This document shows, in pieces, positions 1 to 64,000 of a stretch of 64,000 nt of DNA. How positions within the stretch are numbered: position 1 is the stretch's first letter; each line of letters starts with the position of its first letter. Origin of the DNA: Eledone cirrhosa (Eukaryota); NCBI GenBank assembly GCA_964016885.1, contig OZ024743.1, forward strand, positions 302,560,001 through 302,624,000. The letters are read 5' to 3'. The translations under genes and the position numbers were made by a program. The notes below the pieces were generated by a model that saw nothing but the letters and a program-made list of their open reading frames with translations, was not told where the DNA came from and searched no databases.

Positions 1-159
1 ACCAAATAAATATATATATATTTTTTTAAATAAGACAACAGTTGCATTATATTTCACTCGAGTGAAAAAGACAACAGTTGCATTATATTTCACTCGAGTG
101 AAAGTATAAATAAAAAAAGATGAAATCGAAAATGCAACTCGAAATAAAAAAAAGTTGTT

Positions 160-1882
160 CTGCAAGATAAATTTTAATCCCTCGGTGATGAAGCTTTTTT
201 TCTATTCTGCCTGGTAGCTCATTGGGATATTTCTCTAGTCCGTATTGGTGTGGGATCGTGTGTAGAGATTCACTACATCGAAAGACACAATAATAATGTC
301 GTTGTTGACTTGTTTGGGCAGGTGGTTTAAGACGTCCAGATCGTCTCTTACAAGGCTTGGTATGTGTTTGAGAATTGGTTTTAGTAGTATGTCTATAGAG
401 TTGCTCAGTCTGTGTGTTTCACATAGTGGGCCCGTTACAATTGGTCTTAATTTAAGGTGTGTGGGGTAGTGTGTGTTCACGCAGACTGAGGTGGATTGTT
501 TACAGGCATCGTTAATTATTCTTCACTTGTGGATTTTCGGAAGTCCGTAAAGGTTGCTGGTTCTGTATTCAAAATGTGTTAAATAATCGCGTTCCTGTTT
601 AGTTAAGTCTTCCTGGTATCGACAAATCAGTGTGTTTAATCTGGTCAGTGTTTTTGATAGCTGGTAGTTTTTTACTATTTCATAGTAATTAGTATTTTGT
701 AAGACAGAGAGAGCATAGAATTTTTTTATATTTTTCAGCTTCCATAATGACAACAGTACTTCCCTTGTCCGCTTCCTTAATTATAATGTCCGTATTGTTT
801 TTTAGTTCATGGATAATCTCCCATTCCTTTCGACTCGTGTTGGGTTTGGGTTTAGGTTGCGGTAGTTCTTGGTATGGTAAAGTAGCTATGCGGTCACAAA
901 ATTCGTCCAGAACTCTGTTTCCACCTTTTGTTGGGTTGTAGCTGTCGTTATTCTCCTTGTCAAAGAATTCCTTTGTGAGACGTAATTGTCTACAGAAGTG
1001 TGAGATATCGTCATTTATTTCATTGAGGTTAGCGTATTGTGGTGTTGGTGTGAATTTCAGTCCTTAGGAGATAAATTGTACTTGTTGGGCTGAGATGTTT
1101 GTATTTGAAAGGTTGATTATTTTCGGTTTTTCAAAATCGGTTTTTTGCCACTGTGTGTCGTGGGTCCTGTAGCCTTGGTCTAAAAAATGATTTCTCTGGA
1201 ATGTGTTTTCAATGGTATTATTATATCTAATTTCCCCTGTTGTTGTGCGGTCTTGTATAGAAGTTTCGGACGTATTGAGGTTCGGTTTGTTGATAGTCCG
1301 GGTTGTAGATTTTGTTCCTTTGTGTGGGTTGGGATCTACGGTTTTGGAACAGGCTCTGTGTTGGCAGGGGTCTACGGTTTTGGAATAGGTTTTGTGTGGG
1401 TTCTGATCTGCGGATAGGGTCCTGTCTTGTGTAGGGGGATCTTCGGTTTTTGTTAGTAGGGTTATATTTTTGTCTATGGGTTCTGGGATTATCGTTATAG
1501 TTTTGCTGTGGGTATGTTGGACGTTTTGTTACTTTTTTTGTTATTTGTTGTGCATGTTTTATTACTTTTTTGTTATTTGTAGTGTACGTGGTGTGTGAGT
1601 TTTAGTTTGTTTTAAAAATGGCTTACCTGTATGTTGTTCATTTTTGAAGTCCATTTCGTAGTTGTTGAACCAGGAGGCGTTTTTTTCACATCGCTGTAGG
1701 GGTGTTTGTTCTTCATCCTCAGAGTTTTCTTTCCAAAGTGTTAAGGTTTCTTCGTAGAGTAGGCCTTCAGAGTGCCTTGAGATTTCTGTGTCCATCTGTT
1801 GGTCGAGTGACTTGAATTTTTCTACGTTGGAGTTGGCTCTTAAGCGCAACAGTTCTATTTCTATTTTAAATTCTTCTAACAC
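160..1882 (-). mobile_element. Penelope-like retroelement, decayed N-terminal region and RT (frameshifted, 3'-truncated)
   Basis: Minus-strand pieces GLKFTPTP (~1040-1065), IIIKEADKGSTVVI (~750-790), YGLPKIHK (523..753) and LRPIVTG...IVSFDVVNLYT (235..480) are typical PLE RT motifs. Confidence 0.85.
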
Positions 1883-1907
1883 CTTTTTTTAAGTAAAAAT
1901 ATATTCA

Positions 1908-1920
1908 AACACACACACAC

Positions 1921-2005
<85 letters not shown>

Positions 2006-2012
2006 GCACACA
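1908..2012. repeat. (CA)n microsatellite
   Basis: Direct reading of the sequence. Confidence 0.98.
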
Positions 2013-2364
2013 AATAAACATACATATCTTTACTTTCTTTATTTCAATAGAAAATCTGAATTCTGACACCCCAGCGAACTAACCATATTCACTGAACCAG
2101 AACAATTCTCCCATCACATTTCTCTGGACCATTATCTTTTGCTTGTCATAAATTTCTCTAAAAAGGCTACAGAATAAATTCCCAAATATGGGCGCGAAAT
2201 TTAATGAAAACTTCTTGACGTGACAGGAATAATTTAATTTATAACCAATCAATTACATTTATTACAAAAAGGCCTTCGTGAGCCTCTTTTTTAAAGTAAA
2301 AAGAATTTTGTAACGCGAACTGGCGCGAAATATATTATAATTATTGACCAACCAATCAAAATAC

Positions 2365-2580
2365 TTCTCTAAAAACCTGGCGTTTGGAGCCACTTTTTTC
2401 CATATAAAACAAGTAACATTGAAAGACCAACCAGATGTGAGAAAAACCACAGACCCTCCATCTCAACTCTACTTTTGAAAAGCAGAAGAACTGCGAAACC
2501 GGTAAAGGAACCAAATAAATATATATATATATTTTTAAATAAGACTCCAGTTGCATTTTCGATTTCAACTTTTTTTCTTT
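2365..2580 (+). repeat. Dispersed non-coding repeat carrying an HHR motif (other copies 55545-55770, partial 1-140, distant relative 9400-9470 on minus)
   Basis: Shared blocks cccatataaaac..aagtaacatt, ccctccatctcaa, gcgaaaccggtaa.ggaaccaaataaat and cagttgcattttcgatttca. Confidence 0.85.
2468..2510 (+). ncRNA. Minimal type I hammerhead ribozyme, U3-A8 core variant
   Basis: CUU-UUGAAAA-GCAG(AAGAA)CUGC-GAAA-CCGG-UA-AAG. Helix II is perfect, helix III is the palindrome ACCGGU, the cleavage triplet is GUA and helix I is short. Confidence 0.6.
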
Positions 2581-3546
2581 GTTTATATATATATATACAT
2601 ATATATATATTCATATGTATAAAGATTGAGAGAGAGAGATATATACAGTGATGAGTTATAAAGAGACGGATGAGGCCAACAAGAATGAATGTTTGAATAT
2701 GAAATGCAAAAGTGTGTCGAATGTTTATACTTGACCTGTAGGCCAAAGTGATTGCAAGAGAAAGTGAAGGAAAAATACTTCATCGAAGCCACTCATATTG
2801 TCGTGATCTGACAAACCAACTAGATAACTCGGCTGACCAGGAACAATTCGTAGGTAATCTATCATGCAAAACCTGTCAAATCATACGACACGATAAACTG
2901 ATTCTTTTGAAATACTTTCCATGGCAATATATTATTCATCATAAATATCAACACAATCACAATGACGGCCATTCTGATCGTTAAGTACATTTGGATGAAG
3001 ATTAGGTATATGGTAACCATCATGAATTTTTGCTATATGAGAATCGAAATCGTTATGATATTCATCGTTGTCAAATATCTTCATCATCACAATTTTCAGG
3101 AAATGGAGCAGCTGCACCAACATCATCGATATAGTTATGGTCGGCGAAAATGTGATCAGCATGATTATTAACATATGTGTCATCATTATCAACACCTGCA
3201 CAGCTATCATCTGTTAACACATCGAAACATAGTACAAAGAAAATGACTGGCACCGATGGGGGTTCTGTTAACATTAAACTGATATATCCCACGAGTTTTT
3301 CCCCTGTTACCATACATAAGCTGTTCAAAACGTCAATTACTAGCTTCATATAGGTAATGCTTAAATCTGAAGTATCATTACGTAATAAACATTGTTTGCT
3401 TCATAAAATAAACGCGCACTTTGAAAATTGGAAGCAAATAGCTCCTGAAAATAATATATGTTTATCTACACACACACACACATACATGCGCGCGCGCACA
3501 CACACACAATCACACACACACAGATAGATAGATAGATAGATAGATA

Positions 3547-5711
3547 TGTTTCTTTTATTTGCCACTAGGGCATCAAAAGTGGGACAAGTACAAAGGGGGG
3601 AGTTTACACAAAAAGGCGTCCTCAATAAGGAGGAGGCAATAACAAAATATAAAAATAAAATAAGATATAACAAAAAATAAAATTTATAACAAAATCCTCA
3701 ATAGAGAGGAGGCGCCTTGGGGGGTCGCACACACACCCGAAAAAAGTGTGCAACCCTTTTCCTCAGGAGCACAGAGAGGGGGTGCTCCCTCGTTCCTTCC
3801 TCTTTTCCACCTACAGGCTTATGTAAAGAGAAGGCCCATTCACACGGGCCATTCTTGCCACTTTCACCCACCTTTCATAAAAACGACTGAGGTGCAGCAC
3901 CTCTCTCTCCATCATGATCCTTCTTCCGAAATGATATCGGAAGAAACGGACCAGTTGTTGGCCAGAGAGAAAGGTGCCTGACCTCAGTCCTTTCAGACGC
4001 GTCCACCATACAACCTCTTTCGCCATGGCTATTACGCACAGAAACACCGCCTCTGCTTCATCTTTGAAGGGGGGAGGCGGCTTGATCATTACAATAGACT
4101 CGGTGGTCAACCGGATCGGTCCCACCCTTGACAGCAGTTGTTCGACATAGCCCCACAGATCGGCTACGCCCGAGCAGTGTACCAATGCGTGTGCAACGGT
4201 TTCCTCGTCGCACACGCATCTGGGACAGATCTTTTTGGCGGGGTCCCTACCCGGGCGCCCGTGTCTGTAGAGCCTTTCTCGAACGGGTAAAGCCCGTCGG
4301 TAGCACTGCCAGGCCAGGGACTTCTGGAAGTTGTCCATAGGTCCCGGGCTGAATGTCCTACCGAACAGGCTGGCCAGTTCGTCCTCCTCCATGTCTAGGG
4401 CTTCTCCGAGGGCGTCGTCGCACTTGCTGCGTACCAGCCCTCTATAGAATGTTGCGGTGGAGTCTCCACTGATAACCGGATCCGCCTGCCAGAGGGCGGT
4501 GGGCGCCTGGGCACACTCAGTGTGCCAGGCGCCCAGTTTTCTCGGTCTTTGCTTGACCCAGGATTGCAGCTCGGTGAGTGAGACGAGTCTGGGAAAGGTT
4601 CGTCTCACAAACGAGACCCACACCGGTTGTCCGGTGAGGAATACGTAGAGGTGCCGTAGCCTTAATGCGTGTTTACGCATCATTAGCCACGGCATCCCCA
4701 GCCCTCCTTTCGAAGGGTGTTGACAGCAGATTGATCTCGTCACCATAGGAGCCCGCCTCTTCCAAAGGAATTGGAAGAGCGCGCGCTCCATCTTGGTGAG
4801 GGTTTCCCTTGGGCAGGGCACTACGGTCAGGCGGTAGTAGATGACGGACGCTATATAAGTGTTTGCCACCTCCGCCTGACCTTTCAGGGATAGTTTGCAA
4901 CTGGCCCACTTCTGGGTCAGTGCAAACACTCTGTTCGTAACCTCCGCCCAGTTTTTCTCCACCTGGAGGTCCGGTCCGAACCAGACCCCGAGCAACTTCA
5001 CCGGGCCCTCCGTCCAGCGTCCGACGACGCCATCGGAGGGCATCGGTCTGCCCCTCCACGTGCCGAGTTACAAACCGATCGACTTGTCCCGGTTCAGCTT
5101 AGCCCCTGTGAACTTTTCGTACTCCTCCAGTAAGGTGCCGACCGCCTCGATTTCGGAGGCCGTCGACACCATTACTGTCACATCATCGGCGTAGGCTGAC
5201 ACCGCTTTCCGCAATCCCGGTTCCAAAGGGATGCCCTGCAACAACTCCAACTTCCGCAGTAGTGGCTCGAGAGTCAACACATACAGAAGGGAGGAGAGAG
5301 GGCACCCTTGTCGGATGGACCGCGCGATTTTGAACGGCTCCGAGAGGTAGCCGTTCACCTTGACCCTAGAGCAGATGCGGCTGCTGTGCATAGCAGTGAT
5401 CCAGCCCCTGAAAACGGGTCCGAAGCCTGCCGCCGCTAGCACCGCATCCAGGTAACCATGGTCGACCCTATCGAACGCCTTAGATTGATCCAAGTTGATC
5501 AGAGCCCCACCAAAGCCGGGTTCGTTCCCAACCCTCTCTATGATGTATCGCATGAGGTGGAGGTTGTCATGGATGGACCTGGACGGGATAGCGCATGTCT
5601 GCGCATCTCCCACCAGGTTGCCCACGACAAGCGCCAACCTCTTTGCTAGCACCTTGGCCAAAATCTGTAACTCTGTATTTAGCAGAGTTATGGGCCTGAA
5701 GTTACTTATTT

Positions 5712-5712
<1 letters not shown>
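3547..5712 (-). mobile_element. Tx1/L1-clade non-LTR retrotransposon, 5'-truncated, flanked by (GATA)n on both sides
   Basis: RT motifs NFRPITLLN, LDQSKAFDRV, RQGCPLS, SAYADDV (5068..5710). C-terminal zf-RVT-type CPRC..EETVAHALVHC (3811..5043). The 3' UTR ends AATAAAAGAAAC then (TATC)n. Confidence 0.92.
3811..5709 (-). pseudogene. Tx1-like ORF2 remnant (RT and C-terminal Zn finger), frameshift near 5050-5070
   Basis: ORFs 5068..5760 (first ~16 aa are microsatellite) and 3811..5043 are homologous to 43693-45432. Confidence 0.85.
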
Positions 5713-5757
<45 letters not shown>

Positions 5758-6308
5758 CATTTATATTCAAAACAATAGCAACAATAGTTCAAATATTGTA
5801 AAACATAAAATGACACGATACAAATACATGTTTAATATGTAGTTTAAGAATATTTAATATAAATTTATATATAGTTTATCTATAGTTAATATATAGTTTA
5901 AGAATATTAATTTGCGTTTACATTATTCAACTGTATTTCTCACGACAAATAAATATTTTCAAACAATTAATTTCTCACGACAAATAAATATTTTCAAACA
6001 ATTAATTTCTCCCTCTATTGTATGAACTATTTCAGGCCATACTCTGCGTAAATAACGAGGTAGTATAGAGTTTGGAACAATACACAGAAAAACTGCAGTG
6101 TCACATTTAATACGATAATTGGGAAATTACTCGAATATTCCAACTTACTTTGTTAAACATATGAGGCCTAGCGTATTTGTGTGCAGTATGACTACTTCTC
6201 GTTAGCAATGCTGTTGATATTCAAAATCAGTGTTACACATGCACACATAAACTGATACACACTCACAGATGCGAACACACGTGCATACAGCGGTGTATAT
6301 ACACACGC

Positions 6309-6310
<2 letters not shown>

Positions 6311-6379
<69 letters not shown>

Positions 6380-6400
6380 TGTATATATATATATGTAAAC

Positions 6401-6450
<50 letters not shown>

Positions 6451-6471
6451 GTTTACATATATATATATACA

Positions 6472-6549
<78 letters not shown>

Positions 6550-6590
6550 TGTATATATATATATATATATATGTAAACCTTTATATATAT
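6311..6590. repeat. (TA)n tract with alternating inverted motif tgtaaacctttata / tataaaggtttaca
   Basis: Direct reading of the sequence. Confidence 0.85.
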
Positions 6591-6897
6591 AAATTGAAAC
6601 AAAATGAAAACGAAATTTCATTTCTCACTCTTAGTATGGCACTTACTTAAATGTAAGTATGCATGTATACGTACATACATATATGTATACAGACGTACAG
6701 TAGCATGCACATATATATATATATATACATATATACATACATATGCATACAGGTACACATACATATATGCACGTATCAGTTTAGCGGCGCTTATTATAAC
6801 GTCGCTTTGTTCGTTTGTAAACAAACTGAACAGCCTGAATTTATGCCATACGGTGTTAAGGCAACCACGTCACCTTTTTGTTCAACACTGACACAGG

Positions 6898-6942
6898 AAC
6901 GATGTACTAGTTTCAAGCTTGTTAGCTATCATCAGCACCGTT
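6898..6942 (-). ncRNA. Type I hammerhead ribozyme (array 1, unit 1)
   Basis: AACGGUG-CUGAUGA-U-AGCU(AACA)AGCU-U-GAAA-CUAG-UA-CAUCGUU: 7-bp helix I, canonical core, palindromic helix III ACUAGU, GUA site. Confidence 0.88.
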
Positions 6943-7176
6943 TACCCATCTGCCAGATAGTTGAACGTTCGAAAGTATATACTTTCCTTATGAAATTAAC
7001 GGCTGAGCAGCCTAATTTGAATATTGAGTGAGTTAAATCGGTCAGGCATACCGAAAACGATAAATTGAAACAAAATGAAAACGAAATTTCATTTCTCACT
7101 CTTAGTATGGCACTTACTTAAATGTAAGTATGCATGTATACGTACATACATATATGTATACAGACGTACAGTAGCA

Positions 7177-7260
<84 letters not shown>

Positions 7261-7422
7261 CATACATATGCATACAGGTACACATACATATATGCACGTA
7301 TCAGTTTAGCGGCGCTTATTATAACGTCGCTTTGTTCGTTTGTAAACAAACAGAACAGCCTGAATTTATGCCATACGGTGTTAAGGCAACCACGTCACCT
7401 TTTTGTTCAACACTGACACAGG

Positions 7423-7467
7423 AACGATGTACTAGTTTCAAGCTTGTTAGCTATCATCAGCACCGTT
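7423..7467 (-). ncRNA. Type I hammerhead ribozyme (array 1, unit 2)
   Basis: Identical to 6898-6942. Confidence 0.88.
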
Positions 7468-7895
7468 TACCCATCTGCCAGATAGTTGAACGTTCGAAAG
7501 TATATACTTTCCTTATGAAAATTAACGGCTGAGCAGCCTAATTTGCATATTGAGTGAGTTAAATCGGTCAGGCATACCGAATACGATAAATTGAAACAAA
7601 ATGAAAACGAAATTTCATTTCTCACTCTTAGTATGGCACTTACTTAAATGTAAGTATGCATGTATACGTACATACATATATGTATACAGACGTACAGTAG
7701 CATGCACATATATATATATATATATACATATATACATACATATGCATACAGGTACACATACATATATGCACGTATCAGTTTAGCGCGCTTATTATAACGT
7801 CGCTTTGTTCGTTGGTAAACAAACTGAACAGCCTGAATTTATGCCATACGGTGTTAAGGCAACCACGTCACCTTTTTGTTCAACACTGACACAGG

Positions 7896-7940
7896 AACGA
7901 TGTACTAGTTTCAAGCTTGTTAGCTATCATCAGCACCGTT
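7896..7940 (-). ncRNA. Type I hammerhead ribozyme (array 1, unit 3)
   Basis: Identical to 6898-6942. Confidence 0.88.
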
Positions 7941-8337
7941 TACCCATCCGCCAGATAGTTGAACGTTCGAAAGTATATACTTTCCTTATGAAAATTAACG
8001 GCTGAGCAGCCTAATTTGCATATTGAGTGAGTTAAATCGGTCAGGCATACCGAAAACGATAAATTGAAACAAAATGAAAACGAAATTTCATTTCTCACTC
8101 TTAGTATGGCACTTACTTAAATGTAAGTATGCATGTATACGTACATTCATATATGTATACAGACGTACAGTACGATGCACATATATATATATATATATAT
8201 ACATATATACATACATATGCATACAGGTACACATACATATATGCACGTATCAGTTTAGCGGCGCTTATTATAACGTCGCTTTGTTCGTTTGTAAACAAAC
8301 TGAACAGCCTGAGTTTCAACTATCTGGCAGATGGGTA

Positions 8338-8382
8338 AACGGTGGTGATGATAGCTAACAAGCTTGAAACTAGTACATCGTT
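8338..8382 (+). ncRNA. Hammerhead copy in the inverted unit, C3G core mutation (probably inactive)
   Basis: aacggtg-GTGATGA-tagctaacaagctt-gaaa-ctag-ta-catcgtt. Confidence 0.7.
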
Positions 8383-8751
8383 CCTGTGTCAGTGTTGAAC
8401 AAAAAGGTAACGTGGTTGCCTTAACACCGCATGGCATAAATTCAGGCTGTTCAGTTTGTTTACAAACGAACAAAGCGACGTTATAATAAGCGCCGCTAAA
8501 CTGATACGTGCATATATGTATGTGTACCTGTATGCATATGTATGTATATATGTATATATATATATATATGTGCATGCTACTGTACGTCTGTATACATATA
8601 TGTATGTACGTATACATGCATACTTACATTTATATATATATATATATATCATAAAACATGTCTATAGAATAACCAGATAACATATATACCGTTTCCTCTC
8701 CCAATTAGCATAATTAACCATATAAAATATATATATATATTTTTTTTTTTT

Positions 8752-9270
8752 CGCGTATGCTTGTGTATGTACGTATATGGATGCGTGTATGTATTTATTT
8801 AATTTCTATTACCTCTGTATTTTATTTACTTTATTATTAACTCTTAAGCCGAGAATCATTCGGTCTCCTAGTTAGAATTTTAGTCTACGACTTCAGTTAT
8901 ACCATTTACGTGGTTTTGTCTTTGCGTGCAATTGTTCTCCTCGTACCACATATCTTCGTTGTTTCGGTTCATTGCCAGAAAACGTCTCTATGAACCACTT
9001 AATAGAATGTTAGTCTACGACTTCTTTTATACCGTAAACGTGGTTTTGACTTTGCGTGTAATTGTCTTTCACCGCTCCAAATAATTATATTCGTTTTTTC
9101 CCGTTCATTGCTAGGGAACGTTTCCTCGAACCAAAGTATCGTCTTCCTGTCTTCCTCAGGTAGCAACGTTTTTTGAAATATTTACTTCTGCGTTCACAGA
9201 TTGACTTTGTTAGTTTCAGAAGATCCCGTTAATGGGGAAAATATCGATCTTTGCTTAAACTTTAATCTGT

Positions 9271-9272
<2 letters not shown>
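8752..9272 (+). mobile_element. Non-coding 3' end (pLTR/UTR) of the PLE family found at 61981-64000
   Basis: Aligns by eye with 63500-64000 (tttacctctgtat, agaattttag.ct, tatcgtcttcctgtcttcctc, ttagtttcagaagatccc). Followed by (TA)n. Confidence 0.8.
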
Positions 9273-9307
<35 letters not shown>

Positions 9308-9491
9308 TAAAAGAAAAGAAAATGCTGACAAATTGTTCCCAGTGAAAAATAGTTTAATTAGGAATAAGTAAAAATTAGTAATAAGTATTGGTTAGTATTT
9401 ACTTTTGGTTTTAAATTCTTACCGGTTGCGCATTTCTAATGCTTTTCCAAAATAGTTTTGAGATAGAGCGCCCGGGATGTTTGCTCTAATG

Positions 9492-9548
<57 letters not shown>

Positions 9549-9707
9549 GTTGAAAAGTTAACACACTATAGAGCGATAGTGTGCCAACAGTAAAAGAGGA
9601 AAAACCACCAGTGTATGGAATCTATAATCTATGGAAGGCAGGGTAGACAAACAATAATTAAAAATAGGAATTAAAATATATATACGCCCCTCTATAACTA
9701 TATAACA

Positions 9708-9788
9708 CACGCGTACAAATCCAAAGAGGTCTATTTCGCCAGGAAGTTGTTGACTGAAATTGAATAGCCTATGGTTCATCAGCGCGTG
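9708..9788 (-). ncRNA. Type I hammerhead ribozyme (array 2, unit 1)
   Basis: CACGCG-CUGAUGA-ACCA...UGGC-GAAA-UAGA..UUUG-UA-CGCGUG: perfect 6-bp helix I, canonical core, extended helices II and III. Confidence 0.82.
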
Positions 9789-10245
9789 CAACACTTTACA
9801 TTCCAGACAACTCTAAGAGAATCTAAAGCGACCGTCCTGCTACACGCGGCTGAGAGAGATCACAGCGTGTTTATGGCAGTGAACCTGTGGTATCTGAGGG
9901 ACGACCTGCTAGAAAGGGCTGCCCCAAAACCACTCAGGAAGTGTGCTCAACCAAACAGAGATAGAGGAAAGACTGTTATATGGAGCGAAATATCACGATA
10001 AATTAACAGAGCCATAGACTCTCGTTATTCTCTGTCAATAATGTGCTCAAAGGTAAAGGAATCCTGATTTATTTAAAATACAATATGTTGAAAAGGTAAC
10101 ACACTATAGAGAGATAGTGTGCCATCAGTAAAACAGGGAAAACCACCAGTGTATGGAATCTGTAATCTATGGAAGGCATGGTAGACACACAATAATTAAA
10201 AATAGAAATTAAAATGTATATACGTACCTCTATAACTATATAACA

Positions 10246-10326
10246 CACGCGTACAAATCCAAAGAGGTCTGTTTCGCCAGTAAGTTGTTGACTGAAATGG
10301 AATAGCCTATGGTTCATCAGCTCGTG
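10246..10326 (-). ncRNA. Type I hammerhead ribozyme (array 2, unit 2)
   Basis: CACGAG-CUGAUGA-ACCA...UGGC-GAAA-CAGA..UUUG-UA-CGCGUG, with one helix I mismatch. Confidence 0.75.
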
Positions 10327-12199
10327 CAAGACTATACATTCCAGACAACTCTAAGAGAGACTAAGGCGACCCAATATTATTCCCTGTTAATAATGTGCTC
10401 AAAGGAAAGGGAATCCTGAGCTTATCTTTAAAATACAATATGTTGAAAAGGTAACACACTATAGAGAGATAGTGTGCCATCAAAAAACAGGGAAAATAAA
10501 CCAGTGTATGGAATCTATAATCTATCACTGTATTGTGTGTTACATTTTCAACATATTGTATTTTAAAGAGCTCAGGATTCCTTTTCTTTTGAACACATTA
10601 TAGACATGAATAACGAGAGTCTATGGCTCCGTCAATTTATCGTGATATACATATGCCCAGGAAAACTCATTCCTTTAAGCTCATTTAATTACACGATTAT
10701 ACGCGAGTCCTTTGCTCCGTTATTTTACTTGATATTTGCTCCTTGCACTCTCTCTGCTGTTGAGCACCATAATTTGAATAGTATAGGCTGCCATATCTAG
10801 CAATTTGTTCTATTCTTGCCACCGGTTACTGCCTTGCGCACGCATATACATTATAACTACACGTGCGAGGTAGTTTACTTTAGTTCGCTCTAGTAGGGCA
10901 GACAATATCGGCCTTCCACATGTTGATGACACACAGGACCGAATTGGAACCAACTTAAATGGCGAAACATTCTCCTGGTGAGTTTGTACATGGGTGACCA
11001 AGGTATGAGTTTGGTGTGTCATTTTAATTTATACTTTTAATTTTAATGTTTTTCCTATGCCTCTATTAGCTTATATTCTCTTCACGCTGGTGGTTTGAAA
11101 TTCCTGTAAAGAAAAACACACTCTTCTGTGTCTTTCCCCTCTATATATTATATATATATAATAACATACTTGTAAGAAAGATAATTCTCATTTTGACATG
11201 TACTTTGCAAATTGGTGGAAGGATTTAATTATCAATACTTTTTTGATGATATATTCAGTATGTCAATAACCTTATAGTTGACACGTTATATAATGGTTGC
11301 ATGTGAAATAGGAGATACACACATTTCCAACAAATCTCTTCATGGCCAAAAGTAGTTTAAGCTCGTAAACAAAGGTAAAACAATTGACACATGTGTTGGA
11401 TTATATTGAGTGTAGAGCTGTGTCCCACATTAAAGTGCGTTTGATTGATCCGTTGTTTCTCCTATAAGATATGTACGGGTATTATATTGATTTTGATCAA
11501 CCGCTTTCCTATTTGTGAAGAAAGAGTGATTTTTCGTTTCGGACTATTTCCAAATGCTAGTTTTGATGACAATAAAACTGAGGTGTACCTTTCTGTTTAT
11601 TATATTTTAACACTTTGTTTCGTGCGCTTTTCCCAACACACATAGATCTTGAACAGTATCATCACTGAAAATAACGTTTACTTTTACAATAAAGGATATA
11701 TTTCTCATCCCGAGTAAAGTCTCTACGAAACGTTGTGTCGTGGATATGTAGTAATTGTTATTTGTTGGTGCCTCATTAGAGACAAGCGGCATACATTTCA
11801 ATTTGACGTTGGACCGTTAGCCTTAGGTCGTAGGTATTACATTAGGAGGCAAGGTGGCAGTTATCCAGGCTGGTTTGTGGCTACTAGATGCTAGCAAAAA
11901 TGTGGAAGATTCAGGGTCTTAGAAGGACGAGTGTTACAAATAACACTATTCAAACCATAAGTCGGACCATGACAGGTACTACCACCCAGGACAAAGTTAT
12001 GAATAATGGTAAGTAATCGGTAACACCATACTCCCCAGAACTAAAGAAATATCGAACTAAAGCCTCACCACCGGTTGCAGTTTAGTGACGTGCCGATGAC
12101 AGTGATGTCACCATCGCAGTTAGCTAGGTGTGGGCAGATGAACCCCGAGTTTAAACATAGTGTTAGTTAAGTGCACATTGCACTTCACGTAAAAAAATG

Positions 12200-13060
12200 T
12201 AAATTGCAAACCGAAAGGAAATGTGCAAGTCGACTAGCCACTTCAAGACCTGTAGCGATGGGCAATGGGCGAAAACGACAGGTGTAAGATAATACTGGAA
12301 ACCGTTGTCCCGATCCCCCATTTGTCAAACCAAGGCCAACGAGCATCTTCTCATGCGGTCTAAAACCATCTACAAAGAAAACGTACACATTTACATGCAG
12401 GTGGGAGAATAGACTGAATATCGCATGATGGAACATCTGAACCATGCTAGACACAGTCGACAGAAGTCGTCCAGTATATGAGCTATCAAGACTGAATGTT
12501 GTTATCATACCTCTTAGTGAAGTCTGCTTTGCATAGGAGGGCGATCTTCTAGAATATGGTAAGAGATAAACATTATGTGGGTAAGGCAACCCAGTAGAAG
12601 TGATATGCGTTTAGGGGTGGCCTTCATGGTCAGAAACTATATTGCTTCCTAGCTTGAAAACCTGCCAACAGTTACTTCTGACCGCATAATTTCTATGTAG
12701 CTCCCACCAAATTATCAGCAATATGCTACACACTTCAGCATGTACCCCTCTACTCTTCAAACAGATCATGCGGAAAAGAACAAGTCTTAGTCTGGTCTGC
12801 ACTGTCTCTTACAGGTTATACTTTGTGGATGATAAGGTCATAATCCTTGGCCATTTCAACACCAGAGCGGGCCAGCATTCTGTAACTTGGAAGGGAGTGC
12901 CTGGAAAACATGGGGTTGGAAACTGCAATGAAAATGGATGTGTTCTGTTGCAGGTTTGTGCAGAATATCGACTCTGCATCACAACACAATCTTCCAGGAG
13001 AAGGTAAGTTTGTAAACAACCAAGGTGCATTCTCGTTCCAAACACCAACAACTGATAGAT
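12200..13060 (+). mobile_element. RTE-clade LINE 5' fragment (APE endonuclease), decayed
   Basis: WNI*TMLD, GVAFMVRN and DKVIILGHFNTRAGQHSVTWKGVPGKHGVGNCNENG.VLLQVCAEYRLCIT (12723..13007) match the RTE/BovB endonuclease pattern. Confidence 0.8.
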
Positions 13061-13149
13061 TGTTGTGTATGTGGGCATATTTGGTTGTTGGAGTGCCATA
13101 GTTATGGAAATTCTTGTGCGTGTGTGTGCACCCTCCACCGATACTGCTA

Positions 13150-13241
<92 letters not shown>

Positions 13242-15139
13242 GAGACAATTACAATTTTAATAGGCGGACAGCGGCTACCCGATATATAAATGCATAAATA
13301 AGTTGATGAATGAATGTGTTCGTTCAGAGCGTAATGTTAATAGTAATATATATTATATCACTCCTCATTTCAGGAAGAAAAAAATAGTGGTAATTGTTTT
13401 AATATGAAATGATATAAATATTATCCCCATACTCACCACTACCAGCACAACAAAAGAAAAAATATTTATATCGCTCAACATGAACAAATTATTAGGGATA
13501 ATTATAATAGCTTGAAAGAGCAATAATGGTAATTGAAGGAGCAGAGTGTATAACATTGGTTCGTCATTTGACCCTGACCTTTCGCAATTTCCTCTTTATA
13601 GCTCTAGTTAGAGATGAAGTATCGCACAGGTTTGTTTTCAACCATCTTAAATCGATAGTGTAATTATAAGTAATGTCCCGATGTCAATTTGTAATAGGAT
13701 ACGCTACATTTCCTACAAAATACAATGATTTTTTTTTGTAAAAAAGAAATCAATATATGCCTACATAAATGAAAAGATAATACAAATAGTGTTTGCGAGC
13801 GAATAACAACGGAAATCATAGTTGAATCATAGAACAATGTTTAATTTAATGAAAACATTTATTATTTACAGACGAAATATGCATTAAGTGAATTATTAAT
13901 GCAGTTAGTGTGAGGTTTTGCGTGGAAAACATTGAAGAGTTGCGATAATCATCAGCAATCTCAAAACAAAACCTGATTACGACTTCACGTTGTGAATGAT
14001 TGATTGAAAATGACCGGTATACATTGCATGTTGTTCGACCAGCTCTCGAGATCTTATCTGTAGTTTATGAATTGAAGGGTTGATAGACTAGCAAAGCCAA
14101 TTTCTCGTTATTTCCTTGGCGACAAGTCTCCTTCATGAAGTGTAAGTGAAGATGGAACAATCAATTTCTTCCTTGCTTTCACTTTATCTTCGGTTTCAAC
14201 AGCCTTGAATAACGGGAAAATATGCGCCTGGCTAAGAATCTAATCTATTATGTGTAGCTCATCAACAAGAAACAAATGAAAAACATCACTGAATGTTAAA
14301 AAATATCAATGAGTAAATAGCATTTTCACTTCCTACACTGGTTAGTAATTCGGATGCGCTATTTAACTATAGTTAGCTAAATTTTAATCTGCAAATTAAC
14401 ATATACTCGCCAGCAGAAGAACATTTCTTTCTATTTACTCTACCAACTCCGCTAAATGATTCATATATGCGAATATACATGGATAGAATATGTTATTGAT
14501 TTATTTTTGCAGCAACGATTAATAAATCACTCTTCTACAGGACTGTAAATGATTGTTTGCGTGATCATATTTTTGGTTTTTCAGAACAAAAAAATAGGCT
14601 TCTCTGTCACATTGATCATTCCCAAATTAACAATCAGCTACTCTGGATGGCTCGTCACAATTGAACACTATTGTTTAGCAATTTCAACCGAGGCACATAC
14701 AAAAACATTCGAACATAAATCACGTGAGAAAATGTTTCACCATCTTAAAGATTCGGCCACGTCAAATCCACTGGGAAGATATAATATATCGTATGTATCA
14801 CTTAGTATACTTTTTCAATATTATGTATCATTTCGAAATACTGAAGATGCTGACATCCTAAAATCCGTGTAGGGGACGAACTATCTAACGGAAGCACTTC
14901 CATTTGAACCACCAGAAGAATGATTTCTATTTTAAGCCCATGGACAACAACTCGCTTTGGGAATTAATTAAATTTACCCCAGTATTTCAATTTACAGGGT
15001 AAATCATATTTTTTGGCAGGTTTACATTCCTACATATTAGATATGTGTGTATAATTTGAAATCTCCGTGTAGTCTCGCTTGCACACTCTGTATTTATGCA
15101 GATATGACACTATCATACTCTTCGGCATCTAGCGCACCT

Positions 15140-15174
<35 letters not shown>

Positions 15175-15737
15175 CTTCAATATGAAATATGAAATCTACT
15201 TAAATATGAAAATATAGAATTATAAATGTATGTCCATTCCATTTGATGATCTTTCTACTCGAAAAAAAACAACAATTACTTTTCTAATTATATTAATATA
15301 ACCGATAGGAAACTTTAAGTTTTTTTTTGTTTCATCACTATGCACCAGTTTATTTCCATCAAGTGGGATGGTTTAAATGTATTCATGTCCGTAATTTCCC
15401 TAAAGGAAATGAGAAACAGTGCAGCTCAATAGCAGGAAGTGACAATCAATAATTAGTGGAAGACTAACAATTTGTAAATGGCTTGCTCGGCACGTTTACA
15501 CAGGCACCTACACATACTTCTTTTTTGTCCGTTGGATTCGACGACGATGTATTTCTTCACGAATATGCGCAAGGCAGGGAAACATTCCAGAATGGGATCT
15601 AACGACTCGACCCCAGATATACATGTGAAGCTCAGGTGAACTAATTATTCGGCGTTAGTGTTACCGTGCCACAAGCCAGTCTCTCTGCTTGCAGTTTTCA
15701 GATCGGAGCGAAGATCAACTAACTGAGAGCGATGTTA

Positions 15738-15910
15738 AATAATTGTTTCTACATTTGGCACAAGGCCAGCAATTACCCAGTACATTACTGGTACTTTATT
15801 TTATCGGATGAAAAGCAAAGGTAACCTCGGCGGGATTTGAACTCAGTCTGTAAAGGGACGTAACTATGCTGGAAATCATGGCGTCCGACTCTCTACCGAT
15901 ACTGCCAATA
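15738..15910 (-). mobile_element. tRNA-derived SINE (octopod-type family)
   Basis: Reverse complement of ctgagttcaaatcccgccgaggt...tttcatcc..gataaaataaagtaccag...ggccttgtgccaaa.gtagaaacaattatt. Confidence 0.85.
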
Positions 15911-15949
15911 ATAAGAATGCGCTAGAATTGCTCCTGTTTTTGTTCCTAG

Positions 15950-17500
15950 CGGTAGAATGCCTCTTCGCTTTAGGGGATGATTTTAGGTAATCTGTTCTTC
16001 TCTTTCTGATATGTCCTGTCCAAAGCATCGTATATTCGGCAATGAATACTTCCTTGATGAACTCGGTAGCTCTTCCAATCTCAAACTTAATCAATTATAT
16101 CAGACGTAACGTTCTTAACACTGCAAGGTGTGTCTTCTCTGAATCGTCAATGTCTCGCTGCAATGTGTGAGTATTGGACAACTTTGCCTTCTAAACAGAA
16201 ATTTGGTAGATGTTTTATCTCTTTTATCTTTCTTTTGTGGTGCTCAACTGCTGTATGTGTTGCTCGGGTACGATAATTATGCTGCCACCATAAGAACTAT
16301 TATCATCAAAGTAATGGAACGTTTTTAATACGTTTGGGAACTTGTCAGCAAATAATAATATGGATCGCTGACACTGTAACTCACCGCATTTATTTAAGGT
16401 CGCATAAGACAATAGATCGCGCAGAACATCAGCTAACGCTTGTAAGTCTTATCGCTTCTTGTAAACTGGAGTTCATTGATCAGCGTACAAGACTTCACGA
16501 ACTACCAATAACTATGCATTGCAACTGACTTGCACTCTGGACTCCTATCTAGGATATCATGACCACACATCTTTGAAGAAAATAACTCAGTATTCAGATA
16601 AAACACAAATTCCTGCTTTACTTCGAAGTCAATCGCTATAGCTTCTGTTTTTTCCAGGGGATAATTTGACAGCTGTTCATACTCAATGTAGGAATACAAT
16701 GTAGGAACACAATAAATAACAGAAGCTTCTTGTAAAATCCTCTGCAAATCACTTGCTATAATAAGGGCTGTTGACCTCATCAAAGGACTTCATTTGGTCA
16801 AGGTGTAACATGTTTAATTGATGCTGCCGCTCAATGTAAATCTCTTGTTTTTATGTAGTGTGAAGACTGTAAAAGAAGATTTCAAATCTGCCCGAAATCC
16901 GCATTGAAACTCAGAAAGTGTGTTGGGTCAAATATCTCAGTGAGTCGTGTTAGGAACATTCGTTAGGAACTTGCTGATACAAGTGAGCAATTTCTGTAGT
17001 TACCACACACTGGTCTATCGCTTTTCTTGTGTTTGATGATAATGCTGGCCGTTTTTAAATATTACGTCAGTTTTCTTTACATTCACTCGGTTGAACAATG
17101 GTCTTTTAGGTGCTTTGTACCTGTTATCACTTTGATATCTGCCGCAACTTCTGTCATGTGCGTGCTAATTATAATAAGGATATTGCAGCAGGATCCAGCT
17201 TTAAGCTTATTCCAACGAAGTTCCTGAGAACAGAGTCTGTAAATCTGCTGACCTGAGAATCAAGTTGCCTTGCCTGTCCATAATATATGCTGCAACATTT
17301 CATCTCATATATCGCTAATACACAGCAGTGGTCGGTAAGAAAATTTCCTAGTAAAACCTCTATCAGCATAAATCTGTACTTCCAAAATGTTCACGTGTCA
17401 TTATTCCTTCAATTTTATCGTGTTACGTTGAATATCGTCCATCAAATATTCTTTGCTCGCTACTAGCTGCATATTCTTTTCATATGGTTATCGAAACACT
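15950..17500 (-). mobile_element. Highly degenerate LINE RT fragment
   Basis: ILLFADK (FADD-like) near 16340 and LWTGHI near 16020. Many stops. Confidence 0.4.
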
Positions 17501-18111
17501 CCTTATTTTTTCTCATTTTATATTCCTATGTCGAATTGCTGTCGCGTTTTCATGTGATTTTCTTGATAATTTACATCCGGATGATTGTAAAACCCTGCTG
17601 TGGAATTTTTACATAAATCCTTTACTAGTAGTGAGCTACAATCTTGATAACTATTAGCTCGATATTATCAAGGACTCTTCAACCGGTTGCCGTTTTTCAG
17701 TGAGATATTTCAAAGTAAATCCTGATTTTCAGGCTGATTATAACAGGATCCGTATGCCAGTAGACTTCGTGAATCGCTCTGGTGATTTGATTCATGTAAA
17801 TAAAATACCACTGAGGTAAGTGCGTGTGTGTGTGTAATACGGCGAGGCAGAGACAGGAGAAGGGAGAGAAAAAAGAGAGATGAATAGAGAGAAAAATGAT
17901 GAGAGAGTGAGAGGGAGAGAGTGATAGAGAGGGAGAGAAATGGCCTGTAAGTTTATTGTGTTGAACAAAATTTCCAGCCGGCCATCATTTTTATATACAT
18001 CATGATACTGTACATATAAACCCAAATTGGTGCCCACGTATATTGAGTGAGTGTTGGTTAAATCTAGCATCTTAGATATCGGCGCAGTGTTGACTATACA
18101 GACATACATAG

Positions 18112-18144
<33 letters not shown>

Positions 18145-18272
18145 CGAGTGTAAGCGCCTGAAGAATGTTCACAAATTTGATTCCTCTTTTATCCTAGAGG
18201 GTTCCTTAAATTCGGACCTTGAAAATTTGGGTAGCGCTTTTACTACATGTATGAAAATACGTAAATAATACA

Positions 18273-18342
<70 letters not shown>

Positions 18343-18912
18343 GCACTCACAATTTCGCCGATCCGTTTGCACCGTGCTGCACTATAAAAATGCATCATCG
18401 GTGTGAGGCTGGTAAGGTTTATCAATAGATCCCTCAGAAAAAAGAACGTGTCTTTGACGCGTTCGTAGCAACTGAGAACATCTCTAGAGGGGGAGAGAGG
18501 AACTAACAATTGATACAGTTGGAAAAAAAGTGCTGTTTCTTTCGTACCAAGTGAGAATATCTCAAGCGGCGGAGGGAGTAACTAACAAATGATACAATGG
18601 TCACAGACGGGATTTAAGGTGGACAGTGAGCGACTAACATATTTGTTAGATAAAAGCAGTTAGTACACTTCTGGGTTACTCGGCCATAGAGGAGTTTGGG
18701 ACAATATGATAAGGATATACCACACATATTCAGATGTATATGTGTATGTGTGGTATCTGCCTTGACAAGATTTGCTCGATCACCGAAAGGGATAAATTAA
18801 TTAAAATAATTAAAATAACACAATAATCAGAGCTACATATCAACTTACAATATATAAGGAAATAATACACAAAAAAGAAACATATTATTTCTTATACGTA
18901 TATACGTATATA

Positions 18913-19003
<91 letters not shown>

Positions 19004-19261
19004 TTATATCTTAGACAGGAACAAAAACAGAGAGGCTGTACAAATATGAGATTATTAGGTTCACGTTTCTGAGTGTGGGGGTGGGTTATAAATATATATA
19101 TATATATATATTTCGTTTCTGAATTTGTTTAGCAAGATTTTTTTATCTGAATACGTGTGTTGAAACCGATATTGTTATACTTTGGGAGGGTCATGTTGCC
19201 AATAAGAAACACAGGCACCAGTTGGTTTCACTTCAATTTATTATACATTAAATTTATAAAT

Positions 19262-21580
19262 TTAGGAATTTATAAATTTCCGGTTGTTTGATTGGTTCCA
19301 CAACCAGACGGTTGTTCATATGTTGTCAAAGTTATTTCGTCACACGTTATGTGACCTTTTCAGTGACTGGGGATTATCTTCTTTGTTTTTGTGCCTCTCC
19401 TTTGTTCTGTCCTATGCCATCTTGTTTTTGTGTGTGTTGTGTGCTTGGTTTGCACATGTGTTACATCCGAGTGTCCGTGTGTATTTATATTCGTTTATTT
19501 ATTTGTTTATTTACATGTTACTGGTTGGTTGTTTGTTCTATGTGTGTGTGTGTTTTCATTTCGTCCTTAATTGTAAGTTTTAATGTTGCTGTTCCATTCA
19601 TGTTTTCTATTTAATTTTGGTTGTAGTTCATTTACTTTTATTGCCTCTGTGATTTGTCTGAACATTGCGTCTTTTCTATGTGTAGATTCTATTTTTATTT
19701 CTATGTTCTCTAATTTACCCTTATGTTCTATTTTAGCATGTTGGTGGAGTACAGATGATTCTTTATTATCTTGAAGCTCTCGCCAGTGTTCATCTATCCG
19801 TTCCCCTATACTACGAGCTGATTCACCTATGTACACTATATTCTTATCTCTACATTGTCCTTCAGTACATCTTATGCTATATACTACATTTCTAGTTTTA
19901 CAGTTAATATGGGGGCTTAATTTGCAGATTATACATTTTTTATCTATACAGGGAGGTCTTTGAAAAGGGTATGTATTGTTAATAAGTGTTTTTATGGAGG
20001 TACCTGGTCTTTCTACTATCTTATTATTGAGTTTATGTTTATCTAGGGCCCTTCTAAATTTGTGAGCTAATTCACCTCTATGGGTTGTATCGATGAACGT
20101 TACACTCTGGTATTTATTGCTATCATACCATGAGTTTATTCTATTAACCTTATTCCTACTTCTTTCTATTCTATTCCAAAATGTGCTCCTATACAAGGGG
20201 AAGGTACCATTTGTATCATTATTTATCATTTTTTTCCCATTTGGTTCTGGCTCCTCTATATACTCTGAATTTATCTCTCTGATTGTAACCAGAGAACTGC
20301 ATACGGTGGAAGAAGTGCTGTATGTGTCTGTCTAGTTCTTTGGGGTTGCACATGCGGAACACGTTTCTCAGCACCCGTACCCAATCCGCAATCAGTATGT
20401 TGATTTTAGTATGGTCCGAAACAGCTGAGTTTCGGTGCATCAGATATTTGGAAGTCATGGGTTTGGTATAATGGGATTGGAGGATTTGTTTTTTGTTATT
20501 AATGGTATCTACCCAGAGCTCTGTGTCTAGTACAGGTAATCGATGGTTGGGGTGTTTACTTGGGTAGACTATAGTAACTCTAATACTCTGGTGGATGGAG
20601 TTAGCTATTTGCTGGATGCTTTCCATGTTTTCTCTAATTCCGGACTGTTCTCTAGTGGGGGTGTTTTTACTACGATGTTTATATCATCAATGTAGCGGGA
20701 GTACATTATCAGGGCTAAGAGGTTGCTGTCTTCTAATTGTTCTGTAAGTTTAAGTTTAAGTCCATTGTCCGACCATACCATGAATAGGTTAGCTATGTCA
20801 CCTGCAATGCTAACACCAATGGCTGCTCCCTCCTCTTGGGCATATGTTTTTCCATTAAATTTGAACATATGTTCCTGAAGGGTTAATTTTATACTGGCCC
20901 CCACCGCATGTGCAATCATTTTCTTTAGTTCATCGTGGTTTTAGGGGGTCCGTATGGCTCTGGTCCACCCGTTCCATCTATCTGTGTGGGTTTTCTTGGC
21001 CATTGAGGTAATGGTAGGTGGTTTGCCTCTTTCTGGTCTTGTAGGGCACAGGTTGCTAAGGTCATATGTATCTAAATAATCATTACTATGGGTAAGTTTA
21101 AATAGGAGTCCCAGCTCACTGGTATCAATCCCATGGAATTCAACATTGGTCTCACTGATCATTTCTACGCATTTCTCCACTGCAAAATCCACGTCAATTG
21201 CTGGACACAGGGACACAACAGCTATACTACCTATTATTCAGTCCTCCGTGCTATCACATATATCTGGGAACATTTCAATGATGGGGCTTATTATCAGGGA
21301 GAGGAAGTAGGAAAGTCTGTAATTACTAGCAATATTAGCTCCAGAGACGGGCCGTGTTGGTGGTCCTGTGACAGGGTCACTGCTCGTTTTATGGTCTTTT
21401 CGAAGCCCATAAAACGCTGGCACGTCATTGTTCCAGGCCCGGAAGTTGTTGGCAGTCCTTTCTTTGGCTGCATTATATTTGTCCACATCATAATATTTGC
21501 ATTGAGGGTTTTTTCCCTATACTCATGCTCCTGTGGTGTTACTTCTCTTGTGTTAGAGATGTGGGGTTGCATTGCCTGGA
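19262..21580 (-). mobile_element. Penelope-like retroelement (RT plus C-terminal GIY-YIG endonuclease), decayed
   Basis: FYGLRKDHK..PTRPV (21238..21486), YSRYIDD (20605..20919), LPVLDTELW..HYTKPM (20219..20626), CIDKKCIIC..NVVYSIRC..VYIGESARSIGERIDEH (19567..20229). Confidence 0.9.
19325..19367 (-). ncRNA. Degenerate hammerhead motif in the PLE 3' region
   Basis: GUCA-CUGAAAAG-GUCACA(UAACG)UGUGAC-GAAA-UAAC-UU-UGAC. Helices I and II are perfect, but the core deviates from CUGANGA. Confidence 0.5.
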
Positions 21581-21594
21581 TGTATATATATATA

Positions 21595-21775
21595 TAAATA
21601 AAAGGAATTCCAACTTTGTTTGATTTACTCGTTTAATTTACAATCCTTTAACATGTATAAGGGTATTAGAATGAAATAGAATGGTAGAATATTACATGTT
21701 AAGTGTTAATTGAAGAAATACCTTCATGCTTTCGCAATCTTCAGGTTGATATTCTGTGGTTACAGTCATGTTTGC
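21595..21775. repeat. Dispersed repeat homologous to the arm ends of the 56394-57360 fold-back
   Basis: aaaaggaattccaa..ttacaatccttta..ttaagtgttaattgaa..catgctttcgcaatctt is shared. Confidence 0.8.
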
Positions 21776-21892
21776 AATATATATATATATATATATATAA
21801 ATATATAAATATATATAAATATTTACATATAAATATATATACACATATGTATCTATATATATAGACAATTATATATAGATATATATATAGAT

Positions 21893-22332
21893 ATCCTCTT
21901 CTAGTGTGTCCATGTAGGGGCTCCCACAGGAGCACTGAGTGCAATGTCAACTCTGTATGTCAGTGAGCATGTCCAGCTAACCTCAGTCTCCTCTGTGTCA
22001 CTTTTTAACTGACTTTTGGGATGCTCCCATACAGCTCTGAGTATTTCATCCTGAGTGTATACTGATTAATGTTAAGAGCCACCCGCAGAATTCTCGTGTA
22101 GCACCCATCGATCATCTGAGTGAGTTTCTTGGTCAGTGTCCAAGTTTCATACTCGTACAGCAGCACAGACTCCACTAGAAGGGGAAGACCAAGGTTAAAG
22201 TATGTTGATACCCTAAGGACAGACACTGGTCTGTTGGAGACGCAGGACATGACAGCGATAATGAGGAACAGATACCGCTGGAGAGAACTCGTCCATGGAT
22301 CTCGGGAATTTTACCCGCCTTAGATAGATAGA
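21893..22332. mobile_element. RTE-like LINE 3' fragment with 5' inversion and a (TAGA)n tail
   Basis: Minus strand: VESVLLYEYETWTLTKKL..DGCYTRILR..RLRLAGH..LWEPLHGHTRRG. Plus strand from ~22173: [27 protein letters not shown]. Confidence 0.8.
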
Positions 22333-22385
22333 TATATAGATATATATATATGTATGTATGCGTGTGTAAATATATATAGTATATG

Positions 22386-22928
<543 letters not shown>

Positions 22929-23092
22929 CTTCTAAACACAACTCTACCAAATTGTCTACCAAACAAAATCCTAAATATATATAAATATTTACACATACAC
23001 CAATTAAACAAAGTCACAGATATATATGCGTGTTGGCAACTATTCACGATGTGGCTCAATGAAGAATTAATAAATTAAACAATCAGAGCAAC

Positions 23093-23412
23093 ATACTATA
23101 GAGTAAAGCATGTCCAGAGAATTATTTCATAATATGTATTTAATCCTGGTATGTATATAAGCATTTCTAACTTTAATTTTACCTAATTATGTATAGTTGA
23201 CCGTATATTTAATTAATTTCTACGTGCTGTTGAAATGTTGGGTAACTATTCTATAGCGAAGACGCTGGTGTGGCGTATTGATTTACTGTTTCCTTTTTTT
23301 CTTAAAACCTTGTCTAAATGATTTTTTGTGTGGTTAATTATGCTGGTTGGGAGTAGAGATGATGTATATATATTATAAAATTATTCTCTGGACATGCTTT
23401 ACTCTATAGTAT
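23093..23412. repeat. Inverted repeat, ~40 bp arms with ~240 bp spacer
   Basis: atactatagagtaaagcatgtccagagaat / attctctggacatgctttactctatagtat. Confidence 0.9.
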
Positions 23413-23422
23413 ATATATATAT

Positions 23423-23470
<48 letters not shown>

Positions 23471-23477
<7 letters not shown>

Positions 23478-23610
23478 TAACAGATTAAAGTTTAAGAAAG
23501 GAATCGCTGCTTTCACCCTTAACGGGATCATCTGAAACCCCCGTTTCAGAAGATCCCGTTAAGGGTGAAAGCAGCGATTATTTGCTTAAACTTTAATCTG
23601 TTATTTTAAT
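23471..23610. repeat. Near-perfect hairpin made of two opposed PLE 3'-terminal fragments
   Basis: attaaaataacagattaaagtttaag...aacgggatcatctgaaac-cccc-gtttcagaagatcccgtt...cttaaactttaatctgttattttaat. The same sequence occurs at 9213-9272, 26207-26280 and 63985-64000. Confidence 0.9.
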
Positions 23611-23789
23611 AAATATTTGCTCCACGGTTCTCATATATTTGATATATTTTTATCCTTATCGAGCCCTCTTTGGATTTTAGTCTTCAAATTTATTATTATT
23701 ACTATATATATATAATTATAAGAAATAATAGGTCTATTTTTGTCTGTTATTTCCTCATATTTTGTAGATTGATATATATCTCTGATTAT

Positions 23790-25450
23790 CACCGAGTAAC
23801 AAAAAAAAATGTTTTCTCTGTTCCTGGCTTGTAATGACTTTTTTGTGTTGCTTAGGTCCCAAATAAATAAAAGTGCTATTAAACAGTTAACATTTTGGGT
23901 TTGTAAAAATTCAAAGTTGTTCACTAGAATTATTTGTATGCGGGATGTTACGTTGTATGTAAGTTTAATTTGCTTATGTTAAATGATTTTTTAAATATCT
24001 TTTAGGTTAAATTAAAATTATAAAATAAATACCTAAAGAAAATAATAAAAGTGCAATAAAGTATAAAATTGTTAAGAAGTGGATTAAAGAGATTTATTGA
24101 TACTGGATTTTCGCACCCTGAATAAAGGGTAAGTTGTATTTTAAGCATTAGTCTCCAGGATGATGCAGTGGAATTTGGTCAAGGAGGAATTGCAGGTGAC
24201 ATGTCAGAAACGTCGACACGAACATTTCTCAGGCTTTTACACTCTTAGGGATGTCCTCTGCTTCTGCCATGACGTTCCTGGACTGTTTGACGTTATTGGG
24301 GGTGCCGTTTGTGCCCAAGGAGTGGCGGCTACTTATAGACAGCTCCACGACAAGTTTAAAGGCTGTCCTCCTCCACAATGGAAACAACTTCCCGACACTG
24401 CCCCTAGCTCATTCAGTCTGCCTGGAGGAAGATTACTACAGTGTGAAAGTCATTTTGGAAGCTATGCAATACAACCATTACAATATGGAAATCATTGGCG
24501 ATTTCAAAATGGTGGCTTTCCTGCTTGGACTCCAAGGAGGCTTTATCAAATTCCAATGCTTCCTCTGCCTTTGAGACAACAGAGCCACCTCTGGCCACTA
24601 CAAAACAAAGAACTGGGATCAGCAAACAGAATTTGTAGTTGGGAACCGGAACGTCATGTGGGAGCCACTGGTTGATCCCAGGATTGTGCTCATGCCGCCG
24701 CTGCACATTAAGTTGGGGTTGATGAAGCAGTTTGTGAAGGCTCTCAACCAAGAATCAGCCGCTTTTAAGAACCTTCTTGAGTTATTCCCCAAGTTATCTG
24801 AGGCCAAAATCAAAGGTGGAATTTTTGTTGGACCTCAGATAAAGAAGTGTTTGAGTCTACCGAGATTTCCAATAAGCTCAAAAGGATTGAGAGAACAGCA
24901 TGGAACTGTTTCAAGGCAGTTGTTAAGGGCTTCCTGGTCAACCACAGAGCTGAAAACTACCAGCAACTGGTACAGGATCTGATAAAGGCTTTTGGTGCCA
25001 TGGTATGCAGGATGTCGCTTAAACTCCATATGTTGGACGCTCACCTGGAAAATGTCAAAGAGAATAAGGGCGCATACTCAGAAGAACAAGGCAAACGATT
25101 CCACTAAGATGTGAAATAGATAGAGCGGAGGTACCAGGGCCACTAAAATGAAAAAAATGAGGTGGGACTATATCTGGGGGCTAGTGCGCGAATGCGACCT
25201 GGACTACAACCGCAAATCCAGGAAATCCAGTCATTTCTGACGTGTATAAGTTGCTTTATAAGTGTTATTTGTTTTTACTTGTTGCTTTTGATAAGCTTGT
25301 GTAATAAAATAAATATATACTCTATTGATTTAATTATATGAACTGATAAATTAAAAAAAAATGTATTTTTTCTTGAAAAATATGGAAATTTCGATATATC
25401 AAACTCCTGACCACAAACCCAAACTTCTGATTAAATAATAGTTTTTTTCT
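23790..25450 (+). mobile_element. Chapaev3-like (CMC) DNA transposon remnant with decayed transposase ~24160-25240
   Basis: WRLLIDSSTTSLKAVLLHNGN, IGDFKMVAFLLGLQGG..CFLCL, PPLHIKLGLMKQFVKAL, GAYSEEQGKRFH. A candidate TIR caccgagtaacaaaa lies at 23790. The family assignment is from recalled motifs. Confidence 0.7.
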
Positions 25451-25751
25451 TATAACCTCCTTATAATATATAACCACCAATTTATCTGTCTGTCTGTCTG
25501 TCCGATAGTGGAAACACGTGCGCACGTGGTTGCTACCTCTCTCTCTCTCCAGCTATCCCTCTCTTTTAGTCTGTCTATTTCTCTCACTCTCACTCTTTCT
25601 CTTTGTAACACACTAACATTCCTCCTCTCTATCGCTGTGACGAATGGGGAGATGGAGGAGGAGGAGGAGGAGGAGGAGAGAGTCACTTCGTCACTTCACC
25701 TCTGCCTTTCTTGATCTCCCCTCTCACTCCCTCATTACGTACAGACATTAG

Positions 25752-25942
25752 GGCGGTGGATTGGCAGAATCTGTAGAGAGTCGGACACCATGCTTCATAG
25801 CATGGAGTTACGTCCCTTTACGGTCTGAGTTCAAATACCGCTGAGGTTATCTTTGCCTTTCATCCTCAAGGGATCGATAAAATAAAGTACCAGTAATGTA
25901 CTGGGTAATTGCTGGCCTTGTACCAAAAGTAGAAACAATTAT
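25752..25942 (+). mobile_element. tRNA-derived SINE, full length
   Basis: A-box-like tggattggcag, B-box gagttcaaatac, central gcctttcatcc..gatcgataaaataaagtaccag, tail gtagaaacaattatt. Confidence 0.9.
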
Positions 25943-26137
25943 TAGAAACATTGCATCATTTTTACATATCTAAGCATTAGTAAAATAACTAATAATTTCG
26001 AAAGTAACTTTTCAATTCCAATTGTTATGAACAGCAAAACATAAATAATAATTTTGTTCTAAGAAATATATATACATTTCTGTGTGTGTAATATATATAT
26101 AGACTAGAACACACTCATTCTTGAGAAATCACCAGGA

Positions 26138-26206
<69 letters not shown>

Positions 26207-26208
<2 letters not shown>

Positions 26209-26280
26209 TTAGTTTCAGAAGATCCGTTAAGGGTGAAAGCAGCGATTCTTTGCTTAAACTTTAATCTTTTATTTTAATAA
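26207..26280 (+). mobile_element. Isolated PLE 3'-terminal fragment between (TA)n tracts
   Basis: gtttcagaagatccgttaagggtgaaagcagcgattctttgcttaaactttaatc. Confidence 0.8.
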
Positions 26281-26288
26281 AGATATAT

Positions 26289-26336
<48 letters not shown>

Positions 26337-26660
26337 GTACGTATGTAATATATTAATAATATATATATAATGTATGTATATATAATATATAATATATATA
26401 TATATATGTTAGTAAATACGAAGAAATATTTATGCTATTCCACACACATATAATATATATGTTATGTCGTCGACCAGTGTTCTAGGCCAGCACGTGACAC
26501 CTGCGTTCCCAGCCATGGCACGCGCGACCTTGGAGTAGTTACCATGGAGATCTAGCCAGACACAGCCGAGTTCTTTGAATTTACAGACGACAACTCTAAG
26601 ACTGGCTTTTGGTGTTTTAACCAACTCACTGGGACCGAGCATATAATATATATATATATA

Positions 26661-26740
26661 TTGCGTGTGTGTGTTATATGTGTGTGTATGCGTGTGTGTG
26701 TGTGTTATATATGTGTGTATGCGTGTGTGTGTGTATTATA

Positions 26741-26772
<32 letters not shown>

Positions 26773-26876
26773 TGCGTGTGTGTGTTATATATGTGTGTGT
26801 GTGTTATATGTGTGTGTATGTGTTTGCGTGTGTGTGTTTTATATATGGGTGTGTGTTATATGTGTGTGTGTGTGTG

Positions 26877-26920
<44 letters not shown>

Positions 26921-27100
26921 TATATTTATATTATATATATATATTATATATGTATATTATGTGTGTCTCTCTATATATATACATATATATAGGTTTAAGT
27001 GTGTATGTGCGTGTGTATGTGTGTGTTAGCGTGTGTGCATATGTGCGTATGTATGAGTGTCTGTATGGTATGTGTGTGTTAGCGTATGTGTATGTATGCT
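26661..27100. repeat. Compound (TG)n/(TA)n low-complexity tract
   Basis: Direct reading of the sequence. Confidence 0.9.
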
Positions 27101-27191
27101 TAATTTTTCTTAAAAATTATAAACTGGTTCTTCCTGTCAGAGATAATAATCTGATTTGAGAATAATGCATCTCAAAATATAAACATGGGTG

Positions 27192-27222
<31 letters not shown>

Positions 27223-27297
27223 CTGTGTTTGTGTTTGTGTGTGTGTTAACTATATATCGGCTAGCAAAAAACCACCCACATGGTGGTTGTCTGCTAG

Positions 27298-28254
27298 TCT
27301 ACATATATAAAACTGAGGATGTCTGTCTGTGTGTGTGTGAGTTTGAATCGCTAAAACTCGAGAACAACCTAACCGACTGTTTTCAAATTCACACATGTAA
27401 TACTTATGTTTCCGGGAGTGTTCTGAGCAAAATAAATTTCAAATGTTCAATGCCCTAGTGACCGCATTAGCGATCTCACTCTATAATTCTTAGTCTTTCT
27501 ATTTTTAGATAGATACATATATATAACGTCACGCCCTTATAATAAATGTATGTATGTCTGACTGCCTGCATTACGTCACTTATCTGAGGATATCTGTATC
27601 TGTGTGTGTGTGTGTGTGTTTGTGTGTGCGGGTGTGTGTGTGTGTGTGTATGTGTGTGTGTGTGTGTGTGTCAGTTTGAATCCTTAAAACTCCAGAAGTA
27701 CCCAACCGACTTTTTTCAAACTTTACATATTACTTATGTTTCATGGAGTGTTATGCACAAACAATAATTCAACTTTTTGATCTCCTAGTGCCCGCATTAG
27801 GTGAAAACCTGCGTTTTCTAAGCTTTTTAAGGGTTTTTGAGGCGTTACCTCAGACCGATTTACTCGAATTTGTAACTATGCATTAGTCAGTCACTTCTTC
27901 ATACCGTGAGCAAAGGAAATCCAAATTGTTATGGCTAGGGCCCGCATTAGGTGAAAACCTTCATTTTTTCAGCTTTTTATGGGTTTTTGGTAGCGTTTCG
28001 TCTAGCCGATTTTCCTGAAATTTCAAGGCATATTATGCACATAAAAACAAATTCATTTTCTTGATCATCTAGCGCCCGCATTAGGTGAAAACCTGCATTT
28101 TTCCTGCTTCATCGAGGAAAATCTTAAAGATTATCCAGCCATCAGAGTATTCTGTTTATTTTCTTTACATATTGTCCACGCATGCAATTTTTCAACGATT
28201 AGGTCTGTTGACGGCCCGCCTTCCGAAATACCTTATACCGTGCAACGAGGCTAG
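27298..28254 (+). mobile_element. Non-autonomous Helitron-like element
   Basis: 5' TCtacatatataaaa followed by (gtct)/(gt) microsatellite. Internal repeats cccgcattaggtgaaaacct (27791, 27941, 28075). 3' end ccgtgcaacg..CTAG|T. Confidence 0.65.
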
Positions 28255-28526
28255 TAATGGGATATAACAAACCAGGAAATAAGACTTAGAACCGGGGAAC
28301 AAAAAATATGTTATACGGGATAAAATAATTAAAATAATTTAAATAATTTAAATAACTCAATAATTATTGACTTAAATTCAATTATTTTATCCCTTGTGCC
28401 AAAAGTAGAAACAATTATTAGCCAAAAAAAAATATATATATATATATTTGTTTTGCAAGGTTGTTGATATGAAATCGTGTGTCGAAACAAATATTGTTAT
28501 ACTTGGGGAGGGTCATATTGTTGTAA

Positions 28527-28715
28527 TAATTGTTTTTTACTTTTGGCACAAGGCCAGCCATTATCCCAGTGTATTACTGGTGCTTTATTTTATCAACCCC
28601 GTAAGGTTGAAAGACAAAGTTAACCTCGGCGGGATTTGAACTCAGAATGGCAAGGGCCGTAACTCTTTGCTGCAAAGCATGGCGTCCGCCCCTCTAGCGA
28701 TACCGCCAATCCCTC
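28527..28715 (-). mobile_element. tRNA-derived SINE inserted in another dispersed repeat (tattgttatact..gggtcatattg family, also ~19170 and ~58245)
   Basis: Same family as 25752-25942. Flanked by duplicated tattgttgtaataat, while the uninterrupted host repeat is seen at 58245-58330. Confidence 0.85.
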
Positions 28716-30779
28716 ACCCTATTATTGTTGTAATAATATTGCCAGAAATAATAACAGAACGCACTCACTATTTGGTTGGTTTTCGCTTATGTATCTTTTA
28801 TATCTTCATAGTTAATCTATTTAGCAGTCAACGTTTATCATTGATTGACGAATGGTTAAAAATACAGATATAAATATATTTATATAGTCTATCAAATTTC
28901 TTTCATTGCACATCTGCAATATCATCCGTGGTACTATAATGATGTTCCCTCCTATTGCATTTTATCGTATTGTAATATCTACGCCATTTTTATTTTATTT
29001 ATTTATTTATTTATTCTGCGTTTGCGTGTGTGTATAATGTTTGGTGTGTGTGTTCGAGTTTCAGTGTATGTGTTTTGGTTTTTGAATTCCATCTTTGTTT
29101 ACTAGTGTGTGTTTATATGTGTTTGTTGTTATTGTACTTGTGTATATATTTATTTATTTATGTATTTATATTTCCCTTAAGTCAGTATTGTTTGTTTCAG
29201 TATGGTTGTTGTTGTTATTCCATTCGTTTTTTTTTTGTTCAACACACAGGCACAGATATATATGTGCGTGTGTGTCCGTAAGGGTGTGATTTGGGGTGTG
29301 AAAGCATTTTTCATCGGTTAAAGTACGCTCCAACCTGAGTAAAATCTTCAATACTCTCTAATATGCATTGTAAGAGGCCCAAGGTAAAAACAATGCAAAT
29401 ACTAATGAGGCAGAATCATGAATTCTAAATGTGGTCTGAAAAAAAAATGCATGTGTGTGTGTTTTATAAAATTAAAGGAATTCGCGAATATCTTCACAGA
29501 TTGATATCAAAAAGTACATTTCAATAAATTTTACTTGCGTCGGAATAACATAGATAAACCGGTTGACATTATTGTAGTATATGGTAAGATATTAAGAGGT
29601 GTTGTATATGATGCATGCAAGCAGAAGGTTAAACTTCACAGTCTAAAAGCAGGTGTTAGGTAAAATAAGAAATATAATTCTAGGTACGAGATAGATAAAT
29701 GAAAGGTAATTAAATAATCGAAAGAGAAACTTAAATTGTAAAAATAAAATTCGTAGAGTTGAGTTGATGTAACATAACAGATATAGTTAAAACAAAATTA
29801 CATCTCGGATAATTAAATGAAAGAATGTGCTAGATGAATTGTATGTAACTAACGTATTCTTAAAATTAATTAGAAGATAGGGTCTCACATCTAGTAGATT
29901 TCACAGATTGAAATATACAGCGACATAAACACATGCGTAAATTAGATATACACCACTTGTTAATGATGGTTATAATTATAAGTTTTGAACAGGAAGAAAC
30001 GTTTGAGCGTTCGATAGAATCCCTTGCGATATTCAATCACTCACTTTATACCTCTCTCTTTCTATGACTTCCACTCACTCTCTCTCTCTCTTTGTATTAT
30101 ATCTATAATTCTAAGAACAATCTTATCACATCACGTATATTTGCTATCCGTCTCCGGCATACTCAACTACTTAATTATTAATTTCACATGTAGGAACTCA
30201 GCTGGTCGAAGAAAACGAATGCACCTCTTCGAGACAGAACAGGACTCTATCCAATGGGAAATAAATTCAGATGTTGATCTTTATTTATGTATGTTTAATA
30301 CTTTTTCATATCATATATGCCTATATGGCGTATAACAAATTACTAATATTTCTCATCATTAATATAAAAATAGGCCCTTCTCAGACACTCTAATGATTTT
30401 GTCAGTGCTCCACTACGAAAGGGAATAAATAATACGAAAACCTACGACAGTAAATTAACTTATTTAACTTTATAGTGTCGTCACTGTTACTAATTTATTA
30501 ACAGGTACATTCAATGCAGCTCTCTCTTGGCGTAAGAAACAATAACATTAATTCCTTAAATTAAGTGAGTTAAAATGCACTATATATCAAAATTGAATTG
30601 TTTAAATGACAAAGGAGTGAATAGTGTGGTTTAATAAGTGAGGGAATGTTTTACTCTATTATATATGAACACAAAATAGAATACAAAACCTGGATATTGT
30701 CAATATATTGCAAATTGGATTCTAATTGGTGTTGTTTACTCCTACAACATAGAATGAGCTGTTGCAGTATAACGCCTGC

Positions 30780-31060
30780 TTCAGCATTCGGTCATCAGAG
30801 AAATGGGAGTAACTCTAAATGCCAAATTCACTATGTTTAATTCGGTATCCATGCCAAAATGTATGTATGGTCAAGAATCTTAGATAACATGCAAAAGGAT
30901 ATGATTGCGGATACAAGCGGCCGAAACGGATTGCTACGAAGGAACATTGGAGTAACTTTACAGGACGGATTTTACGTGCCAAATCATCTGGCAGGAGACC
31001 CAGGAGTAGACCTCTACCAAAGTTATTGCATACCATCTATGAGGTCCAGGTAGTCTCACT
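30780..31060 (+). mobile_element. Degenerate RTE C-terminal fragment
   Basis: MYGQES..RIQAAE..LLRRNIGVTLQD across frameshifts. Confidence 0.55.
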
Positions 31061-31156
31061 TGGGGAACCAATTATAAATGTTGAATTCTTAACGAATTCC
31101 AGTAATAATCAGGAACTGATTATACAGAGCGATTGCCGGTCCAGAAAAAATTATAA

Positions 31157-31657
31157 TTTTCAACAGACAAATCGAGTGCTAAGCCCTTATGTTTACCAAC
31201 AGTATGACATAGATCTGTCAACTTATCTCCCATTGTTTGTTGAAAAAAGAAGTATGTGACATAATCACTATTTTAAAATAATAGCACAAGGTCTTCAAAA
31301 TGCTTTTAATTAAGCATACAGTATATTGCCAAATATACTATATATAAACATTCATGTGTACATCGCTATGTAAGACCAGCAATTCTAATTTTCAATGTCT
31401 GCCGGACCAGCAATCGCTCTATATAATCAGTTCCTTATTATTACTGGAATTACTATAAAAATCCAACATTTATCATTTTCAACAGACAAATCGAGTGCTA
31501 AGCACTGATGATTACCAACAGTATGAAACAGAACTGTCAGCTTATCTCCATTTGTTGAAAAAAGAAGTAAGTGACATAGTCACTACTTTAAAAACGTTCT
31601 TCAAAACGCTTTTAATTAAGCATACAATTTATTGCCAAATATACTATATATACATTC

Positions 31658-31660
<3 letters not shown>
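31157..31660. repeat. Direct duplication of ~180 bp (31157-31352 and 31476-31658)
   Basis: ttttcaacagacaaatcgagtgctaagc...ttaattaagcataca..tattgccaaatatactatata occurs twice. Confidence 0.85.
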
Positions 31661-31688
<28 letters not shown>

Positions 31689-31693
<5 letters not shown>

Positions 31694-32415
31694 ACAGGGA
31701 GAAAAAGACGATTATTAGGAAGAAACATATTTGTTTCCCTTTTTATTTATTTATATATTTAATAATTGTCTATTACAGGTTTCAGCATGTTTATGCTTTA
31801 TCAAATGATAATAACATGTATTGGTGTAGAATGGTGGTGTTGGACATGTTAAAGAAATGATGCAGACAGAATAATGTTATTTACAAACAAGGTTTATGAA
31901 GTGAAAAGAAAAAAGAAAAAAAGGGTAGTAATGAGGATCATAATAAGGCAATGTGAAATAAAGTATAATGATATTTACAGACATAATTCTTGAAAGTAAG
32001 CAGATCAAAATGTGTTAATATAGCAAGAGTGCTTAGTTGATCCATGATGGAGAAAATGTCCCGTTTTTTTTCTTTATTCCTTTCACTTCATAAAACTTGT
32101 TTGTAAATAACATATTTCTTTCTGCACCATCTCCTTAACATGTCCAACACCACCATTCTACACCAATACATATTATTATCATTTGATAATGCATAACATT
32201 TCTGAGACCGGTAATAGACAATTATTAAATATATAAATAAATAAATAAATGCCATTGTTAATTAATAAATAAATCAACTAATATCTTAACACTTCACACA
32301 AAGTAAAATATTTCGTTTTAATCATGTTTTAACCCAGAAAAAAAGAGAGAAAGAAATAAAAAGGGGAAAAAAATATGTTTCTTCCTAATAATCGTCTTTT
32401 ACACTCTGTTTTCAT
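31689..32415. repeat. Long imperfect inverted repeat between (TA)n tracts
   Basis: aaaaagacgattattaggaagaaacatatt / aatatgtttcttcctaataatcgtctttt and ggtgtagaatggtggtgttggacatgttaa / ttaacatgtccaacaccaccattctacacc. Confidence 0.88.
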
Positions 32416-32452
32416 ATATATATGTATGTATATATATAGATATATATATATA

Positions 32453-32574
<122 letters not shown>

Positions 32575-32597
32575 TAACTCGTGTGCTTCCTCTCTAC

Positions 32598-32640
<43 letters not shown>

Positions 32641-32649
32641 AAATATGCA

Positions 32650-33600
32650 CTCGTTCTTAATGTCTGGAGCCTGAACCTTTTTTTATCTAGAGTTTCACTT
32701 TTCACCTCACAGACTCAACAGACATCCCTAAAAGTTCGACAGGAGAGACAGTTTAATTAAGGACAGAGTTGAAAATATTTGGAAACTGTATGTAAGTAGT
32801 AAAATAAGGATTAGAGAATAATGAAGATGAAAACTTTAAAGTGAAAAATTATTTAATAAAGAAATAATGAAAATAAGAAAATATGATTTGACATAACGAA
32901 AAAAGAATTATGGACAATACCATAGAGATGTTGAAGATAGGACAGCCAGAGAAAAATGTTGTTTATGGTTGGCTAACGTTGATGTAAAACCGAAAACAGA
33001 AGCCTTACTTTTGTGCTGCTCAAGAACAAGCAATGCGAAATAACTGTATCAGGCCTAGAGCAGACAAATAGCAGAAAGTGATATGTGTAAAATGTGTTGC
33101 TTGAATAGAGAAAGTGTATGGCATATTACTTTTCAATACACACCACTTTTTCAATACACACCACTTGCTCAGAAAAGATATAAGAGACTTCACTAGAACA
33201 TAGTAACGATAGTTCATTGAGCACTTTGTTGCAAATATGTACTTGACAGAACTGAAAAGTGCTACGACGATAACCCTGATGACTCTATCGAAATTGATGA
33301 TGCAAATATGCTTTGGGACGTTGTGATACAGTGTGATCATGAGATTGAGGATATGAGGCCGGATATTGTATTAATTGAGAAAAAAGCAAACAGTGTTGGA
33401 TCATAAATCTAGCTTGTCCAGCTGATAACAAGGTATGCGAAAAAGAAGGGGGGAAAGGATAGATATGACAGGTTAGCTTGGGAATTTAAGTAGCTGTCAT
33501 CACTGAAAAGGTTATAATTGGAATCTTGGGAGCAGTGACCAAAGATCTTGAGAAGTACATTAAACAAATAGGGATTGCAATACAGATGGAACATTTACAA
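32650..33600 (+). mobile_element. Degenerate R4/Dong-like LINE C-terminal fragment
   Basis: VKPKTEALL, IQCDHEIEDMRPDIVLIEKK, IINLACPADNKVCEKE..RYDRLAWE match an RLE domain. Confidence 0.7.
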
Positions 33601-33617
33601 AGATATATATATATATA

Positions 33618-33719
33618 TAAGTGTCTTGCTCAAGGACTTAACGCATCGCCCGGTTCAGGAAGCGAACTTACAACCTCACGATTGTGAATCCAATGCTCTT
33701 ACCACTCAGCCACACGCCT
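33618..33719 (-). mobile_element. Second SINE family: tRNA-like head plus start of a CORE-like domain
   Basis: aggcgtgtggctgagtggtaagagcattggattcacaatcgtgaggttgtaagttcgcttcc...gtccttgagcaagacactt. Confidence 0.7.
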
Positions 33720-33777
33720 TATATATGTGTGTGTGTGTGTGGGTGTGTTAGCTATGATAATTATATCATTTATAGCT

Positions 33778-33965
33778 TTGGATTGGCAGTATCAGTGGAG
33801 GATCGGACACAATGCTTTGCAGAATAGAGTTACTGCTCTTTATTGTGTGAGTTTATATTCCGCCATGGTTAACTTTGCCTTTCATCCTTATTGGGTTGGT
33901 AAAATATAGCACCAGTAATGCACTGGAATAATTGCTGTCCTTGTGCTAAAAGTAGAAACAATTAT
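33778..33965 (+). mobile_element. tRNA-derived SINE, diverged
   Basis: aactttgcctttcatcc...accagtaatgcactgg...aaaagtagaaacaattatt. Confidence 0.8.
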
Positions 33966-34683
33966 TTATGGAAAATCATCCTCCCTACATGACATGTTGT
34001 GTGCACGAGTGTGTATGCAATTTTAAAATGGTGAATGTTGTTTTACATACAGCTTGGTATTTGTAACAATTGTGTGTTAGCAATCAAATTTATTCGTGTC
34101 AATATTTTGCCCTGAGTAGTTATACGCATGTATAATGAAATTTAGTGTGAGAGAATAAAAATCACCTGTTTTTGTGTTTTTTCTTTTTTAAATTAAATTT
34201 TGTGCAGACGAATTTAATGGATTTGGTGAGGTTAGATTATATACCAATCTAATATTTGGGGTATATTCAGCTAACTGATTAATATGAAGGCAATTAGAAA
34301 TAGTTAGGCCACTCCAATCCTCCTCCGCATACATATATATTTACATACACACATACACATATATATATATAAACTTATGTATATGTATGTGTGAATGTGT
34401 GTGTGTGTGTGTAGGTGGCGTTGGGAGTGTATACATATTCATGTATTTTTATATTTATAAATATACATTACAAAATCGGACAGGATGCAGAGTCGTTAGC
34501 TCGCCGGAAAAATCTGAAACGTCGATGATTACGTTTTGGCCTTTTTTAGCAACCCCTTTGTATATTTGCCTTTCTTACGCTCAATACTGATAAAAAGTTA
34601 ACGGTGCATTATTGGAGTCGATTCTTAAAGTTCCTTCCTTCCCTCCTTTCCCTTTTCTTCACGACATATATACACACACACAA

Positions 34684-34729
<46 letters not shown>

Positions 34730-34742
34730 ATCTTTCTATCTC

Positions 34743-34777
<35 letters not shown>

Positions 34778-35536
34778 CTATCTATCTCTGTGGAAATGTA
34801 GACTACACTATGATTGTATTGAAGTAGAAAATGATAGGTAGGAAATACCGACTGATTCATCCACATGCAGGACTCTAGCCCGGTTATTTGGGACGGCTGT
34901 TTCACTCAGTTTCCTTCATCATTCTTCGAGGCAACGATTTCCTCATGTTATCTGAAGGACCATGAGGCAACTTCTATCTGCGGTTCTGCATGCCAATGTG
35001 CGTTCCCCCATACTGTTCGGTCCCGTATAATGGTGCAGATTTGTTTGAGTACGCTTTCTCAAATTTGCATCATACGGCATATCACTTAAACAGAGAAACA
35101 CGTTATAAAGTTACGTGGATTTGTTTGCATTGCAGAGATTGTAATATATTATTTAACCCTGCTTTTATTTTTACTATAAAACAAAGAATTCAGTAATGTA
35201 AAATTTATCATCATGTTGATATTATATTTATGTTATCAATTTATGGAATGAGATATATATACACACACAGATACACAATATTACATGTAGATTTATACGT
35301 AAATATTCATATATATATATACATGCATGATCAAATGCATATATACACACACATATATTACACATATTTTTATTATTAGTAGCACTGTTAATAATAATAT
35401 CACAATTTTATTAAATTTATGATTTTTGTAGAAGATATTTTAGTAGCGTGAGTGAAGTCGAATTTATTATAGTTGAAGTATTTAAAAGGGTACAGCTGCA
35501 TTGTTTCCCGGTTATAGAGGCAAACTTAACAGTAGC

Positions 35537-35558
35537 AGTAGTATATGTAGCAGCAGCG

Positions 35559-35589
<31 letters not shown>

Positions 35590-35590
35590 A

Positions 35591-35623
<33 letters not shown>

Positions 35624-35635
35624 GTGGTGGTGGCG
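35537..35635. repeat. (GTA)n/(GTG)n microsatellite
   Basis: Direct reading of the sequence. Confidence 0.9.
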
Positions 35636-36399
35636 GTAATAATATAGACTGTTTCTACTTCTTTTAATCGCATTTGTGTGACATATTGCAATGGCAACCA
35701 ACATAGAAACACATACACAATAACGCAGAGAAAGAAACACACGCACACACATGTAAACACACACACACACAAACACACACACATACAGTGTGTCGTGTAT
35801 ATTCATCTACAATTACACCCACGCACAGGCATACACACAAGCATAATAAACATGGAAGTTTTAACAGTTGTCTGTATGAAGATTACATATCAAAAAGCAA
35901 AGAATGTATGAAGAAACAAGTGAAAAATGACCCGTAGATAGAAACAGCATGAGCATAGATACGTATATATATATATATATATATATACGTGTGTGTGTCT
36001 GTGAGTGTGTATACAAGTAGTATGTAGTTATATATGACTGTGTGTATGTGTGTGGAGGACGTGTTCGTGTAATTGTGATAGAAAGAGAGACATGTGGCGA
36101 TAAAATCATACATTAAAGCTAATAATATTTACTTGAAAGCACGCCTATATAATGCATGTATTTATTCATTTGAATGTATACATATACATATGCATTTTTG
36201 TATGTCTATATGCCCAAGTAAACATATCCATAAATCTGTGCATTCATATTTACATATACCATATATATTATCACGCGTATACAGCCACAGATATATGTGT
36301 TGGAAATTCTTATAGTGTGTGGTGAGACAGTCGGGAAACGAAATAGATAAAGACATGTACAAGGGAACGCAATAAACAGATCGTTTAATCTATCACCCA

Positions 36400-36442
<43 letters not shown>

Positions 36443-36454
36443 TCTCTCTCTCTC

Positions 36455-36506
<52 letters not shown>

Positions 36507-36541
36507 TACAGAGAGAGAGGGAGAGAAAGACATAGAAAACT

Positions 36542-36603
<62 letters not shown>

Positions 36604-37844
36604 CTTGCTACATAGATAGATCGATATATGTATATGTTCCACAAACCCATATATATATATATATGTGTGTGTGTGTTAGTGTGTGTGTGTGTGTGTGAGA
36701 GAATGTCTGCGCGTGCATTTTACGTGTATATTTATATATATTATGGATATAAGATATACACAGACGTGGAGATAGAAAGTGAGGCAATGAAACAGTAACA
36801 GACTGAAATTGATAGAAGATGGGTACATAGTAGAAAGAGAGGGAGAGACTGGGTGGGGTTAGACAATCACAGTGTAAGATAGAGGCGGCAAGATAAACAG
36901 CATTGAAAGGGTACTTTTGAAATCATATTTTAATGACATGATTTTTTCATGTATTAACAAGTTTCGAAGATAATAGATTAAATTAATAATTAGAAACATA
37001 CCTATATGTGCGAGCCTCTGGTCATTTTCCGCTATAATGCTTCCATCATACCTGTAGATATGCGTTAGTACATTCACCTATAAACTCCGACGTCTATTTA
37101 CATGTGCTGTTGAGAACATTATACATAACTAAAGAGCTTGTGATTGGAATGAAATAGCCACGCATATTCTTCTGTTTAAATGTTTAGCCGATTGTGGAGT
37201 TACATTCGGCAAGTGGCACATACAACTAAAGTTGTTGATCGTAGAAGTATGAAAAATATTCAAAATAACGCAGCTCATATAATCATTCATTTCAATATTA
37301 TATTTCACATATACATACAAACACAAGCAATTACCCGCAGACAAACGCGCAAACACACACGTCACAAACACACGGGGACACACACACTCATGCACACACA
37401 TATATATGTATATATAAATATATATATGTGCGTGTGTATATAAATATGTATGTGTGTGTGTGTGTGATTGCGTGCGATGTGTAGTATATTTTTCCATTTG
37501 CTCTATTTTTCTCTATATATTTATTCACCTGTGTTTGCGTGGTTTGTGTCTGTGAATGTTTATTCGTGTAATATATCTTCATATAATACATATCATTAAA
37601 ATATAGGACCATTTGCAGGTGATTGGCCATGATACACACGATTCTTGTTTCGTACCATGAGCAAGACAGTTCACTTTTGGATTCTTCCATTTCCCGAGAG
37701 ATAACATGATTATCAGAGAAATTGGTTGTTAATCACAAAATTGAACATGGAAGAGTGTCGTATACTCATATATTTAATGTTTAGATTCTATGTACAAGAT
37801 GTGTATTAACCTGATCATTTACACATATATACTTATAACATATA

Positions 37845-38670
37845 TACGAGGTTTCTCCCAATAGTAACGGTAATTATGTTTTATTTCATATTTTATTACA
37901 TATTGTCTCCTTCAAATTACGAACCACGGTAATCTTGCAATGCTCACACCATTTTTTTCCTTTGTTTTAGTAGTAGCTGAAGTCATTTTCTCTCGGAGTC
38001 CTTAGATTGTCGGTACATTTTTTGTATGTTTTACACATCCCCAAAACGATAACCGATCAACATCGATATCTACTTAAGGAAAGGTAGAAAACACACGGAA
38101 CTAGATCTGGGCTTTTGGGAGAAAATGGAAGAGGGAATATTATTCTACGTCAGAAATTCACTAATTGAATGTGCTGTGTTTTGCACAACTTTTTTTTTAC
38201 ACGTGAAAAGGGAATGTTAAAAGTCTGTGAACTACAATTTTATCAAAGCGCGTTTCTCTTCCAATCATTCTGTCACTTTATTGGCAACCACCGCTTGCAC
38301 CATTACCAGATTTTGTTTATTTGTTTACTGGTCTGTCCTTCCCTCTTCGGCCCTCTTTGAGAGCTTTGTGTCATTTACAATATAATACTTCTCGATGAAG
38401 TTGCATTCCAGTATGCTGGTGTTATACATCTAAATGTCTGTGGCAGATTTCTTGAGTTTCACACGAAATTTACTTGCATCGCAAACTTAAAAGTAATTAT
38501 AAATGCTTTTAGACATAAACCTCAATAACTCACGACTGTCTCAAACCAGCATGTTCAATCAACCATGTACATGCAGCCAATGTCATTCCAAACAAGGCTG
38601 TATACATAAAAATCGGGCTGATATCCTATGCCATACATAGACAAAATTAGTTCCTTTTCTTTTGAAATAA
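37845..38670. mobile_element. Possible mariner-like remnant
   Basis: TA-cgagg....aatagtaacggtaat resembles mariner TIR starts. No intact transposase and the right end is uncertain. Confidence 0.3.
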
Positions 38671-38799
38671 AATTTGATTTAAATTTGAAATTTGAAATAA
38701 ACTTTTGATTTTTCAAATATTAGGTTGCAGCAATTCACTATTCGTGCCAAGCATTACATATCTTCATTAATCCTGGGTAATGACATAAAGAATACGATC

Positions 38800-39236
38800 C
38801 CTAATATAAGTGACAGAAATGAGGAACCTCCGAAGTGTCTTTATAGTAATGTTACTCGATAGAGTCCATAGTTCGAAGAACAGAGTGTGGCCCCAGGTAG
38901 GACGACTACCTCTAAGAATTGAGAGATCACAGCTCTGATATTTTGGGCTTGTATATAGAATGTCTCAGGACGTAATAGCTAGACAGATTTTACGGGTAAT
39001 TTCAACCGGCAGGTGACCCAGGTGAAGACACCCTACTAGAGGGATGACTAAACATCCATTAGCTGAACTGGTTCAGCTTGGATATGATGGATATAGTTGC
39101 TTCGAACAGGATGCGCTGGAAGAAGAAGAAGAAGAAGAAGAAGAAGAAGAAGAAGAAGAAGAAGAAGAAGAAGAAGAAGAAGAAGAAGAAGAAGAAGAAG
39201 AAGAAGAAGAAGAAGAAGAAGAAGAAGAAGAAGAAG
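38800..39236 (+). mobile_element. Degenerate RTE-like 3' end followed by (GAA)n
   Basis: ..DIVASNRMRW is a terminal motif that runs straight into a long GAA array (39119-39236). Confidence 0.45.
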
Positions 39237-39278
39237 AGTATAATTATAATTATTATTATTATTATTATTATTATTATT

Positions 39279-39772
39279 GTTCTTTGAGTCTCAGTCATTG
39301 ATGTTAGTTAACTGGAAAGTTTGTTGAAATGAATATCAAGCCACTACCTGCAGCCTAAGATATTCAGAACGTATCTGAGGGTTCTTGCTGTTCCGGGCAA
39401 GCATGCCTTTTGAAGCGTTCCAAAAAGCGTGGCGGGGTCAATTTTCTTTAACCATCCCTGGAAACTTTTAGAGATAGTACCTAGTGCGCCTATGACAATC
39501 CGGACCACTTTGACTTCATGGCAGTTCCAAATCTTTTTTACCTCCCGCATTAAGTCCTGGTATCGTTTAATTTTCTCTCTCTCCTTCTCTTGCACTCTTG
39601 TGTCGAATGGGCAGGCCACATCCACAATCAGGCAAGATCTTTTTTCCTTGTCCAAAACCACCAGGTCAGGTCTATTGTGTTCTAGTTCCTTGTCCGTCTG
39701 TATCTTAAAATCTCACAGCACCTTCACCTGATAGTTTTCTATCACCGACTCTGGCTTATGCTCATACCACTT

Positions 39773-39776
<4 letters not shown>
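39279..39776 (-). mobile_element. 5'-truncated R4/Dong-like LINE (RLE domain and 3' UTR) flanked by (TAA)n on both sides
   Basis: NRPDLVVLDKEKRSCLIVDVACPFDTRV..RYQDL..IVIGALG, close to 50830-51335. Confidence 0.9.
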
Positions 39777-39808
<32 letters not shown>

Positions 39809-40301
39809 GGAGACCTACGTAGTAAATCGTATCATCGTGAGCTCCGCAAATGTTTGTTATGTTCATTTGTTTAAAATTGCCATTTATGGAAAATGTTTAT
39901 TGTTAACTGTATATAAGTGCACATACATTGATTTCTGAAAAGGACTCTCAAAAATATTGGGGCCTTCAGCCCAAAATTTAAACTTTTTATAATTATCAAA
40001 CAAACATTTTTCTTTGAAAAATCATGGATGTCTCAGAGTCACTCCTTCCTCACACTCTAACACCATTGTAAATATTGCTACGTTTGCCAACACTGGAAAT
40101 GTAAGCAGTACCAATATTTTAAATTTGTCTCAGGCAGACGTTCATTTCCCGCCATTACCAATGACTGCAGGTGTTAAAGCCGCCACCAACACCACCACCA
40201 CCACCACCGCGACAACCACCAGCCCCACCACCACCACAGCGACAACAGAAAAAAAAGAAAAAAATTAATTAACTCGTGATATCGAAATGAATTAAACCAA
40301 A

Positions 40302-42136
40302 ATGAACTCTCCCACACCTAACATCACTGACGCCACCACCACCACAACTGAAACTAAAATTAACAATAGCAAAAATAACGATAACAACAACAGCAACAAT
40401 GAAATTAAGAAAACTACCCTGAGTTTTGCCAGAGTAGCAAAAACGTGCGAAGCGATCCAGGTAACTCAGGAGGAATTAGAAGAAGCCAAAGGAATGGTAA
40501 AGAAAGATGGGTACAGGGTCAGCCCCCCCCCCCCCCCCCCCCCTCCACCCACCTAATAAAATGGAGCAACGTCGCCTATGCACCGTGTCCTATCGAACAA
40601 TTCACATAAAATCGCGCCGAGTGGAACGGGCATCCGAGTCCCAAATCCAAAAAGCTTTGGGACATGTGTGGGCAAAAAAAAATCCACATCAGACGTGGGC
40701 AGAAGTATGGACGTGTTCTTTGAAACAGCACAAGAGGCCAGAGAACACTCCATGGCCCCATTAAGAAGTGACGACTTCACACTCATCCCAAGATATTGTG
40801 ACCAGAGACTTGTGAAGGTCAGGGTGACCCACGTTCCAACGGCCATCGAAATTCCCTGGCTAATGGATGCCGTCCTCGCCGGCATCTAGGCCAACACCAA
40901 AATAATAGAAATAGCAAAAGAAAAGCAGGAGAACTGGTCCGGATCTTGGATGGAGCTCCTGATCGAAGCGGACCATAAAAGCATTGAGGAGATCCCAGAG
41001 GTAATAGACCTCACTCACGGCAGCCACCTCACCGTAATCGTGGAGGGCAGAATACCTAGGTGTGTCGTTTGTGGTGAAGAAACCCACCTAAGGGTTTTCT
41101 GCCCTCAGGCTAAAAGGTGGAGGCCACCTCTCTTACCCACCCCAGTGACTCAACCATCAACACCACCAGCAGCAGAAATGGCAGAAACAACAGGAGCGAC
41201 TGTAGCAGCAACAACCCCAGCAACAGTAGCAAAACCAACACCTCCACCACCCAACGCGTCAGAACTAGCACCAGCGCCTACACAATCCACCACGCCACAA
41301 CCAAAACCAACGCATGTGGAGGATTTTCCACTCCCCAGCTTATCGCAACTGGAGACAGATTGTGAAGACGAGGAGTGAGAAACGGTATCAGGAAAAAAGA
41401 AAAAAAGAAACCAAAAAAGAAAAAAGTCTCTTCCTTTCCCCTCCAAAAACAAAATACAGAGGGAAACAAATAAATTAACAACCAAAAAAGTTAGGACAGA
41501 TATGCCACCATCCACACCAGCTTCACGAACCCCATCACCACAAACACCAACACCATCACCATCATTAACCCCAACACCACCATTACCAACACCACAAAAG
41601 TCACCAAAAAGCGTAAAAGAAACAAACCCACAACAAACGCAAACAAAACAAAACAACCAAAATGATATAAACTACACAGCAGGCAGTATTGGTAGAGAGT
41701 CGGACGCCATGCTTTCCAGCATAGTTACGTCCCTTTACGATCTGAGTTCAAATCCCGCCGAGGTTGACTTTGCCTTTCATCCTTACGGGGTCGATAAAAT
41801 AAAGTACCAGTAATGAACTGAGTATTTGCTGGCCTTTTCCTAAAGTAGAAACAATTAAATTTGAACAACAAACAATTATTACACTACATGCAACACAACA
41901 CCAGCATCACAGAAAAAGACTACACAGCAACCCAAAAGTTCACACCACCTCCATACATACAAACCACTCGCATCACACAGAAAACGTACACTAAACTAAA
42001 ACAAAAATTCCACAAAGACATCGGAGAGTTCCGACAAACACTCTCCAGGAGGATTTATAAGGACATCCTTCCGGGGGAGGCCACAAGCAGTGAAAAGGAT
42101 GGACAAACCATCCTTCCTCTACGAGAAGTAAGGTAA
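40302..42136 (+). pseudogene. Tx1-like ORF1 (gag-like, CCHC knuckle, Pro/Thr-rich), disrupted
   Basis: Fragments 40302..40556, 40578..40889, 40950..41378, 41502.. and 41861..42136. Interrupted by a SINE. Confidence 0.65.
41680..41856 (+). mobile_element. tRNA-derived SINE nested in Tx1 ORF1
   Basis: ggcagtattggtagagagtcggacgccatgc..ctgagttcaaatcccgccgaggttgactttgcctttcatccttacggggtcgataaaataaagtaccag. Confidence 0.9.
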
Positions 42137-42170
42137 GTGTTCTTTCCCATCTTTTCCACTCCATTTCAAC

Positions 42171-45100
42171 ATGACCTCTCTCAGAATAGGCTGCATAAAT
42201 GCGCGTGGCTTGGGGTCGTCATGGAAGCAGGGCCACCTGCTCAACGATCTCAGGTCACTAAACATAGATGTAGTGGCTATCAGCGAGACCAGAATCTCCG
42301 AAGCACGGGCCTTCGCACCGATCTTCGGCGGCTACGATGTGTACGCATCTCCCAGCCGTCCGGTATCGGGGGGAGGAGTTGCTGTGCTTCTTCGGAGAGG
42401 TTTGGATCTCGCCATACGGGCCATCTTCCTGGACCCAGAAGGTAAGTTGGTGTTGCTAGACGTGACCAACGGAGACGGGCAAGCTTTCAGGCTAGTGGCC
42501 GTCTATGCCCCGACTGGAGTAGGGCGGCCTGATTTATTCCGGCGTCTGGAGACCTTCCTTGGAACCTCCCGCTCTTTAGTGTTAGTGGGCGACTGTGTGG
42601 GATTAGCGGTGGAGGAGGGTGCAAGAGCCTCACCAACCTGCTCAGGGATTTTGAACTGTCTGACAGGTACCGATTGGATTTCCCGAAGGTGCCAATGTGG
42701 ACTTGGATAAATCGCATAGGTTCATCCAGATCATATCTAGAGAGATTAGTTTGTAGAGAACTAGATAGGTCTAGCATAGGCTGTCCACAATTCAAGATAG
42801 TCAGCGACACGGACCACAAATTCGTGATCTGTGTGCTTGACTTAGATAGGCTTCATAGACGAGGACCCGGCTACTGGAAGCTAAACCCGTCCTTACCAGC
42901 GCGCAAGGCCTACAGAGACCGGATTAGCGAACTAGTTAAGCGGGCGTTGACGGGGGCCATCGTCAACAACAAGTGGTGGTTTTCTCTGAGAAGAGCAATT
43001 AGAATAGAGTCCATTAGGTTTAGTAAGGCTTTAGCAATAGAGAGAAATAGAGCAGAGGGAGAATTAGTTAGAAAATTAGACGAGGCGCTTATCAATGGCA
43101 TCGCGACCGACGTGCTTGCGGCGAAATTGGCCCTTGACTAATTCTTCAATGCACAGCACGAAGGCTGCGTTGTCAGAGCTAGGGTGCGTGCTCTCAGACA
43201 TGAGGGGACGAACGCCGTTCAATGGGCCCGAGCGGCGGAGGCGCGTTGTGGCAACAAATCCACGATCCGGTCTTTGGTGGACCACTACGGGCGGATGCTA
43301 CTCGATCCCGGTCAAATGTTGTTCCGGGGCAGCGGCGGGCCAGATCGAGGGATGGACTTTAGTGTCTACCTCGACGGACTGCCGCGGCTCTCGACCACTG
43401 AGGCGGAGTGTTGCGAAAAGCCGATAACAGCCGCTGAAGTTCGGGAGGCAATGACTAGCTGCACATGGGGTAAATCGCCTGGTTTGGATGGTCTGCCCTA
43501 TGAACGTTACGTACATATGCCAGAATTGTTCGGAGGCCTCTTAGCGGACATCTACTGCAACTGGCAACAGAACGGGAGAATTGCCTGCTCTGTGAGCCGA
43601 GGAGCTGTGACGCTGCTGAGAAAGGATCCGAAGAATGGGGAAACATAGATAATTTTAGGCCGATAACTCTGCTAAACACAGAGTTCAAGATTTTGGACAA
43701 GGTGCTAGCAAAGAGGTTGGCGCTTGTCGTTGGTGGTCTGGTGGGAGAGGCGGAGACATGCTCCATTACCGACAGATCCATCCAGGACAAGCTCCACCTC
43801 ATGCGATACATCGTAGAGAGGGTAGCTAGAGAACCTGGCACGGGTGGGTCCTTGATCAATTTAGATCATTCGAAAGCTTTCGATAGGGTCGACCATCGTT
43901 ACTTAGCGGCAGTCCTGAGGGCGGCTGGCTTTGGGCCCGTCTTCAGAGGCTGGATCGCTGCCATGCACAGCAACATCTCCTCGGTGGTGAGAGTGAACGG
44001 TCACCTTTCGGAACCGTTCAACATCATGCGCTCGGTCCGCCAAAGATGTCCCCTCTCGTCTCTCTTGTACGTATTGACTCTCGAACCATTACTGCACAAA
44101 CTGGATAGTTCAGGGGGGTCCCGCGCGAACTAGGATGCGGAAGATCCGTGTCAGCATATGCGGACGATGTCACCGTAGGGATGTCGAACGCCAAACACAT
44201 CGAGACGATCGGCACTATACTCAGAGAATACGAAGCGGTGACAGGAGCAATGATCAACCAGGAAAAGTCAGTGGGCCTGCAGCTCGGCACCTGGAGAGGC
44301 AGGTCCATGCCGTCCAACAGCGTCGTCGGACGCTAGACGGACGGAGCAGTTAAATTGCTCGGGGTCTGGTTCGGTCCGGATGTCCAGACGGACAACAACT
44401 GGGACGAAATGACGAGCAGGGTGGCTTCTCTCACCCAGAAATGGGCGAGAGGAAGCTATCCCTGAAAGGTGGAGCGGAGGTGGCTAACGCGTATATCGCG
44501 TCCGTCATCTACTACCGCCTGACCGTCGTACCTTGTCCTAAGCCCCGCCTGACTGCGCTGGAGCGTTTGCTCTTTAGCTTTTTGTGGAAGGGACGCGCTC
44601 CGATGGTCAGGCGGTCCATCTGCTGTCAACACCCGCTACGTGGAGGGCTGGGAATGCCGTGGCTGATGATGCGCAAACCCGCGCTCAGGCTACGACATCT
44701 CCACCTCTTCCTCGACGGTGATCAGGTGAGGTCTCCGTTTGCTAGACGTGTCTTTCCCCAGCTCGTCACCTTGACGGAACTGCAGTATGGGTCAAGCGAA
44801 GACCGAGAGGGAGCGCTTGGAGACTGGAATGTTTTCAGGCGCTCACAGCCCTCGACCAATCGGGCAATGTGATCGGTGGAAACTCCACCTTGGCGTTCTA
44901 TAGAGGATTAGTGGAGGGGAAGAGCGACGACGTACTTGGGGAAACTCTAGGCGTCGACGAAAATCAACTAGCCAATCTCTTCGGAAGAACTTTCGGGCCG
45001 GGGCCTATGGACAACTTCCAGAAATCTCTGGCCTGGCAGTGCTACCGAGGAGCTTTGCCAGTTCGGGATAAACTCTACAGGCATGGAGGTGCCGTCAGTC

Positions 45101-45521
45101 GGGCATGTTTGAGATGCGCGCAGGGTGACGAAACCGTCCTGCACGCACTCGTCCAGTGTCCGAGCATTGCTGACATGTGGGTTTATGTCGAACACCTGCT
45201 GTCGCGTGTAGGACGGATCTGGCTATCAGCTGAGTCCATCGTGAGGATTGCCCCGCCCTCTTCCTTTAGCCGGGAAAGGCAGGCTTTTTTTATCTGTCTG
45301 GTGGCCATGGCGAAAGAGATAGTATGGTTGACACGTTTGAAAGGGCTTAAGATGAGCACTTACCTCTTCGGTAATGCCCTGAATAACTTTTTCAAATTTC
45401 ATTTGAAAAGGAAAATCAGGGTAGAAAGGTAAGTGCTCTCTTCCCAGCATTTTGTTGAAAGATGGGTGTGAGAGGCAAGAATGGCCCGAGTGAATCGGCC
45501 TACTCTGAGTATTTGCCTGTA
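42171..45521 (+). pseudogene. Tx1-like ORF2 (APE endonuclease, RT, Zn finger), multiple frameshifts
   Basis: Collinear fragments 42171..42710, 42674..43141, 43184..43648, 43693..44133, 44148..44336, 44441..44872 and 44869..45432. Confidence 0.88.
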
Positions 45522-45790
45522 AATTAAAGGTGGAAAACTGGGAGAGGGCACTTGCCCTGGTGGTCAGGGTCACTGTGGATTTTTAATGGGCTTTATCCAA
45601 GAATGTTCATCGGAAGTCTCCCCCCTATTAGGGAATTTTTTCATTGTTCTATTATTACATCCTCTGTTTCTTGTTTTTTACACGCATAAATGCCCATTTT
45701 TACCGTCCTGTATTGCCCTGCACTGTCCTTAATGTCTACTTTATGTAAACCCTTGTGGTTAATAAATAAATCATTGTTATTATTACTATT

Positions 45791-48700
45791 ACAATTGCAT
45801 TTATCTTGCTTTATGTTCATACGAGTTATCACCAAGTCACAACCAGTGACCTCAAGAGACAACAATGTCCGCCATGTTCAAGAAAGAACATACATACTCA
45901 CACATGCATCTTTAGAGTTTAGACTTGTGATGTACTTATATTGACAGAATCTTCCTTAGTATACAAAAGATAGTACTAATGGGCAGTTCCCATTAGTACT
46001 ATCTTTTGTATTTCTCCTATACGCGGGTTTCCTGGGATTTGCGATAAGTAATCATTAGACCCTTAGGTATCATTCCCAGAGCGCCTACAACCACTGGTAT
46101 TGTTTTAGTTCGCAATTTCCACATTTTTCCAATTTCTATCTCCAGGTCCTTATACTTGCTCAATTTTTCAAATGTTTTTATAGATACATTCTTGTCTATT
46201 GGAACAGACATATCAATTAGCAGGCATACCCTCTTTTTAAAGTCCTTCAATATTATATCAGGTCTATTTGCAACTATTTTTCGGTTTGTTTGGATGCTAA
46301 AGTTCCACAAGATTGAGATGTGATCTTTTTCATGTATGGGAGGTGGTTGATGCTCCCACCAATTCTTTTGATGGGGCAAGTCAAAATGCTTACACATTAT
46401 CCAATGTATGTATTGTGCAGCTCTGTCATGCCTGTTTAGGTATTCGGTTGGAGCTATAGAGCTGCACATTGAAATTATATGGTCAATGGTCTCTGGTTGT
46501 TTTTTGCATACATGGCATAATGGGCTGCATCCATTTTTTATTATGTTGGCTTGGTAATTTTTTGTTGGCAGACACTGATCTTGTGCTGATATAATCAGTC
46601 CTTCAGTCTCCGATTTCAGTCCAGAGGATGCCAAACACTGATGGGTTAAAGTTTTGGCAACATGATGTTGCAAATTCTGCTCGCTCTGGGTATTTTCCAT
46701 ACAGAGGCTTTTCTTGCCATTTCTTAGCCAGTTTCTGTAGCAGTTCTTGCTTTGCAGTTACTTTTACCTGCTTTGCTTTTTCTGTGTTTTCCATTTCAGC
46801 AGTAAATGGGACTTCTGAAATTTGTAGTCCATTACTGTATCTTTGTGCATCTTTTGTAATGGAATATGTTCTTTTGATGCTTTTGTGTTTCAAAACGAGT
46901 TTGATCATCCAATCATGTGATTCCCTTAGATATGTAGATAATCCAATTGTTACAATTTTCAACGCAATGTCTAACTGGATTAACCCACGTCCTCCTTCTT
47001 TCCTAGGGAGATATATTCTATCTATATCTGCCTTAGGGTGATGCATTATGTGCATGGTTAAGAATTTTCGAATTTTTGTATCGAGCCTACTGATCTCTGT
47101 GCTTGACCAGTTGATGACATTGTAACTGCAGGTTACTACTGGTATGGCAAGCGTGTTTATGGCATCGATCCTATTCCTTGCATTCAATTCCGTTCTTCAG
47201 ATTGCTCTTACTCTGCGGTTTCCTTCCTTATCCTTTCCCTCATTGTCGAGTGCTTGATTCCGTCTCCTTCACAAACACCTAGATATTTGTAAGTTTGTTC
47301 TTGATCAAGTTCTCTTATCACGTTCCTCCGATCAAGATTAATGTCTGAACTCCTCAGCAGCTTTCCTTTGGTGAACGTTGCTTTGGCTCATTTATCTAGT
47401 CCAAACTCCATTTTAATGTCATCACTGAACTGCTCCACGGTGGATAATAGCCCTTGCAATTGTTCATCATTTTTTGCAAATAGTTTCAGGTCATCCATGT
47501 AGAACAAGTGATTAATGGTTTTGTCATAGACTTTATATCCATGTTTTGTTTCATTGAGCATTTTACTTAATGGTATAAGTGCGATGCAGAATAAAAGCGG
47601 TGATAAAGAGTCACCCTGAACAATTCCACAATTAATATTAACTTCTCTACCTTCCAGTGATTTTGTTTCACTATTCAAAAGGAGTGTCGTTTTCTATGTC
47701 TTCATACTGAATGACAAAAACCTCCTGACAAAGGGAGATATTTTGAAAATCTCTAAACATTTTTCAATCCAACTGTGTGGCTAACTATCGAATGCTTTTT
47801 TATACTCTATCCAAGCAATTGATAGATGTTTGTGTCTATTATGACAATCTTCCAGTATCATTTTGTTAACCAAAAGCTGATCCTTACAGCCATATGAGCC
47901 TCGTTTACACCCTTTCTGCTCAATGGGAAATAGGTCATTTGTTATCAGGTGGTCATATGTGTATTCAGTTAGGACTGATGTTAACATTTTATACATTGTG
48001 GTCAAGCAAGTTATCGGTCTGTAATTTTTGGGATTGTTTGTCTAATCATTCTTCGGAAGCAGGAATGTAATGCCGTTAACTAGCCATGATGGTATCTTTT
48101 CTGGCTCCTTAACTATTTCATTGTAAAGTTGGGCTAACAGCTCATGAGACTCTGTGAAGGTATTTATCCAAAAGTTTTGTATTTTGTCTTTTCCTGGGGA
48201 TTTCCATTTGCTGATTTTTCTTAGAGCCAAGCGCAATTGTTCAACTGTTATATTTTCCCATATTTGTTCCTCAAGATGACCTGGGTCTTTCATTTGTTTG
48301 TCTATCCATGGGACATGTATGTTATGAACTTTTTCTTCCACCCAGATGTTTTCCCAGAATTCTTGCACTTCCTCCTTGGGTGGTATTGATTTAGCAGTTA
48401 TTGTTGACTTACCAATTCTTCTGTAGAAGTTTCTTTGGTTGTTTTTGAACATATTATTGTCCTTATAGAATCTAGATCGTTTTTCATAGCGCCTTATACG
48501 AGCAGCTTTGGCCGACACCTTCTGCTTGATTATTTCTATCAGCATGTCTATGTCACATGTTGATTTTATACTGTACTTTCTTTTCAATTTTCTAAGTTTA
48601 GTTTGTTTAACATGTTCACCTACTTTATAGTTTGTTAATATTTCTATGTCAGATCGGAGAAGGTTTATTTGGCGATTGATGTTCTCTTGCCAAGTAGATT

Positions 48701-49760
48701 TCTTGTGGGAATTCCTTTGTTTTTTCATCTTCACTCCACATAAGTGAGTGGTGACTTTAGCCGATGCATAATAGAGATGATTTAAATTAGTAATGTTTAG
48801 TTTGTTTGTGATGATAATGTTTTTGAGAATTATGTTAGTCTTGTGTATTATCTTCTGGTTCTGTTTGGAGTTCTGTATCTTAGGGAGGGTGTCTCGTTGC
48901 CCCATGTCAGATTCTTTCAATTTCAACCATTCGATCATAATTTCATCCTTCAAGTTGGCAAGTTCATTCTCATTCATTTCTTTATCATTTACGATCTCAT
49001 TATTTTCATTTGTAGTTTCATCTTGAGCATGCCCTCCCTCCACTTTTTCGATCCTTTCTTTAATTTGCTCTGTTGCCAGTGATTCCACCCCAACCCTGGG
49101 ATTCGAAGTGTTACAATTTACCTCGTTTTCACTGACACGTGTTTCATTTTCCCTTCGCTGACTTTGTGCTAATAGCTTGATCTGATCAATTTCTATATCA
49201 GTTAGTAACTTTTTTTTTACAATATTTCTTCATATATTGGCTAGTTTGTTACTGTCAATATAGCCTCTGTTTTCGGATGTTTCTTTTTCCAGTTGATATA
49301 TGTCTGTTCTGTATTCGATGTATTTGATGGGTAGTACATGGCAGTGTAGAAAGCCGCAAGGACTTCTTTATTATCTTCTCTTGACCATTTTTCTCTCTTT
49401 TTCTTTGGATTTCTTGGTGGTGAGCATGGAGGGCCAACAGTAGGAGTATTCCGGTTATGGGAGGTCTCCAGCTCCGAAGTGATGGGAAGGTTTGAACCAT
49501 TAGCTGATTTTTCGACCCCAGTCTGGTTCCTCTCTGAGGGACGCGGCCCCTTTTTACCCGGGTGACGGCCGATCCGGTATGAGATTTTATCATTAGACAT
49601 TTACTTTATTTTGTCGCGTTTTATACTTATCCGCCAAGGGGTAATCATTTCGTGTTACCACTTCTAGAACGAGTGTCAACCAAAACTAGAGGGGTCGTTC
49701 TCCCCTAGAGACACGGCTATTCCCCGCCGGCCGCCATGCCGGTATTTCTTGGTCACGGGG
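45791..49760 (-). mobile_element. Near full-length R4/Dong-like LINE, family 2 (RT, CCHC, RLE), decayed
   Basis: WKSPGKDKIQNFWI, EQKGCKRGSYGCKDQLL, GIVQGDSLSPLLF..INHLFYMDDLKL, CHVCKKQPETIDHIISMC, NRPDIILKD..LIDMSVP..KLSKYKDL. Degenerate (TAA)n tail at 45772-45791. Confidence 0.92.
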
Positions 49761-49847
49761 TTTTCTTTTTGTTGTTTTTTTTTTAAATTGTTATTAACAT
49801 GAGTGGTTCCTTAATGTGAGCATTGCGTGGCTTAAGAATGAAATTAT

Positions 49848-49900
49848 TAATAATTGTCTCCACTCCAGGCACAAGGCCAGCAATCACCCAGTGCATTACA
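49848..49900 (-). mobile_element. SINE 3' fragment
   Basis: taataattgtctccac..ggcacaaggccagcaatcacccagtgcattac. Confidence 0.6.
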
Positions 49901-50748
49901 ATAATATAATATATACGTTTTGCTGAAGTTGCCTGTTATTGTTGTTGGCTATGTCGGTGGTGGTGCTGGGGCTTTTTATATTGTTGGTGAGGAAGGGGGG
50001 AGCCAGCAGTGCCATAGTTGTTGACTATTGTAGACGTTTGGCCGGTGGCCATGTCACTAAGTCAATCTATTTATATCTTTTGCTAGCCTCTCCCTTGTCT
50101 AGTGATACCGCCACCTTCCCCTTTCTTAAGTTAACAGGGGAATAGTGGTGGTAGCAATGAAGGAGTGGTGGCGGCGGTGATGGGATAGTGGTAGCAATGA
50201 TGGATGGAGTGGTGGCGGCGGTGGCGTTGTCGTTACTGAGTGTTGTTATATGTAGTATCTCTGAGTTTGTATCGCGTATGTTTAATATATATTGTGTTGA
50301 CATATTCCCGTAAAATTGGAATTAAACATTTTGTTAAAACTTGAGACAATAGTAATTATTATTATGATGGTGGGATTGGTGGTGGTGGTGGTTGTAAAAT
50401 TGCCGTTATCTGGCTGTTATATTTAGTGTGATGGGGTAGGTGGTGTATCAAGTTTCTGGTGTTGGTGAAATTGCTGTTATTTGGCTGTTCTATATAGTGT
50501 AGACAGAGTTTGTTTTCTTCCATTTATAACCATTTTCTTTTTTGAATACAAAATATATAATACAAAATTGAATATTTGAACGATATAACAATATAATATG
50601 GATCCGAAATTTTATGGTACTTGATTCGGTGGTTTATGCATCATTTGTACTAAGAATTGTTATTTCACAATTGATTTAAATATGTTAAATATCAAAGACT
50701 TACGGGAGTGATTTCATGACCTTCTACCACCATGTGCGTCTTCTTCCC

Positions 50749-50821
<73 letters not shown>

Positions 50822-50829
50822 GTTGTTAT
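50749..50829. repeat. (TAT)n microsatellite, tail/target of the adjacent Dong-like LINE
   Basis: Direct reading of the sequence. Confidence 0.95.
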
Positions 50830-53800
50830 TCCTTGAATCTCAGTCATTGATGTTGGTTAACAGTCATTGATGTTGGTTAACTGTTGGATTGAATATCAAG
50901 CCACTACCTGCAGCCTCAGATGTTCAGGACGTATCGGAGGGTTCTTGCTGTTCCAAGCAAGCATGCCTTTTGAAGCGTTCCAAAAAGCGTGAAGGGGCCG
51001 ATTTTCTTTAACCATCCCTGGAAACTTTTGGAGATAGTCCCCAGTGCGCCTATGACAATCGGGATCACTTTGACTTCATGGCAGTTCCAAATCATTTTCA
51101 CCTCCCACTTTAGGTCCTGGTATCGGTTAATTTTCTCCCTCTCCTTCTCTTGCACTCTCGTGTCGAACGGACAGGCCACATCCACAATCAGGCACGATCT
51201 TTTTTCTTTGTCCACAACCACCAGGCCAGGTCTATTGTGTTCCAGTTTTTTGTCCGTCTGTATCCTAAAATCCCACAGCACCTTCACCTGATTGTTCTCC
51301 ATCACCGCCTCTGGCCTATGCTCATACCATTTCTCAGAATGTGGTAAATTGTTTACTTTGCACAGGTGCCAGTGGATCACCCTGCCCATCACATCGTGTC
51401 TCCAGCCCTTATAGTGGGTCTGGGCTAGGTGTTTACACTCGGACACAATGTGAGCCACAGTCTCCTCTCTCTCTCCACAGATCCTGCACAGTGGGCTAGC
51501 CTCCTCCTTGTAGATATGGTGCTTCAACCACTTCGTTTTGAGGGCCTGCTCCTGCGCAGCCATTAGCATTCCTTCTGTAGCCTTTTTGAGGTCTCCTCTT
51601 CTCAACCCGTTCCATGTCTGTGGATCTCTAAATTCAGTTTTCTCAAAGAAGGTACTATGAAGGGATTTTCCCTTAAGGCTGCTCTTCCTCCTTGATGTTA
51701 TTTCCTCCTTGGACATCCCCTGGCCTACTGTCCCCTCCTTCAGTACAGTTCTGAGCATTGGCTCCTTACTATAGGTCACGTATTTGTATAGGTTGTTTTT
51801 CTCCATCTGAACACAGTCCTCTATGCTGATAAGACCTCTTCCACCCTCAGATCTCCTTAGGTAGAGTCTATCGACATCACTCCTCTTGTGGAACATGTTG
51901 TAGATAGTCAATAGCTTCCTAGTCTTCCTATCCATTTCTTTTTGTTCAGCAACATTCCATCTCAGAATTCCCGCACTGTACCTAATAATAGACACAGCTC
52001 GGGAATTTACTGCGCTTATGGCATTTCTGCTGTTCAGATGTGACTTCAATACGCTCCTTACTCTCCGAATGTATTCAGTTCTTAACAAATCCTTCATTTT
52101 TTTTTGTTCTTTATGCCATCAGCCTCCAGAACGCCCAAATACTTGTATCCTTCCTCAGAGTCAATTTCCTTTATCATCTCACCTGTTGGTATCTGGATCC
52201 CGTCACTTCTGCTCAACCTACCCCTCTTCATCACAATGACTCCACATTTACCAATACCAAACTGCATACATATATCACTGCTGAAAATACGGACAGTGTC
52301 AACAAGCACATCCAACTCCTTCTCACTTTTCCCGAAGAGCTTAAGATCGTCCATGAAGAGGAGGTGATTGATGGTAAGCTCTCCCCTTCCCAACTTGTAT
52401 CCTGCTCTCACTTTTCGCAGCATAATGGTCAAGGGCATCAGGGCAAGGACAAACAACAGAGGGGACAGGCTATCTCCCTGGAAGATACCTCTCTTGATCT
52501 TCACGCTTCCTAAGGATACTCCAGTTGATGTCAACTCTGTCTCCCAGGACACCATACTCCTGCCTAGCAACTGTCTGATGTTATCTGCCACCCTGAAGAT
52601 CTCCAGGCTTTTGGTGATCCAGGAATGAGGCACCATGTCAAATGCCTTTCTGTAGTCTATCCATCCCATGGCAAGATCAGTGTGTCTCCTCCTGCAATTC
52701 CCCATTACCATCTTATCAATAAGTAACTGGTCCTTTGTACCACGTGACTTCTTTCGGCATCCTTTCTGTTCGTCCGGTAACAAGTTGTTTGTGTGGAGGT
52801 GATGGTAGATTTCCTCAGACACAATGCTCGTCAACAGTTTCCACATTACGGACAGACATGTGATAGGTCTATAGTTGGTAACATCATTACCCTTGATTCG
52901 GTCTTTCATTATCAGAACTGTGGTACCTTTTGTCAACCACTCTGGCACATCACCCGACACCAAGCAGTCATTGAACATGGCCGTCAGCTTCGGGTGGAGG
53001 GATGTTAAATGTTTAATCCAATACCCCTGCACACCATCTGGGCCTGGCGATTTCCAGTTGGTTAGTTTTTTGGCCTGCCCCTTAAGAGTTTCAACTGTGA
53101 TACTCAAATCAGTTTGTTGTTGTGCCTGCTCACCGATCTCCCCCTGTACTGTCTCAATCCACCCTGCCTGGGCATTGTGTCTAACATCCTGCTCCCATAT
53201 TCCTCTCCAGAATGTTTTAGTTTGCTCCGCCCCAGGGATCAAGTCGTTGCCTCTTTCTTTGCCCTCAAGCTGTCCAAACAGCATCTTCTGGTTGTTGTCG
53301 AACATGCGGTTCTGTTTATACTGACTGACTCTGTTCTCGTATCGCCTGATTTTTGCACTCTTTGCTACAATGCGTTGCTTCAGTTCCTCTATGATAATAT
53401 TTAGCTTTTTCCTCCTAGTTTTGTATTTTATTTCCAGTCTATTTTTAGTGCCTATGTTTTTTAGTGTCCCATTCAGTAGTGACTCAAGCTTTCCTATGTC
53501 ATTTCTCATTTCCCCGATTTGCCCACTCAGTCGCCTCTTCAACCACGGCTCTGCTCTTTCTTGTCTGTTGTTTCCTCTCGCTTTTATACCAAATAGTTTC
53601 CTCACCGTATTTGCTGTTGCTTTGAGGATATTGTTGCACTGGTGAAGGCTCCTCGCCTCAAGGTATGGGATGACTTTGTTTACCTTAGCTGTTGTTTCTT
53701 TTAACTTTTTCCTGTCTACAAATCTTAGGTTCATAGGTCTCCCACTATCATTGTTCAATTCATCTACCACTGAATTTAGGATGTCAACCGAATCTTGTCC

Positions 53801-54477
53801 TGGCCGTCAGCATTCATCTCCTCAGTGGCCGTATCTCTGTTCCAGGTATTATTTATCTCAGTATTCAGATCATTGTCTGCTTCGGGTGGTTCCTCCGTTC
53901 TCAGGACCTCTTCACCTTCATTTCCCACTGGCTCGCTTGTCTGGCATACTACACCCGCCATCTCCAAGCCATTCTCTCTGCTCAGTTCCTCCAGTTCCAG
54001 CTCGCTTATCCATCCATTAGTTCTTATTACCCGAGCCTGCCCGGCCAATTTTTGTTCATCTAATTTAAATAAACCCATCTCGTTCCAGATGTTATGCATC
54101 CGTCTCCTGTAGCCCCTCTCCTTGGGGTTACTTTTCAGGTAACATTGCATAACAGTTCTATTCAATTCTTTCGTCCAGTTGGTTCTGGCCCCTTTCCTTC
54201 TTCTCCTTCCTCCAACATCAGCAGTATTTGGTTGACAGTCAGGTTCCTGCTGCTGAGCCAGGGGGCACCTGTTGGGTGAGAGTCTGTCACATGACGTTCT
54301 AGTCTCCATTTCACCGTTATTCGAACTGTTTATGTTCGATATTTAAACACTCTTATCGAGGATTGGCGAATGTATGGTTACATATCCATCTGTGGATCCG
54401 CCATTCCACTTGGCTCTTGTGTGGCACTATCACCACGCTGTATACGAACACACATAAACAAACAAACACACAGGCAG
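50830..54477 (-). mobile_element. Full-length R4/Dong-like LINE, family 1, flanked by (TAA)n on both sides
   Basis: A single ORF 54309->50916 is split by two frameshifts. Motifs NWKSPGPDGVQGYWIK, GIFQGDSLSPLLF, INHLLFMDDLKLF, CRICGEREETVAHIVSEC, RPGLVVVD..IVDVACP..RYQDL. Confidence 0.95.
50916..54309 (-). pseudogene. R4-clade RT/RLE polyprotein, frameshifted (53776..54309, 52094..53770, 50916..52097)
   Basis: Three long abutting ORFs. The RLE PD motif reads PG here but PD in the 39279-39776 copy. Confidence 0.9.
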
Positions 54478-54579
54478 ATTATTATTATTATTATTATTAT
54501 TATTATTGTTATTATTAATGTTATTATTACTGGAAATATGTTGCTTATTTTGTTGTTTTATATATTACTACTTCTTTAC

Positions 54580-54770
54580 TAATAATTGTTTCTACGTTAG
54601 GCACAAGGCTACCAATAACCCAGTGTATTACTGGTACTTAATTTTATCGACCCCGTAAGGATGAAAGGCAAATTAACCTCGGCGGGATTTGAACTCAGAA
54701 TGGCAAGAGCAGTAACTCTATGCGTCAAATCATGGCGTCCGACCCTCTACCAATACTACCAATCCACTAC
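54580..54770 (-). mobile_element. tRNA-derived SINE with flanking direct repeat actacttctttactaataat
   Basis: Same family as 25752-25942. The duplication lies at ~54567-54586 and ~54766-54785. Confidence 0.88.
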
Positions 54771-54795
54771 TTCTTTACTAATAATATTATAAGTA

Positions 54796-54900
54796 CTGCC
54801 GCGGTTAACTTTGCCTTTCATCCTTACGGGGGTCGATCAAATAAAGTACCTGTAATGCACTGGATAATTGTTGGCTTTGTGCCAAAGTAGAAACAAATAT
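54796..54900 (+). mobile_element. 5'-truncated SINE
   Basis: ggttaactttgcctttcatccttacgggggtcgat..aaagtacc..gtagaaacaaat. Confidence 0.8.
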
Positions 54901-55544
54901 TATATGTAACTATATCCAAGAGATATACTAATTTGAATGGTATATTTTTATCTATCGTTGTGTGGTAATAGTATTGTTATCTTCATAGCTTCCTTTTTAT
55001 TTACGTAGTGAAACTAAACATAAATGTAAAGTATATATGAAAAATAATTCTATAAGTGTCCAAGTTACACGCCGAGAGTGAAAACCTAGACTACGCAACT
55101 GAAAGGGGGACTGTCACCGAACGTCGTAGTGGAAAATTACCTTGAAAATCAGGAAGAATATAGTCGTCATATGCAATTGATTCCGACCAATGTATAGTTT
55201 CATTAAAATTGATCTCTATTTGGACGTCATCATGATGTAAATGTGAATGTCTAATTACTAAGACAAACAGACAGATGTCAGTGTTTGGTCATTGAAACAT
55301 AATTTAACAGTTGCCCAACATGTGGTCTACACACTAAAGTAACGAAACTTTCACCGAATGAGTGCAGCGCCGTTACCCACCCTCGGCTATATATATATAG
55401 CCAAAAGTAAAAAGAAATTCAAACACAAACTGGCACGAAAGTCGATGTGCTTATTCACGTGACTGCATCGTCAACCAAACAAATTTCACTCAGATATGAA
55501 AAAGCAATCTGAGCCCCCCCCCCCTTTTTTTACCAAATTACTTT

Positions 55545-55770
55545 TTCAAAAAACCTAGCATTTCGAGCAATTTTTTCCCATATAAAACAGAAGTAACATT
55601 CGAACACCAACCAGATGGGAGAAAACACTACAAACCCTCCATCTCAATTCTACTTTTGAAAAGCCCAAGAACTGCGAAACCGGTAAGGGAACCAAATAAA
55701 TATATATTTTTCTAAAAAAGACTGCAGTTGCATTTTCGATTTCATCTTTTTTCCCTATACTTTCACTCGT
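55545..55770 (+). repeat. Second copy of the 2365-2580 repeat, with an HHR-like motif at 55648-55691
   Basis: ttctactt-ttgaaaa-gccc-aagaa-ctgc-gaaa-ccgg-ta-agggaa, with helix II disrupted. Confidence 0.8.
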
Positions 55771-55845
55771 GTAGGACATCTAGTTTGTTTTCATTCTGTA
55801 AAAAAAACTCATAATAATGATATATATATACACACACACACACAC

Positions 55846-55916
<71 letters not shown>

Positions 55917-55918
<2 letters not shown>

Positions 55919-56164
55919 ATCAAGGTTTAGCAAATAAGAAAAAGTTTCAAAATAAATTTTTAAAAATTAACTTTACCTGCTATAGTTACCTTTACCGAAT
56001 CGGTTTCGAGTCTCAAAAATAAACGGAGTCCATACGCCATCCATTGCAAAGAAAAACCCTCGTCAGAAGTATTGAAACCGATTCGGTAAAGGTAACCATA
56101 GTAGGTAAAGTTAATTTTTAAAAATTAATTTTGAAACTTTTTCTTATTTGCTAAACCTTGATTA
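55917..56164. repeat. Fold-back element (~90 bp arms) next to (TA)n
   Basis: taatcaaggtttagcaaataagaaaaagtttcaaaat...ttacctttaccgaatcggtttc / gaaaccgattcggtaaaggtaa...ttttgaaactttttcttatttgctaaaccttgatta. Confidence 0.92.
55986..56071 (-). ncRNA. Type I hammerhead ribozyme with a large loop 2
   Basis: UACUU-CUGACGA-GGGUUUU...GAGACUC-GAAA-CCGAUUCGG-UA-AAGGUA: canonical core, near-palindromic helix III, GUA site. Confidence 0.72.
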
Positions 56165-56271
56165 TATATGTTCTGGCTCGTTAATTTATTAACCTGCCAT
56201 TGAACCACATTGGCTATGGCTGGACAATACATGTGGCTCATAGTGCCTTGTGCGTGTAGGAACACATATTC

Positions 56272-56340
<69 letters not shown>

Positions 56341-56393
56341 CACAGTATATATATATAAATATACACGAGTGTGTATGATTGTGTATAGAATAT

Positions 56394-57356
56394 TATATTA
56401 ATAAAAGGAATTCCAAGTTTGTCTGATTGGCTCGTTTTATTTACAATCCTTTAAAAATTATAATGATATTATAATTAACTAGTATGCTGTAATATTAAAT
56501 GTTAAGTGTTAATTGAACAAGTATGTTCATGCTTTCGCAATCTTAAGTATCATATTCTATAGTGGCAGTCAAGTTTGACATTTTTAACTGTAATGAGATG
56601 GATAAATTATGTGCCTTACATACAGTAAAAAGGGGCTACAGAATGCTAAGTTTTACAAACTCTATTTCGACCAATCGGTGTGTAGTTTCACTAGATTATT
56701 AAAGCTGATTGGTTTAGGCGTCACGGTTGATTGAGCATGTTTATCGACTTCTATTTGACACTATCCAAAGCATCAATTGTTTTGCTATTTTTAGAAATGA
56801 TGAAAATAGCATTTTCTATGGTTTTTATAAAAACTCTTCATAAATCATCAACATCAACATCACTTTTATTATTATTGTTATTGTAATAAAAGTGATGTTG
56901 ATGTTGATGATTACTGAAGATTTTTTATAAAAACCATAGAAAATGCTATTTTCATAATTTCTAGAAATAGCAAAACAATTGATGCTTTGGATAGGGTCAA
57001 ATAGAAGTCGTTAGACATGCTCAACCAACCGTGACACCTAAACCAATTAGTTTTAGTAAAGTGAAACTACACACCGATTGGTCGAAATACAGTTTGCAAA
57101 ACTTAGCATTCTGTAGCCCCTTTTTACTGTATATAAGGCATAGAATTTACCCATCTCATTACAGTTGAAAATTGCAAACTTGACTGTCACCACACATTAT
57201 GAACCTGAAGATTGCGAAAGCATGAAAATACTTGTTCAATTAACACTTAATATTTAATATTCTACCATGCTCTTTCATTATAATATCATAATAATTTTAA
57301 AGGATTGTAAATAAAACGAACGAGTAAATCAGACAAAGTTGGAAATCCTTTTATTA

Positions 57357-57360
<4 letters not shown>
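56394..57360. repeat. Large fold-back inverted repeat (~480 bp arms, centre ~56875)
   Basis: cagtaaaaaggggctacagaatgctaagtttt / aaaacttagcattctgtagcccctttttactg and other matched blocks. TA-rich flanks. Confidence 0.93.
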
Positions 57361-57393
<33 letters not shown>

Positions 57394-57721
57394 TATATGA
57401 TCTGGTTAAACTAAACTAACAACGTATTTAAAATTGAGTGGCACAGCTCCAAGTGTTCAGCAATTTTACACAACAACTTTATCAATGAAACAATAGTTAG
57501 ACTGTAAATAAAACTCTTTTTTGTACTGTTGACTATGTTATACTTCACACTTTCAATATTATTAGTCGAAGATAAACTTACATAGGAATGCAAGAGAACT
57601 CATAAACTCGCCAACTACGTAGGCCCCCTGCTGACTAAAAAAACGCCGTAGGCTAAAACTATCCATAATACGAAATATTCACAACCTCTAACTGGATTAC
57701 CTATAACGATATTTTGTTATC

Positions 57722-57825
<104 letters not shown>

Positions 57826-58212
57826 AATAGAGCAGAAACGGCACTGTTCATCACCAGTGATCTTCTGACTATCATCGGTATTTCTTCGCATTAAAGACCA
57901 GATACCTCAAAATCAGTGTGAGCAATACCTAAAATAAATTATGGGGACAGAGCGAATTTGATGTAGAAAGAGGGACAGAAAAAAAACAAAATAGTAATGG
58001 CAAGTAAAGAGAGGAAATGAGAGACATGCCAATGATACATGTGAACTTAAGTTCGAACAAATCAACGACGAGAAAACGGCAGACGCGACCGAACCCTGCA
58101 AAATGTGAGCGAGAAAAGGATTTTACACAGGTCATATATATATATATGAAGTGGCTGTTAATATTTCTGGCAATATTATAAAAATATCAGCCTCCGCGAG
58201 TATAATAATATG

Positions 58213-58251
<39 letters not shown>

Positions 58252-58444
58252 ATACTTGCGCCGGGTCATATTGTTGTAATAATATTGCCAGAAATAATAA
58301 CAGAACACACTCACTGTTTGGTCAGTTTTCGCCGCTTCTGCATATTTTAAATCCCCATACTTAATTTATTTTTAAGTGGAGAAGGCTTGTGTAGGACAAA
58401 ATATACTTTTAGGAACTGATGACACATATATTCGGTGCAAATGA

Positions 58445-58711
58445 TTGCCAGGGAATATACGACAGCCTTCATCTTCTTATGTCTCAGAGTTTAACCTCTC
58501 AGTATATGAAAAAAAAATACTATTTGGATGGCCGTTGACTGAGCTCCTCCGCCCTCCGCAGGGCCTTGTTTTTCATCCCGCAGCGTGTCCAAATATCACC
58601 CTCCTCACCAAGCAAAGTTTGTGGGGTTGCTGGTTTAGTTGCCGACGAGTCGACCATGAGACAGAGGTTGTACTGTTACCAGTAGCTCTCAGGAGAGAAC
58701 TGACAACCCCA
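58445..58711 (-). mobile_element. GC-richer structured segment resembling an RTE-type LINE 5' UTR
   Basis: ggggttgtcagttctctcctgagagc...ttggtgaggagggtgatatttggac..cgggatgaaaaacaaggccc. Recognition is by resemblance only. Confidence 0.4.
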
Positions 58712-58726
58712 CTCTCTCTCTCTCTG

Positions 58727-58758
<32 letters not shown>

Positions 58759-58845
58759 AAAACTATAATAAAGTCAGGCGTGCGGGACTACGTACAGTTT
58801 ATTTATTTTAGTGCAGTTAGTAAAATAAGTTGGATTACTTTGAAT

Positions 58846-59038
58846 AAATAATTGTTTCTACTTTTGGTACAAGGCCAGCAATTATTCCAGTGTATTACTG
58901 GTACTTTATTTTATCGACCCGTAAGGATGAAAGGCAAAGTTAACCTCGGCATGATTTGAATTCAGATCATAAAGGGAGGTAACACTATGCTTCAAAGCAT
59001 GGCGTTGACCCACTACCGATACTGCCTATCCACCTCCC
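58846..59038 (-). mobile_element. tRNA-derived SINE, full length, flanking repeat ctttgaataaata
   Basis: Same family. The duplication lies at ~58838-58850 and ~59038-59050. Confidence 0.9.
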
Positions 59039-59921
59039 TTTGAATAAATATTGAATTAATATTACATAATTTATCTACGTATTTCCGTAGCTGTCGATTA
59101 GATAGATTTTACTGCTTAATTAAAGATTCACTCCTTTAAAACTTTCAAATGACACCACTTGTGGTTAGCGATCGCTTAAATAAACATTCATATATTTCCG
59201 TCACTAATTTATTCGTAATGCCGTTTATATATGATATCGTCTTTTTTTAATGCATCCTGGATTACGTTACTGATTACATAAGAGAGTGAAACGCAGTCTT
59301 CGTTCAATTTCTTCGTACATTGTCAATTACGATTTTATTTGATGTATCATATGTACATGCGTATTATATCAATATGCACACTACACATGTTAGCAGAAAA
59401 CCACCCGAAGTGTGTTTTTTCTACTAGTACATGCATAACGTGTTGAAAGAAATAGAAGACCAAGCAATGCAAAATGGACTGTAAGGTGAGGTAACGAAAC
59501 GTAAGTTACCTGGTAATCTATATTTTTGATGTTTTTCTTTTGTTTTTTTGGTCTAATATATATAAATGCGTGCGTGTGAGTGTATGTCTGTATGTATATA
59601 ATTGGAGTTATGTAGGTTGAACTTTCTCATCTTGTTTATTCTACTTCGATTTATCTATTGTTTGGTAACCTGTCTTCGTTTTCTATTTGAATACACCTTG
59701 GCGAGTGCTTCTGGCATGGCATTTTTTAAAAATTTCAATAAATGCAAACGTGTGTTCTATGGAAATGGTCAAGCCTGGCTTAGCTTTTCTTTGGCGTGAC
59801 GTCACAGTTCACTAAACGTTGAGGACTGCTACTACTACATGATATTATAGAACGCTATACAGCACTTTCAATTACAGTGAGGTGAAGCCATGCTGATGAC
59901 AGGACTCCCCCTTCAAATTAC

Positions 59922-60095
59922 ATAACTGTTTCTACTTTTGGCACAAGGCCAGCAAATATCCCAGTGTATTACTGGTACTTTATTTTATCGACCCCGTAAG
60001 GATGAAAGGCAAAGTTAACCTCGGCAGACTTTGAACTCAGACCATAAAGGGCCGTAACTCTTTGCTGCAAAGCATGGCGTCAATACTGCTAATCC
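59922..60095 (-). mobile_element. tRNA-derived SINE
   Basis: tgtttctacttttggcacaaggccagc...tttatcgaccccgtaaggatgaaaggcaaagttaacctcggc..tttgaactcag. Confidence 0.88.
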
Positions 60096-60407
60096 AAATA
60101 ACATAATGCAAAATAACATTGCCTAATCTCTGCAAATGGTTGATCTGCTTGGACCACGATGAGCAGAACAGGATCGTATGGACTGGTGCGTCGGTCCAGG
60201 AATCTCAAGTTTCCTAAACACAATAAGGCGTCTCCTCGCAGCTTAACGTATGTTTACACTCTAAACGGATGGTTTCGAATTTTGATAATTCAGACTGAAT
60301 TAGATTTTTCAGTGAATGAGAAACGACCGATACTGTGTCCATTCTATTCGATAAGCAACGTCTTTCTATTATATATATATATTTGAAAAAATGGTATGCA
60401 GCGCACG

Positions 60408-60942
<535 letters not shown>

Positions 60943-61899
60943 AATGCATTACTAAAAACTGAAATATTTTCTCGAAAATAATAACATAAAAACAATAATT
61001 CTCCATGAAAACCCTAGTTCAAGTGTGTCTTAAAATGATCAAACTGATTTACGAAACTCTGTCTCACCTGACGCCAATATACCCTGCTGAATGACTACCA
61101 TATATTCCAGACTCTTGACCATTTCGTTGAAAATATATGCCAAATCTAAATATCACTACCAATTACCCTTGTGAAATTCATCTGTTCTCGAACACCAAAA
61201 TGATATGCTACCGGAATATATATTTAGGAGCTAATGGTTAGTTATGCGAGTAAATTCACTTCAATATATATTTGCTGATGAATATTCAAACTTGGTATTG
61301 TACGAGTGCAATGATACATTTTATAGGCAGAAAAAATATAACGTAAATTTAAGTGAAACTATTTTCCTCACAAATTAAATGATCTACGATTAACTTACTC
61401 CAAACTTTCTCACGTTTATTGATACTCACCAGCTAACTATTTCAATTAAAACTTTAGTTTTTATATTTTAGTTTATTTACATCATGTGCACTGTACTGAT
61501 CCAATGTTAGATAAAATTACACCGTAAAAGTAAAATTGTATGCGGTCTTATTCTAGTGTTCTCACAAAGAGATTTACATTTATTCACTTTTTGAATGGTA
61601 TAACAACTATAAATCTATCAGTTTCACTATAGATCTTGATATTTTTCCTTTGAATTATTCTATATATACAATAAGTTGAATGATGTAAAACTTCACTCTC
61701 GTGCTAATATATATATAAGATTATGTTTCTAACATATTAAATATTACGTATGATATTCCATGCCATTTCATTTATTTCTTAGAAATCATTAGAATAGACA
61801 TTTATATTAGTGGAATAGTCAAATACTTAAATATTTCCCACATTAATATATTTGAATTTATGTATTTAATATTCCAGTTTATACTTTTATAGAATTACA

Positions 61900-61980
<81 letters not shown>

Positions 61981-61982
<2 letters not shown>

Positions 61983-64000
61983 ACCTCGTGCGTGCGACAG
62001 GTTCAGAAAAGAACTCACAGCCTTCTTTAAAGGCTTCAAGCTCTCTTTACATGTTGAGGCCAATATCTCGGTCGTTAATTACCTCGACGTTACCCTCAAT
62101 TTAAAGAATGGGTTGTATTACCCGTATAGAAAGCCGAATGATACGCTTAATTACACAAGTAAGCATTCCAACCATCCTGCCAGCATAACCAAGAACCTGG
62201 TAAGAAACGTTTCGTTGAGGCTTTCTCGTCTATCTACTAACGAGCATATTTTCAACGACCATTCCACTTTTTACAATGAAGTTCTTGCTCGGAGTGGATT
62301 TGTCAATAAGGTAGCATATACAGAGTACGAAAATAGACATAGAAGAAATAGATCCCGTCGCATTTGTTGGTATAATCCACCATATAATATGGAGGTGGAC
62401 ACACCATAAGATAAGATCTTTCTTTCCCTTATTACGAAGCATTTTCCCCCCTACACATAAATATAGGAACATTTTTAATAGAAATACTATTAAAATGTCT
62501 TACTCTACGACTCCTAACCTTGCACATAACATCACAGCTTCAAATTTAACTAAACTACCCAGCCGTAGGAACACGTGCAACCCTGTAGTTAGTACTAACT
62601 GTAATTGTAGGAATCGGGTTGATTGCCCCCTATCCGGGAAATGCCTCTCTAGTAACATTGTCTACAAATGAAAGGTTGTAACACCCACGTCCCGTAGGGC
62701 CTACATAGGGTTAACCGCCAATAGATTCAAGCAGCGTCTTTACAAGCATACCCATTCTTTTCGTTACCCTCTAAGAAGGAATATGACGTCACTTTCAGCT
62801 TATATCTGGAGTCTAAAAGACAACCACACCCAATATAAGTTACACTGGGAGATCCTAGCTAGGGCTAGATCGTATAACGGAAATAAAAGACCATGTGACC
62901 TCTGCGCCGCTGAGGCCCTGGAAATACTCTACGCCACAGACCACATCCTAAACAAAAAAATCTAAGGCAATTTCGGCTTGTAAACATAAATTGCACAAAA
63001 CTTTCTTGTATTACAGCCCCACGTTATACCCTAACGGATAGTACGATCTATACGTGGATATTTACGTCTCGATGTGGTAGCTAAGTTTATGTTTTGTTTA
63101 TACCATTACTTATTTGCATAGGTAAGTATATATTACCTGTATGTTTTGTGAAGGTACGTATACTTTCTCGTACGTATATTTGATTGTATATGTTATGGCG
63201 TATATATTTTTTTAAATATATTCTGGTACATATGGTTTGGTGTTGTGTATACGGGAGTTTTGCGTCTGTGTGAGTATGCAGGTTCGTACGTATGTTGGGT
63301 GTGTGTATATGTGTACTTCATGTTTTGGTTGACTTACGTCTGCGAACATCTGTGTATTTACATGTAGGTATGTGTGTGCGCTTCTTATATACGTATTTAT
63401 TTATTTATATACGTTTATTTAATTAATTATTTATTTGTATACACGCACACACACACACATATTTATATGTGCGTTGTTTTGTATACCTATGGCAAGGGTT
63501 TTCGCGTATGTTTGTGTATGTAGGTATTTGCATGCGTGTATGTATTTATTTAATTTCTTTACCTCTGTATTGTATTATATTTACTTTATTCTTAACTCTG
63601 AAGCGGAGATTCATTCGGTTTCCTAGTTAGAATTTTAGACTATTACTTCAGCTATACCATTTACCTGGTTTTGTCTTTGCGTGCAATTGTACTCCACGGT
63701 CCACGTACGACGTATTATCTTCGTTTTTTCCGTTCATTGCCAGAGAATGTCTCTATGAACCACCTAAGAGAAGATTAGTCTACGACTTCTTTTATACCAT
63801 ACACGTGGTTCTGTCTTTGGGGGTAAATGTTTTTCACCGCTCCTATTAATGACGTATTATATTCGTTTTTTCCCGTTCTTTGCCAGGGAACGCTTCCACG
63901 AACCAAGGGTATCGTCTTCCTGTCTTCCTCCGGTTGCAACGTTTTTTGAAATATCCACTTCCGCGTTTACAGATTGAGTTTGTTAGTTTCAGAAGATCCC
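61981..64000 (+). mobile_element. 5'-truncated Penelope-like element (RT thumb, GIY-YIG endonuclease, long 3' UTR), starts at (TA)n and runs off the window
   Basis: [82 protein letters not shown]. Confidence 0.9.

Follow-up and report, generated by a model that had tools for sequence, protein, structure and literature searches.

The locus examined here raises the question of how an array of short units without an open reading frame (ORF), most of them carrying a hammerhead ribozyme motif, came to stand inside a (TA)n tract, and by which enzymes it was put there. The array lies in a window of 64,000 nucleotides of Eledone cirrhosa DNA (the whole stretch that was analysed), taken from a 3.0-Gb genome rich in (TA)n and retroelement pieces. 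A preliminary description had proposed a young non-autonomous retrozyme mobilised by a Penelope-like element (PLE). Insertions with identical units, the lack of ORFs and the PLE-type ends agree with that proposal: the element is likely a retrozyme that borrows PLE enzymes, with self-cutting and copying through an RNA circle predicted. What appears to be new here is unusually clear genomic evidence of retrozyme mobilisation by a PLE.

Unit positions 1–473 are numbered along the reverse complement of window positions 7587–8059 (unit 3, the reference). The array and its surroundings are made up as follows.

6311–6589, no strand: left (TA)n target tract with short fold-back interruptions, called from the sequence
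6590–6647, minus: 58-nt 'tail' (unit 416–473), present at this outer end and missing from the other
6590–7060, minus: unit 1, 471 bp, which stops on its 3' side at the downstream fixed end (unit 473)
6898–6942, minus: type I hammerhead motif 1, predicted cut 6905|6904
7061–7586, minus: unit 2, 526 bp, with the TA tract expanded at 7180–7269
7423–7467, minus: type I hammerhead motif 2, predicted cut 7430|7429
7587–8059, minus: unit 3, 473 bp, GC 36%, the reference unit
7896–7940, minus: type I hammerhead motif 3, predicted cut 7903|7902, after unit 157
8060–8316, minus: unit 4, 5'-truncated (unit 220–473)
8315–8316, no strand: head-to-head junction of the two arms, 2-nt overlap
8315–8632, plus: inverted arm, 5'-truncated (unit 97–415); its 3' end is the upstream fixed end 415, without tail
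8338–8382, plus: the inverted arm's hammerhead motif, predicted inactive, with C3G at 8345 as a private change
8633–8650, no strand: right (TA)n target tract, called from the sequence

Units 1–3 differ from one another by three to six substitutions (about 0.5% change per unit), and their difference in length is confined to the internal TA tract. The longest ATG frames in the unit, 40 aa in sense and 60 aa in antisense, both cross that tract; the units are near-identical and non-coding, as had been noticed before. An ORF with RT and GIY-YIG between pLTRs, the criterion for an autonomous EN+ PLE, is absent from the array. The inverted arm (8315–8632) is 99% complementary to unit 1. Its C3G change, also noticed before, is a G at 8345, at a position that reads C in nearly all contig depth of the sequencing runs examined; C3G abolishes hammerhead cleavage (PMC11167929). 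The array had been said to start at (TA)n, which is correct for its left end, but the right end abuts (TA)n as well. No target-site duplication was discernible inside (TA)n at the fetched loci. The window array is a single insertion of a large repeat family. As a side observation, the fold-back motifs in the left TA tract (6311–6589) form an inverted duplication of the target beside the insertion, and at locus L099 a target sequence (a Hydra ORF piece) is also duplicated in inverted orientation beside the insertion.

An exact 31-nt pattern of the ribozyme core had 13,460 matches in the genome, compared to 0 for the reversed control. The hammerhead motif is not due to chance, and the genome-wide count, which the preliminary description had called for, excludes an assembly artefact for the class. 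Multiplying 13,460 by 0.47 kb gives, roughly, at least 6 Mb for the family, or about 0.2% of the genome; its subfamilies span a range from identical down to about 77%. When the pattern was loosened by leaving out the U, 7,663 further matches appeared and, among the matches listed, these belonged mostly to a 466–468-bp sister family. Both a 424-bp subfamily and the 466-bp sister keep the unit junction, the ribozyme and both ends, with 67% identity over 249 nt; in the sister family the 67%-identical stretch crosses the unit junction, and the family's ends fall at the two homologous sites. The sister units (L291–L294, C1 5.74 and 30.83 Mb) are 466–468 bp long and have a G10.1–C11.1 pair and a GUU site. 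A two-armed sister insertion contains about 20 identical units, with 18 of the 18 measured units identical across both arms.

Since some insertions have identical units, the lineage has been active recently; the window copy is slightly older than these youngest insertions. The internal TA tract had been held to make the unit length variable. The difference in length does lie there, but units of the youngest insertions are of nearly one length and, therefore, the variation likely arose by DNA-level slippage after insertion. We found the family in independent run contigs of organism A. For organisms B and C there was a share of words only (1 short contig and 0 contigs, respectively), and their presence was not counted. 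As part of an snRNA-type promoter we considered an octamer that lies 88 nt upstream of the core and resembles newt satellite 2 (PMC2220036); both the 424-bp subfamily and a very young sister insertion have it in altered form, and this candidate was dropped. Separately, we observed a two-armed 310-bp tandem family (L166:1–2600, L099) with the same U·U and 4-nt loop 2 architecture as the ribozyme described below and with fully changed helices.

The motif scan confirmed three identical type I motifs on the minus strand at the positions first proposed, with predicted cuts spaced 525 and 473 nt. The core is CUGAUGA/GAAA with a GUA site, and the elements of a type I core (CUGANGA, GAAA and UH with helices I–III) are all present; the ribozyme core begins at unit 127. 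Helix I has seven pairs, one of them G·U, and helix III has two pairs within a 6-nt palindrome. Helix II has four pairs with a U10.1·U11.1 mismatch at its base, so that there is no Watson-Crick pair 10.1–11.1. The earlier word 'canonical' thus suits the core and the GUA site, but not the mismatch or the outcome of the Rfam search, where no family matched the window array at the gathering score. The best Rfam hammerhead match was Hammerhead_HH9, with 18.5 bits against a gathering score of 52 (E 0.31); Rfam miRNA matches were discarded as TA-repeat noise. U10.1·U11.1 is found in natural hammerheads (PMC3088659) and, as it is published as natural there and in HHR_Amex2, we treat the motif as a known variant rather than as strict consensus.

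Among 76 copies of the motif, taken from 27 loci, position 7 was variable (T, C, G) and the other core changes were scattered singletons. For an analysis of covariation we aligned 12 representative motifs from this family, the 424-bp subfamily, the 466-bp sister and the 310-bp family. Eight of the 13 ribozyme pairs were changed on both sides, with 94% of cells paired; the covariation score was 0.564, compared to at most 0.147 in slid controls, in which at most 52% of cells were paired. This is a strong signal, but the shuffle control gives no probability because the 12 aligned motifs are related. Covarying helices and an invariant core, kept across ORF-less families down to 67% identity, suggest that the ribozyme is under selection.

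The lowest-energy fold of a single motif is an inactive one, and the helix III palindrome is predicted to yield a 6-pair duplex. Such a duplex would be consistent with the dimer mode of hammerhead cleavage described in PMC4209133. Ribozyme activity in this family is a prediction from sequence. Eight of nine Xenopus retrozyme dimers were without cleavage.

Animal non-LTR retrozymes have been reported from coral, mussel and axolotl (Cervera and de la Pena 2020, PMC7229834), and a survey of 35 genomes treats them as derivatives of PLEs (Li, Clavereau, Pollet, bioRxiv 10.64898/2026.07.22.740005). The preliminary description had left it to a database check whether the element is undescribed; the class is published in these two sources, a ribozyme with the same U·U architecture included. 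Judged by sequence criteria, the family fits the published class. Like the retrozymes of PMC7229834, it consists of ORF-less tandems with one type I hammerhead each, GC below 45%, thousands of copies and PLEs alongside. Unlike those retrozymes, which are 150–450 bp long, it has a unit of 473 bp with an internal TA tract, and it is known here from DNA only. In architecture, the level at which the two were compared, the motif resembles axolotl HHR_Amex2 (Rtz_353), which also has U·U at the base of helix II and a 2-pair helix III, and which cleaves weakly as a monomer and efficiently as a dimer (PMC7229834). HHR_Amex2 has a tetraloop, whereas loop 3 here has 2 nt within the 6-nt palindrome.

The definition in bioRxiv 10.64898/2026.07.22.740005, a run of no fewer than two units carrying a complete type I hammerhead, applies to this family as well, and a link to PLEs is common to both. 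There the link consists of co-occurrence and pLTR similarity, whereas here it consists of an insertion footprint, with no pLTR match in the PLE families reached. The sections of PMC7229834 drawn on here contain no account of fixed dual ends, of (TA)n targeting or of head-to-head arms. In the sections of the literature covered, which include PMC7229834, bioRxiv 10.64898/2026.07.22.740005 and term look-ups in PMC7761336, no tail-and-inversion footprint is reported for retrozymes; subscription papers, Repbase/Dfam and supplements may contain the family or the footprint.

The main signature of the family, absent from the preliminary description, is the pair of head-to-head arms that end at two sites 58 nt apart. 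In the window the order is (TA)n, a minus arm ending at unit 473 (truncated at 220), a plus arm running from 97 to its end at 415, and (TA)n again. Family-wide, insertions lie within (TA)n, with two arms head to head and with outer ends at the same two fixed sites. Across the genome, 1,821 unit-473 ends and 3,433 unit-415 ends run directly into TATA; these counts come from exact patterns and are lower bounds, not comparable with each other. Among the ends listed for C1 0–91.7 Mb (40 and 100 ends), outward-facing pairs less than 6 kb apart were 17 of 473+415, none of 473+473 and one of 415+415, the last being two separate insertions. For 40 loci taken in order along C1 we found 22 pairs of 415+473 (four of them repeats within one duplicated locus), and the single 473+473 pair was a mis-called internal junction. 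At these 40 loci 66 of the 71 called ends were followed by TATATA, and three of the remaining five were internal junctions.

An inverted truncated arm and a one-sided tail are hallmarks of PLEs, a (TA)n bias is reported for Hydra and Naiad (PMC8557442), and PMC11167929 shows that the PLE tail corresponds to the segment from one RT start site to the other. The family shares with EN+ PLEs of the Hydra clade (PMC8557442) and with PAc (PMC11167929) the (TA)n target, the inverted 5'-truncated arm, the one-sided tail and the hammerhead upstream of the two ends. On the other hand, it has no ORF, and it consists of whole-unit tandems where EN+ PLEs have an ORF plus pLTR. Its tail of 58 nt compares with 30–40 nt in published EN+ PLEs and about 60–92 nt in autonomous families of this genome, which show the same two-ended TA pattern. 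Marks of a PLE-mobilised element are present, namely the inverted 5'-truncated arm, the one-sided tail between fixed ends and the microsatellite target. Tail-and-inversion ends are a PLE signature, so that PLE machinery very likely inserted the family, a reading in which we place high confidence.

A parent or partner PLE was sought with four PLE endonuclease pieces as protein queries, best hits only. The searches reached an older Neptune/Nematis-like family and three Hydra-type families (L256:3904–6042 minus, L257:3052–5301 plus and L153:2175–4319 plus), whose first-look candidates number in the tens of thousands. The Hydra-type open frames, young and intact, are 713–750 aa long, and one, when translated, has the RWR, DKT and CxCx5C motifs; the assignment to Hydra was made by comparing translation motifs with PMC8557442. 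Pfam gave no family for any of the four PLE proteins scanned. In the families reached by best hits, both Hydra-type and Neptune/Nematis-like, the pLTRs and ribozymes differ from the unit. Chimeras of the family with Hydra elements, the 310-bp family and another repeat (L065, L094, L116, L254, L255) were not used to name a partner, because an insertion beside an older element with target deletion can explain their junctions. One of them, L116:1800–4870, is symmetric, with Hydra endonuclease pieces at both outer ends and retrozyme units inside. Tail length was also set aside: 58 nt is nearer to the Neptune/Nematis-like family (about 60 nt) than to Hydra families (about 88 and 92 nt), yet tails range over about 55–70 nt among homologous ORF-less families and are not diagnostic.

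The unit could instead be simply the pLTR of an autonomous PLE, a possibility that the preliminary description had named against itself, with arrays formed by local amplification of truncated ends into minisatellites, a route discussed in bioRxiv 10.64898/2026.07.22.740005. The ends and the target are of PLE type, one sister array shows local amplification, and the search for a parent took in the best hits to four protein queries; a parent PLE that is rare or extinct may lie outside them. However, no autonomous PLE with the unit as its pLTR was found among those best hits, where the Hydra-type and Neptune/Nematis-like families have pLTRs and ribozymes of their own. The 473-end pattern continues with a base other than T at 69 places in the genome, and in the 30 of these that were read it led 29 times to the next unit or a TA-rich tract, once to an AT-rich flank and never into a PLE ORF. 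A homologous ORF joined in sense occurred at none of the 40 ordered loci, and both arms of dispersed insertions are already multimeric. We consider this origin improbable. Still less can be said for an assembly artefact or a plain satellite with a chance motif. No listed run contig bridges the window's own junction, which at such low cover proves nothing, but copies with unique flanks and junctions are dispersed by the thousand, and the private substitutions of single units, the covariation and the run contigs of organism A stand against an explanation that we regard as scarcely credible.

As for the template, we looked at where the arms end on their 5' side. For 82 ends at 41 junctions, two independent events fell within 5 nt of unit 158, compared to about 1.9 expected if ends were even (values pinned at 1 and 353–356 are split-query artefacts). 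A linear cleaved monomer was rejected on this count, since without a 5' pile-up at the cleavage site the template would be either a circle or an uncleaved multimer. A circle would explain the arms of many identical units, the retention of a ribozyme in an ORF-less lineage, and a variant at L097 that is present in all four units of one arm and absent from the opposite arm. The circular monomer folds well, with z −8.3, or −3.7 without the TA tract (60 shuffles). One sister array of 31 units has periodic shared variants and at L061 the two arms have variants in common, signs that long arrays are also extended at the DNA level. On these data we favour, with moderate confidence, a circular RNA as the template.

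The competing view is that of a non-autonomous PLE passenger copied from long uncleaved multimers, with a ribozyme that is slow or merely trims and with no circle. A multimer derived from a uniform source array would leave an identical genomic pattern, and this view accounts equally well for both fixed ends, for the inversions and for the scatter of 5' ends. PAc used unprocessed RNA and inserted in vitro without need of its ribozyme, at whose site no reads ended (PMC11167929); most tested Xenopus dimers were inactive, and U·U weakens helix II. Nevertheless, the covarying helices and invariant core suggest a selected ribozyme, and in axolotl a ribozyme of this architecture cleaves as a dimer and yields circles (PMC7229834). 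Moreover, 5' truncation should shorten arrays in each generation, whereas very young insertions carry many identical units. We take copying from uncleaved multimers to be unlikely, though a serious contender.

The circle-based account would run as follows. Arrays would be transcribed into multimers, in which the helix III palindrome would let neighbouring ribozymes pair; they would cut after unit 157, and the released monomer would be closed into a circle by a host ligase. Both strands of (TA)n would then prime arms that end outward, with starts at 473 and 415; the genomic footprint of this step is observed, and its chemistry is presumed. The enzyme would run round the template, writing up to about eight like units per arm (a dozen or more in the sister family), until copying breaks off at random and the arms are joined head to head by their 5' ends. 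Comparison of young with old copies shows that TA slippage and point changes such as C3G come afterwards. Taken as a whole, the account of an ORF-less, PLE-inserted tandem family written into (TA)n by the RT-endonuclease of an autonomous PLE, likely from a circle, seems to us reasonably probable. We propose more tentatively an active lineage in which the ribozyme-made circle may be the direct rolling-circle template of a PLE enzyme, with both target strands primed from two obligatory, non-interchangeable starts, sometimes on two separate RNAs.

The spread of retrozymes has so far been argued from co-occurrence and pLTR likeness, and here a PLE footprint is seen at thousands of sites. With very young copies and intact PLE ORFs in one genome, the circle as template and the role of the hammerhead of PLE type become testable together. 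The strict pairing of one end of each kind constrains models of PLE integration. If a circle does serve as template for the PLE enzyme, the thousands of insertions would document circRNA retrotransposition, and asymmetry in PLE integration, directly for the first time.

Other elements of related kinds were seen nearby and elsewhere. About 170 fetched loci contained more than 12 distinct hammerhead families, and the genome hosts a dense community of (TA)n-targeting elements of PLE type. At window positions 9540–10650 lies an unrelated ORF-less tandem family with a spacing of 538 bp, which starts at (TA)n and ends in an inverted piece. It has hammerhead-like motifs with long helices II and III on the minus strand (9706–9790 and about 10244–10328) and 2,151 first-look candidates in the genome, the best other copies being 90–93% identical. 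At 8749–9284 on the plus strand a young Hydra-type PLE family (85% to L256) is represented by its 5'-truncated 3' end; the ribozyme-like motif there has A at position 4, a core change, and, at the base of helix II, a U·U. Further PLE pieces, a GIY-YIG end and an N-terminal piece, were found on the minus strand at 19567–20331 and 689–1063, respectively. The minus-strand stretch 3811–5760, interrupted by (TAGA)n, belongs to a Tx1/L1-type LINE, of which it is the 3' part (RVT_1, E 1.5e-26). Finally, a minimal hammerhead motif at 57197–57241 on the plus strand resembles one downstream of a Neptune-like endonuclease in L122.

Follow-up and report, generated by a model that had tools for sequence, protein, structure and literature searches.

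At positions 9494-10648 of the window, the whole 64,000-nucleotide stretch of DNA analysed here, lies a repeat structure (array 2, Table 1) with two type I hammerhead ribozyme cores, CUGAUGA...GAAA...GUA, located on the minus strand at 9782-9714 and 10320-10252 and spaced by 538 bp. A strict hammerhead descriptor gave 2 matches in the 64-kb window, compared with a mean of 0.03 (maximum 1) in 60 Markov-resampled windows. The elements CUGANGA, GAAA and UH are exact and in type I order in both copies, A and B; none of the 21 differences between these copies falls inside the hammerhead core, and core positions are absent from the 40 displayed of the 129 positions at which family reads differ from copy A. 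The two motifs, which an earlier sequence-only reading of this DNA had noticed, are genuine and not the product of chance. Using Rfam, no hammerhead match to array 2 was found at the gathering score or at E<=10, and the microRNA matches obtained there were discarded as artefacts of the AT repeat or the inversion. The free minimum folding energies are -19.5 for hammerhead A and -14.4 for hammerhead B, and A and B follow one another in tandem, the type I hammerhead of each being complete and folding below -5 kcal/mol; at least two such units is the retrozyme threshold in the available text of bioRxiv 10.64898/2026.07.22.740005. A hammerhead-like string at 31505-31538 on the plus strand (CUGAUGA...GAAA...UC) with weak helices passed one loose scan and failed a stricter one, and is probably due to chance.

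The strand of the hammerheads sets the RNA sense as minus, and thus the (TA)n tract stands at the 3' end of the element and the inversion at its 5' end. Both features had been recognised, as the start and the end of the array respectively, and only their order is reversed in the RNA sense. Array 2 is not a simple tandem and consists of one full unit, one deleted unit, one stub and one inverted piece; accordingly, the period of 538 bp described for it holds once, whereas the second unit measures 355 bp and the third is a stub of 89 bp. Copy A ends in ...CAACATATT on (TA)n, the "short" 3' terminus, 170 nt past the cut site. Copy B carries an internal deletion of 186 bp (equivalent to about 9834-10021) with a filler of some 5 nt. 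The inversion (10522-10648) is identical to the reverse complement of 9990-10117 at 113 of 127 aligned bases, overlaps stub C by the 4 bp CTAT, and stops at the "long" terminus (...CGTGATAT), which is followed by ACATAT. The longest stop-free frame in A and B is 93 aa and the GC content is 0.40. An ORF with RT and GIY-YIG is absent from the array 2 unit, which was not classed as an autonomous Penelope-like element (PLE). Just left of the TA tract a 50-bp repeat at 9419-9468 recurs with 80-82% identity at 2456-2505 and 55637-55687. A scan for bacterial promoters and terminators remained at chance level and is not relevant here.

Table 1. Features of array 2 and of the adjoining family member E3 (positions in the window).
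Feature	Position	Strand	Remark
(TA)n target microsatellite, 3' end of element	9494..9544	.	
Copy A, full unit, 538 bp	9544..10081	-	
Hammerhead A, type I	9707..9789	-	core C3 at 9782, G12 at 9737
Predicted cut, hammerhead A	between 9714 and 9713	-	
Predicted cut-to-cut monomer RNA, 538 nt	9714..10251	-	would be the sole such product possible from the locus
92-nt "tail" separating the two 3' termini of the family	9990..10081	-	other genomic copies repeatedly end at 9990, the "long" terminus
Copy B, 355 bp	10082..10436	-	
Hammerhead B, type I	10245..10327	-	core intact
Predicted cut, hammerhead B	between 10252 and 10251	-	
Copy C, 5'-truncated 89-bp stub	10437..10525	-	
Inverted 5'-truncated piece, 127 bp	10522..10648	+	corresponds to 10117->9990 of copy A
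E3, diverged near-full-length member	10651..11149	+	directly abuts the inverted piece
Decayed hammerhead of E3	10917..10995	+	U at position 3 (10923), G12 at 10964, A17 at 10988
Imperfect TA run, 3' end of E3	11142..11160	.	

The earlier reading overlooked the 186-bp deletion of copy B and the third family member E3 on the plus strand. E3 is identical to A at 318 of 481 aligned bases (about 66%), with a local score of 212 against a background maximum of 70, and ends on its TA run at the short terminus, the same unit position as A. Compared with A and B, its hammerhead has undergone compensatory changes in both helix I and helix III. Searching with nhmmer and the family profile, no additional copy was detected in the window outside 9544-11153.

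A second hammerhead-bearing structure, array 1 (6589-8632), has a unit of about 473 bp, an inversion at 8315-8632 ending on (TA)n and two 3' termini 59 nt apart. It resembles array 2 in the (TA)n at the 3' end, the tandem units, the 5' inversion ending on TA, the pair of termini and a mismatch at position 10.1-11.1 (here U·U); the core of its inverted copy reads GUGAUGA, and it reaches 18.5 bits on the Rfam model HH9. In contrast to array 2, it has a minimal helix III of 1 bp with a palindromic loop (dimer type) and a 59-nt tail, and is much younger: its units are identical at 296 of 299-300 bases (99%), which makes array 2 the older of the two. The sequences are unrelated, as had been stated, since the local scores of array 1 against the array 2 unit are 46 and 38, compared with a background maximum of 70 in 472 windows.

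Public reads from 4 of 6 runs were compared with copy A at a match threshold of 80% or more; their source organism is possibly a close relative of the window's species (best word share 0.36). The unit was matched by 1593 and 1600 contigs (two runs, one sample) and by 2452 and 2101 RAD reads (two runs), the family reads being 80-99+% alike and covering all 30 bins of the unit. Matches of at least 80% over all 30 bins in about 1600 distinct contigs per run demonstrate a dispersed family of many copies, for which read depths yield no copy number, RAD reads sampling few loci. The joint 10081->9544 is supported by 116 and 35 reads with 14 and 7 starts, respectively, and the RAD reads ending at 10004 (262 and 232) all cross 9990. 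Together, the joint and the reads across 9990 indicate a unit that continues over both termini and forms a closed repeat with no ORF. Among 24 of the 487 loose-end rows, those just before 9990 show 27 and 34 contigs passing into TA repeat, at a position that coincides exactly with the end of the local inverted piece. These TA-flanked ends, taken with the local ones, define two 3' termini that are 92 nt apart and lie 170 and 262 nt past the cut. Five opposite-strand joints in the reads were not counted as firm (1-2 contigs or at most 16 reads, 80% likeness), and scans with the ribozyme pattern gave 0 matches in metagenome contigs and 0 in viral contigs.

On this basis we consider it likely that array 2 is a decayed insertion of a non-autonomous PLE of the "non-LTR retrozyme" kind, whose unit, some 538 nt long and continuous as a circle, bears a type I hammerhead. 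Established within this explanation are the unit and its continuity in tandem, both 3' termini, the TA target and the lack of an ORF; the last of these would mark the element as a non-LTR retrozyme derived from PLEs. The proposal of an independent retrozyme family is borne out by a dispersed, many-copy, non-coding unit unrelated to array 1. It is improbable that, instead of forming a self-contained non-coding family, the pieces represent 5'-truncated pLTR ends stacked on each other and derived from an autonomous PLE with coding capacity. The layout and the position of the hammerhead are as in PLE pLTRs, most PLE insertions are 5'-truncated, PLE ORF wrecks occur nearby, and an ORF continuation could hide among the other 463 loose-end rows. 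However, the 538-nt unit closes on itself in other individuals, and E3 is collinear with it over nearly its whole length; the junction is thus fixed and not a random point of truncation. Furthermore, the unit has no ORF, and tblastn of the PLE fragments against the arrays gave no match below E 0.6.

Copies A and B differ at 21 of 290 bases across their shared stretch. Using 22 of the 24 difference rows displayed for this stretch (9658 and 9671 were omitted, being below 1% in contigs), all four runs agree on a majority letter at 19, of which B has that letter at 13 and shares the letter of A at 6. The differences fit a single source template, followed by a decay of a few per cent per copy; private changes number 13 in A and at most 8 in B (p 0.38), which fits circular and uncleaved multimeric templates alike. 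The local copies are decayed and do not constitute a young active locus, and they are unlikely to be of consequence to the host. The insertion of a single monomer, with the tandem, the deletion and the inversion produced by later local DNA events (slippage, unequal crossover or repair at the TA tract) and the hammerhead as a passive relic, is very improbable. Post-insertion local amplification has been proposed in the available part of bioRxiv 10.64898/2026.07.22.740005, A and B share 6 of 19 non-majority letters, and the deletion of B has no matching joint among the read joints listed and may be local. Nevertheless, the inversion ends exactly at a terminus of other genomic copies, which DNA repair would not choose, the tandem joint is present in other individuals, and array 1 displays the same layout of two termini and inversion in an unrelated sequence.

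Thus, we favour insertion by a PLE protein acting in trans. RNA longer than the unit, either an uncleaved multimer or a circle formed by hammerhead cleavage and host ligation, would be bound by the RT/GIY-YIG protein of a PLE; from the starts observed here a cleaved linear monomer would yield at most 170-262 nt, and the template would therefore have been the uncleaved multimer or the circle. The protein would nick both strands of the AT-rich target and start cDNA synthesis at two internal sites that are separated by 92 nt and lie 170 and 262 nt past the cut. Priming at the short terminus on one target strand would give a cDNA of about 980 nt (A, B and C) and priming at the long terminus on the opposite strand a cDNA of 127 nt, and the joining of both at the 4-bp microhomology CTAT would generate tandem units with a 5' inversion. 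The insertion may have landed beside the older relative E3, although a template jump within a single event is an alternative origin of this adjacency, and A and B would have diverged afterwards by neutral mutation.

Several properties of PLEs, as given in the available text of the papers cited, agree with this mechanism. Their insertions typically form partial tandems, carry at the 5' end an inverted copy that is itself 5'-truncated, have a tail of 30-40 bp at one end and are biased towards microsatellites or (TA)n (PMC8557442; PMC8969392). A purified PLE protein acts on AT-rich DNA by nicking and extending both strands, and it begins reverse transcription at two internal sites bounding the tail, hammerhead cleavage being dispensable for insertion in vitro (PMC11167929). 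In array 2 we find the partial tandem, the 5' truncation and the adjacent 5' inverted copy (with the orientation set by the hammerhead strand), a tail at one end only (92 nt, the termini being at 9544 and at the equivalent of 9990) and a (TA)n target. The common mobilisation mechanism suggested for both arrays is thereby upheld, and it is not new, as the layout is the described PLE signature (PMC8557442) and animal retrozymes have been proposed to derive from PLEs as non-autonomous elements (bioRxiv 10.64898/2026.07.22.740005, in the parts available). An insertion beside E3 would fit the observation that PLEs often integrate within or next to older copies (PMC6765202, available text). Against the PLE model stand the tail of 92 nt versus the described 30-40 bp, a hammerhead fold that is not the minimum-energy one and the replacement of G10.1-C11.1 by A·C. 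A search for an autonomous partner in the window gave none, as its three PLE wrecks score 29-56 against A and E3, within background.

The window also contains large ORF fragments of LINE-type RTs, and twin priming, as known from L1, generates 5' inversions with microhomology. Mobilisation of the unit in a SINE-like manner by a LINE (of the Tx1, R4 or RTE type, abundant in the window) would account for the inversion in the same way, and LINEs or PLEs are named as possible helpers in the available text of PMC7229834. We regard such an origin as extremely improbable, because the unit lacks poly(A) or a simple-repeat tail of its own, the two fixed internal 3' termini and the more-than-unit tandems are PLE traits, and blastn gave no match of the unit to other window sequence, LINE ends included.

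Returning to the proposed PLE-derived retrozyme, its ribozyme can be described helix by helix. Helix I of hammerhead A has 7 bp plus a distal stem, and the majority letter at 9796 restores one distal pair. The strand CACGCG attributed to both copies occurs in the first, whereas the second reads CACGAG, which creates an A·G mismatch at position 2 of helix I. In helix III of A two lesions (U·G and C·A) depart from the family majority, and at 9729 and 9733 the majority letters, which reach 97-100% in each of the four runs, produce Watson-Crick pairs at both, resulting in a helix III of 8 bp closed by a tetraloop. Helix covariation points the same way: between A/B and E3, 3 of 18 pairs, two of them in helix I and one in helix III, are changed on both sides, a count that comes from three related sequences only and was matched in 15 of 500 shuffles, while slid registers give 0-1. 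The repair of the lesions by majority letters and the covariation indicate that the long helix III, already suspected from the sequence, is a genuine and conserved feature. Helix II had also been considered extended but appears weak: A·C at 10.1-11.1 is followed by 3 bp, a bulge and at most 4 further bp, which enclose a loop of some 21 nt. An alternative hairpin surpasses it by 0.6-1.5 kcal/mol in A and B, and it is poorly kept in E3. Position 10.1-11.1 is A·C in A and B and C·C in E3, the usual G10.1-C11.1 pair being absent; A10.1 also stands in the consensus of 117 and 94 reads, and one other read consensus has U11.1.

About half of the family copies lack 2 nt at 9710-9711, in the 3' strand of helix I, and many show C>T at 9785 and 9789; these changes possibly mark a second subfamily with a shifted helix I register. 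Their interpretation as helix I covariation was rejected, as linkage is unprovable and the deletion alone folds about equally well.

According to ViennaRNA, which models neither tertiary contacts nor co-transcriptional folding, non-hammerhead folds are favoured by 7-15 kcal/mol in the local copies and by 2-10 kcal/mol with majority letters. The array 1 motif has a similar gap to its best fold (8.3 kcal/mol), and the 538-mer folded as a circle shows no unusual stability (z -1.6 versus 40 shuffles). Cleavage of the monomer by the family hammerhead is plausible: helix III would favour it, whereas A10.1·C11.1, the weak helix II and the competing folds argue for a slow or assisted reaction. The ancestral ribozyme with its 8-bp helix III probably cleaved, and the A·C mismatch closing helix II suggests that it did so slowly or with the help of protein. 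The available text of PMC4209133 describes G10.1-C11.1 as highly conserved among PLE hammerheads and reports that a large helix III enabled the Serpula ribozyme to cleave as a monomer; U·U is a tolerated natural mismatch at 10.1-11.1 (PMC3088659; PMC7229834, available parts). In the literature covered we found no description of an A·C variant at this position, and subscription papers, Lunse 2017 and preprint supplements may contain such cases. Of the retrozyme dimers tested in the accessible portion of bioRxiv 10.64898/2026.07.22.740005, 1 of 9 cleaved. We advance as rather doubtful a stronger proposal, in which the family would represent a distinct animal subtype (8-bp helix III, family-wide A10.1·C11.1 and long loop II) that cleaves as a monomer and whose 538-nt circle is copied by a PLE protein in rolling-circle fashion, with two-sided priming at sites 92 nt apart.

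On the favoured reading, array 2 is a new family within a known class, the animal non-LTR retrozymes (Cervera and de la Pena 2020, PMC7229834; Li, Clavereau and Pollet 2026, bioRxiv 10.64898/2026.07.22.740005). As far as the available text of both describes them, these retrozymes likewise consist of short non-coding tandem units with a type I hammerhead each, have a GC content below 45% and many dispersed copies, and share their genomes with PLEs; it has been proposed that they derive from PLEs as non-autonomous elements, 51-972 bp in length (bioRxiv 10.64898/2026.07.22.740005). Judged by its sequence, the array 2 unit appears to have the features of this class, being non-coding, low in GC, a few hundred bp long, dispersed and multicopy. 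Its 538 nt exceed the 170-400 nt given in the accessible part of PMC7229834 and lie within the range of 51-972 bp. Helix III has 8 bp here versus 1-2 bp in the animal non-LTR retrozymes described there, and 10.1-11.1 is A·C versus G-C, with axolotl Amex2 having U·U.

Comparison with PLEs was made with the EN+ clades Neptune, Poseidon and Naiad (Craig 2021, PMC8557442; Frangieh 2024, PMC11167929), as described in the portions available. Array 2 shares with them the partial tandems, the 5' truncation, the adjacent inverted 5'-truncated copy, the one-end tail, the AT-rich or (TA)n target and a hammerhead upstream of the 3' termini. Unlike them, it has no RT or GIY-YIG ORF in its unit, and its tail is 92 nt instead of 30-40 bp. 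Between its termini and the target there are 4-5 nt of AT microhomology; PAc, by contrast, starts in vitro at a non-homologous site (PMC11167929). The hammerheads of Serpula lacrymans and other fungal and protist PLEs (Cervera and de la Pena 2014, PMC4209133, available text) are also type I with a large helix III; compared by description and not by sequence, the present ribozyme differs in residing in an apparently animal genome, in a non-coding element, and in its weak, mismatched helix II. What is new is thus a matter of detail: the 8-bp helix III, known in fungal and protist PLEs and unusual for animals, the A·C at the base of helix II and the 92-nt tail. The literature covered, to which subscription papers and preprint supplements do not belong, contained no report of a cephalopod hammerhead or PLE.

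As classified here, the present family adds one member to the animal retrozymes and displays a full PLE insertion signature (tail, inversion and TA target) on a non-coding retrozyme. It offers structural support for the link between retrozymes and PLEs, which in the available text of bioRxiv 10.64898/2026.07.22.740005 is argued from co-occurrence and pLTR homology, mostly in vertebrate genomes. Should the ribozyme with family-majority letters prove to be cleaved as a monomer in spite of the A·C, it would widen the hammerhead consensus and show that current Rfam models miss such motifs. If the reading as a distinct subtype were true, the family and the dimer-type array 1 some 1 kb away would provide a direct test of the role of cleavage and circles in PLE mobilisation.

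The window as a whole consists of eukaryotic DNA, perhaps of an invertebrate animal, that is rich in repeats; (TA)n tracts are numerous in it, and its LINE and PLE reading frames are broken. A broken PLE ORF at 19300-21700 on the minus strand, between (TA)n tracts, has the RT motif YSRYIDD, a Cys-rich linker (CIDKKCIICK) and a GIY-YIG-like end; by its motif layout we take it to be Neptune-like, and hammerhead scans found none there. Two further broken PLE-type ORFs, at 61987-63000 on the plus strand (starting right after a (TA)n tract) and at about 100-1000 on the minus strand, contain an RT thumb and a GIY-YIG-like part, with a DKG motif region. The search for homologues of one PLE fragment gave 1 match among 157 candidates, Pfam matched 0 of 5 ORF fragments at E<=0.1, and the Atlas leads for window ORFs were GIY-YIG/HTH_animal (13-33% of members) and zf-RVT. 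Large frameshifted LINE ORFs lie at 3811-5760 (minus), 40890-45432 (plus), 46017-49229 (minus) and 50916-54342 (minus); they are of the AP-endonuclease/RT/zf-RVT type, the zf-RVT lead corresponding to 44749-45429, and presumably of RTE/R4-like types. A short repeat end abuts (TA)n in three or four places (9206-9304, 23445-23616 and 26205-26304), with a head-to-head pair near 23540. Finally, a repeat family at 8748-9227, between arrays 1 and 2, and at 63499-64000 shows 85% identity over 503 columns and an internal duplication of 130-136 bp.
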